The notes under the pieces are model-generated. The model was not told the origin of the DNA. It was given only the letters and a program-made list of their open reading frames with translations, and made no database searches. 64,000 bases of DNA from Lama guanicoe (taxonomy: Eukaryota), in assembly GCA_013239625.1 (NCBI GenBank), contig MU053559.1, forward strand, positions 806,001-870,000. The letters are read 5' to 3'. Position numbers and translations under genes: made by a program. This document shows positions 1 through 64,000 of this stretch, one piece after another (position 1 is the first letter of the stretch; each line of letters opens with the position of its first letter).

Positions 1-268
1 AATTCCAAAGGACCCAAAATGTCACCATGGCCCACCAGACAGAGTAAGGGCTTATAAAAGTGAAGTGGTCAGTGGAGTTTTAGCTCAGGTCCATCACACA
101 CAGTGGGCTCAGTGGATTCCCAAACCCATCTTGTGATTATTTGCCTGGTTCAAGATTGCATCATGGGAATTCATATACTCAACAACTGGCAGAATCCCCA
201 CACTGGTTTCCTGACCTATGGAGCAAGGGTGGGAAATACCAAGTGGAAGCCACTAGAACTGCTTCTAT
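1..268 (+). mobile_element. ERVL (class III) internal fragment, protease/pol junction
   Basis: Translates to ...THLVII..VQDCIMGIHILNNWQNPHTGFLTYG...KWKPLEL, resembling HERVL-type pro-pol. Confidence 0.7.
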
Positions 269-269
269 C

Positions 270-858
270 GAACTCTAATTCAAAAAGAGACATGCACCCC
301 AATGTTCATAGCAGCACTATTTACAATAGTCAAGACATGGGAACAACCTAAATGTCCATCGACAGATGACTGATAAAGAAGTAGTATATATGCATAATGG
401 AATGCTACTCAGCCATAAAAAAGAATAAAATAATGCCATCTGCAGCAACATGGAAGGAACTTGAGATTGTCATTCTAAGTGAAGTAAGCCAAAAAGAGAA
501 AGAAAAATACCATATGATATCACTTATATGTGCAATCTAAAAAAAAAAGACAAATGAACTTATTTACAAAACAGAAACAGACTCACAGACATAGAAAATA
601 CTTACGGTTACCAGGGGGGAAAAGGGGTAGGAAGGGATAAATTGGAAGTTCAGGATTTGCAAATCTTAACTACTATATATAAAATAGATAAACAGCAAGG
701 TCCTACTGTATAGCACAGGGAACTGTATTCAATAGCTTGTAATAGTTTATAATGAGAAAGAATATGAAAAGGAATATATATGTATAAATGAATCACTATG
801 CTGTACATCAGAAATTAACACAACACTATACATCGACTATACTTCAATTAAAAAATAC
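270..858 (+). mobile_element. 5'-truncated L1 (ORF2 end and 3'UTR)
   Basis: CACCCCAATGTTCATAGCAGCACTATTTACAATAG...GCCATAAAAAAGAAT... followed by an A-rich tail. Confidence 0.9.
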
Positions 859-859
859 C

Positions 860-1830
860 AATGAGGTATTTGCCTTCTGGAAACAAAGAGATGACAGCCT
901 GTCACCTTGCATCTTCCCTGTTTGTGCCTTCTGGGCCCATGGTGGCAGTGACATCCCTACGGGCTTCTGAACCATTTAGGAGATGGGGTCATTCATCCCT
1001 TTTCTTGAAGGATAACACATGTTCACAGCCAAATAGCTTTACCAGCCTGTTTCCTGTCTGTAGACTCCCAGAAATCCAACAGTCTTCCTTCCTTTTCTCC
1101 TGCCTCTGTCCTTTTCAGCCTAAGCTGAAGAGGGTTTCTACTGAGATGGTTGACTGGATCCACAAATCCTACACCTACTCATCTTTTTAGCAACTGGTTT
1201 TCCAGCTATCCTCTTGGTGTACACCTTCTCATAATTTGCAACATGGATAGGCTGAGAATTTTCCAAAGCTTCATACTCTAGTTTCTTTTCACTAACAATT
1301 CCTTCTCCAATTTCTCTCTTTCTGCTTCCATTTTACTAGAAGTGTCAAGGAGAAATCAAGCCTTGCCTTAAACACTTTGCTGAGAAGTCTCCTCAGCTCA
1401 AAATCCAAGTTTGTCACTTCCCAGTTCTACTTCCCACCCAAGAACACAATCCAGCCAAATTCTCTGCTGCTTTATAATAAATCACCTTCCTCACTTCCAC
1501 TGAGGCCTCACCAAAAATACCTTTAATGTTCATCTGTATTCCTACCAACAGTCTTTTTGAGGCATCCAGAACTTTCTACCAAGCACCTTAAAAATAGTTC
1601 CAGGCTCTACCCATGGCTCAATTCTAAAGCCACGTCCATGTGGGTTTTTTTGGGGGGGAGGGTTGGAAATAATTACGTTTATTTATTTAATGTTCTAATG
1701 GAGGTACTAGGGATTGAACCCAGGGCCTCGGGCATGCTAAGCATGCGCTCTACCACTTGAGCTATACCCTCCCCCACCTCCATGTTGTGTTAGGTATTTG
1801 TTACAGAGGCACCTCACTTCCCAGGACAGA
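860..1830. mobile_element. MaLR-internal-like ancient sequence, interrupted by a SINE
   Basis: Abuts an MLT1 LTR; similar sequence at about 9600-10430 also abuts an MLT LTR. Confidence 0.4.
1650..1775 (-). mobile_element. tRNA-Ala-derived SINE (vic-1-like)
   Basis: Reverse strand reads GGGTATAGCTCAAGTGGTAGAGCGCATGCTTAGCATG...GGTTCAATCCC (Pol III A and B boxes) plus AT-rich tail. Confidence 0.85.
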
Positions 1831-1835
1831 AAGCT

Positions 1836-3135
<1,300 letters not shown>

Positions 3136-3379
3136 GCCATCTTCTCTTGATGCCTTTTTTCCCCTCAACTCTAATTTAATTCCATAGTTGTCAAAATACA
3201 TACTCTGTATCATTTCAACATATGTCTACCTAGAAGAATGTTTCATGTATCCCTGGAAAGGAATGTACATTCAGCTGTTGGTGGGTATAGTGTTCTATAA
3301 TATATAAATCAACTTGGTTGTTTGTTGTTGAAATTTTGTGTCACTTTACTCATTTGTCTTATACTTGTGCAACCAATTA

Positions 3380-6300
3380 TTTGTCAAGTTTTTGGTAAAA
3401 ATTGACAAGGAGATGTTAAAGTTTATATGACTATGCAAAGGACTTAGAGCACACAAAGCAAGGTATAGCATGGAGGAGTTATACTATGTAGTGCTAAGAC
3501 TTACTATAAAACTACAATGATTCAGATAGTGTGGTATTGATAGAAGTACAGACACATATATCAATGGAACAGAATAGAGAGTCCAGAAATAAACCCATGC
3601 ACATATGGTGAATTAGTTTATGGCAAAGGAGTCAAATATATACAATGCAAAAATGACAGTCTCTTCAATAAATGGTGTTGAGAAAACTCAACAGCCACGT
3701 GCAAAAGAACGAAAACTGGATCACTATCTATACCATACACAAAAGTTAACTCAAAGCGAATTAAAGACTTGAACATAAGACCAGAAACCATACAAGTCTT
3801 AGATGAAAACATCAGTGGTAAGCTCCTTGACATAAGTCTTGGAGATGAATTTTTGGATTTGACACAAAAGCAAAGGTAACAAAAGCAAAAATAAACAAGT
3901 GGGACTATATCAAACTAAAAAGTATATGCACAGCCAAAAAAACCTTCAACAAAATGACAAGGCAGCCTAATGAATGGGAAAAAATTTGCAAAACATGTAT
4001 CTGATAAGGGGTTAATATCCAAAATATATAAAGCAGTGATACAACTCAATAGCAAAAAAACTCCAAAGAGTCTGATTTAAAAATAGGCAGAGGATCTGAA
4101 TAGACTTTTCTCCAAAGAAGACATACAGATGGTCAACAGGTACGTAAAAAGGTACTTAACATCACTAATCATCAGGGAAATGCAAATCAAAACCACAATG
4201 AGATATCACCTCATACCTGTTAGAGTGGCTATTACCAAAAAGACAAGAACTAAGTGTTAGTGAGAATAGAGAAAGGGGAACCCTGATGTACTGCTGCTGG
4301 GAATGTAAATTAGTGCAGCCACTATGGAAAACAATACGGAGGATTCTCCAAAAATTAAAAACAGAACTCGTATATGATTCAGCTCTTCCACTTCTGGGTA
4401 TCTATCTGAAGAAAATGAAAACATTAAGTTGAAAACATATATACATCCCATGTTCACTGCAGCATTATTTATAATAGCAAATATATAGAATCAACCTAAA
4501 GTAAAGAAATCAAGCAAGACAAAATTATCAAACCACAAAAAGAAAAACAAAAAGAAAAAGAAAGGAACAAAGAAGAAATACAAAATCAACTGGAAACCAA
4601 GATTTAAAATGGCAATAAACCCACATCTGTAAATAATTACCATAACTGTCAATGGACTAAACGTTCCAATCAAAACACACAGAGTGGCAGATTGGATAAC
4701 AAAATAAGAGCCTACAATATGCTGCATACAAGAGACCCACTTTAGAGTGAAGGACACACAGAAATTGAAAGTGAAATCGAAATAGCAATAAAAAACCTCC
4801 CTACAAATAAAAGTCCAGGACCGGACAGCTTCACCCGGGAATTCTACCAAACATACAAAGAAGAACTCATACCAGTCCTTCTCAAACTCTTCCAGAATAT
4901 TGAAAAGGAGGAATACTCCCAAACTCATTCTATGAAGCCACCATCACCCTGATACCAAAACCAGGCAAAGACACTACAAAAAAAGAGAATTATAGGACAA
5001 TATCACTGATGAACATAGATGCAAAAATCCTCACCAAAATATTAGCAAATAGAATCAACAACACATAGAAAAGATTATACATCATGACCAAGTGGGGTTC
5101 ATCCCAGGGACACAAGGCTGGTTCAACATATGCAAATCAATCAATGTAATACATCACATCAACAAGAGAAAGGACAAAAACCACATGATCATCTCAATCG
5201 ATGCAGAAAAAGCATTTGATAAAATTCAACATCCATTTATGATAAAAACTCTCACCAAAGTGGGTATAGAGGGAACATATCTCAACATAATAAAAGCTAT
5301 ATATGACAAACCTACAGCCAGCATAGTACTCAACGGTGAAAACCTCAAAAGCTTCCCACTAAAATCTGGGACAAGACAAGGATGCCCATATCACCACTCC
5401 TACTCAACATAGTCTTGGAAGTACTAGCCACAACAGTCAGGCAAGAGAGAGAAATAAAACGGATCCAAATTGGAAAAGAAGAGGTAAAAGTGTCACTATA
5501 TGCTGATGACATGTTACTATATATAGAAAACCCTAAAAGGTCCACACAAAAGCTACTAGAGCTGATTGAAGAATTCAGCAAGTTAGCAGGTTACAAAATT
5601 AATGTTCAAAAATCAGTTGCATTTCTTTACACTAACGATAAATCAACAGAAAAAGAAAGTAAAGAAACAATCCCCTTTAAAATAGCACCCAAAGTAATAA
5701 AATATCTGGGAATAAATCTAACCAAGGAGGTGAAAGAATTATACACAGAAAACTATAAACCATTGATGAAGGAAATTAAAGAAGACTTTAAAAAATGGAA
5801 AGATATTCCATGCTCTTGGATTGGAAGAATCAATATTGTTAAAATGGTCACACTGCCCAAGGCAATCTACAGATTTAATGCAATCCCTATCCAATTACCC
5901 AGGACATATTTCACAGAACTAGAACAAATCATAATAAAATTTATATGGAACCATCAAAGACCTAGAATTGCTAAAGCATTACTGAAGAGAAAGAAAGAGG
6001 CTGGAGGAATAACTCTCCCAGACTTCAGACAATACTATAGAGCTACAGTCATCAAGACAGCATGGTATTGGTACCAAAACAGACATATAGACCAATGGAA
6101 CAGAATAGAGAGCCCAGAAATGAACCCACAAACTTTTGGTCAACTCATCTTCGACAAAGGAGGCAAGAATATACAATGGAATAAAGACAGTCTCTTCAGC
6201 AAATGGTGTTGGGAAAACTGGACAGCAGCATGTAAAACAATGAAGCTAGAACACACCCTTACACCATATACAAAAATCAACTCAAAATGGATTAAAGACT

Positions 6301-8190
6301 TAAACATAAGACAAGATACAATAAACCTCCTAGAGGAAAACATAGGCAAAACATTATCTGACATACATTTCAAAAATTTTCTCCTAGAAGAAATAAAAGC
6401 AAGAATAAACAAATGGGACCTAATGAAACTTACAAGCTTCTGCAGAGCAAAGGAAACCAGAAATAAAACAAGAAGAAAACCTACGGAATGGGAGAAAATT
6501 TTTGCAAGTGAAACCGACAAAGGCTTGATCTCCAAAATATATAAGCAGCTCATACGACTCAATAAGAAAAAAATAAACAACCCAATCCAAAAATGGGCAG
6601 AAGACCTAAACAAGCAATTCTCCAAGGAAGACATACAAATGATCAAAAAGCACATGAAAAAATGTTCAATATCACTAATTATCAGAGAAATGCAAATCAA
6701 AACTACAATGAGGTATCACCTCACACCAGTCAGAATGGCCGTCATTCAAAAATCCAAAAATGACAAATGCTGGAGAGGCTGTGGAGAAAGGGGAACCCTC
6801 CTACACTGCTGGTGGGAATGCAGTTTGGTGCAGCCACTATGGAAAACAGTGTGGAGATTCCTCAAAAGACTAGGAATAGACTTACCATATGACCCAGGAA
6901 TCCCACTCCTGGGCTTGTACCCAGAAGGAAATCTACTTCAGGATGACACCTGCACCCCAATGTTCATAGCAGCACTATTTACAATAGCCAAAACATGGAA
7001 ACAGCCTAAATGTCCATCAACAGGTGACTGGATAAAGAAGAGGTGGTATATTTATACAATGGAATACTACTCAGCCATAAAAACCGACAACATAATGCCA
7101 TTTGCAGCAACATGGATGCTCCTAGAGAATGTCATTCTAAGTGAAGTAAGCCAGAAAGAGAAAGAAAAATACCATATGAGATCGCTCATATGTGGAATCT
7201 AAAAAACAAAAACAAACAAACAAACAAAAACAAAGCATAAATACAGGACAGAAATAGACTCATGGACAGAGAATACAGACTTGTGGTTACCAGGGGGGTA
7301 GAGGGTGGGAAGGGATAGACTGGGATTTCAAAATTGTAGAATAGATAAACAAGATTATACTGTATAGCACAGGGAAATATATACAATATCTTATGGTAGC
7401 TCACAGAGAAAAAAATGTGACAATGGTATATATATGTTCACGTATAACTGAAAAAATGTGTTCTACACTGGAATTTGACACAACATTGTAAAATGATTAT
7501 AAATCAATTAAAAATGTTAAAAAAGAATTGAGAGGATGGAAAAAGATATTTCATGCAAATGGAAATGACAAGAAAGCAATACTCATATCAGACAAAATAG
7601 ATTTAAGGGCCATAAAGAAAGATAAAATAGAATCAACCTAAGCATTCATCAGTGGAAAATGGATAAAGAAAATGTGGTACATATGTACAATGGATTATTA
7701 TTCAGACATAGAAAGAAGGAAATCTTGCCATTTGCAACAATATGGATGAACCTTGAGGGCATTATGCTAAGTGAAATAAGTCAGACTAAGACAAATACCA
7801 TATGATCTCACTTATACATGGAATCTAAGAAAAACAAACAAAAAGTAGCTCATAGATACAGAGAACAGTTGGTGGTTGCCAGAGGCAGGAGTGGGTGGTG
7901 GGTGAAATAGGTGAGGGGATCAAAAGGTATGAACTTCCAGTTATAGAATGAATAAGTCATGGAGATGTAATACACAGCATGGTGTCTATAGTTAATGATA
8001 CTCTATTCCATATTTGAAAATTGCTAAGAAAGTAAATCTTGAAAGTTCTTATCACAAGAAAAAAATTTTGTAATTACGTATGGTAATGGGTGTTAGCTAG
8101 ACTTATTGTGCTGATCATTTCACAATATATACAATATTGAATCATCATGCTGTACACACAAAACTAATATAATGTTACATGTCAATAAAA
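3380..8190 (+). mobile_element. Older L1 (ORF2 3' part and 3'UTR) split by an insertion at 4500-7626
   Basis: Degraded ORF2 at 3380-4499 resumes at 7627; TSD ATAGAATCAACCTAA at 4485-4499 and 7627-7641. Confidence 0.8.
4771..7525 (+). mobile_element. Young 5'-truncated L1 with the RT and C-terminal part of ORF2 (606-aa ORF at 5382-7202)
   Basis: GTRQG, YADD RT motif, C-terminal CWRGCGE..HCWWEC; frameshifts upstream of 5390; 3'UTR and A tail. Confidence 0.95.
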
Positions 8191-8720
8191 AATAACCAAG
8201 TGAAAAGTCTAGAACTGAAAAATATAATCTGAAACTAAACAACTTACTAGATGGGCTTAACAGCAGAAAGAGATAATGAACATCAAGACAGATCAACAGA
8301 AATTGCCCAGTCTGAAAAGCAGAGAGAAAAAATTTTTTAAAAAAGAACAGTCTCAGGGATGGATAAGACAATATCAAAAGATCTAACATACATGTAACTG
8401 GAGGCCCAGAAGGAGAGGAGAAAGATATTTTTAAAAATAATAGGCAGAAACTTCCAAAATATGGTAAAAGATATAAATTTACAAGATTCAAGATACCTGG
8501 CAAACCCCAAGCAGGATAAATCCACAGAAAACCATCCTATGCACACTGTAGTCAAACTAATGAAAACCAAAGAAGAAAAGAGCTTGGAAGTAGCTAGAAA
8601 AAAACAAAACAAAACAAAAAATGGCATACTATATACACAGGAACAGTGATTAAAATGACCACTCACTGCTCAGCAGAAGAAATGGAGGTCAAAATACAGA
8701 ATACAAAATACAAAAATTTT
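8190..8720 (+). mobile_element. Ancient L1 ORF1 fragment
   Basis: Degraded ORF1-like sequence (..ATATCAAAAGATCTAACATACATGTAACTGGAG.CCCAGAAGGAG..). Confidence 0.65.
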
Positions 8721-8939
8721 ACATGCTGAAGAAAGTAAGGGTTATCTGGCTGGGCAAAGTTAGGAGTTCCTTGATTAGGTCTCAAGGCCTAGGAATAATT
8801 CTTCATGGCTTTTGGCTCTACCCTCTGTGTTTTTGGTCCCAACTCATGAGCCATCTTTCCTATTTCATGAAAAGATGAAAGGTAGCATTTCATGAAAGGT
8901 AGTAGAAGAGTTTTCTCATTCGGCTTCATGCCAGCAGAA

Positions 8940-9579
8940 TTTTTTTTAACATTTTTTATTGATTTATAATCATTTTACAATGTTGTGTCAAATTCCAGTG
9001 TTCAGAACAATTTTTCAGTCATTCATGGACATATACACACTCATTGTCACATTTTTTTCTCTGTGAGTTATCATAACATTTTGTGTATATTTCCCTGTGC
9101 TATACAGTGTAATCTTGTTTATCTATTCTACAATTTTGAAATCCCAGTCTATCCCTTCCCACCCTCCACCCCCCTGGTAACCACAAGTCTGTATTCTCTG
9201 TCCATGAGTCTTTAGATTCCACATATGAGTGATCTCATATGGTATTTTTCTTTCTCTTTCTGGCTTACTTCACTTAGAATGACATTCTCTAGGAGCATCC
9301 ATGTTGCTGCAAATGGCGTTATGTTGTCAGTTTTTATGGCTGAGTAGTATTCCAATGTATAAATATACCACATCTTCTTTATCCAGTCACCTGTTGATGG
9401 ACATTTAGGCTGTTTCCATGTTTTGGCTATTGTAAATAGTGCTGCTATGAACATTGGAGTGCAGGTGTCATCCTGAAGTAGATTTCCTTCTGGATACAAG
9501 CCCAGGAGTGGGATTCCTGGGTCATATGGTAAGTCTATTCCTAGTCTTTTAAGGAATCTCCACACTGTTTTCCATAGTG
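8940..9579 (-). mobile_element. Young L1 3' fragment, same subfamily as 4771-7525
   Basis: 117-aa ORF nearly identical to the ORF2 C-terminus at 6850-7202; TSD CATGCCAGCAGAATTT on both sides. Confidence 0.95.
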
Positions 9580-10429
9580 CATGCCAGCAGAATTTTGAAG
9601 GTTCAACATCTTCTTTCCATTTTTGTACTGTCTCTGTTCTTTCAGTCTAAGGTGGTAGTGTTTCTGCTCATATAGTTTGCTCTAAAATTTTATGAGGTGT
9701 CTGTTAATCTCATTGGGTTCACTCTCCTAGACAAAAACTGTGCACCCACAGACCTCTTTAAGGTAAGCTATTCTCTACCTTGGACTCTTGCTGAAATGGC
9801 TGAGGGACTGAGAAGATCTATGATGTACCCTTAATATTTTCATAGGAGTTGTGTGCAGCTGAATGCTCTGATCCTCTGATCATTCTGAGGTCTTAACAAA
9901 AGGTTGTATAGTCACACTTTTGCTTTATTTCTAAACCATATTTTCCTGATAGTGTTTCAAAGCCATCTTAATTTTAGAATCTTGTGCTATCTTAGAGGCT
10001 AATAATTTTTAAAACTATCAAGTCTTGGATCCTTTGTGTTTAACAGTCTGTCTCTCTATTTATCTCCTTTTACATTTTGCTAAAAGCAAGAAGAACTAGG
10101 TGCCTTCAGCACTTTTCTTGGAAGTGTCAGATAGATCACTAAGCTCATTAAGCACAATGCTCTACTTTCCACGTAACTGTAGAAGATCGTGTTGCTAAGG
10201 TTCTATCACACAGGATTTTCCAGTTTCCAAACCATGTTCTTCACTTCCTTTTGAACCTTCAGCAGCAGCATCCTAAAGTCCAAATTTCTACTAAATAGTC
10301 TGTTCAAGCAATTTAGGATTTCTCTAACATGCTCCTTAAAATCCTTCCAGCTGCCACCCATATCCCATTTGAAAGATAATCCATTTTGAGGTATTTGTTA
10401 TGACAACACCCTATTCCCAGTACCAAAAT

Positions 10430-11020
10430 CTGTGTGTTTTTTATTTGATGCATACATAGCAAATTACCCTAAAATTTAGTGAGTTACAACAATATCTATT
10501 ATCTCGCAGTGGGTCAGGAGTTCAGGTGTGGCTTAGCCAGATCCTCTCACTCAGGGTCTCTCACTAGGCTGCAATCACGGTGTTGGCAGGGGCTATGTTC
10601 TTCTTGAACATTGACTTGGAATGACCCACTTCCAGGCTCAGTCAAGTAGTTGTTGGTAAGATTTAGTTTCTCGAGGACTATTGTGCTGAGTGATTCATTT
10701 CCTCACTGATTGCTGGCCAGAGGCTGCTCTCAGTCCCTTACCATGCAGATCTCTCAACAAGGAAGTTCACAACATGGCAGCTGGCTTCACTGGAGCAAGC
10801 AAGCGAGAAGAGCAAGATAGAGTGCCAGCAAGATAGAAGTTAGTCTTTTATAATCTAATCTTGTAAGTGCCATCCCATCACTGTTGCCATATTCTATTTC
10901 TTAGAAGCAAGTCACTAGGTCCAGCTGACACACAAATAGGAGTGAATTACACAAGGGTATGAATACCAAGAAGTGGGGATCACTGAGAGCCAACTTAGAA
11001 GGCTGCCTACTATAACAACA
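10430..11020 (-). mobile_element. MLT1E/F-like MaLR LTR
   Basis: Typical MLT1 text (..GGGTCAGGA.TTCAGG..TGGCTTAGC..; AAGCAAGTCACTAGGTCCAGC; GAATACCAAGAAGTGGGGATCACTG). Confidence 0.7.
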
Positions 11021-12345
11021 TACCAAAATTTGCATGAAGAAGATAGAGATAAATTTAGAAGTAAATTTTAGCTTTAAATGCTTATATTAGAAAAGATTCT
11101 AAAATCAATGACCTAAACTTTAACCTCAAGGAGCTAGAAAATAAAAGACCAAATCAACCCAAAGAAAGTAAAAGAAAAGAACTAGCAAAGACCACAAAAT
11201 TAATGAACTAGAAAGCAAGTGATAGAACAAGTTAACAGAAAAATTCATTCAAGTGGGATTATAGACCTAAATATAAAAACTAAATGCCCTAGAAGAAAAC
11301 ATAGGAGACTATCTTTGCAATGCTGGGACAAGCAAAGATTTCTTGACATAGTACAAAAAGCAATAGCTATAAAAGAAAATTTTGATAAATGGGACTTTAT
11401 CAAAGTCAAAACTTCTGCTCATCAAAAGATGCCATTAAGAAAACAAAAAGTCAAGACAGACTGGGAGAAAATATTTGCAATACACATACAAAAGACCTAG
11501 CTTGAGAATGGATAAAGAACTCCTACAAAGCAAAAAGAAAAACACACATAACCCAATTTTTTAAATGGAGGAAATATTTGAACAGACACACACAAAAAGA
11601 CATACAAATGGCCTATGAAGCATATGAAGAGATGTACAACATCATTCATTAGTTATAAGGGAAATGCAATTTAAACTAGGCTGAGATGGCACTATACACT
11701 CACTTTCAAAGCTAAAATTAAAAACAAACTGAAAAATTGCTAGTGGAGATGCCAAACTGAACTATCACTTTAGAAACCTGTTTGGCAGTTTCTAACAAAG
11801 TTAAGCATACACCAGTCTATAATCTAGCTGGAATTCCATTCCTTGGTAGTTTAAAAAAAATGACGACAATACATCCTCAGAAAAAATTCACAAGAATGTT
11901 TATACCAGGTTTCATCACGATAAGCTAGAAACATTCCAAATGTTCATCACCAAGTAAATGCAAAAAAATAGTATATTCATACAATGCAATAGTCAGCAAT
12001 AAAAATGAAAGAGATACTGGTAGACACAACAACCTGGATGCCTCTCAAAAATATTCTGTTATTTTATAAATAGATGCCAAACACAGAGCTAAACACAAAC
12101 CCCATGATTCTTGTCTATATGACAATCAAGGACTGGCAGAGCTAATCTAAAAGGATTAAAAATATTAACAATGGTTGCCTAGAGGGAGGATATTGACTCA
12201 TCAAGAGAGAACTTTCAAGGGTGATAGGTATGTTCTACATTTTAATCTGGATGATGGGTATATTTTATTTGTCAAAATTCATCAAACTATATATTTAAGA
12301 TCTGGGTAATTCAATGTATTGCAAATATAACTCAGTTTCAAAAAC
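11020..12345 (+). mobile_element. Ancient L1 (L1MC/ME-like) ORF2 and 3' fragments
   Basis: Degraded ORF2 peptide (ENFDKWDFIKVK..DWEKIFAIH). Confidence 0.75.
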
Positions 12346-12914
12346 AAAGTTCACATTAGAAATATATGCAGGGTACACTGTGGGCCGCAAAGAGAAAACA
12401 GTCAATTCCACTGGGGATGCAGGTTTAGGGTCTGCAGAGATGGTATAGTTTAAATGGAATCCTGGAAAAAAATAAGTGTGATGGTAAGTGGGGTAAAATA
12501 TTTTCCAGAAAAGACAAAGAGACTGGTCTGGAGACAGGAAAATACATAGTAATTAAGGAAAGAGCAAATTGCTCTGTGAAAAGGAGAGAAGGTTATGTGA
12601 TATGTCAAGGAGGCAATTATGAGGAAACAATAATCCAAGGAAGTATGCTGGAGTCTGACTGTGAAAATAACATGAATTCTTTTAGTAATAGATAACCACT
12701 GACGTGTTTTATATATTGGGAAAAAGATATTACTTGAGTTTTATTAAAATGACTATCCTTTCTCTAACTACTGCATTTCAGTATATACAAATAGTTCATT
12801 ATGGAAATTTATTCTTTCAGAAGTTCTTCAGCTAATAAATGTTATAAAAGCAAGTATCACCAATGGCTGCCAAAATCACTGGGTGAAATACTGAAGGGAC
12901 TTTATAATCTTTGG

Positions 12915-13690
12915 TTACACCCTCCTATACTGTTGGTGGGAATGTAGTTTAGTGCAGCTACTATGAAAAAGAGTATGGACATTCCTTTAAAAACTAAAAA
13001 CAGACTTACCATATGATCCAGCAATCCCACTCCTGGGCATATAGCCAGAGAAAACTCAAATTCGAAAAGATACATAGACCCCAGTGTTCATAACAACACT
13101 ATTTACAATAGCCAAGATACGGAAGCAACCTAAATGTCCATCAACAGATGACTGGATAAAGAAGTTGTGGTATATATGCACAATGGAATATTACTCAGCC
13201 ATAAAAAAGAATAAAATAATGCCACTTGCAAGCAACATGGACGGACCTGGAGATTGTCATTCTAAGTGAAGTAAGCCAGAAAGAGAAAGAAAAATATCAT
13301 ATGATACGAGAAAGAAAAATACCATATGATATCACTTATATGTGGAATCTAAAAAAAAAAAAGACAAATAAACTTCTTTACAAAACAGAAACAGACTCAC
13401 AGACATAGAAAACAAACTTATGGTTACCAGGGTGGGAAGCAAGTGGGAAGGGATAAATTGGGAGCTCGAGATTTGCAGATACTAACTAATATATATAAAA
13501 TAGATAAATAACAAGTTCATACTGTATAACACAGGGTATGTTCAAGATATGTTCAATATCTTATAGTAACTTAAGGTGAAAAAGAATATTAAAACAAATA
13601 TATGTATGTTCATGTATGACTGAAGCATTATGCTTCAGAAATTGACACAACATTGTAAACTGACTCTACTTCAATAAAAATGTATAAAAT
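12915..13690 (+). mobile_element. L1 3' end
   Basis: ORF2 C-terminal peptide ([22 protein letters not shown]), 3'UTR, AATAAA. Confidence 0.9.
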
Positions 13691-14049
13691 ATGAAATGAT
13701 AATGATGTCAAAGGGATGACATAAGGGGGAGAAAAAGAACTAGGAAAACCAGGGATAACTTAAAATGGGAATTCACCCTCTAAAACTCCCATACTTCCAA
13801 TAAGGAAGGAAGGTAAAATTTGATGAAGACAGACAACCATTATATATTCATACAAGAGCTCAGAGAAGTAAATAAAGCTGTTGCTCCATTAACACCTGGA
13901 GTTCCGAACCCTACAACTATTCTGACTTTGGTACCATAGTCTGCAAAATTTTCCTCTGTAGTTTATTAGTATTTTGCTCTTTTTTTTAAATGTTTCTCTA
14001 GCTAATGAGTCTAAATTCTTGTTTGATTTTACTTATTAAGGACTTCAGT

Positions 14050-14452
14050 ATTTTTTTCTTTATTGAGCTATAGTCAGTTTACAATGTGTTAATTTCTGGT
14101 GTACAGCATAGTCATTCAGATTTATATATATATATATATTCCTTTTCATATTCTTTTTCATTATAGGCCATTACAAGGTATTAAATACAGTTCCCTGTGC
14201 TATACAGTAGGACCTTGTTGTTTATCTATTTCATATAATAGTTTCTATCTGCAAATCCCGAACTCCCAATTTATTCCTCCCCACCTCTCCCCCTCGGTAA
14301 CCATAAGTTTGTTTCCTATGTCTGTGAGTCTGTTTCTGTTTTGTAAATAAGTTCATTTGTGTCTTTCTTCTTTTTAGATTCCAAATACAAGTGATATCAC
14401 ATGGTATTTTTCTTTCTCTTTCTGGCTTACTTCACTTAGAATGATGGCCTCC
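14050..14452 (-). mobile_element. L1 3' end inserted in the ERV RT
   Basis: Reverse complement of an L1 3'UTR that interrupts RT between ..FTY.GLQ and ..GFRDS. Confidence 0.85.
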
Positions 14453-15891
14453 AGAGGACTCCCTTCATGGCAAAGGATTCCTCATGGGTTTCAGGACTCT
14501 CATTTTCTCTAGTCATTCACAGGAAACAGGGAAATGCGTCCCACGAGAGGGATCTATAATTATTGAATATGTAGATGATTTGCTGGTTTCCTCCATAACT
14601 GAAGAGTAATGCAAAAACCTGGTATTTTGGCTTTGTTAACATTCCTTGCTTCAGTGGGGCATAAGGCCTCCCCAGACAAATTCTAGTATTGCCAAACTGA
14701 AGTAAAATATTTATGGTATCTGTTGTTGGGTAAGGCAGGAAATTTAGCGGATGAAAGGGCCGACAACAATAAAACAACCTAGACACCTTGGGGCGCTAGG
14801 AGGGTACTGCGGGCAGCGGGTCCCAGCTTCTGTAGAGAAGGCAAAGCCTTGGGTGAAGCATGTGTCTGGTGATTCTCCAGAGCCTCTGACTTGGTCCCTG
14901 GAATTGGAAGAGGCTTGTGAACAGCTGAAACTGGCTACAGTCTCTCCCTCAGCTTTGGGGCTTTGAAATATTGAAAAACTTTCCCAATTGTTTTGTCATG
15001 AAAATAAAGGTGCTGTTCATGGAATTTTAACTCAAAAGGTGGGGTTAGACTACAGACCAGTAGCACATCTCTCAGTTCTTTGGGATGTTGTGGCACTGGG
15101 AGTGCCTGGATGCCTCCAAGTGGTGGCAGGAGCCATGCTGGGCCAGATATCTTATGTGCCTACAACTCGGCATCTATCGGCATGCCATCTGACTAACTAT
15201 GAACAAGCATTTCTATCCAATCCTTGTCTTGTACTTGGAAGATGCGATCTCTGAAACCCTGCTACTCTTTTACCAGATCCTGACCAAATAGATGATCACG
15301 AGTATGCAATGGTAGTAGCAGAAGACAGTAGGCAGCAACCAGATTTTTCTGATATTCCTGTTCAAAATGCACACTTGATGATGTTTACTAATGCGTCATA
15401 TACCCGGATGAAAAGGGTCATCTTGAGGCTTCAGACACTGGTGACTGCTCAGGAAATCTTGGAACCTTACATTTTGCCTGGAATTAAATCAGTACTAGCA
15501 GCCAAATGAATAGCAATTCTAGGGTCCAAATCTTGGTTCAGGACTTTAAGTGAATCTATATGCTGAGAGTAAAAATGTGTTTGGTGTCTACTGTGTAATG
15601 GGGCAAATTTGAAACAATAGGGGATCCCTGACTTCATTGGGAACTAAAATATCATAGAAAATTAACATCCAAGTTGTTAGTAGCTTCACAACTATCTGCT
15701 CAGCTATCAGTAATCCATTGTAGAGTCCACATAGGGCAGAATGACCAAATTTCTAAGGGCAATGATTTCACTGACAGAGCTGCAAAACTCACTGTTAAGA
15801 CGCAGCCAACTCAACTTAGAAGCCCCATTTCTAATACAACAGGAAACTTTCATTCTGTTTTAAATAACCGGCCTTCTAAAAGGAAATGGAC

Positions 15892-16021
15892 GAGGGTAGG
15901 GTATGGTTCAAGTGGTAGAGTGTATGCTTAACATGCACAAGATCCTGGGTTCAGAGAAGTACCTTTTCCAAAAATAAATAATACCCCACCACAAAAAGAA
16001 ACTTAAGGAAAAAAAACTTTT
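15892..16021 (+). mobile_element. tRNA-derived SINE whose tail resumes at 20946-20989
   Basis: A/B-box head; TSD AAAAGGAAATGGAC at 15878-15891 and 20990-21003. Confidence 0.8.
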
Positions 16022-16347
16022 AAAATATACTAAATTTTTACATAAGCAAAACAAAACAACAACCTACGGAATGGGAGAAAATTTTTGCAAATGAAACCAA
16101 CAAAGGCTTGATCTCCAGATATATAAGCAGCTCATACTACTTAATAAGAAAAAAACAAACAACCCAATCCAAAAATGGGCAGAAGACCTAAATAAGCAAT
16201 TCTCCAAGGAAGACATACAAATGATCAATAGGCATATGAAAACATGCTCAATATCAGTAATTATCAGATAAACGCAAATCAAAACTATGATGAGGTATCA
16301 CCTCACACCAGTCAGAATGGCCATCATTCAAAAGGCCACAAATGACA

Positions 16348-16821
16348 CTGTAAATGTTAATGGACTAAATGCTCCAGTCAAAAGACATAGAGTGGCAGAC
16401 TGGATAATAAAGCAAGAACCTTCAATATGCTGCATACAAGAGATCCACTTTAGGGAGAAGGACATATATAGATTGAGAGTGAAAGGATGGAAAAGGATAT
16501 TCCATGCAAATGGAAAAGCCAAAAAATCGGTGTTGCAGTACTGATTTCAGACAAAATAGACTTTAAAACAAAGGCCATAAAGAAAGATAAAGAAGGACAT
16601 TTTATAATGATTAAAGGAGTGATACAAGATGAGGATATTACACTCGTTAATATATATGCACCCAATATAGGAGCACCTAAGTACATACAAGAATTACTAA
16701 CAGAGATAAAGGGCGATATTGATGGGAATACAATCATAGTTGGAGATTTTAACACTGCATTAACATCACTAGACAGATCTTCCAGACAGAAAATAAACAA
16801 GGCAACAGAGAAATTAAATAC
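16348..16821 (+). mobile_element. Young L1 ORF2 endonuclease domain running into the gap
   Basis: VNVNGLNAPVKRHRVADWI..CCIQE..; GVAVLISDKIDFK..NIYAPN..IIVGDFNT. Confidence 0.9.
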
Positions 16822-17228
16822 NNNNNNNNNNNNNNNNNNNNNNNNNNNNNNNNNNNNNNNNNNNNNNNNNNNNNNNNNNNNNNNNNNNNNNNNNNNNNNN
16901 NNNNNNNNNNNNNNNNNNNNNNNNNNNNNNNNNNNNNNNNNNNNNNNNNNNNNNNNNNNNNNNNNNNNNNNNNNNNNNNNNNNNNNNNNNNNNNNNNNNN
17001 NNNNNNNNNNNNNNNNNNNNNNNNNNNNNNNNNNNNNNNNNNNNNNNNNNNNNNNNNNNNNNNNNNNNNNNNNNNNNNNNNNNNNNNNNNNNNNNNNNNN
17101 NNNNNNNNNNNNNNNNNNNNNNNNNNNNNNNNNNNNNNNNNNNNNNNNNNNNNNNNNNNNNNNNNNNNNNNNNNNNNNNNNNNNNNNNNNNNNNNNNNNN
17201 NNNNNNNNNNNNNNNNNNNNNNNNNNNN
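16822..17228. other. Assembly gap (407 N)
   Basis: Run of N. Confidence 1.
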
Positions 17229-18050
17229 ATATTTAGGTTATTTCCATACCTTGGCTATTGTGAATTATGCTGCAGTGACTGTGGGAGTGTAGATAATCTT
17301 TTCAAAATAGTGATTTTGTTTCCTTTGGAAATATACCCAGAAGTGGGATTTTTGGATCATATGGTAGTTCTATTATTTTTTTAACATTTTTAAATTGAGT
17401 TATAGTCATTTTACAATGTTGTGTCAATTTCCAGTGTAGAGCACAATTTTTCAGTGATACATGAACATACATATATTCATTGTCACATTTTTTTTCACTG
17501 TGAGCTATCACAAGATCTTGCACACACCTCCCTGTGCTACACAGTATAATCTTGTTTATCTATTCTACATATGCCTGTCAGTATCTACAAATTTCGAACT
17601 CTCATTCTGTCCCTTCCCACCCCTGGTAGTTCGATTTTTAATTTCTTGAGGAAACGCCATACTGTTTTCTACAGTGGCTGTACCAATTTCCATTCCCACC
17701 ACCAGTGTGAGAAGGTTCCCTTTCCTCCACATCCTAGCCAACATTTGTTATTTGTGTTCTTTTTGATGATGGCCATTCGGACAGGTGTGAGGTGATGTTA
17801 TGGTTTTGATTTGTATTTCCCTGTTGGTTAATGATGTTGAGCATCTTTTCATGCAAATGTTGGCTATTTGTATGTCTTCTTTGCTCTGTTTAGGTCTTTT
17901 GCCCATTTTAAAATTAGGTTGTTTGTTTTTCTGATATTGAGTTGTATGAATTCTTTATATATTTTAGATATTAACCCCTTATCAGTTATGTAGTTTGCAA
18001 ATGTTTTCTCCCAGTCTGTAGGAGGTCTTTTCATTTTGTTGATGGCTGTG
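17229..18050 (-). mobile_element. Older L1 ORF2 3' fragment with a nested younger L1 3' end (about 17375-17623)
   Basis: Reverse-strand L1 text; TGGTAGTTC(T/G)ATT repeated on both sides of the nested piece. Confidence 0.8.
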
Positions 18051-18059
18051 GTAGTTTGA

Positions 18060-18390
18060 GGTAGTTCTTCGTCTTTAAAATGGGGATTATAATAATAACC
18101 ACTCCAGAGGGTTATTGTAAAAATTCAAAGAGATAAAATACATAAAATGTCAAGAACATCATGCCTTGCTGGAAGGAGTGGTGTCTTGTCCACTCTGAAC
18201 AGGTGAGGATGGACAGTGGATGCTACAGTTAGCCTTGCTATTTTAGGGGTCACAGACCAGCATCTCCTTGAACCTTGTTATAAATACAGCATCTGCTGCC
18301 ACCCCAAACTAAACAGCAATATGCATCTTAACAAGATTGTCAGGTGCTCAGTGTGCACATCGTAGTTTAAAAAGCAATGGTCTAGAGGCC
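18060..18390. mobile_element. MIR core (about 18060-18170) and MER5-like hAT fragment (about 18240-18390)
   Basis: CTTCGTCTTTAAAATGGGGAT.ATAATA..AGGGTTATTGTAA.AATTCAA.GAGATAA; ..ATGCAT.TTAACAAGAT..CAGGTG..TGCACAT..AGTTT. Confidence 0.65.
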
Positions 18391-18994
18391 AAAGGGGTAT
18401 TAGAACTTGACATAGTGTTTCAGTTATATTCTATGTTGTTGGCTTCCCTGCTGCACAAAGGGAAAAACGGAGATTCGATTTGTAAGATGAAAGTGTTGAG
18501 GTTCAATACCTAAATCCTTTTTAAAAGATGGACTAATTTCTTAGGTCTGAAAAGCAATTGGACTGCAAAAAGGAACCTCTCTGTCCAAAACAAATACTCT
18601 ACGACAAACGGGCCATCTCGAGAAGAACACTCCTAAGTCTCCTTGCTAATTTTCAGGAGACACTTAATGACGAGGGAACATACCTGCCAGGCCAAGGAGT
18701 CCACAGAGCGTAGCTAAAATGCCGGCTGCTATGACCGAAGAAAGAGGCAGGTTGCTGAGTGGGTGTAGCTCAGAGAAGCCTCCTGTATTGAAATAGTACC
18801 CATTCAAGAATTTTAAATAACTATAGGAAAGACTTGTTCTGAGCTCTTAAGACTATTAGAGATTGCAAAGCTTTAGGTGACTGTAATTTGCCTGTTGTGG
18901 AATACATCACGTTTGGCTAATAGAGGAAGAAATGATAAAACTTCCTTCTAATACAATGTGCTAGACTCCCTGATGACTAAAGAATTGGTTCTGG

Positions 18995-19092
18995 TTAGAG
19001 TTCCGGCCAGGTAGCAAATAAAAATACAGAGAACTCAGTTAAATTTGAATTTCAGATAAACAGTAATTTTTTTAGTGTAAGTTCGTCCCATG
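18995..19092. mobile_element. MER33/MER53-like hAT fragment
   Basis: TAGCAAATAAAAATACAG..CAGTTAAATTTGAATTTCAGATAAACA..TTTTTTAGT.TAAGT..GTCCCA. Confidence 0.6.
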
Positions 19093-21030
19093 GGTTCCTT
19101 CAGTCCTGTGTGTTCTCTGGCAACCCTTGCTCCAGCCTATGGGGGGACACTAGATATTTACTTAGGATCTTACGGAAAGTTGTATCCAAAGGAAACTATG
19201 TCACCTCCATGCTTTCTCTGGGGACGTGCGTTTCTGGCAAGAAGATTACAGAGCTTATGTGTCTTAACCAACCTCAGAGATCATCAACTTTGTTTTTCTG
19301 GATTTCACAAAGCTTACGTCACTTGCCCAGGGCAACCGGCTGATTATTTCTGAAGCTACTTTTCCTCATATGAGTCATTTTGAATAATGTAATCTTGAAT
19401 CTCAAGGTACTAAATCTGATGTAGAAACTGTTCTTATAAATGGTCCAAAAGTAACAGGGGGTAGGGGGAAGTGACAAGCAAAACCAAGTAAGGGAAGTAA
19501 CAAAGCCAGGCATTGACCAGGGAGATGAATGTACTAAAATACTTCAAATATGACTTAAGTTAGAGTTGTCATAGTAGTTGAAGCATGTAAATTTTTTTCT
19601 GTTGAATTGAAGCTGTGGAACATGTTGATTTTTTTTTAAAAAAGTGTCATATTAATCAAATTACTCCAAATGTGTCATTGACTCATAGCATAAGAGACGC
19701 AAGAGATTTGTAATTAGAAAAAATATTACTGAACCATAAAAAATCTGTGTTGAACAAAAGTAAATACTGTTATCCTGGGATGTGTATAAAAGAGAGAAAA
19801 ACTTTAGCTTAAATGAGACCCGAGATACCAGGGAATAATTTGCAAAAGCAATTCTTAATACATACAAATCAGTTTAAGGGAAAGAAAGTAACAGGAGTCG
19901 CCTCCTGAAATTCCAACATTTTTGAGCCCTCTTCTGGCCACTAAATGGTGACAGAACATTCAGCACTAAATAACATCTGGAGAATAACAAAGGCACAAAA
20001 TAATAATAAATGTATTCGGGCTTTAAAAGAAAAATTACAGAGAAAAAAATGTGACAATGAGTGTGTATATGTCCATGAATGACTGAAAAATTGTTCTGAA
20101 CAATGGAATTTGACACAACATTGTAAAATGATTATAAATCAATAAAAATGTTAAAAAATAAAGTTCTTATAAAATTAAAAAAAAAGGCCACAAATGACAA
20201 ATGCTGGAGAGGCTGCGAAGCAAAGGGAACCCTCCTACACTGCTGGTGGGAATACAGTTTGGTGCAGCCACTGTGGAAAACAGTGTGGAGATTCCTCAAA
20301 AGACTAGTAATAGACTTACCATGTGACCCAGGAATCCCGCTCCTGGGCATATATTCAAAAGGAACCCTACTTCAAAAAGACACCTGCACCCCAATGTTCA
20401 TAACAGCACTATTTACAATAGCAAGGCATGGAAACAGCCTAAATGTCCATCAACAGATGACTGGATAAAGAAGAAGTGGTATATTTATAAAATGGAATAC
20501 TATTCAGCCATAAAAACGACAACATAACGCCATTTGCAGCAACATGGATGTTCCTGGAGAATGTCATTCTAAGTGATGTAAGCCAGAAAGAGAAAGAAAA
20601 GTACCATACGAGATCACTCATATGCAGAATCTGAAAAAAACATAAATACAAAACACGAAACAGACTCACAGACATAGAATACAAACTTGTGGTTACCAGG
20701 GGGATGGGGAGTGGGAAAGGACAGACTGGGATTTCAAAATGTAGAATAGATAAACAAGATTGTATTGTGTAGCACAGGGAAATATATACAGGATCTTGTG
20801 GTGGCTCACAGCGAAAGAGAATGTGACAATGAATGTATGGATGTTCGTGTATAACTGAAAAATTGTGCTCTACACTGGAATTTGACACAACATTGTAAAA
20901 TGACTATAACTCAATAAAAATATTTAAAAATATATTAAATTTTTAAAGAGTTAAAAAAAGGAGATGTAAATATATGAATATTTTTTTAAAAAAGGAAATG
21001 GACAAATGTATTAACAAAGGGGCTGAAAAG

Positions 21031-21200
21031 GGTGGGGGAGGGTATAGCTCAGTAGCAGCATGTGTGCTTAGCATGCACGAGGTCCTGGATTCAACCCCCA
21101 GTACCTCCATTAACAAACAAACAAACAAACAAACAAACCTACAAACCTAATTATCCCCCACCCAAAGTAAAAATAAATACTTTATAAAAATACATTAAAC
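21031..21200 (+). mobile_element. tRNA-Ala-derived SINE
   Basis: A/B boxes, (AAAC)n tail, TSD-like AAAGGGGCT(G/A)AAAAG. Confidence 0.85.
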
Positions 21201-22103
21201 AAAAAGAAAGGGGCTAAAAAGGAATTTGACTGTACTATGGGAATTACCTAACAACGTAATTCCTATTCCATGGTCTATTTATACTTGGTTGGTATTGTTG
21301 TATCATCAACAAAATCAGCTAATAGACATTTAAAGGCATTCAGCTCTCACTATGCCTACCAAAGAGATGAACTTATTCAAAACACGTTAAAGAAATATAT
21401 TGTCAGCAGAATTCTTTCCAGGCCACTGCCAAGTTAAGCACTGGAAGTTTTCCCAAACCAACTTTAACAGGAACTGCTGGCAGTTGGATTTCATAGAAGC
21501 AATGCTTGTATAAGGTAAGAGGTTTTGTCTACTTATGGTGTGTATGATGTCAGGATGGCCTGATGTTTCCTCTCTTCAAAAAGCCAGTGCTCAGGCAATG
21601 GTCAAGGTTCTCTTAATAAACATAATTTCCATGTTGGGGATACAAGAGCATATTGAATCAGACAGCAAAAGTCAATTTATTTTGACTGTCATTTAGGAAT
21701 TATGCAAATGTTTACAGATTTCTATAAACTATCATATATCCCATCATCCTTAATCCCATGGACACATAGAGCAAATGAATCAAACTCTAAAGAAACTCAT
21801 TGGCCAAGATTGAGCAACCAGTTAGGGTTAAAAAGGCCTACAGCTTTATCACTAGCTTGTTAAAAATTAGAACAACCCTTGCCACCAAGCATGAAATCAC
21901 TCTTTTTGAATTTATGTTGAGCAGACCTATGAATTTTGGTCTGAGACTACGTCCTGTGCCTAGTTTAACTGAATCTTCTCATAATCATATCCAATTCTTA
22001 AAAGGTTTCTATCTTTCCCAGAAACCCTGAGACATAAAATCATAAGAAGCTGGAAGGAACCCCTGGAAAAGGTCAGCCCCTCTATCAAAAAGGAGATTTC
22101 ATC

Positions 22104-22637
22104 TGAAAGTAGCTCTTTTGTCCCTTTCCTGTTTACCCATTTCTGCCCCTTTTTAATCTGAAAATAAGATCACTAAGCAATTGAAACTAACTCTTGACTT
22201 ATGCTCTCCTGAATACACACCATGCCTTGCCTAACCTGTTGATTCTTTTCCTAGGTAAAAAAGGAGTGAGAATGAAGAATTAAGCAGTTAAAGAATGACT
22301 AGATCTCTATCCCCAACAGCCCCCTTAGCAATCTTGCAGGCAGATCACATGGGCAAGACAATATCGGAAGAGAGAGTCAACCAGTCTGTGCGCAATGGAG
22401 AATGATGCTGAAACCAACCTCCTGCGTCAATGAGTCACTGAGATTCTTCCCCCTATTTTTCCCTTTAAAAACTGTCATGGCCGAGCAGAATCTTGGGAGT
22501 TGGTCTCTGGACATGAGTCCACCATCTTCCCAGATTGCTGGCTTTTCTGGTTAAAGTATCTTTTTCCTTTCTACTGACACTTGCCTCTTGATTATTTGTT
22601 TTTTAATGGTGAGCTGCCAAACCTGAGTTTGGTAACA
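22104..22637 (+). mobile_element. Solo ERV LTR inserted in the provirus integrase
   Basis: TG...GGTAACA termini with 4-bp TSD CATC. Confidence 0.75.
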
Positions 22638-22867
22638 CATCTACATTAAAGTGTCCCAGGGAAAGAAAGGCTGTCATCACACTGGGAGGGACCTTTCAAA
22701 TGCTGATTACTCATATGAGCTATCCAAGTTAAAAAAAAATACAGTTGGATTCATGCTTTCCCTGTGAATCCACCCCAGGAGGGCTGGACTGTTATTCCCA
22801 CAAAGGACTTGAATCTTTAGTTCCCTAGAGTGATTTATATTGGTACTGAGCTCAAGTGAAAGGAGGT

Positions 22868-23562
22868 TGAAGGGCAGTAGAATGTGTCACCCCAAAATAT
22901 GCCACTTTGGCTTAGGGATTATTTCGAGCTGAAGGCAATTGAGAAGAAGCAGGTACAAGAAAAGTTCTCTGCCCTCCCATTTGCCTAAAAGCAAGATATA
23001 AATTTTCAAAGGTGTCCCTCTTCTTCTCCCTACCAGGAAGGACAAAAGTTAATCACAGGAAGAGGGGAGAGCATAGCTCAAGTGGCAGAGTGTGTGCTTA
23101 GTATGTACCAGGTCCTGGGTTCAATCCCCAGTACCTCCATTAAAAATAATTAAGTAAACCTAATTACCTCCCCCCAAAAACAAAATTTAAAAACATTTTT
23201 AAAGGTTAATCATGGAAGACAACTCTAGACCCAATCAGCCTGGAGATGGCACCTACATAACAAACTTTACCAATTGGCCTCTATCTACCATTAGTCACCT
23301 CCCATATGTTTACCGTCCTGCAGTATGCTGCCCTTGGAAGCCTAAAACCACTTTCCTTTGTCCTGTCATTTCTCCATCTATATAAGCTGGAATTCTAAGC
23401 CACCACTTTGAGTTACTCATTTTTTCCTTGGGTATCTCCCAAAGATACATGAGATATACAAGTTAGTAAACTTGTTTTCTCTTATTAATTTGTCTTTTAC
23501 TAAAGGGGTTCTCACCAAGAACTTAGAAGGGTAAAAGGAAAATTATTTTTCCCTCCCCTACA
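22868..23562 (+). mobile_element. MER34-like solo LTR containing a SINE (about 23062-23200)
   Basis: TG..CACCCCAAAATATGCCACTTTGG...TTTTCCCTCCCCTACA; near-TSD AGGT/AAGT. Confidence 0.7.
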
Positions 23563-25594
23563 AAGTACTCTAGCAAACTTATTACTATTCTCATAGACTG
23601 CCTTGCTGTCCCAGTCACAGTAGGGTTATTTCAGTTACTTAAGAATCACATTTTACTGGAAAACAAACATGTTATTTGTTACATAGCTTTCTTCCCCTGT
23701 ACTCCAAGTAGTGGTCTCCACAATTACATGTTTCTGATCAGCTCCATATTGTATTCCCAGAATAGACATGATCTGGATTAGTAATTCCAACAGCCTAGTT
23801 GCTGGCAGAGTGAAGGTGGAACCATCTTCATTAGTAATTTTTGATAACACCAAAGTAAAGGAACTAATATGCATCAGGATGCTGAAGCCCTAAATTTGAC
23901 ACAAAAGTGTTCTGTTAACTAGTTTGATTGGAAAGATCCTTATACAGGAAAGAATTCTAACTATACTACAATCAAGAGAATTGTAGGGGTAATCCTACTA
24001 ATGAAGGTGAAAGGTTCTCTCACCTTTACTATGGTAGGGGTGATGTTCAATAGACCTACTGATAGCTGTAAAGACAGTGATGGTAAATTACATCACCCAA
24101 ACTGGTAGAAATCCTATCAACAGACCCCTCAAGAGATATATTAAAGAGATCTTCCTGCTACATTTGGAATGTGGCAATGTCCTGAGCCTACTTTAATAGC
24201 CCTCAGGATTATAGGTGGATGGTTTCTCTTAATATATCTGAGGCAAGTATCACTCTTCACAACCAGACATATATCCCTTGAACCCTCCCATTATGGAGCC
24301 TGTTTAAGGGGCCTGTTTGGGGTCCACACAAGGGCAAAGGAGGCTTATTAGAATACAGTCCTGGAAGGAATAGGAACAGGCACAGGTATAGCTAACTCTT
24401 TTGAGAGTGAGGCCTTAAATAATAAACTTAGTGCTTTGGGATAATTACAAAAACACAGAATACAATTGCGAACTGTAGGGAATCACATCATGCAACATGT
24501 TTAAAAGCCATGGGAGCACAAGTAGAATGGAAACTGAGAAAATTCTGGAATTGGACTGTTTGGAATAACTTCTTAATGATGGAGCAAAAAAATCACCCCA
24601 AAGGTCTCAGAGCCACTCATCTGTACAGGCCAGGAGCAGTTCGCTATCAAATAGCACTAGGATAGCATCACTAGTTTGGAGTTTTAGCACTGTTCATATT
24701 CAAGGGAACAAACAGATATTGGACTATATGAGAAGGGACAGAAGGATGGTATTTTTAAAAAGCATCTCATTAGTAGACAAACAGAAATCTGGCATTTATA
24801 GATAAAGACTGCAGAAGATGGAATTACATCATTGGATTAATTTTAGTATGCAAGTTCTCTCCAGTTCCAGTACGGATAAACAAAAGTAGATGCCTATTAT
24901 TCATGGAGGTTTGTGTGCCTGTTATTGACTTGGACCAGTGCAAGCCAACGGCCCACAGGCTGGGTTTTTCCTCAAGACTTAAAAGCAAATACATTAAGCA
25001 CTGGAAGTTCAATCTGTACCCTTCAAAGAGTGCCTCGTAATAGCATACTACAAATGACCACCAGTGTCTTTGTGTTTTGCATCTGGGAAATATTATTTGG
25101 GGAGACAGAACAATTACTGCAGGGCTAAATTATGTACTTGTGATGGTAATTACTGAGTGACAGGAATTCAGGAGAAATTCTCTGGATCTCATAAGAAAAA
25201 AAAAACCCTAATTAAAACCCCCTTAGGCTTGGACTGGGTAAGACTTCACAAGGAATTACAAAATAATACTTAAATAACGAATCACTTGAAAGAGTAAGCA
25301 ATAGAGACAACACAATAGTTTGTGAAAGTAACATATGAGGAACGGAGAATTTTTGTACATTGCTAATCAAGAATGTGCTTTAACCGCTGGTAAGACACAT
25401 TTATAGGCTTTTTTTTCCCCAATGCAAATATTATGCTGACTTTGAAAATTTACCCTGTGGTAATTTTCATAACTGCTTTGCTTTGCTACTGGATGGACCT
25501 ACTGTGTATTTAGGTGGCTGCAGACTGCCCAGAGAAAGATAGAAAGGGCAATGGAGATAATTAGAAAATTATAATGTTATTATAAAAGGGAAAT

Positions 25595-26431
25595 TGTAAG
25601 GATAAAAAAATGGAACTTTCCCTGTTGCCAAAAGAGAGAGACCTTTACCCTCTTCCTTTCCTTGAGAAAACTGGTATCAGTAAATCCTTCCTCTGCCCCT
25701 TTGATATGTAAGTAAATCTTTTAAAAGAGTAAATAAGCCTTTTGTCAGCATGACCACCCAGGAATGTTTTTCTTAAGGGCCTGGGAGCCATCCTCTTGAA
25801 ATGTAAACATCAAGGAAGATAGGGCCCTATCTCCCCATCACTCTGCCTAGGCGCCTGGCTCTAAACTGTAAGTACCTGCTTGTCATAGAGACAGATGTTT
25901 GATTTTGCCTTTAGATAAAGGCAATGAACTGGCACAGACGGCCACTCCAATTACCAGGTGAACTAAGGATGACTATGTAAGAGTGTAGATAGAGCGAACT
26001 GTCCCGTAAAGTCCTCTTGCAGGAGAACTTATAAGTTGGTAAGTTATCATTTATCTTGAGAACAAGCATCTAATGGATGCTAGGTGCTCCACCACATAGA
26101 AGGGTGAGAGTTCTTCCTGTCTTTGCAATCTCTTCAGCTAATTGCTTATGGTGCGCGTTGTGGTCCGGTTTAATGCTTAGTCAATAACAAAACTATTTTC
26201 TTTCTATTTTATGTTCGTAGAAATTTCCTGGGCTGCCAAGAGATTTTATTTTTAATTTTTTCTGGAATGTGCAACCACGCTGACTCTGGCTACTGCTTTT
26301 TCTGTGAGCAGTCAAGTCTCCCATCACTGACTCGGGAGTCTCATGATCTCGGCCAACATACTTGAAAGTGTGGCAAGCCAGCTTGTTAGTTTAAGGAGGG
26401 TAAAATCTCAGCCCCTTCAAAGTTCTTGACA
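25595..26431 (+). mobile_element. Proviral 3' LTR (MER31/MER67-like)
   Basis: Preceded by purine tract AAAAGGGAAAT; runs TGTAAG...GGGTAAAATCTCAG..AGTTCTTGACA. Confidence 0.7.
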
Positions 26432-29175
26432 CCAAGGACCAAGACCAATGTGTATTCACGTGGGAAGGCCTTTGATATACATTGGCAGTACTCTCCCAGG
26501 GGTGATGAGAGTACGTTGGAGTTTCACACCAGTGAGTGGGTCAGGCTTTAGTGAGACTGCCCCTACCCTCTGCATACAGGTAAAGTCCTCTCGGTTAGAG
26601 AGAAGGTTAGGTCTCAATGGCTCTGTCCACAGTATCATCACCCCTTTGCCATCAGAGGTGGCTGGTAAACCCTGACAAAATTCAAGGGAAGGGTCTGGGA
26701 CCTCTGGGTGGATTCACAATAATCTATCCCTCTCGCAATCAATGAAAAACTTCTATGTCTTTGAACCCCACACCAAAAAGGAAGCCCAGCATCACACTGG
26801 ACTCTCTGGGAATGGGAGACAGAATGTGCCTCTCCTGGATGTCTTACTTGATCCTTTATATTAGCCAAACCACAAACAATGTCCTTTGAGTGGGGCGCAA
26901 ACCAAAAGACAGAGTAGGATGCTGTCTGGCAAGCTGAGGTGCATTTTCTGCTCCCTATCTTCAGGGTCCCCAAAGCCTAAACAACCCTGCTGAGCTACCA
27001 GTCTGTGTAACCGATGATGCTGCCTATTGGGGCCACTAGCAAAGGGAGGCAGCCTCCACTCGGAAAAGCCCCTTGGGGTACCGCCTTTGTAATCTTCCTT
27101 ACACAGCTACTAGCTACAGCCCCTTGGGAAAAGCAGCTATTAGCTTGCTATTGGGCCCTTGTCCAAACTGAACACCTGACCCCTGGAGGCCCTGCAAACT
27201 CTCCAGGCCTGACAGTCCCATTTGGAGGTAGGTCAATTCAGACTCAATCACCAGTGAGGTGGGAAGGACCCAACAAGCCTCGCCTGTCAAAAGGAAAGAG
27301 TATATTCAAGAGCATAGCTGGGCTGGCTCCAGCAGCATCTTGGCTTTATGTGAAAATAGGACAGCTAACTCTTTGGAGGAAAATTTATCTCCCATTTGGC
27401 AAACCATGGAGCAAGGTTGCTGGGCTTAATGGGGCCCTCAGTTCACAGATGATCCCTCAAGTGCCTGGACCTGATCCACTAATGACTGGGCTAAGGTGGA
27501 ATCTAATAGTTTCCACTGGGCTATGCAGCTGTTTGACCTTAGAATATTTTTTTTATTTAAATGGAGGTACTGGGGATTGAACCCAGGACCTCGTGCACGC
27601 ACTCTACCACTGAGCTATTCTCCCCACCACCTTAGCAAAATTTAGAATGGATGTAGGCGCTCCTCTCAGCAGGCAGAACTCAAGGCTATTCTTCTTACAA
27701 TTCTGGCCAATATTCCCTTTGATATTTATTAACTCTTGAGCTATTGCCAGTGTCCAGCTGTGCAGACTCCCACTTGGAAGACTACAGGCTGGGATTGGAC
27801 AGGCCTCTTTGGTATCATGGACTGTGGAAACAAATCACAGCTATTAATTGAATGGTCTGGGTCACCCACATAGGTGTCCATGGTAAGGGTCCATTCTCTG
27901 ATGACACTGACTGGAGTCAGGTTGCTATGGAGCCTTCAGTGCCCAGATTACTGCTATTGCTTTTCTTCATCCATCGTCCCACAAACATGTCAACACAGTC
28001 ATCATCATGGATTGGGCACAAATGACAAGACTCCACCTTTCTGATGCAGAGGCTGCCATTGCATGCCAAACTGTGACTCCTTCCAAAAGATGACCCACTG
28101 GGATGCACATAGCATGAAGTATGGGCCTGTCTGCTCCTGGCAAACCGCCTCACACCTTAAGAGCCTGCTCTCAGGGATTTCACCACTGTTGCACTATTGC
28201 CAACATTTTTTTCAGGTTGAACTGCTGCTGTTTCAGTCTGTTCAGCTGACTCCAGCCACACCATTGTGGCTCTTAGAATTCAGCTGTGTCAGGTTTTCAG
28301 CTTTCTGGACTATTTATTGGCAGCCTGAAAATGGTCCGCCTTTTACTGCAAAAGCTGTGTAATGATAGGCTGATGGTCAAGGTATTTGATAAGACCTCCA
28401 CACTCTCTACCATCTACCGGCATCTGGTATTGCTGAGTGATGGAATGACCTCCTCAAAAATGGACTCGAGATGGGTAGTTATAGCTCAATGGCAGACAGT
28501 GTGCTTGGCATTTGGGAGGTCCTGGGTTCAATCTCCAGTATCTCCACTTTAAAAAAAAATGTTAATGGATTCAAAAGGATTTCAGAATCTACCACTCTCA
28601 CCTCCACCTGGTCCACACACCCTAGTTAGGGAGTTTGGTCAATGACAATGTCTGTCCCCAGAGAGGAATCATCTCGCTTCAGCTGCACCCTGGGTAATTA
28701 ATGATCAGAACAAAAGGTGTTAGGGGTTAGATGGATGTATTTTGACAATTTGGGATCCTCTATTGAACATGCCTGGGTATAATCTTTCTTTCACCTAGCA
28801 AGCCCAGACTAGCCTGGCTGGTAACCCTCTGGGCGGCAGCCCAGCCAGAAGGGAGGCAGCCTAAGAGACTGACATTTAATTCTGGTTCAGCTACCTGGAT
28901 TGTTTGGTTGGACCGACACTGTTCTAGATCATAAAGATAATTATTATTTGGCTCGGTACACTGCTTACTATGTCCCCCTACAGTGACCCACATGGGCCAT
29001 TCAGATGAAAGGTCTGGGAACTGGTAGGAGATCACTGGGAGGTTGTGGGGAGGAGGTGAATTTATAGCTATTAGAACGGGCCATAATGATTTTGTGTCAG
29101 GAGAGGATGCACAACAACACAGAACCTGAAGAGGAAACACCTTAGACTCCAGGAGGTCCAGGAAAGGGAGGGACA
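26432..29175 (+). mobile_element. ERVL (class III) internal pol segment, decayed; SINEs at about 27545-27630 (-) and 28470-28560 (+)
   Basis: DQCVFTWEG..YT..L.QG, PDKIQG, FEWG, PWEKQLLACYWALVQTEHLT motifs. Confidence 0.8.
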
Positions 29176-30194
29176 TTCATCATCTTTGTCTTTCAGAACC
29201 ACCCCTGAAGCCTTCCTCACAAAGGAAAATGCCCTGGTATATCGCCCCCAAACTGTAGCAAGGACCTTACATTTTACTGGCTGTTAGATCCTCCAATACC
29301 TGCAACTGGATGTTATCACCATTCCCTTTAATCTTGAGAAGTCTAAAAGGAACAGCAAGGAGGACCCCAGCTCCTGCATTTCACATGCAAAACACCTGTC
29401 AACACCTCCAAATGTCTCCTTGAACCCCTTCCCTTGGCCATTGCTCAATCATTCTGTAGGGCAGAAGAATGCCACGTGGCTGGTAGCATGGACATATATA
29501 TATAGGACTAGACTCATATAGACAAGACTCAGAACCCTTGACAATGATGAACTTCACCTGAACCCTGAAAAGTGACAGCTAAGAAATCCCCCCACCTGTC
29601 TGTGTTCCTCTTCAAGAAATGCCTTACGACACAGAACCATTCTTCCCACGTGACTCAGATAAACCTAGCTGTCCACTCTTTCCTGTGACCCCCATAGGAC
29701 TTGCAAACGACTCCCTTTTTCACTGGTGACAAGGTCAAATGCAGACCTTTCTCCTTTTGCCTGAATCTGTGGAGAAGCCAGACACAGGCTCTCCAACTCC
29801 CCATTCTCTGTCTCATGAATGATTAACTGAGATTAGAAATTTGTGCCCATGTATGTATATGTAAGACTGAAACTTTACGCTGTACACCAGAAATTGACAC
29901 AACATTGTAAATTGACTATACTTCAATTTTTTAAAAAATGATAGAGAAAAGTACAAAAACAAAAGAAAGTTGTGCCCCTTAAACAAGCTGGACACAGAGA
30001 TAAACACTGTATTTTCAGCTGTCTGAGACTTCCTCTGACTGCAGAAACAACTCCACCTGTGAATCTCCACAATGTGACTTGTCTCCTCCTCTCTTTGGAA
30101 GTACAAGACCAAACCACCCGGCTGACACAGTCTGATCTTCAGATCTGGGGTGTTTCCCCAATTGCAACAGCCGGAAGAAAATCAATTTCAAGAT

Positions 30195-30600
30195 GGGATT
30201 AGACTGAGGCCTTCATATAGGTGCCTTTATAAGGAGAAACATGTGGGAGAGGATATAGCTCAAGTGGTAGAGCACATGCTTAGCATGCACGAGGTCCTGG
30301 GTTCAATTCCCAGCCCTCCCTCTAAAAATAAATAAACCTAATTGCCCCCCCAACAAATTAATAAAAATAAACAAATTTTAAAAGGAGAAATCTCACAGAG
30401 TTTGCTCTCACTCTGTCTGCAATCCCCCTCTGCCCACGCACAAAGAGATCACCTGAAGACAGCAAGATGGTAGCCGCCTGCAGCCAAGAAGAGGGCTCTC
30501 ACCAAGACCAGACCTCAGCACCATGAGAAAAACAAATCTGTGTTGTTTAAGCCACCTAGACGAACGTATTTTGTTACAGCAGCCCGAGCTGACTAAGACA
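30195..30600 (+). mobile_element. MLT1A/MST-like LTR containing a SINE (about 30246-30380)
   Basis: Ends TTGTTTAAGCCACC..TATTTTGTTACAGCAGCCCGAGCTGACTAAGACA. Confidence 0.75.
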
Positions 30601-30699
30601 TCCTCTATATATTTCATAAGATTATATATGTTTTCTCCTTAAAACATACTTATGTAAAATATTTCAATGTTTATAGATGTGATTTATTTTTGCTAGCTT

Positions 30700-33600
30700 T
30701 TTACTTTTTCAGTGAATTCTCTGCAGCTGCATAATACTATAAACTCTAATATAGCAAAGCTTTATAGAGTATTATTTTTTGCTTGATCAAGGGTAGGTTA
30801 AAATAGCTAGCGGTAGAGTTAACTATTTCTGCTAGTTTTTATTTTACACAATTTAAGGGTATATTATTAGCTATCAATGTATTGATGATTTTTATAAATC
30901 TTAGTATTTTACCGTTTGAACCATTGCCTTCATCTCTTGTGATGTTTTTACCTTCCGTTCCCTCTGGTCTGATATTGAAAATGCAGCCCCATATTTCTGT
31001 TGGTTCTTGTTTGCCAAGTCTATGATTTTCTATCCCTTTACTTTCACATTTTCTGGGTTTTTTACTTTTAAGTGTAGCTCATATTTATAAAATAATGCTG
31101 GACCTTGGAAAGTTTTTGGTTGTTGTTTTTTCTATCTAATCTGAGAATCTGTTTCTTTTAATGAATGATTTTAACCCATTTACAATGTGTAATTACTATA
31201 ACACTAGGACTAATCTCTGATATTTATATATTTCTTTGGGTCTCTTTTAATCTCCTTGACAGATCAAATTTTTGGTGTTTCCCCACTTAATGCTCATTTG
31301 AAAATTATCCATTCTATTTATATTCTTCTGTTCACCTATTGCAGCATAAGACCATTAACTATACACGTGTTTGTCTAACAAGGTCCATCAATGCCTATAT
31401 CCTTCTGCACAAGAATAAGAGGAACACAGGATTTTTTATTTTTCCTTTCACTCACTCGCCAACTACCTCTTGTGTGTATAACTGCAATTTTGGTTCCAAT
31501 TTGTAACAATACACATTTGTATATATTTGCATTGTATTTTTTCATTCAGATAATAGAAATAAGCACTGATATCACAAGTATATTTGAAGAAAACGTTATC
31601 ACATTAATGGGAAATGCAAAGATTACTTGAAAAAACACAGACATACCCTGTTCTTTAATAGTAAATCTGAATGATCATAAAGAGACATATGGCCCTACAT
31701 TAAAATATAAATTTAATGCAGACTCACTGACAAGAGGATTATTTTAAAATTTTGGTAAGCTGATTACAAATTGTGTACAGAAAATAAAACAATCAAGAAA
31801 ATAGTAAATTTCTGAAAAAGAAGTGTAATCAGAGACTTAGCCCTATTCTCTGTAAGAATAAATTATAAATGTAGAGGCATTGGAATAATAAAGATTATGA
31901 CTATTAGAGCAATAGAACAGGATAAGGTCCATAAATATACTCAGAGTTATATATTAGAATATATATATACTAATGTAGTGTTGCATGTTAGTGGGGAAAA
32001 ATAGGTTATTCAATAAATGGTGTTAAGACAAATGTGTAGGCATTTTAAGGAAAATGAAGACTGAGCCCTGGCTAAGGACTTACAACAACCAAAACTCCAG
32101 ATAGTCACAGAAGTAAAAGCAAAACTAAAAACACAAAAGTACTGAAAAGAACGTGCAGGCATTTATTTTTCCAAATATAGCTGAGCAATGGCGAAAGCCT
32201 TCTACTTAAGAAACAAAACTTTGAGGACATAAAAAACTGATGAGCACAATTAAGCGAAATGCAGGGAGAAAAAGCCAGAATTTTCATTTAAAAGACAAAT
32301 GAGAAATTGAGGGGAAATATTTGGGACAAAGAGCTACTGTCAATGTATAAACAGCAACAACCTAATAGAAAAATGGGCAAAGGAACTTTTAAAAACAGCT
32401 CAGGAAAAAATAAGTAGCTCTTTAATCACAATTATAAATATTCAGTCTCAGCCATAATAAGGGAAATGCACATTAAATCTGCACTGAGATACCTACCATG
32501 TTTTAGCCTATAACATGGGCCAAAAAGAAAACGAACGTGACAAGACACTGTTCTGTCTTGGGTATGGTGAAAACAGACATTCTTACACAATTGATACAAC
32601 CCACAAAGAAGGTCATTTTGCTATATCTATCAAAAATGAAAATGCATATATATCGTTTGTCCTGATAACTCCATTTGCAGAAATTTCTCTTTCAACATAC
32701 TCCCTCTTGTGTTAACTGAAATATGTACATTGCAGCATCGTTTGTACTGGCAAAAGACTGGATATCTTAAATGTTTATTTACAGGGGGCTGGTTATATTT
32801 TGGTATGTCCACATAATGGAATATGATTCATCCTTTAAAAAGGATGAGGCAATTCATTACATCTACTGTCATTTAATGAGCAGCAAGATTTATGGTTAAA
32901 TGAGAAAAATATTGGAAGTTCAAAAATGGATATAGCAGAGTATGTGTGTGTACGTTGTGTGTGCACGTGTGTGTGTGTGTGTGTGTATGTGTGTTTGCAG
33001 ATGCACTTGGAAAGGGTATATGGGAGACTGGGGTCAAAACTGGAGGGTATGCATTATTTTCCTTTTCAGAAGATTTTTATGAAATAAAAATTCATGCAAA
33101 AATTCATCAAACATAAATATTTGGCTTAACTAATTACTCAAGGTAAATACCTACCTAATTCCCACTCTAGTCTGGAAACAGACCACTGCCAGCCCTTTGC
33201 CCAAAAGCCTTCCTCATGCCTCTTTCCCTGCCTCCCCCAGCTCCCCCAACAATCATGGAAACCACAATCCTGCCTCTGATGGTAAGCACTTGCTTTTGAG
33301 TTTAAGCACCTAACCATACACCCCTGTACAATATGGTTTTATTTTGCTTGTCTTAAAACTTTACATAAATTAAAACCATACGAATTATCTTGTGTCTGGA
33401 TTCTTTCATGAAATATGTTCAATTTATGTTCATTCTACTATTGATGGGGATTTAAGTTATTTCTAGTTTCTGGCTGTTACAAGTAATGCTACAGCATTTA
33501 TACATGTGTCCTGGTACATTAGCCGAGGATGTCTCTTGGGTATTTTCCTAGGAGAATTATTTCTTCATATGAGCTCCGGATGCTTTGATGAAGAAGGCTA

Positions 33601-34200
33601 AAATGTTTTCCAAAGAGACTGTGCCAATCTACACTCCCACCAGCAGCATATGAACTGCTGATATGAGCTAATGTATCAGCAGCTGCATGTGCTGATTGGT
33701 TACATGTGCTGAAATGAGCATATGAGCTGCTGATATGGCTCCTCATCCTCGCTAACACTTGTCATTGTCAGTCTTCTTAATTTTAGCCATTCTGGTGGGA
33801 GTGTAGTGGTGTTACATTGTGGGCTAACTTTTGCATTTCCCTAACGACTAAAGAGACTGAGTACCATCTCAGACTTTTCTTAGCCATTCAGATATCTTCT
33901 TTTGTTACACACCTATTCAATTAAGGCCCATGACTACCGGGTCATCTGCTTTTTCTTATTGTTTTCTTGTTCTTTACCCATCCTGGGTGTAAGTCCTCTG
34001 TTGTCTATCTCTTCTCCCACTCTGTTGCTTGTGACTTCCTTCTCAATGAAAGTAATTATCATAAAAGTCAGGAGAGAAGTTATATTGGGGAGTAGGGGGA
34101 TTCTGGAATGCTGACTATGGACACTTTCTAGACCTACACAGTGAAAAGTCACTGAGCTGTATGTGTCTGTTTTGCACACTTTTCTGTATATATGTTATAT
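30700..34200. mobile_element. Ancient L1ME-like fragments in both orientations
   Basis: Degraded L1 ORF2 and 3' motifs (AATAAATGGTGTT, GAAAAATGGGCAAAGG, GGGAAATGCA.ATTAAA, TTTTAGCCATTCTGGTGG). Confidence 0.6.
32940..32995. repeat. (TG)n microsatellite
   Basis: Seen directly. Confidence 0.9.
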
Positions 34201-34237
34201 TTAACCATGAAACATTTTTTAAAAGAGAGGCTTAGCA

Positions 34238-34325
34238 GGGAGGGCATAGCTCAGTGGTAGAGTGCATAGTTAGCATGCATGAGTTCCTGGGTTCAATACT
34301 CAGTACCCTCGTTAAAAATAAGAAT
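34238..34325 (+). mobile_element. tRNA-Ala-derived SINE
   Basis: GGGCATAGCTCAGTGGTAGAGTGCATAGTTAGCATGCATGAGTTCCTGGGTTCAATAC. Confidence 0.85.
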
Positions 34326-34819
34326 ACTACCATAAAAAAGACAGACTTAATCTATGACCCATTAACCCTACCCTTATGTATCAGGTCAAGAGAGGGGTGT
34401 ACACCTGTACATTACAAGACATGAACAAAAACGTTCATGGCAACATTGTTTATAATTCATAGTCTATTTCACCAAACTTGAAAGTGGGCCACCTTTTGTG
34501 AAATTAAAAGGAGAAGAATAAGAATGTGGTCTCAGTGGCTTTTATTTGCATAAAGAAACTCATGCAAGGAAAACTAATTTGGTTATGTGTATTAAAGAGA
34601 AGTGAACAGACAGGGGAAAGACGGGTAAGCAAATTTAGACTATACAGCTTTTATATTTTAAATTTTATATATATATTTTAACTTTCATTTTTGAGCCATG
34701 TGTCTGTATTATTATTTAAAAATTAAATTGAAAAACTATTACGAATATCCTTACAGTGATAAGATGCTGCCTCCATAAAACAAAAATAGCACACTATTAC
34801 AAGGGAATATTCTGAAAAG

Positions 34820-35525
34820 AGAAAACAGTATGGAGATTCCTCAAAAGACTAGGAATAGGCTTACCATGTGACCCAGGAATCCTGCTCCTGGACATCTATC
34901 CACAAGGAACCCTACTTCAAAATGACACCTGCACCCCAATATTCACAGCAGCACTATTTACAATAGCCAAGACATGGAAACAGCCTAAATGTCCATCAAC
35001 AGATGACTGGATAAAGAAGCTGTGGTATATTTATACAACGGAATACTATTCAGTCATAAAAACCAACAACATAACACCATTTGCAGCAACATGGATGTTC
35101 CCGGAGAATGTCATTCTAAGTGAAGTAAGCCAGAAAGAGAAAGAAAAATACCATATGAGATTGCTCATATGTGGAATCTAAAAAAGAAAAGTGAACATAA
35201 ATACAAAACAGAAACAGACTCATAGACATAGAATACAAATTTGTGGTTGCCAAGGGGGCGAGAGGTGGGAAGGGACAGACTGGGATTTCAAAATTTGTAG
35301 ATACTGACAGGCATATGCAGAACAGATAAACAAGATTATACTGTATAGCACAGGGAAATATATACAAGATCTTGTGGTAGCTCACAGTGAAAAAAAAATG
35401 TGACAATGAATATATGTATCTTCATGTGTAACTGAAAAATTGTGCTCTACACTGGAATTTGACACAACATTGTAAAATGACTATAACTCAACAAAAAATG
35501 TAAAAAAAATAAAATAAAATATAAA
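34820..35525 (+). mobile_element. L1 3' end
   Basis: ORF2 C-terminus, 3'UTR and A-rich tail. Confidence 0.9.
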
Positions 35526-36708
35526 CAGATGCATGGTGGTTATCATAACTGATGCCATCTTGGGCCTGTTCGGTTCCTCCTGTCCTTCCACTGAACCGAC
35601 GTAGGGCTGTATTGTGTAGTGAGTCTCTCCTCTGCCATCAAGGGCTTTGCAGTTAATAGATATTGTTTAATGATTGTTAGGTCCAGTGGCCTCTATGCTC
35701 TGTTAGTCTCTAAACAATAATGAAGACCTTCACTGACGTATCACCAGGCCCATGAGACTAGTTACCCATTCATAAATCCTGACTTAGGAATGCATTTCCT
35801 GCTCCTAAGCACCTACCCTGATACCCTAGGTTAACTATAAAATTGTCCAAATGGTCCCTCACCTGTGCAGAGCGCAGCTGTGAATGCTTCCGGATCACTG
35901 ACCACCCGATCCCACCCCGTAAGTTACTCTATAATAATAAACTGATCCATTGGTTATATGGAGCTTCCTGCCTCATTTTTCGGTCTCGTGGGCACTGTAC
36001 ATTCCCTCCATCCTCCAACAATACAGAACAGTGTTAACGAGAGACACAGGAGACTTGGGAGATCAAGGTTTTTTTTTTTAACTACTAGAAAAGAGAGCGA
36101 AAGAAAGAGAACTGGAAATCAGCAGAACGAAGAATTTTAAAGATGGAGGATCAACAAGTTTTTAAAAAGCAGAGAAAATGTATGTGTGAATAGAAAAGAA
36201 CTAGACTAGAAACAGGCTTATAAAACTCGGCACAAAAATGATTTCCAAACTAGAATTCTATACCAGCCAAAAAGATAAATTTAGTGTCAGGGTCAAATAA
36301 GTATATTTCCATGGCATTTATTACTTTTTGATTTCTATAAATGTATTTATACAATTACATATATTATATGAATATACTTTACATGACATTTCCAGACATG
36401 CAAAGCTTCATAAAGTCCACCTGTCACACATCCATTCTCAAGGATATACTGGAGGATGTGCTCCCACAAAATGAGGGGGTAAACCAATAAAGAGGAAGAC
36501 ACAGGATACAGGAAACAGGAGGGAAGACATAGGATCCCCAGGAAAGGGAAGCTGACACAAGACAGAGGTAAAAAGGATTTACTGGGGAATGGCAAACAGA
36601 AGACTCCAAGGTCATAGCTGTGTGTGAAGCTGAGAGGTCAACCAGACCAGCCTTCAGCAAGTCAACAAGGTCCAGGAGAGATTTCTTTAAAGAGAAGACA
36701 TTGATAAG

Positions 36709-37010
36709 GGGTGGAGTATAGCTCAGCAGTAGAGCATACACTTGGCATGCACAAGGTCCTGGGCTCAATCCCCAGTATCTCCGTTAAAAAAAAGATTACC
36801 AGGAGAAGACACTGATGCCCAAAGTTGAGATAGCCTCCCCTATCGCTAGCTGTGTTAACTTGGGCCAAATAGTTTCTGTCTATGCCCCAGTTTTCCCCTC
36901 TATAAAATGGACATAACAACAGCACCTACTTCTCGAGGTCGTTATGAGATGAGTTAGCATATGTACTGTGTGTGTGTAACAGTGCTGGGCACATAGTAAA
37001 TATTATACGA
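36709..37010. mobile_element. tRNA-derived SINE (36709-36795, +) followed by a MIR fragment (about 36840-37010)
   Basis: A/B boxes; MIR core CAGTTTTCCCCTCTATAAAATGG..ATAACA..GTTATGAGATGAGTTA. Confidence 0.75.
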
Positions 37011-37469
37011 GTGTTTATAATTATAGTCACTATGATTATTACCTAATATGTCTGAATATACAGAGAGGAGACTTAAACAGCTGGAAAGAATTTGGAGTTG
37101 AATTATTGATATGTATATAGTGAAGCAAAGAAACAACGAAACCAGAAAATGGTTAATTCCAGGGAAAAGAAAAAGTTGCACAGAAAAAAAAAAGAAAACG
37201 TTTTACAGAAATAGTAACCACGCATGGATACTGCATGACTCACCTATAAACACGCTAATAAACACTGAGGGTAGATTTGATCAAAACAATGGTAGAAACA
37301 AATGTGTACGTGAGTGCAGATGCATGGAAAAGCTAAATATCCACCTTCTAGAGTGGAAAGTCAATAGATAATGCCCAAAACTAAAAAAAAAAAAAAAAGA
37401 ATCCATTAAAAAGATTAAGAGTGCTTGCTTCCAGGGAGCTGGAATTTGAGAGACACAAAAGCAGAGAAG

Positions 37470-37755
37470 AGAAAACAAACTTACGGTTACCAGTGCGGGG
37501 GAGGGGGTGGGAAGGTATAAATTAGGAGTTGGAGATTTGCAGATACTAACTACTATATATAAAATAGATAAACGACAAGTTTACACTGTATAGCACAGGG
37601 AACCACATTCAATATCTTATAGTAACCTATGGTGAAGAATATGAGAACGAACGTGTGTATGTTCCTATGTGACTGAAGCATTGTGCTGTACACCAGAAAT
37701 TGACACAACATTGTAAACTGACTGTACTTCAATAAAATATATTTTTTAAAAAACA
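37470..37755 (+). mobile_element. L1 3'UTR fragment
   Basis: AACTTACGGTTACCAG..CTGTATAGCACAGGGAA..CTTCAATAAAA. Confidence 0.9.
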
Positions 37756-38129
37756 AAAAAAGCAGGGAAGAGACATTTTTAAAGACTTAGAGAACTGACA
37801 TCTTTTGCCACTTGTGAATAAAACTAGAAACTAATTTCAAATTAGGGTGGCAAAAAATATTCACAAAAATATACAAGAATGATAAAGGGTTATTAACCTT
37901 AATATTTTTAAAAAAAATCTCTTTAAAAATCCGTAAGCTAAGATAAATAAATCAGCAATGGACAGGAGAAGAGAAGGAAATTCACAGACAGGAAATGAAT
38001 CACCCACCATAAAAATCCTGATTATGCTGCCTGGCTAAAAAAAAAAAAAAGTCATACACATCAAAATAATGCGACTATCTTTCATTCTGGATGAATTCCT
38101 GCTACTGGGCGCCTCTTCCTCCTCCTTAC

Positions 38130-38201
38130 CTCACAGGAGCTGTCAGGTCCCTCTGTAGTCAGGGCCACGGATGGCCCAGGAGAGCTCTGATCGGCAGGCA
38201 T
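38130..38201 (-). CDS. ZNF81: ZNF81 first coding exon (whole exon 38130-38375)
   Basis: gaccATG then MPADQSSPGPSVALTTEGPDSSCE; phase-0 donor GAG|gtaagg splices in frame to the KRAB-A exon (..[11 protein letters not shown], as in ZNF81); acceptor tctttccag| at 38375. Confidence 0.85.
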
Positions 38202-38784
38202 GGTCACGCAGGGCCTCAGCCCTCAGGCTCTCTTGTGGACAATTCTGATCTTCCCAGGAGCCCAAGAATAGGTGGGCACCTGTGGATTCAGCCAGAGCTT
38301 CTGGGGCCAGAAGGAAGATCCTGTAGCCTTCACTACGGGGTCTGACCCAGCGGCTCCTCAGAGACTCCAAGAAACCTGGAAAGACAGTGTCCACATGGTC
38401 AGTCACTCAGCGTTCACCCCACAAGCGCTTCCTGGGAGGGCACTGGACACTGTGGAGCAGATAAAGCCAGGCCAACACCTATTGGAGTTATTCATCAAGT
38501 TGGAATATGAGTGAGACCGTGAGATTTAGACTAAAATTAATAAAGGCTTAAATTTTAGCTCTGCCAACTTTTAGCTACTTTTAGCACCAGATTGGCCCAG
38601 GTGAACATTTAATTCATATTAGCAAGTATCGTTATTACAGGGAATCATGTAATGTGTCGAAGGAGGTCCCTCATTTAATTTGCACAACAATCATGTCACC
38701 TCTGTGTTGTTCTTTGGCACATCATCTTGAAGTGTTTAAAATTTAACTTGTTCATACCTTTCATTTTATTTTATACCTTGAAAT

Positions 38785-39135
38785 CATTATCTTACATGAA
38801 AGAAGCCAGTCACGAAAGACCATATATTTTATGATTCCACTCATATGAAATGTCAGAATAGGCAAATACATAGAGACAGAAAACTGACCAGAAGTTGCCT
38901 AGGGCTAGGAGTGCAGGGTGGAATGAATGATGGATGTCTGCAAACGTGCACAAGGTTTCTTTCTGGCATGTTGAAAATGTTAGTAAAATTAGACTGTGGT
39001 GATGATCGCACAACTCTGTGGATGTACTAAAAACCACGGAATTGTCTACTTTAGAAGGGTGAATTTACAGTACTGAATATATCTGAATAAATCTGTTTTA
39101 TATATCTAAATAAATAAATCTGTTTTAAAAGAAAA
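38785..39135 (+). mobile_element. L1MB-like 3' end
   Basis: GAAAGAAGCCAGTCAC.AAAGACCATATATT.TATGATTCCA..GAAATGT.CAGAATAGGCAAAT. Confidence 0.75.
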
Positions 39136-39289
39136 GAAACACTTTCCTAAATAACCCAGGATCAAAGTCAGAAATCAATACAGAAGCTACACAGTTTTCA
39201 CCCATAGCCATGGAACATGCTAAAGTTGCACACAGAGTGAAATGCATGGCTTCAAATGGCTTTACTTCTAATTAAGAACAAATACAACA

Positions 39290-39742
39290 GGTGCAGACGG
39301 CGTCACCTGGAGCTTGAGCAGCGGCAGATGGTATGGAAGACAATGGCCAAGAACAAACTAAGAGGACAGAGGTCCAGGAATGTTTTCCATATAACCAGCC
39401 AAAAAACGTTAAGGTTAAAAATAAAGCCAAACCAGTTACCACTAATCTTATGAAGATAAACACTTCTTATGTATATGATGTGTGTGATGAAAAAGTTAAT
39501 AGAGTGAACAAAGTTTTTGTAGATACACAAAAGGCATTTGCACATTTCTCAAAAGACCCTCCTCTTGAACCTCTGCAGAAACAGCTGACACCTCAGCAGT
39601 GTCATAAAATTGAACCCGCTAATGTTGATGAAGCTACAAGATTAACGGCTCCGCTGTAATACACTGGTGATGTATCAAATTCCCCCCACCCAAAGGCCAC
39701 TAAATTAAATGTTTTATACATTGAGTAAATAAAGAAATAAAA
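39290..39742 (+). pseudogene. RBIS: Processed retrocopy of RBIS (C8orf59) with a 1-nt frameshift; CDS homology 39343-39659
   Basis: MAKNKLRGQRSRNVFHITSQK, frameshift, then KNKAKPVTTNLMKIN..EKVNRVNKVFV..LEPLQKQL.PQQ..NVDEATRL; intronless; AATAAA at about 39728 and 39736. Confidence 0.85.
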
Positions 39743-39827
39743 CCCCCCAAAAAAGAATTATGTGTTCAACCTAAATCATCAGAAGTAGGAAAAACAAAAT
39801 TAAGCAGTAGTGATTCATTAAAACCTT

Positions 39828-40170
39828 TAAAAAAGAGACAAATGAACTTATGTATAAAACAGAAACAGACTCACAGACATAGAATACAGACTTGTGGTTG
39901 CCAGCCGGGAGGGAGGAGGGGGGTGCGAAGGGATAGACTGGGAGTTCGAGTTTGCAAATACTGACTGGTATATATAAAACAGATAACACGTTTCTACTGT
40001 ATAGCACAGGGAACTATATTCAATATCTTGTAGTAGCTCACAGTGAAAGAGAATATGAAAATGAATATACGTATATTCATGTATGACTGAAGAATTGTGC
40101 TGTACACCAGAAACTGACACAACATTGTAAACGGACTATAACTCAATAAAAGAAAAAAAAGAAAAGAAGT
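39828..40170 (+). mobile_element. L1 3'UTR fragment
   Basis: ACAGAAACAGACTCACAGACATAGAA..CTCAATAAAA tail. Confidence 0.9.
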
Positions 40171-40299
40171 TAATAATAAAAACCTTAGATAAATCAAATA
40201 AATGTAACAATAGGGGTTTAAAGAAAACAAAGAGCTGGTCCTTTAAAATGAACAATGTCATAGATAATGCCCTAGCAAATGAAATACAGAAGGGTTAAA

Positions 40300-40385
40300 A
40301 AACATACATATGTACATATGTGTGTGTGTATGTATGTATGGGTGTATATATGTGTGTGTGCATATATATATATAAAAAGACACAC

Positions 40386-40422
<37 letters not shown>

Positions 40423-40438
40423 GAGAGATAGAGAGAGA
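40300..40438. repeat. Compound (TG)/(TA)/(GA) microsatellite
   Basis: Seen directly. Confidence 0.9.
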
Positions 40439-40879
40439 AAATCTTTTCCAGATGAGGCAGTGTTTCGAAGTAGTTATTGTGGGATATTACGCATAACTGT
40501 ACAGCAACATATTTAATATTTATGAGAAACAGGTGCTTCCCCAGCAAAATGTAAATTAACAAAATTAATACAGGAAAAAACAGATAGACGAGAATAATGA
40601 ATGTAGAAGAGACCCAGAAATAAAATGACATAACACAATACAAATCGAAAGACTCTGAAAGGTAGAAAGGGAAGGTGGAGAGTCTACAGATCTCACAACA
40701 CAGTGGTGAATTCCCTTCATTTTCCCTCCCATATATCACAAACAGGGCACTAGAGAAGCTTATAACTCAGAGCCATCAAAAGGCACAGACAAAAAAAGCT
40801 CTAAGAAAAGCCTACTCCTGTTAATCAAAAGACCAAAAAAAAAAAAAGGCAAACTAACTGAACATACCCACCCTACTCC

Positions 40880-42360
40880 AGACAAATAGGATACACATTC
40901 TCTTCAATTACCTGTGCAACATTCTCCAAGACATGGCTTACCCCGGGGCATAAAACAAACCTCAACAAATTGAAATCACACAGCATATGTTCTTTGACTA
41001 TAATAGCTTCAAACTAGAAATCAATAAGAGAAAGTTCATGGGAAAGTCTCCAAACATTTGGAAATTAAACAAAACATTTGTATATGATCCATGGATCAAA
41101 GAGGAATTCTCAAGGGAAATTAAAAAGTAATGCATCAATATGAAATGCAACATATCAAAATTTGCAGGATGCAGATAAAGCAGTACTGAGAGGGAAACTT
41201 ACAATCCTAAATGTTTACATTAGAAAAGAATTAAGGAATGAAATCAATAAGGTAAGCTCCCACCAAAGGATACTAGAAAAGGAAGGGCAAAGTAAACCCA
41301 AAGCAAGAAGGAAGGAAGGAATAAACATAAGAGCAAAATCAGTGAAATTGAAAACAGAAAAACAACAGAGATAACTCAATGAAACCAAAAAGCTGGTTCT
41401 TTGAGAAGATTGATGAAATTGGTAATCCTCTAGCAAGACTGACAAAGATGAAAAGAGAGAAGACACAGATTACCAACATCAGAAATGAAACAGGAGATAT
41501 AACTATAGATCCTGCAACTATTAAAAGAAAAGGGGATACCACAAACTACCTTATGCATGTAAATTAACAACTTGGATGAAATACTCCAATTCCTCACAAA
41601 ACACAGACTCCTACAAATTACCTACTATTAAATACATAGATACTCTGAGAAGATGTTAGATAACCTGAATAGTCATTTAACTACCACAGAAATTGGAGCC
41701 ATAATCAAAAAACTTCCAAAAGGAAATTTCCAGGCCCAGATGGTTTCACAGGAGAATTCCAGCAAACATTTAAAGAAAAAATAGCATCGTTCTACACAAT
41801 CTCTTCCACAAAGCAGAAGGGGAGAAAACACTTCCTGACTCATTCTATGAGATCAGTATTACCCTAATACTAAAACCAAAGATGGTACAAAAAAAAATTA
41901 TAGACCTACATCTCTCATGAACTTAGGCACAAAAATGCTCAAAGAAAAACTATTAGCTAATCAACTCCTGCAGAAAAGAATTGCACACCACAACAAAGTG
42001 AGATTTATTCCAGGAGTGTAAGTCTGGTTCAATATTCAAAAATCAGTGTATTCCCCCATATTAACAGGGTAAAGTAGAAAAATCACAGGATCATATAAAT
42101 TTATACAGTATTGACAAAACTCAACACACATTCATGATAAAAGTAAACAGACACATAGATCAATGGAACAAAATAGAGAACCGAGAAATAGCCCCACAAA
42201 AGAACAGCCCATTTATTTATCACAAAGGTGCAGAACAAATAAGTGGAGGAAATACAGTCTTTTTAACAAACGGTGTTTGAGTCATTGGATATCCGAAAAA
42301 AATGGACATCGATCTAAGTCTCATACTTTATACAAAACTTAACTCAGAATGGATCATGGT
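40880..42360 (+). mobile_element. Old L1 ORF2 fragment
   Basis: [30 protein letters not shown] motifs. Confidence 0.85.
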
Positions 42361-42859
42361 CACGAGGAAGGAGAAATGAACAAATCACTATCACAGTGGA
42401 GACGAATCTCTCCTTTCTCTGTAATAGGATAAACAGACAAAAAAGAGTACAAATTTTGTATAACACAGTTGACAACTGAACAATTAAATATTATTTTCGA
42501 ATTATACATGGAACATGTATTAAAAATTCACCAAGGACTAGGCCATGAGTCCCCTCAGATTTCCAGGAATGAGCTTCATGTAGACATATTTCTGACCACA
42601 GAACACTAAGGTTAGAAGTCTAGTAAAAAGGTAAACTTTCGTAAAATGAAGATGTACTTCCAAATAATTCATGGGCAAAAGAAAAATGATCAACTCTGAG
42701 AAAACACTTAGAACGTAATGAACCAAATCTTGTGGGTCTCAGAGTGAACTTTAAGACCTTAACGTTGATATGAGGTAAGAGGAAAGCCTGAAAAATAACG
42801 AACGAATCACCCAACTACATTCGGACAACCATCACTGACCATACAGAATTCCCCAACAC

Positions 42860-43300
42860 TCACCCTCCCCGGGTCCCCATCACCTCCACATCCCTCCGGC
42901 ACAGGGCACTGAGATCCTCTTGACAACAACTATCAAACCGCGGCTGAAAACCGCAGCCGCTTCCGGTCACCACCTCTAGCACCGCCCCTTCTCGGGGTTT
43001 GGGGCTTCGCCATGAGGGGCGTGGCTTTGCACATGCGCACAATCACATTAGAAGCCACCGCCAGCCAAGAGTCAACATGGAGTCATTACGGAGTCGGTGT
43101 TTTGGGGCATCTGGTGCCTCTCGGCCGCCGTAGTCAGGCGGGGAACATGGCCGCGCCCAGGTCGCGCTTCCCCACGGGGCACGCCATGTTGGAGGAATGT
43201 CCATTCCGTACAGAGGGTGAGGAAGCGTCTAAACTCACTTTGCAGAGCAGTGGAGCTGTCTCACAGGGGTGGGGACTTATCTCTGGGCGGGCTTCCTGGA
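42860..43300. promoter_or_regulatory. CpG-rich promoter of ZNF81, possibly bidirectional
   Basis: Most CpG-dense patch in the window; ETS/GABP CTTCCGGT 42960, GC box 42981, NRF1-like TGCACATGCGCA 43028, YY1-like AACATGGC(C)G at 43144 (+) and about 43182 (-). Confidence 0.75.
42864..42965 (-). other. ZNF81: Probable non-coding exon 1 of ZNF81 (5' end approximate)
   Basis: CpG-rich segment ending in the strong donor AGG|gtgagt at 42864/42863, upstream of the ATG exon. Confidence 0.65.
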
Positions 43301-44045
43301 GGAGGGGTCTCTGGATCTGTACTCAATGGATCTGTGTAATAATTTCAGAGAAGCTGAGGGGCCTCTGGAAAGACGCAGAGTGGCTGCTGTCTCGTGGCAG
43401 ATAGCAAAGGATGAGAAGGGAGAAGTCAGACTGAGTGCAGGCCTCTCCTGGAACATACCACGAGGAAAGAAAGGGAAGAAATCAGGGACCTGCAAGCCCT
43501 CCTAGGATACAGCACTCGGGGTGAAAAGGAGAGAAGTCAGTGTTAAGTTTCCCCTCTGCTGGGCTTGTGGGGTTTGGCTGTGGGATTTGGATGTTCTCAT
43601 AATCTACATTATCTCCTACTCTGGCTACCTCAGCTAAAATAAAAATATATACTAATAATGATTTTTATTTTTCCTTACTTTAATGCAATGTCTTTAAAAA
43701 TGTCTTTAGGAGATTATTTTTATTTTCCCAGAAAATAAAATCTATGTAGTAATACGGCCCTTACTTTGCAAATGTAGCTTTAAGGCTGGACTGATTCTGC
43801 CCTTGAACCAGTTTGCTGCCCCTTATCACCACCAACGTGGAGATTCTAGAGATGCTCCTGCCCTCCTGGGAGAGGTCACTGGGCAGAAGGGGAAGAAGGT
43901 GTGCTGCCCTTCACCTGGGAATGCCTACTTATCCTTCAAAACCGAGTTCAGATATCTTCTCCACCAGGAAGGCCTCCTGACAGAGATAGAAGGCTCTGTG
44001 CCCCACTGAAGGCCTTTCTGAATCCTCAAGTGAAGAAAGTATTTT

Positions 44046-44686
44046 TGTTGCCAGTGATTCGGTTCTTACCTCATCCCAGAAAGAATTCAGAGATGAAACA
44101 CGGAGGTTAAGAAAGCAGGGATTTATTAAGGGATGGATAGTACACTCTCCAGGGGAGAGCGGGCAGGCTCAGGTGAGCAGCTGTGCTTGGGTTTTTTGGT
44201 AAGTTGGTTACACAGAATGTAAAAATGAATGGGCAGTATATTCATTGGGGAAGGAAGGGTTTGGGGTCTTATTCCCTGATTTTCATCCCAACTCCACCTT
44301 CCCAAGGGGAGGAGGGATTTTTGTCCTTAGTCTGGATCTGAAGTGTCATGGTGTCAGTGCGTGATGCGTACTTCTAACCTGTAAGGCTAATTTTATTGAA
44401 ATTTATTAAATTTTATTTAAATTTTATTTAAATTCATTGGAAACACTGGAGAGTCCTGCCTTTTTCCACCTTTCTTTGTAGGCCTCCAGGCACTTGTCAC
44501 CCCAAAATGTGTGACCGCTTATCAGCCCAGATGTTCCTGCTTTCCTATGTCTGCCCAGGGACCCCTGTTATTTACATGTATGGTTTTCTGCATTTGGCCC
44601 CATGCCCCTCCTTTTTGCCCCATCCCTGCCATTTGGCCTGCACCCCCCTTTCTGTGCTCATATCTAGCTATCTGCATGCTCTAACA
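44046..44686 (-). mobile_element. Solo ERV LTR
   Basis: TGTTG...CTAACA termini, TSD TTTT, AATAAA on the minus strand at about 44122. Confidence 0.75.
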
Positions 44687-45619
44687 TTTTGAAGGGCTCA
44701 GGCGTGCACTTGCTGGATGCTCTCAGTCCAGTCACATCCCCTCTGGGCCTCAGTTGAATAATCTGGAATGTAAAGGTGTCCTACTCCAATCAGCCTAAGA
44801 CCATCTGGGACGAATTTTCAGTCTGACAGATCTGTCAGTCAATGAGGGAGACCATACACCAGAGGAACCGTGTAGTGGCTCACTAAACAAAGGAAAAAAT
44901 AAAGTCATTATTGGATTCTGAGGAATGGGGACGTTCTGATGAAATGTAAATGAAGCAGCATTTGGTAAACTCAAAGCAAAGCAGGGCTGTATGTGGACAG
45001 TAAAGTGAACCCAGAATCCTGTTTCATTGGAAACAATAAAGTTAAGATAGATATAGAATTTTGTGTCTAGATACCCCTTCTCTCTGCCTGGAGCTGGAAA
45101 TCTTAGCTGCTTTTTTGTGTCTAAGTGACTTAACAATCTCTAGCAAGAGTGGGATATTTTATTTGTACTGCTGTCATTTCACACAGCAGCTTCTGATAGT
45201 CTATGATTGTAGAGAACACAGTTTCTCAGTGACTGAAAAAGCAGTAGTCCCTCAAAATAGGAGTTTTTATGGCATTACAGCTACAGGACATCCTTGGGAG
45301 AAATAATGTTTCCTGTTAATTTTGCATCTGTCTTTACCTGTGTCTGTTCTCCCAGCCTGATGAAGGGCAGAGCAGATTATAAAAACTTTGAGCTAGCTTT
45401 TAATTTCTTAGAGTGTTGGACTCTCTAATTATCCCAGATTATCTTTCTACCCCTAGAGCCCTGGTCTGGGTGTTTGTTGAATGAATAAATGAAAGAAGAA
45501 ATGGAAGCAGTGGAAGCATATTTGGCACACATACATGTGTAATAGAGGACCAGGAATCATTGTTAATGTTGAGTGTCATAATAGTACTATGGTTACGTTT
45601 TTTTAAAAAACTAGGTCTA

Positions 45620-46545
45620 TTACTGTATAGCACAGGGAACCATATTCAGTTTCTTGTCATAAGCTATAATGGAAAAGAATCTGAAAATATAGGTATATAT
45701 ATTTATGTATAATGGAATTGCTTTGCTGTACACCTGAAACTAACATTGTAAATCAACTACACTTCAATAAAAAATAAAGTTAAAAATTTTTTAAAAACTA
45801 GGTCTTTTAGACTATTTCAGAGAAGAAAGAAAGAGCCGATAAACATATGAAGAGATGTTCCAAGTCTTCAGTTCTCAGGGAAATACAAATCAGCACAGGA
45901 TGAGATGACACTCTATACTCATTCAATTTGCCAAAATTGAAGTCTGACAATCCAAAGTGGTGGAGCAGATGTACACCCACAGGAACTTTTTGCCCTGTTG
46001 AAGGAATATAAACCAGTGTAACCACCTTAGAAAATAGTTGGAATTTCCTCCTACCGTGAATATTTACATACCTCACAATCTAGCCAGTCCCCTCTTAGGG
46101 AATATATCCAAGAGGATCACTTTCAACCTAGAAACCTAGAGCATGCATGGTACCCTGTTCATGACAGCAAAACCTGGAAACAGAAATGGATGTTCATCAA
46201 CAGGCATCAAAATGAATGAACTAGAACAGTAACCAACAATAAGGATGAATTTAAGGGAAAATACCCGTGATTCCCAAAAATAGTATAGAAAGTATAACAC
46301 ATTTTTATAAAATTAAAAGCTACTAATATAAAGAACATGAACTATTTAGGATTTTGTATAGTTGAGGTAAAATTATACAAAAAGGATATCAAAAATGGAT
46401 GCACTTGGGATTTAGGATGGTGGTTACCTCCGTTGAGGGCAGGCAGGGTAATGAATTGGGGGAACACGTGGCTAGAGGGAGGTTATTGTCAAGGCCATAC
46501 CTTTTCTTTTGGGTGATAGGTGCACAAGTGCTAACGATATTATTA
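45620..46545 (+). mobile_element. Short L1 3' fragment (45622-45790) plus ancient L1ME-like 3' region
   Basis: CTGTATAGCACAGGGAAC..CTTCAATAAAA flanked by repeated AAAAACTAGGTCT. Confidence 0.7.
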
Positions 46546-48509
46546 AAACTAACTTAATATTGAAGTTAATTGGGAGAATTAAACTGTTAGATAAATATCT
46601 AAATGTAAAACGAGAAAAGTCTTCATGGAGAAAAGTGCTGTCCCTTCCTTGAACGGGGTAAGAAAATCTATGGCCGCAGCCCAGAGATGCCCCCCGCCCC
46701 GGGGTGGGATGCGCAAGGAGGCAGGAGCTCCATGGTCCTGACTCTTACCGTGGCCACTGCCAAAGTGCCCCTTCTGCAAGACTCACTCCATCACACCATT
46801 TATGCACCTGCTCAAATGTCTTTCTTCAGATATTTTTCTTTCCTAACTTACCAAACTCTCTAGCTCCTCGCCATGCTTTCATTTTCTTCACAGCCTTCCT
46901 GTTTATTGAAAATTACAGATACATTATTCATCTACTGTTTGCTCATGTCTTTGTACTGATACTAAAGTGATTTCTGCTTCTCACATATGTGGAGTAATCA
47001 ACTGCTTTATTTTTAGTATCTTTATTCCACATGGGAAGAGCAGTAACACACATAGACTGGATTCATTTTCTTAAAAGATTAATTATTCCTTCCAAAAGAC
47101 TCTGCAGGCAGGATGACATGACTAATTATAAAACTGACTTGGTATGAGTAACACAGGAAATACTAGAAACGTAGAATGTCTAAGTATGTAACACCCTATT
47201 TGTTCATTCATCAAATATTTATTGATCACCAGTCACTGCTCTTGGTACTTGATGTTTGATAAAACAAAACAGCCCCCAAGTCCCTAGCATCCTAGTAGAG
47301 AAGAGAGGCAATCAACATTGTTTGTTAAAAGGTGATAACTCTAAAGGTGGCTGGATAGGACAGAGTGATGTGAACTGGAAATGCTGGGGGACTGCCACTT
47401 TAATTAGGAAGAACAGAGTTTCCTTTTAAACTCTACCACTGACTCTCCTGCATTCTGGAGCAGGCTAGTCTCCAACCTTCATATTTATGTGAGCATCCAG
47501 CTGAAACCAGGAAGAATGCAAGGTCAGAATATTTTCATACCTGCAATTAAGGACATAATAATGAGCACCTCTTTGTCCTACAGTAGATGCAAGGAGTAAT
47601 AACCACGGTCTTCTGATCAGTCATGTCTCGCATGCCTTCCTTGTGTAGGCAAAAAATGTTTTACAGTATCTACTGAGCAGGGACCTTTGGACCAACAGCC
47701 ACAACCATTTACATGTGTCAGTAGATAGAAGGGAATAGTAGCTTAATTTTACACTCAGCTTTGTAATGGAAAAAAATTCACGCTACTACTGGGTAATCAC
47801 AGAGCCCAGCCCTATCCAGCCCAGAATGTTGAACTGGGGCCCAAAAACAATGTGATTGGTCTGAGGGCATGAAGATATAGAAAACACCAGAGCTCAGAGC
47901 TAGGTCCTTTCAAATAGGACCTGCTGGGTCAGAAGGGCTATCAGTGGAGTCTCCCACCACTGTCAGAGAGGGCTTCCCAAAGGAGGTATGTGAGCTGGGT
48001 TTTGAAGAATGTCCAGTAGATTGTCCATTGAAGGGATGTCATGGGTTCTTTTCACCTCTGCCCCAACAACGTCTCCCAGAGGAGCAATGCTTTCTCCATA
48101 ATTTCCATATTTGAGGTGCTAAAGGGCAGCAAACTCCTTGTGGGGCAGGACTGGAAATTTGTTGCAATGTTGTACTTGTGTACTTACTACTTAGATTTTA
48201 TTTTCCGAGGAACCATGAATAATAAAATCTCCTAGAAGATGTTTTTATTGACACATTGTATTAGACAGAGAAAACAACCCTTGGCTCTATCAGGACTTGA
48301 AGAACATGAAAAAGAAACTGCATCCTGTAACTTACAAGGCACATAAAGTAGAAACAAAATGATACACCAAGAACACCAAGATTATTTTGCAGAGTACCAG
48401 GGAAATTGCAGATATGGAAACAACTAGCTGACAGCCCCTTACATAAGCACACTGAGGGACTAGGATGACTGACAGTTAACTTGAAACCTCATAGGAATCA
48501 ATTTGGGCT

Positions 48510-51500
48510 GGCAGCCAAGACGGTAGAGTAGAAGGAGCTGGAGCTCATCTCCTCTCATGAACACAACAAAATCACAACTAACCACAGAACCACCTTTGAT
48601 GAAAAAGACTGGAACCTACCAGAACAGATCTTCCATAACTAAAGACATACAGAAAAAAACCATAACAAGATGGGTAGGAGGGGTGGACTCATGATATAAT
48701 CAAGTCCCATACCCCTGGGTGAGTGACCCACAAACTGGAGAATAATTATATTGCAGAGGTTCACCCACAGGAGTGAGAGTTCTGAGCCTCACATCAAGCT
48801 CCCCAGCTTGGGGGTGCAGCACCAGCAAAAGGAGCCCCCAGAGAATTTGGCTTTGAAGGCAAGCAGGGCTTAACTGCAGGAGCCCTACAGGACTGGGGGA
48901 AATAGAGACTTCACTCTTAAAGGATGCACACAAAATCTCACACACACTGGGACCCAAGGGCAAAAGCAGTAATTTCATAGGAGCCCGGGCCAGACCTACC
49001 TGCTGGTGTTGGAGGGTCTCCTTGGGAGGCAAGGGATGGCTATGGCTCACCCTGGGAACATAGACACAGTGGTGGACATACCAAGGAGCATTCACTTGCA
49101 TGAATTCTCCTTTCTGGAGGGTGAAATCTTTCTTGGGTCATTAGCAGCAAGACCTGGCCCCACCCAATAGCCTGTAAGATATGGTGATAGGATGCCTCAA
49201 GCCAGACAACTAACTAGATGGGGACACATCCCTACCCATCAGCTGACAGGCTGTCTAAACACTTTCTGAGCCCACAGCCGCCTCTACACACACCTCTAGA
49301 TACAGCCCCGCACACGGGACAGTCAAGACTCAGCTCCACCCACAAGAGGGCAGGCACTCCCGCCAGGAAGCCTGAACAAGCCTCTAGACTAGCCTCACCC
49401 AGCAGGCGGCACACATCAGAAGCAAGAAAACTAATGAGGCGGGAAGCCCCATAAAAAGACCAGCAGGACCCCTAGGCAGGGCCGCTGCTCTCTTCCCACT
49501 AGCGTCTGGATCCCTGGCTCAGAGGCTTTATCTCACTTTTTGCCTCTAAAGCGGCTAACATACACCTAAAATTATATTGGTTCCCTGAGCTCACTTTTGA
49601 TTGGTTATTTCCTTCACTCCCAATTGGTTATTACTCTCACTTCTGATTGGTTATTCTCACTCCTGATTGGTCCACTTTCCTAACTTCTGATTGGCCCATT
49701 TGTAGTACTTCATTTGCATGGAGCTCACTCCTGATTAGTCTATTTCTACAAAGCTTGTTCCTGGTTGGTCAACTTCTGTTGTACTTTATTTGCATATGAT
49801 GTTGCAAAGTGTAAAATTGGCAGCCTATGAAAGGCCTGTGTAAACCTACAGACGGGGTCCAGAACTTGAAGTGTGAAGTGTTAACTCCTCTGGGCTGGCT
49901 GGCATAATAAACCTGAGTTCTCCAGCTCTCTGAGTGCTGCTTGGTCTCTCGCCCGGATCCAGGTTGCAGTCACAACTGAGCTGTAACACCAAGCTGTAAC
50001 ACATTTTTCCGCAACACTATGATCCCGCAGCCTATGGAACAAGTCCACAAATGCAGGCCAGACCTGATCCTGGGACAAGCTGGCCCTTGGTCATTGGGTA
50101 ACAAGAGGGGAATGCACTGTTGGGATGCATAAGATGTCTCCTACACAGGTCCACTTCTCCGAGGTCAAGAAATGAAACTAATCTACCACACATAAAAATA
50201 CAAATGAAATTTATACAAAATGAGGCAGCAGAGGAATATATTCCAGATGAAGGAACAAGATAAAATCCCAGAAGAAGGACTAAGTGATGTGGCGATAGCC
50301 AATCTACCTGAGAAATAGTTCAGAGTAATGATCGTTAAGATGATCAAAGAATTCAGGAAGAGAATGGATGCACAGAGCAAGGAGTTAGAAGTTTTTAACA
50401 AAGAGTTAGAAAACATAAAGACCAACCAAATAGAGTTGAAGAATGCAATAAATGCAATAAAAAAAATAGACTGGAAGAATCAATAATAGACGAAATGAGG
50501 CAGAAGAATGGGTCAGTGAGCTGGAAGACAAAGCAGTGGAAATCACTACCACAGAACAGAAAAAAGAATGAAAAGAAATGAGGACAGTTTAAGAGACCTC
50601 TGGAACAATGTAAAGTGCACTAGCATTCGCATTATAGGAGCCCCAGAAGGAGAAGTGAGGGGGAAAGGGCCTGAGAAAATATTTAAAGAAATAATAGCTA
50701 AAAGCCCCTCTAACCTGGGAAAGGAAACAGTCACCCAAGTCCAGGAAGTGCAGAGTCCCACATAGGATTAACCCTAAGAGGACTACACCTAGACACACAG
50801 AAATTAAAATGACAAAAATTAAAGAGAGAATATTAAAAGCAACTTCAACATAATAAAGGCCATATATGACAAACCCACAGCTAACATCATACTTAATAGT
50901 GAAAAGCTGAAAGCATTTCCTCTGAGATCAGGAACAAGACAAGGATATCCACTCTTACCACTTTTATTCAACAGTTTTGGAAGTCCTAGCTACAGTAGTC
51001 AGAGAAGAAAAAGAAATAAAAGGAATCCAAATTGGAAAAGAAGAAATAAAACTGTCACTGTTTGCAGATGACCTGATTCTATACATAGAAAATCCTAAAC
51101 ATTTTCTGCACAAGCTTCTAGACCAGCCTCACTCACCAGGTGGCAGACATCAGAAGCAAGATGGGTAGAGCTATTAGAGCTCATCAATGAATTTGGTAAA
51201 GTTGCAGGATACAAAATTAATATACAGAAATCTGTTGCATTTCTATACACTAACAAAGAAATATCAGAATGTAAACTGGTGCAGCCACTATGGAGAACAG
51301 CATGGAGGATTCTTAAAAAACTAAAAATAGGGTTACCATATGATCCCGCAATCCCTCTTGGGCATATATCTGGAGGGAACTCTAACTCAAAGAGATACAT
51401 ACACCCCAATGTTCACAGCAGCACTATTTACAATATCCAACACATGGAAGCAACCTAAATGTCCATCTACAGATGAATGAATAAAGAAGATGTGATGTGT

Positions 51501-51975
51501 GTGTATTACACATATATATGAATATTATTCAGCCATAAAAAAGAATGAAATAATGCCATTTGCAGCAGACATGGATGGACCTGGAGATTGTCATTCTAAG
51601 TGAAGTAAGTCAGAAACAGAACGAAAAATACCATATGATATCACTTATATGTGGAACCAAAAAAATGATACAAATGAACTTATTTACAAACCATAAATAA
51701 ACTCAAAGACTTAGAAAACAAACTATGGTTTCCAAAGGGGAAAGGGGCAGGGGAGGGATAAATTAGGAGTTTGGTATTTGCAGATATTAGCTACTATACA
51801 CAGAATATGTAAAAAACAAGGTCCTACTGTATAGCACAGGGAACTATATTCAGTAGCTTGTAATAACCTATAATGAAAAATATGAAAAAGAATATGTATG
51901 TATGACTGAATCACTATGCTGTACACCAGAAACTAACACAACATTGTTAATCGACTATACTTCAAGTTAAGAAAA
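48510..51975 (+). mobile_element. L1 with 5'UTR, partial ORF1 and heavily deleted ORF2; LTR inserted in the 5'UTR
   Basis: Starts CCAAGA(C)GG.AGAGTAG; ORF1 MKRNEDSLRDLWNNVK; ORF2 pieces ([18 protein letters not shown]); 3'UTR. Confidence 0.85.
49435..50016 (+). mobile_element. Solo ERV LTR with a tandem CCAAT array
   Basis: TG..CA termini, near-TSD CTAA/CTAT, at least 6 ATTGG boxes, AATAAA at about 49905. Confidence 0.85.
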
Positions 51976-51979
51976 AAAG

Positions 51980-52324
51980 TCACAGGCAAAAAATCCACCA
52001 CGCGTTACGTAAATAACCCCCCGAATTTGCACATGCCACCAACCCATGAAGAAGCTTGAAGAGCAGTAGCGCCTGCGCAAGGAACTTTTGAAACTTACAG
52101 ACTGCTTTCCACCAATCATTTCTGCGGCCCCTCCTCGGCCTGCTCCCTACTTCCGCAATAAGTATCCCACTAAACAGTCAATCCATGAGACAGAGCTGAG
52201 CTTGCCTCTTGTCTTTTAATTTGGTCTCCCTGCAAGAAAGCCTTTTCTCTCTGCAAAAGTCCGTTGCCTCGGTGTTGGGTCTTTCTGTTGTGCAGCAGGC
52301 AACGAGACCCCTTGCTCAGGTACA
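51980..52324 (+). mobile_element. 3' half of an ERV1-like LTR (5' half possibly at about 48256-48505, split by the L1)
   Basis: LTR-like U3/R/U5 text ending GACCCCTTGCTCAGGTACA. Confidence 0.5.
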
Positions 52325-52784
52325 ATGGTGAGTTCCCTGGGTTTCCTTATTGCATCACATACATCCTGGAAACGTCCCTGGAAAGGCCTCCAACCCAGAA
52401 CCACCAACAGGCAAGACAAAAATGGATCCAAGAAAAGCCTGTCCTTTCTATTTAAAGGAAAGTATGGTCTAACAACAGAAAACCTTTGAGGCAATACTCA
52501 CTGTACTCCAGCCAAACTCTGACACAGTTTCAGCAAGTTGAGCGGGAAGCTGATTATCCGCCCCCAACTCACAGTTCTGCAGAAGCAGGTGGCAGTGCTC
52601 TGATTCCCCTGCTGGAGTAGGGTCAGCAGGGTCTGCCAGCAAGTTGTGCCTCTACTCCACCAGCATCAAAGAAATGGAACAAAGCAGTGCAAACTGGAGC
52701 CTGTCAGCATCCACTGCCTCCCACCCCTGAGGTCAGCAGGGCCGCAAGCGGAGTTGAACCTCCACACCCACTTGGAAGCAATGA

Positions 52785-53351
52785 TGTCACTCGTACATAT
52801 CCCAGGGAGATGAAAGATCTCAGTTTTAATCTGTTTCTATTCTTGTTCCAAAACACCTGATGTTTGTCAAAGATATTTATCAGTTACACCTCAAAGGAAA
52901 CGCAACAGTCAACTCTGAGCTGCTTCCAGCCTAACCCCAAGAGCAGTATCTGTGCAGAGGGAACTTTGAAGTGTCCAAAAGCTGCCTTTGCTTCGTTACC
53001 ATGCAAAGATCTCAGCCTAAAGGGAGGACTTATACTAGACACTTGTACCTTGATAGTGCTGTATGCAAGGGAGCCTGAGGGACTGCGCATTCACGGCTGT
53101 CCCAGAAACTCTCCGCATTTTTCCCCAGTTTCTGATGACTAACCTGCCTCTTACCCCTTAAAAGTCCCCTACGTTCCTCCTTTCGGGGAGAAGGTGTCTT
53201 TAAAGCAACAGCCCTCCCTCCTCCATTCCTTTAATCAGCAAATCGTTTCTGCTCTACTTTGCCAAATTTGGTGTCATTCAATTGGTGTGAGTGGCCCCAG
53301 GCAAGGAAAGGACTGAGTTGGGATCCACCTGATCTGAGAGGGTCAGTAACG
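52785..53351 (+). mobile_element. Solo LTR inserted in an ancient L1 5' region
   Basis: TGT...GTAAC(G) termini with 4-bp TSD ATGA. Confidence 0.65.
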
Positions 53352-53992
53352 ATGAGACTGAACCAGGTTGTACAAGGGCCCTGGCCGTCAGTGGATCCCA
53401 GTTAGAATCTGCTCCTTGAGTCCCATTGGCAGCAATGAGGCAGAATGTGGTGGTGGGGAAAATCTAGAGGACCCTCTGCTCCCACCCTGCAGCAACAAGG
53501 TGGTATGAGTCGGTTCCCTGCTTTCCCCTTCCCTCATGTCCGCAGAGCCCAGTGGCGATGACTTTACGTGTGGATGTGTAGGCAATGAGGCAATGCAAGA
53601 AGATGCCCCACTTTCACTGGTTAGGTGTCAGCAGGGTAGGGGCGGGGAAAGCTGAACTTGCACCCTGCCCATCTGCAATGAGGCTGTGTAAGCTAGCACT
53701 CCACATTGCTAGCGTGACATAGGCAGGAGCCAGCAGGAAGCCGAACATACATACCCACCTAGTCCTTGCACTCCACCTCAACAAGGGGGCGCCTGCTTAA
53801 AAAGGCTGTCAAACTGGAACAGCAGTGACCAAACCCTGGACCTCTGTGGAGTCAGCAGACCCTGGGATGTAAGCTATTTGGATGTCAGAAGACACTAATC
53901 AGGGCCAGTTGGAGTAGAAGACACTGTTTTGGGGTCGGTACACATTGCCTTCTGTGTTGTTGGTGATTCTCAGATACTGTGCTGGTGTCTAG

Positions 53993-54519
53993 TGTTGCAG
54001 AAAAAAGTGTTTCAGCTCGGTGTCACAGCTCAGTTGTGACAGCAACCTGGATCCAGGCAGTAAACCAAGCAGCACTCAGAGAGTTGGAGAACTCAGGTTT
54101 ATTACACCAACAGGCCCAGAGGAGCTAACACTCTAAGCTCTGGACCCCATCTGTAGGTTTACACAGGCCTTTCATAGGCTGCCAGTTTTACACTTTGCAA
54201 CATCGTATGCAAAGTATAACAGAAGTTGACCAACCAGGAACAAGCTTTGTAGAAATAGACCAATCAGGAGTGAGAGAAATAACCAATCAGGAGTGAGGGG
54301 AATGGACCAATCAGGAATGAGAGAAATAACCCATCAGAAGTGAAGGAAATAACCAATAAGAAATGAGCTCAGGGAACCAATAGAACTTCAGGTGTAAGCC
54401 GCTTTAGAGGCAAAAAAGTGAGAGAGAGCCTCTGGGCCAGGGAACTGGACGGTGCTGGGAGGAGAGCAGCAGCCCTGCTTAGGGGTCCTGCCAGTCTTTT
54501 TATGGGGGTTCCCCCCTCA
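53993..54519 (-). mobile_element. Solo ERV LTR, same family as 49435-50016
   Basis: Reverse complement aligns end to end by eye with 49435-50016; CCAAT array; near-TSD CTAG/GTAG. Confidence 0.85.
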
Positions 54520-56289
54520 GTAGTAGGGAGTCACAAAATACTGTGACGGAGGCTAGTGAGGAAGTCAACCTGGACTGTGTTGGGGGAAGATTGAGGGTGA
54601 GCAGAGAATATTGGAAGATAACATAGTGTTTTCAAATCCACAGTGATATTGTGTCCTCCTTAGCACATCATATCTGTATGCTGTGATGTCCATTTGTCCC
54701 AAGATAGGTGAGATTAGCTTTAATCATTCAGTTAATGCGGTGTCTGCCAGGTTCCTCCACTTTAAAATCACTATTTTCCCTTTATAATTAATAACTAATT
54801 TGTGGGGAAATACTTTGAGACTATATAAATGCTCTGTTCCTCATCTAACTTCTACCCACTGATTTACTGATGATTTCCTAACTCCATAGTTTTTCTACTT
54901 ATTAGCTGACATGCTACTATAAAGAAGTTTCCCTTCTCCCCAATTTATTTTTCATTTATTTATATATAAACATACTCATCGATTCTTATATTATTCAATC
55001 CGTTCATAACCTATTACTATATTTATATTGAAATTTTAAAATATTCTCAGATTCGGCCAGTGGGAGTCACTTCCAGCTGAAATCTTATATCCTTTTGACA
55101 TGTCCTATGATTCTTTGAGCACATCCTGACTTTCTATCACACGAAAATGTTCAGGTTCATGTTGTACTTTTCCCACCCCGTCCAGAATAACTCACATCTC
55201 CTAGTTAATAATTTTAATGAGTTTTCATCCTGATATACAACATAGTATGCCTACTACTAAATACTTAATATTATATAATATTTTGTAGGAGAAAAATATA
55301 ATTGAAATGTTGGCAATTTACTGTGTTAATGCAGTAAAAGTTATTCTTTACTAAAACAATGAGGACTAAACTAAGCCCTCTTAAGTCCTCCAGCTAATTT
55401 GAGAATTGTCAGAAACACCTTTCCTGGGCAGTTGAGCACCAGATGTTGTGCTGGGAACTGGGAAGGGAGAAATATATCATACAAACCACTGGTCTTGTAG
55501 CAACTCTGAAACTTGAAAAACAAATACAAGTGGGAAAGGTAAGCTCTCCATGGGGAAGTAAGTTTACCTACCAGTGTTGGTGAAGCTTAAATTGGATGAT
55601 TAAGACATGTGATGCAAAGTGCAAAGGTGTGGAAGTAAAAAACATATATATCTAATGTCAAATAACCCTATGGAGAAGAAGAAGGGTCTATGTGACATTG
55701 AAGGAAGCAAAATGAATTTAAAATCTGAGGACAAATGCTGGATTCCATCATAGAAAAACTAAGGAATTTTTTCCTTGAACTAATGGATCGCCATGGAGGG
55801 ATTATATATGCAGGGAAGCTATACTAACTAATTTTTATATCTTGAAAGAATTCTAGTCCCTCTTGCAATTGTATTTTATATCCCCGGATAACCTTTTAAG
55901 TGGAGGTTTTTAAAAAACAACATTAAAAGAGGAACTGACCACAAACAGAGTCTTTGCACAGAATTTTAAGTCCAGACTGAAAATGTCATATTCTATGACC
56001 AATTTTTTAAATATTAAAAAAAATTTCCAGCTTTACTGAGGAATGATTGACAAATTAAGAATTATATCTGCTTAAGGTGTACAATGTGGTGTTTTGACAT
56101 AAATATATTCTTTTAACTTTGACCTACCTGAGGCCAAAGTAGTGTCAAAGGTCCCAAAGGAAAATTAAAATGTAGGATGGTTTGCACTTATACGAAATGA
56201 GATCATCAGTGACGTGTGCACATGAAGACTCCCGTCCCCGAGTTCTGTTTTGGCTCTACACCCTTGGCTTCTTCTAGATTCTAGGTTCT

Positions 56290-56470
56290 AAACCAGCAGT
56301 TCTCAAACTTGAGCATGTACCAGAATCACCTGGAGGGTTTATCAACACACAGATCGTTAAATCCCATGTCCAAAGGTCTGGCATAAGATCCAGGAATTTG
56401 CATTTCTTCTAGTCTCTCAAATGATGCTCTATTGGTCCAAAGAACACACTGTGAGAAGCACTGTTCTAGA
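56290..56470. mobile_element. MER5A-like DNA transposon
   Basis: CAGCAGTTCTCAAACTTGAGCATG.A.CAGAATCACCTGGAGGG...CACACTGTGAGAAGCACTG. Confidence 0.8.
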
Positions 56471-59400
56471 AGACAGCTGTGGCAAAACCTATCATCAAGC
56501 ACTTTATGACAAGATTACTATTGACAATATTCTGTCTTTCCCATCAGGCTGACCCCTTTCCAGTTTACACCTGTTGTTCCAGCATAATTATTAATGACTC
56601 CCCTTTCCCATTCTAAAGTATCCTGATTTGGATGATAAAATACAAAGTCACCTCAGCTATAATCCATAATGAGATCAAATTTGTGTTTGAAATTCAATGA
56701 TCAGGAAATCTTCACCCGGAAAGACCTGTCATATTTTCTCTCTGTGGCCAATGTAAATCCTCCAAATGACTGCATCTCCTTACCAGCTATATCTGATAGG
56801 AAGATCAGAAACAAATTTAACAACTCAATTTTAATTACTCTGCAGGACCATTGGGCCCAAATGCCTACAGTCCAAATAGATTCTGGTGCTGACTTTGTTC
56901 ATTCTGTCTTATATCTTCTAACCTAAATTTATAGAGTCATACCTGGACATTTTACTATGAGGATTCTTACATCCCCCCTAACAACACTGGAAAAGCAATG
57001 ACTGTGACAAATACATGAATTAATGATAACTCATGAAAAAAATGATTATTTCCTGCTTTTTTGGGGGGGGGGCTTGGCCTTGTGAAGTTAAAGTTGCAGA
57101 GGGGACAGTATACAGATGCATTACAGGGCTCAGATTCCCAGCCTGGAAACCCTTACACCTCAGCTGGGGGCCATACCTCATGGGAGGCGCAGGGAATACC
57201 ACGTTTATGTGTCTTCAAGCTGTGTGTCTGTGACTGATATGATTGTGTGACACTTGGAAAAGGCAGGTTTCTCACTGGGACCAAGTGTACAACTGTCCCC
57301 TCCTAAGTTGTTTAATATCTGTCCTTGTACCCTGACACAAGATTTCAGTTTTTAGAAAACAATCATGGATGTGCACAAAGATTTAAATGCAGGAATTTCA
57401 CTCCAGTGGTGTTAACAGTCAAAACCAAAATCATCCTTCATAAATGTTTACTAACAAATCACAAAAATTATGATATATTCAAAGACTCGCTATTATGCAG
57501 CTGTTAAAATTGTATGCAAAAATATTTGCTGATGTGGAAAAATATTTATGTTTGAATGCAAAGCAAAAAGAGAAGGTAACCAAACAATTCTAGTTTTCAT
57601 TTAAATTAAATGTGCATTTTGACACAATATTGTAAAATGATTATAACTCAATAAAAATGTTTAAGAATAAATAAACTAAATGTGCGTGTATGAATATACT
57701 AAAAACCCATGTGCACAAACACCAAGGCACATACCGAGAAAAAATATCTGAAAGCAAATAAATCAGAACATTAATAGAATTTATAGTTAGGAGATAAGAG
57801 TTAGAGGCCACTTTACTTTTCTTCTTTCTACTTATTTATAGTGTATACCTTGTTACTACAAATATAACTAGTTGTATAATAAAACTAAAATAATGAAGTT
57901 TTATAATATATACTGTCTTACTAACCACATGACCCTGAGCTCCTGTGACAGCGAGCCTGTCCCTAGAGGTGACAGCATCCACAGGACGGTGGGAAGGAGG
58001 CAGCTGTGGGGCAGGGTCTGGCTCCCTCTTCATCTTCCTCTGTTAACAGAATCTCGAGGGGAACTTCTACTGGGAAACTTGGTCTTGGCTGTAGTGTGAT
58101 GAGGGTGGAGGACCCAGTCGGGACACCTGGTTCCAGCCCACTGCCCGTCACTCACTATCCAAGAGACCTGGACAAGTCACGTGACCTTCTCAGGCCATTT
58201 TACTCATTTTTGAAAGGAAGAGGAAGAAGGAGAAGGGCCCTAGAGACTGCGGCCACCCTACTGCCCCGCAACCCCCTAAATTCCAAAAAGAAGGGGTTTT
58301 TCTGCCCTATGTCAGGACAGCCGAGAAATCAGCAAATCCCCAAGGGTCAGGGAGAGAGGAAGCGCTGGTGGGGATCAGCTGAGCATGCGCACTGAGCCAG
58401 TGGGGAGTGAAGGGCCTGCACTGGGTGTCAGGGGGGTAGCGTCTCCCTGGCTGGGACCGGTGGTTGCCCCCGCCGGGACCTTGCCAACTTTTCCTCCATC
58501 AGCTGCATCACATTTTCCACTGAAATATGCAGGGCTCTGGGTGTGGGACACCAGCCACGTGGTGCTGACACAGCAAAGAGGATGGCGATCTGTCTCAGGG
58601 ACAGCGAGTCTAGAATCTAATGCTTCTGTGACACACTTGCCCCTTCCCCGAGGCCTTGTGCCTCGCAATTTTCACTGCAACCTTGCCAGCTACATGACAA
58701 TGATTATCACTAGGACCGTTTGACAGTAGAAGCAGTTGAAGCACAGCAAGGCTAAGTCATTTGCCAACAGGTCACACTGCTGCTAGCAAGGAGGACAAGG
58801 AAACACTCCAGTCAAGTCAGCTGACTCCCAAGTGCCCACACTCAGCCACTCCGCGATTCTGAACCCCATACAGGGTCAGAACAATATGCCTATTTTCCAT
58901 TGTCTTCAGAGAGCTCAGGGCGAGGAGGGACAGTATCTTGTGTGACTAAACTGAGCTTCTGCCTATTTCAGTGCACATCCAGGGCAACCTTCCTGGCCCT
59001 TCCTCTTCTGTCAGAGATGAAAACTCAAACTCACTCTCCTCACCCCCTTTTTGGACACTGGAAACCAGGTGTATGTCACGCCCCTGCAATAACTGACCAA
59101 CTTGGGAAAGTTGATCTCTGGTCACCTGAGGTCCAAAATTCCTGAGATCATGCCCCTGATTTCTCTGGCTGCCAATCATTCAGAATCCACCCATGGCTGG
59201 GCTACAGGGACTGCCAGAGGACACTGCAAAGTCCCCCAATCACTGGCATGGCCCGGGCTCCTCATATCATTAATCCACAGTGATGACCACGGGAACCTTG
59301 AATAATGCCCAACACAGGCACACCAGTGCCACATCCCCAGCAGGTTTCCGATCGTCCATCTTCCCAGACTGCCAATTACTGACCCACACAATTTCTAAAA

Positions 59401-59524
59401 CTGACTTATGGAGCAGTCAAACACTGACCATTCCTGAAGGATATTAACGGCTTTCATTCCAGAAACCAACCTAGTGTCCTTCACAAAATCACTGACCTTC
59501 TAGTCCCTGATTACTTGGTTCCAC

Positions 59525-60040
59525 ATCCTCACAAATTCAGTGGCCTAAAACAACACATACTTATTATCTCATAGTTTATGTGGCTCAGGAATCTGGGCAC
59601 AGCTTAGCCTGATCCTCTGTTTCAGGGTCTCTCATGAAACTGCAGTCGAGGTCTCAGCTAGATTTGGGGCCTCATATGAAGGCTCAACTGGGGAGGAATT
59701 TACTTCCAAGCTCATTTATATGGTTGTTTGCACAATTCAGTTCATTTGGACTGAAAGCCTCGGTTTCTTACTGACTGATAGTGAAAGGTCACCCTCAGTT
59801 CCCTACTATACAAGCCTCCCCAACATGGCAAGTTGCTTCACTAAATCCAGCAAGGGAGAGAGCCTTAGCAAGATAAAAGCTACAATCTCTTGTAACCTAA
59901 TCACAAAGGTGGTATCTCCTCAGTATTAAGGCATGCTATTGGTTAGAAGCAAGTTACTCAAATGGAAGGAATTGCACAAGACCATGAATACCAGGAGGCA
60001 GGGATCCTTGGGACCCGTCTTGGAAGCTGCTTCCCACAGA
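59525..60040 (-). mobile_element. MLT1E/F-like MaLR LTR
   Basis: AGTGGC.TAAAACAACA..TTATTATCTCA.AGTTT.TGTGG.TCAGGAATCTGGGCACAGCTTAGC. Confidence 0.75.
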
Positions 60041-63017
60041 CCATGGAGAAATAAGGACTCTAATGCAGAGATCCTGTACCCCTTCCCAAGAAACAATTCC
60101 TTGGGGCAAAAGAATGACAGCTTAAGACATGAAGTAATTGGAAGACTCTTCCACCAGTTTACTCTATTTGAGGAAAACACTAAAGGAAAGTATTCTAAAT
60201 AAATGAATACTAAATCAGAAGATAGATCTCAAAATAAGAGAGCAAAGCAGTGGCTAGCAAGGATTGCTGTGGCAAAATGCACACCCTCAGGTACACATTC
60301 AAATAGCTATAATTAAATCACGATAAATAAAGTCACTGAGGACTTTGAATGAAAATATTCAAGTTTTCTTGAAGCAGAATTGACTTAACCTAAGAAAAAT
60401 ATAGTCTTCAAATAAGCAGTTTAAGTTTTTCTAGAAAAATCCAGAAATAATACCGCTTATCTTGCTGAAGCAAATATGGGTGATAGAGCATCTTTCTCTG
60501 CAATCAAAGGTTCATTATATTCTGATCAAATAATAGAGAAAACAGAAATTAAATCATGCCTGTTAGAAAGGAAAAACTACATAACAGGACAGTTAGTAAA
60601 CATAAAAATTACCAAAATAATAAGGTTAGGGAGGAGGACAAAGCTGAATAGAAACTTCATTAAGCTACTGGGAAGAAGAAAAGAATAAAAGTTATATTTA
60701 GGAAATAGTAAAATTGATAATAAGGATAATATGATATAAAAAGATAAGATTATCATAATTATACAAATATAAATGGACTGAATCTCAAGACACAAATGTG
60801 GGATTAGGGCAAAAAAATACACTTACATACAGTTACAAGAAGTAGATCTTAAAGAGAAAATGCAAAATAAAAGTTTTAGACAAAGATAAACCAGGTTAGT
60901 GGCAGCAAAATGAAAGGAGCTGTGATGACGTACTTACCGAAGAAAATTCAAGGTCAAAAGCAGTCAACAAGGAAAACACATAGGGGCATTGCACAAAATG
61001 GACTAAGATATTTACTTTGGGATTCCTCTTCCCCCCCTTAAAAAAAACCCCACAAAACTACAACGAGCTATTTGTTTAAACTATTATAACATTTATTCTA
61101 TCTTTTGATAATAGCTGGAGTAGACAAAATGACAAAAATCAGAGTAAAGAAATGTTAATCATCAAACTACATTGAAAAGTCCTTATGCACCTAACAAAGA
61201 GTATAGTTTCTTCTCTCATATCCATAAAAGGTTTACAAAATTCAGTTGAGTAATCTGGGCCACAAAGAAAATCCTGAGTAATGTTTACAAATTCAGGTTC
61301 AATAGGCTACATTCTCTGATCATACTAAAATCATAATTACCAAAAAAAAAAGAAAGAAAAAATAACCAAACTATTTTAACCAGTTAGAAACTAAGAAATG
61401 TTCCTCAATAGCTATGATCAAAGGGAGAAATCAATTTTGACAATGCATCTTTCATACCAGAGTTTACGAGATACAGCTACATTTAAGGGAAAAAAAAGTA
61501 TATGCTCTCAAAACCTTTACTATTCAAAAGACTGGATCCTAATCAAGTTGGGAATTTGATTCAAGGGATTAGAAAAAGAACAAAACTAGGCAAACACAAT
61601 AAAAAGGAAACATAGAACAGAAAATCAAGAAGTGGCAATTAAAAATAAAAGCTTAAATAAATTAATTAAATAAATATAAACTTAGGGAATATAAATAAAA
61701 TAAAAAGCTAATCCTTTCAAATAGTTAATTATATGGATTAGTCCCTGGGAAATCTGATCAAATTGAAAAGAAAGGAAAAAATATAATATCAGTAATCAAA
61801 AAAAGAAGATATTGCACCAGGTAGGCAGTGAATTAAATAATTAATACATGCATTATTGTGGAATATGAGGTATATGTCTTGAGTAACATGTTTAAATATT
61901 TAGGTAAAATATGTGAGTCCCTGGGGAAAAAAAGTTATTGTGAAAATTAATGAAAAAAATCCATTAGGGACCAGTGAGTATAGAAAGAACAGGAAGAGTA
62001 ATTCAAGTCTACCATTTGAGACATACCAACACCCACTGGCAGCATTACTGGACACACCTCCTCTGGCACTGGAGGCTTGGCTGGGGCTGGCAAAGGCAGA
62101 TGTGGCAGAGGACCCAGTTCTCTCCTGGCAACCCTGCAGGTGTGAAATGGGCACAACCAGACAGGGGCTCAATGGGCAAAGCTGGCTGGAAAGGGAAGAC
62201 CCAGAGCAAGGTGGTAGCAGGAGAGCAGATGTGATGGGGCAGGTCTAGCGGGAGACAGACGGACCCGGATTGGACTGGCAGGGGCCAAGGCTGACAGAAA
62301 GGGTTGGGACCTCATGGTATGGTAAAGAGTGGACCAAGATGGGTGGGGGCAGGGGCACGACTGCCGTGACAACTTGAATTCTCAGCATTCCAAAGCAGAA
62401 TCATCAGGGAGGTCGTCTCACACTCACCTATTCCCCCATCCCAACATTTTCCCAGCACCTCTGGCCTGGGGAGTATTAACAATTACACAGAAGTCGGTCA
62501 AAGTACACTCATCAGGTGCCAATTACATACCTGATGGCCTGGGATGGGGGACTGTGGGGAACAAGGGTCACTGGCACCTAAGGTCACGTCTCCCCTGACA
62601 GAAAAGGACTCACCAAGCAGCCCAGCCACCAACTACCACCAACTGTAGTTGAAGTTTTGGAACTGGGTCCTGTGGCCAGAGAGACAAGCTGAAGGGCTAT
62701 CAGGGGATATTAAAATCTCTTGTTCTTCTAAAATTTGTAAATATAACTCTGAACAGTGGGAGATGAGGGCAGGGCAGATCCCCTGGCCTCGCCCAGGTTC
62801 AGGATAATAAGGGGGATAGAAGAACGGACAGAAATTTTGAGGACCACTCTCCCAAGGAGGCATAGACAGAGACAGGAGACCAAACAGTGAACAGAGAAGC
62901 ACCGAGAAACTCTGAGATGCCCGAGAAAAAAGTGGTGAGAGAAAGAGGTATGTAAAGAATTCACGGAATGCCACCCTTGCAGAGGGTGTTAAGTACAGGA
63001 CCTCAGTTGAGCAGGGC

Positions 63018-63164
63018 TCAGTTGTCCACTTTGGAGCGCAGGTCGCTGGTGAGTGGGTCATGCTGGATGGTCTGGTGAAGCATCAGGGCCAGCAGCCCTG
63101 CCCGATTCATCATGGCTGTGCGCACCTTCTGCTCCAGCCCCATCAGCTCTTCCAGCTTGTGCAG
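63018..63164 (-). CDS. CXXC1-like: CXXC1 (CFP1)-like paralog, terminal coding exon
   Basis: Acceptor ctcacag|; encodes LHKLEELMGLEQKVRTAMMNRAGLLALMLHQTIQHDPLTSDLRSKVDN*, compared with recalled CXXC1 WYKLDELFEQERNVRTAMTNRAGLLALMLHQTIQHDPLTTDLRSSADR*. Confidence 0.88.
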   Translation of the reverse strand: MHKLEELMGLEQKVRTAMMNRAGLLALMLHQTIQHDPLTSDLRSKVDN

Positions 63165-63240
63165 CTGTGAGCGGGTGAGTGTGAGAGGGGGCTTCTAGAC
63201 CCAATCCCGCCCCTCAGCCCCACTCAGCCTCATAGCCTAC

Positions 63241-63393
63241 CGTGCGCACACGCTCTAGGTCCACCTCGGCACGTCTCAGCTTCTCCCAGCAGTAATGGAG
63301 GCTGCACAGGTGTTTGGGGAGGCGACAGAAATCACCAGTGGACTCAAAGACATTTTGCATTAGTGGGCAACCACACACCTCATCCTCAGGTAC
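63241..63393 (-). CDS. CXXC1-like: CXXC1 (CFP1)-like paralog, penultimate coding exon
   Basis: 153 nt with cag| acceptor and |gtaggc donor; encodes VPEDEVCGCPLMQNVFESTGDFCRLPKHLCSLHYCWEKLRRAEVDLERVRT, compared with recalled CXXC1 VPADEVCGCPLVRDVFELTGDFCRLPKRQCNRHYCWEKLRRAEVDLERVRV. Confidence 0.88.
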
Positions 63394-63399
63394 CTGCGG

Positions 63400-64000
63400 G
63401 CAAGAATGAAGGATGATGGAGGAGGGTGGCAATGGAGGGTGAAAAGGCAGGCAAGATGAGAGGAAGAAGGGAAAGGAGGGCAGTCTGGCATGTAGGAGAG
63501 GAATGGGGAGGGACCTGGCAGGGGGGATGAGAGGAACTCAGTGATTAAGTAAAGGAGAGGGGGCAAAACGGGGGTGATCAAGCACGAAGGATGGAAGAAG
63601 AAGTTAAGCAGGGATGTAGGAATGGAGGTGATCCAGCAGGAAGGGCAGAAGAACAGAAAGAGGTCAAAGAGGAAGGAGAAGAAGGATGGAGGGGAGGTCT
63701 GACAGGGAGAATTAGATGAATAGGGACTGGTAAGACACTGGAGGAGGCGAGGGATGAAATTGGAGGGTGGGAGGTACAGGGACTGATTAAACATGGAGGG
63801 AGAAGGGATTAAGGAGATGATAGGCAGGGAGAAGGTGATTGGGGCAGTGAGGCAGGGAGAATAGGAATGGAGGGAAGTCAGAAAAAGAGAAGAGAGGAAT
63901 TGAGGGTGGCCATGCAGGGAGGAGGGGAGGAAGGTGGGGTGGTCAGGCAGGGGCTGGGAAAAGAACAGAGGATGGGCAAGCGAGGAGATGGGAACAAGAG
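63400..64000. repeat. Purine-rich (GA) low-complexity intronic tract
   Basis: About 600 nt strongly G/A-rich on the + strand. Confidence 0.75.

What the first reader, a model, noticed from the sequence alone, without database searches (positions are those of the whole stretch)
16348..20181. Probable L1 3' transduction carrying about 2.8 kb of foreign genomic DNA into the ZNF81 intron
Seen: a perfect 18-bp TSD AAAAGGCCACAAATGACA (16330-16347 and 20182-20199) brackets the insert. It starts as young L1 ORF2, crosses the gap, then contains an old antisense L1, MIR, MER5, a hAT fragment and unique DNA. It ends AATAAA (20157) + 14 nt + A-run. Known: MIR and MER5 are far older than the lineage-specific SINE and L1 that surround them, so they could not have inserted here. 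Inference: an L1 read through its own polyA signal and retrotransposed its downstream flank.
Basis: partly seen in the sequence, partly recalled or inferred. Interest (0 to 1): 0.72.

Follow-up and report, generated by a model that had tools for sequence, protein, structure and literature searches.

The report
L1 insertion with unverified foreign filling
A young jumping gene (LINE-1) really did land in an intron of ZNF81, but the 2.8 kb of unrelated DNA written inside it may be an assembly error at a sequence gap rather than DNA it carried along, and either way it is a known kind of event.

Summary
The insertion is real: an exact 18-bp TSD, an endonuclease-type site, a 5' cut in L1 ORF2 codon 12, and a host L1 that is colinear once the insert is removed. 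It lies in a ZNF81 intron. The finding's text omits that the insert ends in the last ~120 nt of the youngest L1 3' UTR (111 of 112 identical to another copy). A canonical 3' transduction needs at least 3,549 nt of L1 inside a gap sized 407. Gap plus foreign DNA (3,215 nt) is instead within 6-8% of what a plain L1 would need there (3,424-3,501). My best reading (0.45) is a plain ~4.1-kb L1 whose interior was mis-filled from another locus through the shared L1 end. A true long transduction ending at a downstream L1 stub (0.33) and a real chimera (0.17) stay open. The foreign DNA occurs in 20 of 24 listed runs. Its position, copy number and contiguity are untested: no genome was held and no reads were laid. 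Known kind of event either way; low interest.

The parts
16041..16347 (+). Host L1, 5' half (late ORF2), older than the insert
   Evidence: 277 of 299 identical to the L1 at 6465-6765; 2 stops and a frame change
16330..16347 (+). Left TSD copy, 18 bp; preceded by TTC, giving bottom-strand TTTT/GA, one base from the L1 endonuclease consensus
   Evidence: consensus 3'-AA/TTTT-5' in PMC11702581 (passage)
16348..16821 (+). Inserted L1 ORF2 endonuclease piece, codons 12-170, one frameshift near 16525, no stop
   Evidence: human ORF2p residues 13-71 and 75-169
16822..17228 (.). Assembly gap, 407 N
17229..18046 (-). Old antisense L1 (late ORF2, with stops), still inside ORF2 where it meets the gap
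   Evidence: 72-78% to other window L1 copies; tblastn pieces for residues 375-557 of the 620-aa window ORF
17376..17624 (-). Camelid-type L1 3' end nested in the old L1, flanked by a 9-bp repeat
   Evidence: 91% to 35261-35512
18050..18165 (.). MIR-like fragment (label recalled)
   Evidence: read from the sequence; no repeat library available
18257..18385 (.). MER5-like element
   Evidence: sub-threshold Rfam mir-544 match, E 3.7e-4; MER5A1 link in PMC5424272 passages; extent recalled
18990..19120 (.). hAT (MER3/MER33-like) fragment (label recalled); holds an AATAAA at 19017
   Evidence: read from the sequence
18050..20036 (.). Foreign block, unique in the window
   Evidence: no self-hit before 20029; 0.92-0.96 of 218 words held by 20 of 24 listed runs; two longest + strand frames have no Pfam match
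20022..20036 (+). TTT|AAAA endonuclease-type site 12 bp before the L1 stub; suggests the stub was a separate insertion into the foreign DNA
   Evidence: such a site lies 7-20 bp upstream of 1-3% of positions
20037..20158 (+). Last ~120 nt of the youngest L1 3' UTR, with AATAAA at 20141 and an A6
   Evidence: 111 of 112 identical to the copy at 8942-9072, 97 of 113 to the host L1
20159..20181 (+). 18-nt A/T-rich spacer then A5; the second AATAAA (20157) overlaps its start
20182..20199 (+). Right TSD copy, 18 bp
20200..20960 (+). Host L1, 3' half and tail
   Evidence: 659 of 727 identical to 6740-7540; colinear with the 5' half across the site
2495..2626 (-). ZNF81 KRAB-A exon (downstream end of the host intron)
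   Evidence: Pfam KRAB; 100% to dolphin and 98% to human ZNF81
38127..38201 (-). ZNF81 ATG exon (upstream end of the host intron)
   Evidence: tblastn with 5 of 6 ZNF81 N-termini

Best explanation
A young L1 inserted by target-primed reverse transcription into an older L1 in a ZNF81 intron, antisense to the gene, making an 18-bp TSD (shown). It was 5'-truncated in ORF2 codon 12 (shown) and most likely ran uninterrupted to its own 3' end and tail, about 4.1 kb (inferred). The assembler could not resolve the high-copy interior. It filled most of the gap with a contig from another locus that also ends in a ~120-nt stub of the same young L1, joined the two through that shared end, and left 407 N as the remainder of the estimated distance (inferred).
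For: Length budget: the L1 sequence missing between 16821 and 20037 would be 3,424-3,501 nt (22 of 45 ORF2 proteins usable as yardsticks, with in-window 3' UTR lengths), and gap plus foreign DNA is 3,215 nt, 6-8% less. The foreign DNA meets the right flank exactly through a repeat 111 of 112 identical to another copy, which is where a mis-join would fall. A TTT|AAAA site 12 bp before the stub (chance 1-3%) predicts a 12-bp TSD for the stub that is absent from the tail, as expected if junction and tail come from different copies. Validated germline transductions in primates were 51-1,570 bp (PMC4862182, passages), against at least 2,950 here. Gap closers often insert wrong sequence and repeats misassign reads (PMC8848313, abstract start and passages).
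Against: The left contig runs 474 bp into the same young repeat, so the method should also have crossed the 145-bp stub and tail from the unique right flank (inference). A majority-vote extension would follow L1, not a single-copy neighbour. A 7-bp word just before the stub recurs at the end of the tail and could be the stub's own TSD (chance 1.3% of all positions, 6.5% near endonuclease sites, 12.7% in A/T-rich context). The gap size could be arbitrary, or biased low by an empty allele, which would make the length match a coincidence. I have no measured mis-join rate for this assembly and no read evidence.
Confidence: 0.45

Rival explanations
1. True partnered 3' transduction, with one correction. 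A source L1 read through its own signal and at least 2.8 kb of flank, and was polyadenylated at the signals of a short same-strand L1 stub downstream. About 7 kb was copied into ZNF81, and the gap is under-sized by more than 3.1 kb.
For: TSD copies on both sides of the gap, so the scaffold order is right. The foreign DNA is contiguous with tail and TSD in one contig. AATAAA 14 nt before the A-run fits cleavage 10-30 nt downstream (PMC13009371, passage). A sense L1 end is a natural stop. The 7-bp word may be the stub's TSD. 8.8% of 5,311 polymorphic human L1 insertions carry a transduction (PMC12350158, passages).
Against: Needs at least 3,549 nt in a 407-N gap. No source-L1 3' UTR or A-tail is visible, and the old antisense L1 is still in ORF2 at the gap edge. 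The RNA must pass two more AATAAA (19017, 20005). The length is well beyond the validated 51-1,570 bp range (PMC4862182). It leaves the match to plain-L1 length unexplained.
Confidence: 0.33
2. A real but non-canonical chimera with the gap size roughly right. Either a source L1 that had lost its own 3' part read into its flank and was mobilised in trans, or reverse transcription or later break repair switched template at the shared L1 end, replacing the L1 interior with DNA from another locus.
For: Fits both the intact TSD and the short gap. Template switching and templated genomic insertions are reported for L1 ORF2p (PMC11702581, passages). L1 chimeras with diverse RNAs are catalogued (10.1101/2025.02.02.635956, abstract).
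Against: Needs two switches or a rare 3'-deleted active source. The endonuclease-type site before the stub suggests the stub junction formed at the foreign locus, not during this insertion. No positive evidence beyond compatibility.
Confidence: 0.17
3. The foreign DNA is native to this intron, or is contamination from another species.
For: None found.
Against: It sits between two exact TSD copies inside a younger L1 that is colinear without it. It carries two L1 ends of the window's own type and is held at 0.92-0.96 by runs under five organism labels.
Confidence: 0.03

Closest known systems
Partnered L1 3' transduction (PMC4862182, PMC12350158, PMC13009371; passages read)
   Same: L1 sequence, then non-L1 genomic DNA, polyA signal, A-tail, all inside one TSD at an endonuclease-type site.
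   Different: The L1 3' UTR and first A-tail are not seen and do not fit in the gap as sized. The cargo (at least 2.95 kb with the stub) is longer than the validated 51-1,570 bp. The insert ends in a second L1 3' end. No source locus is identified.
Plain 5'-truncated L1 insertion with an unresolved interior in a draft assembly (PMC10883270, abstract and passages: assemblies often resolve the site but not the inserted sequence)
   Same: TSD, 5' truncation in ORF2, young L1 3' end and tail, a gap in the middle, overall length within 6-7%.
   Different: 2.8 kb of non-L1 DNA is written between the gap and the 3' end, which needs a mis-join.
L1 chimeric and templated insertions (PMC11702581, passages; 10.1101/2025.02.02.635956, abstract)
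   Same: L1 and unrelated sequence in one TSD-flanked insertion.
   Different: The human chimeras were sought 5' of the L1 (section headings); here foreign DNA lies between two L1 pieces.

Membership tests
L1 3' transduction (partnered) | One TSD around the whole insert, at an endonuclease-type site | tested here: met
   18 of 18 identical, two copies only; bottom-strand TTTT/GA; host L1 colinear without the insert
L1 3' transduction (partnered) | PolyA signal 10-30 nt before a terminal A-tail | tested here: met
   AATAAA at 20157, 14 nt, A5; but it belongs to an L1 tail, so a plain L1 meets it too
L1 3' transduction (partnered) | Source L1 3' UTR and first A-tail between the L1 body and the cargo | tested here: inconclusive
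   Not visible; needs at least 3,549 nt where the gap is 407; the gap size may be wrong
L1 3' transduction (partnered) | Near-identical second copy of the cargo downstream of a source L1 | not testable with these tools
   No genome held; two searches found nothing, in collections unlikely to hold it
L1 3' transduction (partnered) | Cargo physically joined to the target site in reads; empty site in relatives | not tested
   laid nothing; all 24 listed runs are short contigs, none raw reads
Plain 5'-truncated L1 insertion | 5' truncated L1 start, L1 3' end, tail and TSD | tested here: met
Plain 5'-truncated L1 insertion | Continuous L1 sequence between the two ends | tested here: inconclusive
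   Not so in the assembly as written; the length fits within 6-8%; depends on the mis-join
Plain 5'-truncated L1 insertion | 5' piece and 3' end from the same subfamily | tested here: inconclusive
   No young endonuclease-domain copy in the window (best 84%); none of the 45 full-length hits was above 70% identical or labelled camelid

The most novel reading that the evidence does not exclude
The structure is real with the gap size about right: a germline L1 insertion whose interior was swapped for ~3 kb of DNA from another locus by a homology-guided template switch at a shared 120-nt L1 end, or the trans-mobilised read-through of an L1 that had lost its own 3' end. Dispersed L1 stubs would then act as capture points for unrelated genomic DNA.
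Probability: 0.15. Interest if true: 0.5.

Novelty: new member of a known kind. Interest (0 to 1): 0.2.

Why it matters
If it is a mis-filled gap, it is a warning: a perfect TSD around a gapped insert does not validate what lies between, and draft assemblies can mimic long transductions. If it is a true transduction, it is unusually long and would point to a recently active camelid source L1, but the cargo looks like inert old repeats (no Pfam match in its two longest + strand frames; no Rfam match at gathering score) in an intron, so it would add an example and not a mechanism. One search (transduction, LINE-1, camelid) listed 4 papers. I looked into one, a camelid repeat survey (PMC8605555, passages), which mentions transduction once and in general terms; the other three are off-topic by title. 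That is a thin basis for any claim about what is in print.

Tried and rejected
No genome is held for this window, so no search for a second copy was possible. laid nothing, so junctions, copy number and the empty site have no read or contig evidence. A 24-base exact pattern from the foreign-to-stub junction found 0 matches in metagenome contigs; that collection is unlikely to hold this DNA, so the blank means nothing. Earlier findings near the site, by sequence and by words returned nothing. A search for a full-length camelid ORF2p to date the inserted piece failed: 45 hits, 48-70% identity, none labelled camelid; 22 of the 45 served as length yardsticks and 23 were dropped for incomplete coverage of either end. 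Dating by decay was inconclusive: one frameshift and no stop in ~157 codons, against three frame changes and two stops in the host's ~245 codons and none in the two youngest copies. CpG observed/expected is higher in the foreign block (0.32) than in two flanks (0.17, 0.14), which fits a different origin but separates no model. Searches on gap-size bias and young L1 in drafts gave no number I could use. Rejected: chance TSD, native position, contamination. The 4 of 24 runs with share 0.00 were same-sample additions and are no evidence. No supplementary files were read; length distributions in those of PMC4862182 and PMC12350158 could shift the prior for long transductions.

Full report
Setting. 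The window holds the 5' part of ZNF81 on the minus strand: an ATG exon at 38201-38127 and the KRAB-A exon at 2626-2495, with a CpG island near 42.75 kb. The finding lies in the intron between them, antisense to the gene. I take the organism to be a camelid from its SINE sequence (recalled); an earlier, unchecked note calls this genome a South American camelid assembly. No genome was available.

The insertion is real. The 18-mer at 16330 and 20182 is exact, occurs twice in 64 kb and extends on neither side. It differs at 3 of 18 positions from the same stretch of another L1, the same way in both copies. With the insert and one copy removed, the host L1 aligns to the L1 at 6465-7524 with no gap at the site. 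The site reads TTC|AAAA, one base from the endonuclease consensus (PMC11702581, passage). The insert starts in ORF2 codon 12 and matches human ORF2p residues 13-71 and 75-169, with one frameshift and no stop.

What the finding's text leaves out. The last L1-like 120 nt before the tail (20037-20158) are the 3' end of the youngest L1 type in the window: 111 of 112 identical to the copy at 8942-9072, against 97 of 113 to the host. It has its own AATAAA at 20141, and the AATAAA at 20157 is part of a degenerate 16-nt repeat in the tail. So the insert begins and ends as L1, with a gap and 2,808 nt of foreign DNA between. The foreign DNA holds an old antisense L1 with a nested younger L1 end, a MER5-like element (PMC5424272, passages), and MIR-like and hAT-like pieces that I label from memory. 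It is genuine DNA of this clade: 20 of 24 listed runs, under 5 organism labels and 7 studies, hold 0.92-0.96 of its 218 sampled words. That says nothing about where it lies.

Length budget. A plain L1 would need 3,424-3,501 nt between the left gap edge and the stub (22 of 45 ORF2 proteins usable, with 3' UTR lengths of 147-200 from window copies). The assembly has 3,215. A plain insert would total 4,058-4,111 nt; the assembly has 3,834. A canonical transduction needs at least 3,549 nt inside the 407-N gap, and probably more, because the old antisense L1 is still in ORF2 at the gap edge. I did not compute a probability for this match. My estimate is that it favours the mis-fill several-fold, less if gap sizes in this assembly are arbitrary.

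Stub junction. A TTT|AAAA site lies 12 bp before the stub; 1-3% of positions have one 7-20 bp upstream. This suggests the stub was its own insertion into the foreign DNA, which fits both the mis-fill and the transduction and argues against a switch made during this insertion. The 12-bp TSD it predicts is not in the tail. A 7-bp word is shared, at a chance of 1,654 of 126,918 positions overall, 150 of 2,318 near endonuclease sites and 620 of 4,872 in A/T-rich context. The two signals point in opposite directions and both are weak.

Against my reading. The left contig reaches 474 bp into the young repeat, so the 145-bp stub and tail should have been crossable from the unique right flank, and the foreign DNA is contiguous with the right TSD in one contig. 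An empty allele could also pull the gap estimate down. For these reasons I keep the true transduction at 0.33. It would have to pass two further AATAAA and exceed the 51-1,570 bp validated in primates (PMC4862182, passages); 8.8% of polymorphic human L1 insertions carry a transduction of any length (PMC12350158, passages). A real chimera with the gap size about right gets 0.17 (PMC11702581, passages; 10.1101/2025.02.02.635956, abstract and section list).

What is open. laid nothing and one search found nothing, so contiguity, copy number and the empty site are untested. The subfamily of the ORF2 piece could not be fixed. The shown steps are the insertion, its two ends and the gene context. Everything about the interior is inference.

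Papers. Passages by term search: PMC8605555, PMC8848313, PMC12350158, PMC4862182, PMC13009371, PMC5424272, PMC10883270, PMC11702581. Abstract and section list: 10.1101/2025.02.02.635956. Others were seen only as search listings. No supplements were read.

Verdict. A real, ordinary young L1 insertion. Its foreign filling is somewhat more likely an assembly error than a transduction, and both the leading readings are known kinds of event. Interest 0.2.

Noticed in passing
window 15878-21003: A 14-bp direct repeat (15878 and 20990) brackets a SINE, the host L1 and the insert together, inside ERV pol-like DNA (RNase H-like words near 15700-15790, label recalled): four nested layers.
   Followed up: partly
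window 8942-9579 (-): Youngest-type truncated L1 with an exact 17-bp TSD and a tail of only about 8 A; used as the reference for the stub.
   Followed up: partly
window 5340-7524 (+): Young 5'-truncated L1 with 620 open codons of ORF2, about 9 residues shorter than human over residues 650-1274.
   Followed up: partly
window 4640-4943: An older L1 piece in which endonuclease-domain sequence seems to run straight into mid-ORF2, suggesting an internal deletion.
   Followed up: no
window 20159-20176: The 18-nt spacer between two A-runs could itself be a very short 3' transduction; 71% of nanopore-detected tumour transductions were under 100 bp (PMC13009371, passage).
   Followed up: no
window 23067-36783: Five tRNA-like Rfam matches at gathering score; four coincide with SINE copies seen in the self-BLAST, so tRNA-derived SINE heads are likelier than tRNA genes.
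   Followed up: partly
window 27011-27580: A 189-codon open frame with retroviral pol-like wording (recalled) and no Pfam match.
   Followed up: no
window 18560-18800: A small CpG-rich patch inside the foreign block; it may help to find the source locus.
   Followed up: no

Follow-up and report, generated by a model that had tools for sequence, protein, structure and literature searches.

A CXXC1 paralog without PHD and CXXC domains, beside ZNF81 in the guanaco and present in other placental mammals

CFP1, the product of CXXC1, is a subunit of the SET1A/B complexes and directs them to CpG islands. In this study, a second, partial CXXC1 gene was recognised next to ZNF81 in the guanaco, and sequence comparisons show its anatomy, its synteny, its membership of a single placental clade, the constraint on it and the retention of the residues of its SET1-interaction zinc finger (SID). 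On the leading reading of these features, which is plausible though not quite probable, the paralog would be a form of CFP1 that binds SET1A/B without CpG-island targeting, that is, a swap-in subunit. Published work is cited by PMC number.

Exons, lesions and neighbourhood of the paralog

The window, a stretch of 64,000 nucleotides, ends within the paralog, which lies on its minus strand. The exon 15 homolog of CXXC1 is the last coding exon (window 63018..63164, 147 nt) and terminates in TGA. It is preceded by a 76-nt GT-AG intron at the position of CXXC1 intron 14 (63165..63240), by the exon 14 homolog (63241..63393, 153 nt) and by the 3' portion of a C/T-rich homolog of intron 13 (63394..64000). 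The exon 14 homolog carries zinc motif II (C-x6-C-x2-H-x2-W) of the RbBP5-interacting region (PMC7145517), and the acceptor on its 5' side carries a pyrimidine tract. Spliced in silico, the two exons read in frame through 99 stop-free codons, so that the exons, the intron and the stop are all as an earlier note on this DNA had described them; the Cys and His residues of these two exons are likewise retained, as it had stated. Searching the genome with this stretch returned two matches, namely, itself and a locus on contig C6341 (75% DNA identity, E 1.4e-59). The latter is the canonical CXXC1 (15 exons, 661 aa, PHD and CXXC present), whose exons 14 and 15 measure 153 and 147 nt, the same as in the paralog. 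The likeness is thus far beyond chance and a second copy exists: the exon lengths agree with CXXC1, as does the stop position, which had been claimed, and the copy in the window is not the sole CXXC1 of the species.

To the right of the window edge, 38 kb were added, and the remainder of the paralog was located on the minus strand of contig C1178 (on which the window spans 806001-870000). Exon 13 (870443-870347), exon 12 (870709-870660), exon 11 (871139-871029), exon 10 (871448-871241) and exon 9 (871963-871794) complete the series; exons 9-15 were thus all found, open and with canonical AG/GT ends, and their lengths equal those of CXXC1, save exon 9, which is 15 nt shorter. Lesions in the upstream exons, which the earlier note had considered, are absent from this series and present further up: broken exon 8 (872196-872090, usable ATG at 872131) has lost its AG and carries a 1-nt deletion that shifts the frame, dead exon 7 (872588-872342) has two stops and a 1-nt insertion, and exon 6 remains as a trace. 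CXXC1 homology begins about 16 nt into intron 5, downstream of the CXXC exon, and intron 5 and 6 sequence is still alignable. When ten CXXC1 5' segments were compared with the region, two, both spanning introns 5/6, outscored all 40 shuffles; none of the CXXC1 promoter and exon 1-5 segments rose above shuffles upstream of the paralog with two scoring matrices, and the alignment of exon 5, the CXXC exon, was no better than shuffles. In a genome search with full-length CXXC1, seven of the 33 listed matches fell on C1178, all inside residues 222-659; no match on this contig covered the PHD, and none was significant within 40 kb upstream. The claim of an intact second CXXC1 with PHD and CXXC therefore fails, since exons 1-5 are undetectable and "intact" is true only of the 3' half.

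Other identities were tried and set aside. A retrocopy was ruled out because introns stand at CXXC1 positions between all kept exons, and this bears out the view of the earlier note that the copy is an old, intron-keeping duplicate made at the DNA level. For exons 9-15, an unprocessed pseudogene was rejected on their open frame and on a dN/dS well below 1, although a recent decay in camelids may lie hidden; the remnants of exons 6-8 are disabled. A full-length CFP1 was rejected because PHD and CXXC are missing; the SID residues and the PF12269 region are present.

For translation, two routes to a SID-containing protein are predicted. The first starts at the second ATG of exon 8 and yields 325 aa; the second starts further upstream, in an exon of 63 nt that the alpaca database model also includes (candidate ATG exon, C1178 873380-873318, minus strand) and yields 332 aa. 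Upstream ATGs precede the usable ATG of exon 8. From the ancestral ATG of exon 8, translation would now enter a short ORF in another frame, which ends in a TGA overlapping the usable ATG (L003:4128-4190, minus strand) and is a possible translational brake. Furthermore, 160 nt upstream of the true exon 12 there is an acceptor-like stretch that resembles a degraded beginning of this exon (L003:2805-2870, minus strand) and perhaps arose by local duplication.

Some 1.9 kb upstream of exon 8, a small stretch rich in CpG (C1178 about 874230-874069, minus strand) is a candidate promoter or first exon of the paralog. Its CpG o/e is about 0.7, a donor is present, and it contains a motif that we take to be ETS-type; a horse model carries homologous sequence (72% aa, E 1e-8). 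The stretch L003:6001-6261 (minus strand) of this candidate promoter weakly resembles the CpG island at window 42.5-43.3 kb, a probable ZNF81 promoter (window 42846-43093, minus strand; 5/200 shuffles equally high), and may have been borrowed from the KRAB-ZNF type. Separately, window 43138-43219 (minus strand) within that island matches the CXXC1 promoter (L007:3353-3430) along some 80 nt, with a score that none of 200 shuffles reached; either shared motifs, presumably YY1-like, or true homology would account for the match. At the other end of the gene, the site aligned to the CXXC1 AATAAA is eroded (window 62735..62740, minus strand), and the first AATAAA past the stop, at 1.9 kb, is the candidate poly(A) signal (window 61092..61097, minus strand).

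As a synteny marker outside the paralog, the KRAB-A exon of ZNF81 lies at window 2498..2626 on the minus strand and shares 95-98% identity with the ZNF81 entries of dolphin, horse and human, which confirms the adjoining gene named in the earlier note. On C1178, a TIMP gene is located at 970-971 kb, followed by an Ets exon at 921.5 kb, the paralog at 869-872 kb and the KRAB exon of ZNF81 at 808.5 kb; judging by gene order, we take the Ets exon to be ELK1. Two quick searches of this contig, by prefoldin family and by motif scan, returned no UXT. In dolphin, horseshoe bat and dromedary, ZNF81-named and CXXC1-like entries are on records of equal length, which places them on one chromosome. Judged from these neighbours, we infer that the paralog is X-linked. 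A published table of Xp11.23 lists TIMP1, CFP, ELK1, UXT, CXXC1P1 and ZNF81 (PMC3467283), and the TIMP1-ELK1-copy-ZNF81 order matches this position of CXXC1P1, which the earlier note had put near ZNF81. Judged by synteny, the paralog would be the ortholog of human CXXC1P1. The two share this neighbourhood; in contrast, the human copy is named a pseudogene, whereas the guanaco paralog and those of many orders have an open frame.

Elsewhere in the window, Rfam tRNA hits with A-rich tails at 1699-1771, 23067-23139, 27562-27624, 30249-30319, 34240-34311 and 36713-36783 look like copies of one tRNA-derived SINE and not like tRNA genes. A piece at 5053-7202, which we take to be LINE-1 ORF2-like, holds a 620-codon open frame that suggests a fairly young insertion; other such fragments are present, and an N gap lies at 16822-17228.

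Orthologs, constraint and transcription

The gene is known to databases under an automatic name, and it is real, conserved and uncharacterised. A protein search with exon 10 returned the alpaca entry first at 99%, followed by camels at 96%. The family was listed from two protein searches (all 79 matches of the first, the best 120 of 713 of the second) together with cluster listings. The matches listed are mostly models of 300-400 aa, most of them named "CXXC1-like" and with PF12269 alone; they come from sloth, shrew, desman, several bat families, pangolin, cats, dogs, seals, mustelids, horse, rhino, pig, camelids, toothed and baleen whales, rabbit, hare, colugo, lemurs, galagos and tarsier. 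Rather than specific to one lineage, as had been supposed in the earlier note, the gene is common to several placental orders. The RefSeq/UniProt models named "CXXC-type zinc finger protein 1-like" in alpaca (XP_031528325.1), pig (XP_020935496.1), horse (XP_070114736.1) and sloth (XP_037676726.1) are the same gene; their automatic names are misleading because the CXXC finger is missing. All named models are computational, and their N-termini disagree. In the alpaca model, 26 extra codons from intron 9 replace the normal exon 9-10 junction and may hide a lesion in that assembly. PF12269 was the only Pfam domain in the six ortholog models scanned (E about 1e-93, full length), with PF00628 (PHD) and PF02008 (CXXC) absent in 6/6, whereas gibbon CXXC1 contains PF12269, CXXC and PHD. 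Among the matches listed, no intact ape, monkey, rodent, ruminant or afrotherian entry was seen, which is weak evidence because the searches were word-based. Two entries, a tamarin piece of 140 aa and a yak model, show signs of degeneration, so loss recurs. A metagenome scan gave 74 loci with best-segment identities of 33-74%, none recognisably the mammalian ortholog. The literature searched, with most subscription journals outside it, gave no description of the gene. In many placentals, the family is very probably a protein-coding gene.

In a quick tree of 284 shared columns, all 31 paralog rows fell on one side and 20 CXXC1 rows on the other with support of 100; Eptesicus (trimming motif), tamarin, yak and several partial models were omitted from it. 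In a reduced 39-row tree, the paralog clade sits among therian CXXC1 (support 90). This tree is compatible with an origin before or after the marsupial split (p-AU 0.55), although the first tree favoured a later origin. As read from these sequences, the paralog predates the sloth-boreoeutherian split.

The paralog and the CXXC1 of the same genome share 71% aa identity over 325 codons. Pairwise dN/dS between them was 0.195 (NG86), 0.286 (LWL85) and 0.094 (YN00), and a GY94 fit gave 0.10-0.12, with 0.5 rejected at p about 1e-16; the Biopython ML value was 0.61, with a dS of 0.2 at odds with the other methods. A ratio near 1, which the earlier note had considered, is thus not what was found (0.09-0.29 in the pairwise comparison with CXXC1). 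Each of these ratios combines the paralog branch with that of CXXC1, which has hardly changed, and dS is perhaps inflated by high GC3. Because CXXC1 is nearly frozen (0/284 differences between guanaco and sloth), the paralog's own dN/dS may be about double; its constraint may be relaxed but purifying, with a ratio below 1. At codon positions 1 and 2, identity to CXXC1 is 84-86% in exons 9-15 vs 63% and 73% in dead exon 7, a control weakened by the greater divergence of its position 3 as well. In a neutral simulation with indels, the frame stayed open in 0/1000 runs at 0.15 substitutions/site.

For residue comparisons, 39 paralog rows were used, consisting of 38 database models and guanaco, with partial and degenerate models left out. 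Conservation is at least 95% at 149/284 columns, and the guanaco protein is 76-85% identical to the open frames of rabbit, sloth, dog, horse and pig. Of these rows, 38-39 retain the zinc ligands of motifs I and II. C375, K389, Y390 and the four SID cysteines are kept in all 39 sequences (as in the cited papers, residue numbers refer to the 656-aa form for C375, K389 and Y390 and to the 660-aa form for H495). The paralog and CXXC1/CFP1 are alike in exon 9-15 structure, PF12269, SID finger and zinc ligands. In contrast, CXXC1 has the PHD (PF00628), the CXXC (PF02008) and an acidic region, while the paralog is X-linked, evolves much faster and has H495 and 21 other conserved positions altered. 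Yeast Spp1/Cps40 resembles the paralog in having SID and RID without a CXXC (PMC7145517); it differs in that Spp1 retains its PHD finger, whereas the paralog is without both readers.

Transcription, which the earlier note had thought plausible in the germ line, is hinted at by one RNA run among the 24 runs listed, judged from word share and label only: this run, labelled reproductive system, contained 0.23 of the sampled words, where exons alone predict 0.22-0.24. Eight further RNA or RNA-guessed runs had word shares of 0.05-0.14. An exact 343-aa horse protein is recorded from both Logan and NCBI and spans 7/7 junctions checked, while other Logan calls read into introns; this points to a spliced RNA source, and the horse protein likely derives from spliced mRNA.

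Folds of the Camelus ferus ortholog had mean pLDDT values of 58.8 and 67.9. With the ortholog fold, Foldseek returned nothing at E <= 0.001 (the Cfp1 RID crystal 6VHF ranked 19, E 2.4) and VIA returned generic coiled coils (best Z 8.2); by sequence, no solved structure matched the paralog. Residues 185-204 of P0167 matched UBZ and Sgf11 fingers by fold, over short stretches and weakly (E 2-4), probably through a CxxC-x11-H-x3-C finger; although not significant, the likeness is of interest given the part of CFP1 in H2Bub-dependent methylation. In a SETD1-type locus, the n-SET exon ends at a U12-type-like motif (L010:1634-1640), which we take to fit the U12-type AT-AC donor consensus.

Possible function and competing readings

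According to the swap-in reading, a DNA segment of CXXC1 that reaches from the beginning of intron 5 to the 3' UTR would have been duplicated in an early mammal, inserted into the X chromosome between ELK1 and ZNF81, and become a separate gene. Its predicted product is the C-terminal half of CFP1, comprising the SET1-interaction zinc finger, the coiled coil and the RbBP5-facing zinc region, and would have neither the H3K4me3-reading PHD nor the CpG-reading CXXC. The protein would occupy the CFP1 slot on the n-SET region of SETD1A/B, and the resulting complex would still trimethylate H3K4. Freed from CpG-island tethering, the SET1 complex would follow other cues, and the swap might be confined to one cell type, for which the germ line is the likeliest candidate. 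As reported, K389A/Y390A abolishes co-precipitation of SETD1A, whereas mutation of PHD and CXXC does not (PMC5603731). Against the swap-in reading, in ES cells PHD/CXXC-mutant CFP1 does not restore CpG-island H3K4me3 (PMC5603731), and H495 is replaced in the paralog, as described below. CFP1 without PHD1 or CXXC supports H3K4me3 in vitro on H2Bub chromatin, whereas CFP1 without PHD2 fails (PMC7261165), and Cxxc1-null thymocytes are rescued by CFP1 361-656 (PMC4879243). The retained SID residues, together with the activity of CFP1 fragments without readers, are what suggest a subunit that would activate SET1A/B and not aim it. The engineered fragments 361-656 and 348-660 correspond closely in extent to the natural paralog; unlike it, they are laboratory constructs of CXXC1, and the paralog has its own fixed substitutions.

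Whichever way the protein works, the camelid copy itself could be decaying or newly dead while the family is real elsewhere; this is compatible with either mechanism and somewhat unlikely in our estimate, and we consider the camelid copy probably live. Frameshifts and stops sever an N-terminal part common to the sloth, whale, pig, horse and bat models, the exon-8 acceptor is lost, ATGs precede the usable one and the CXXC1-type AATAAA is eroded. Moreover, 15/284 residues differ from Camelus ferus, whereas CXXC1 shows 0/284 against sloth, and six differ from the alpaca RefSeq model outside three model-artefact columns. The tamarin and yak entries suggest recurrent loss, and at 0.01 substitutions/site the frame survived in 39% of simulations, so a recent camelid death would be invisible. 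However, exons 9-15 and their splice sites are intact and are open in the Camelus models, none of the zinc ligands is lost, both predicted routes (325 and 332 aa) give a full SID-containing protein, and the word share of one RNA run (0.23) is that expected from exons alone.

Less likely still, the paralog might act as a decoy: it would bind SETD1A/B via its intact SID but contact RbBP5 poorly, so that CFP1 would be displaced and promoters in CpG islands would carry less H3K4me3. Here, the H495 position is central. It is His in 88/88 vertebrate CXXC1 rows, mostly near-copies from fish, amphibians and reptiles, and is replaced in 38 of the 39 paralog rows (Q 28, K 8, R 2, H 1; Gln in guanaco). 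In the human protein, H495A loses RbBP5 association and H3K4me3 rescue (PMC7145517). H495 is among 22 CXXC1-conserved positions changed across the paralog clade, and reader-mutant CFP1 binds SETD1A yet leaves CpG-island H3K4me3 unrestored (PMC5603731). In contrast, of 74 non-vertebrate CFP1-like loci examined, 40 yielded the motif, and only 12 of these have His at this position, with K and Q among the others; His is thus not generally required, and some loci without it carry a PHD. The zinc ligands of motifs I and II are all kept (38-39/39 rows), and the substitution in H495A is Ala, not Gln.

It is improbable that the paralog serves independently of COMPASS as a meiotic adaptor bridging PRDM9 to the axis protein IHO1. 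In two-hybrid assays, CXXC1 348-660, nearly the paralog span, binds the PRDM9 KRAB via the SID, and PHD2 suffices for IHO1 binding (PMC5688218); weak co-precipitation of CXXC1 and PRDM9 was seen in spermatocytes (PMC6221362). However, the human copy is named a pseudogene and no rodent entry is among the matches listed, although both use PRDM9. X-linked genes are also silenced from pachytene on. Furthermore, dog and foxes keep the paralog although dog PRDM9 is a pseudogene, no significant co-IP was reported from testis (both in PMC5688218), and loss of mouse Cxxc1 left recombination unaffected (PMC6221362). Finally, that the copy is a pseudogene in every species and the models are prediction artefacts, as the name CXXC1P1 and the computational, discordant N-termini might suggest, is very improbable and already largely refuted by the open frames across orders, the 149 conserved columns and a dN/dS far below 1.

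Extended beyond the guanaco, the swap-in reading becomes more tentative: in most placentals, an X-linked CFP1-type subunit without readers would redirect or dampen H3K4me3 off CpG islands in germ cells, and humans, mice and cattle would have lost it independently, for which reason COMPASS work in these species would treat CFP1 as single-copy. Laboratories have engineered CFP1 without its aiming domains, and a natural, conserved form of this kind is relevant to the debated separability of the targeting role of CFP1 from its activating role. Dog, pig, horse and rabbit are workable species in this respect. If the reading is true, SET1 complexes would vary in composition across many mammals, and the human "pseudogene" CXXC1P1 would become a probable lost gene.
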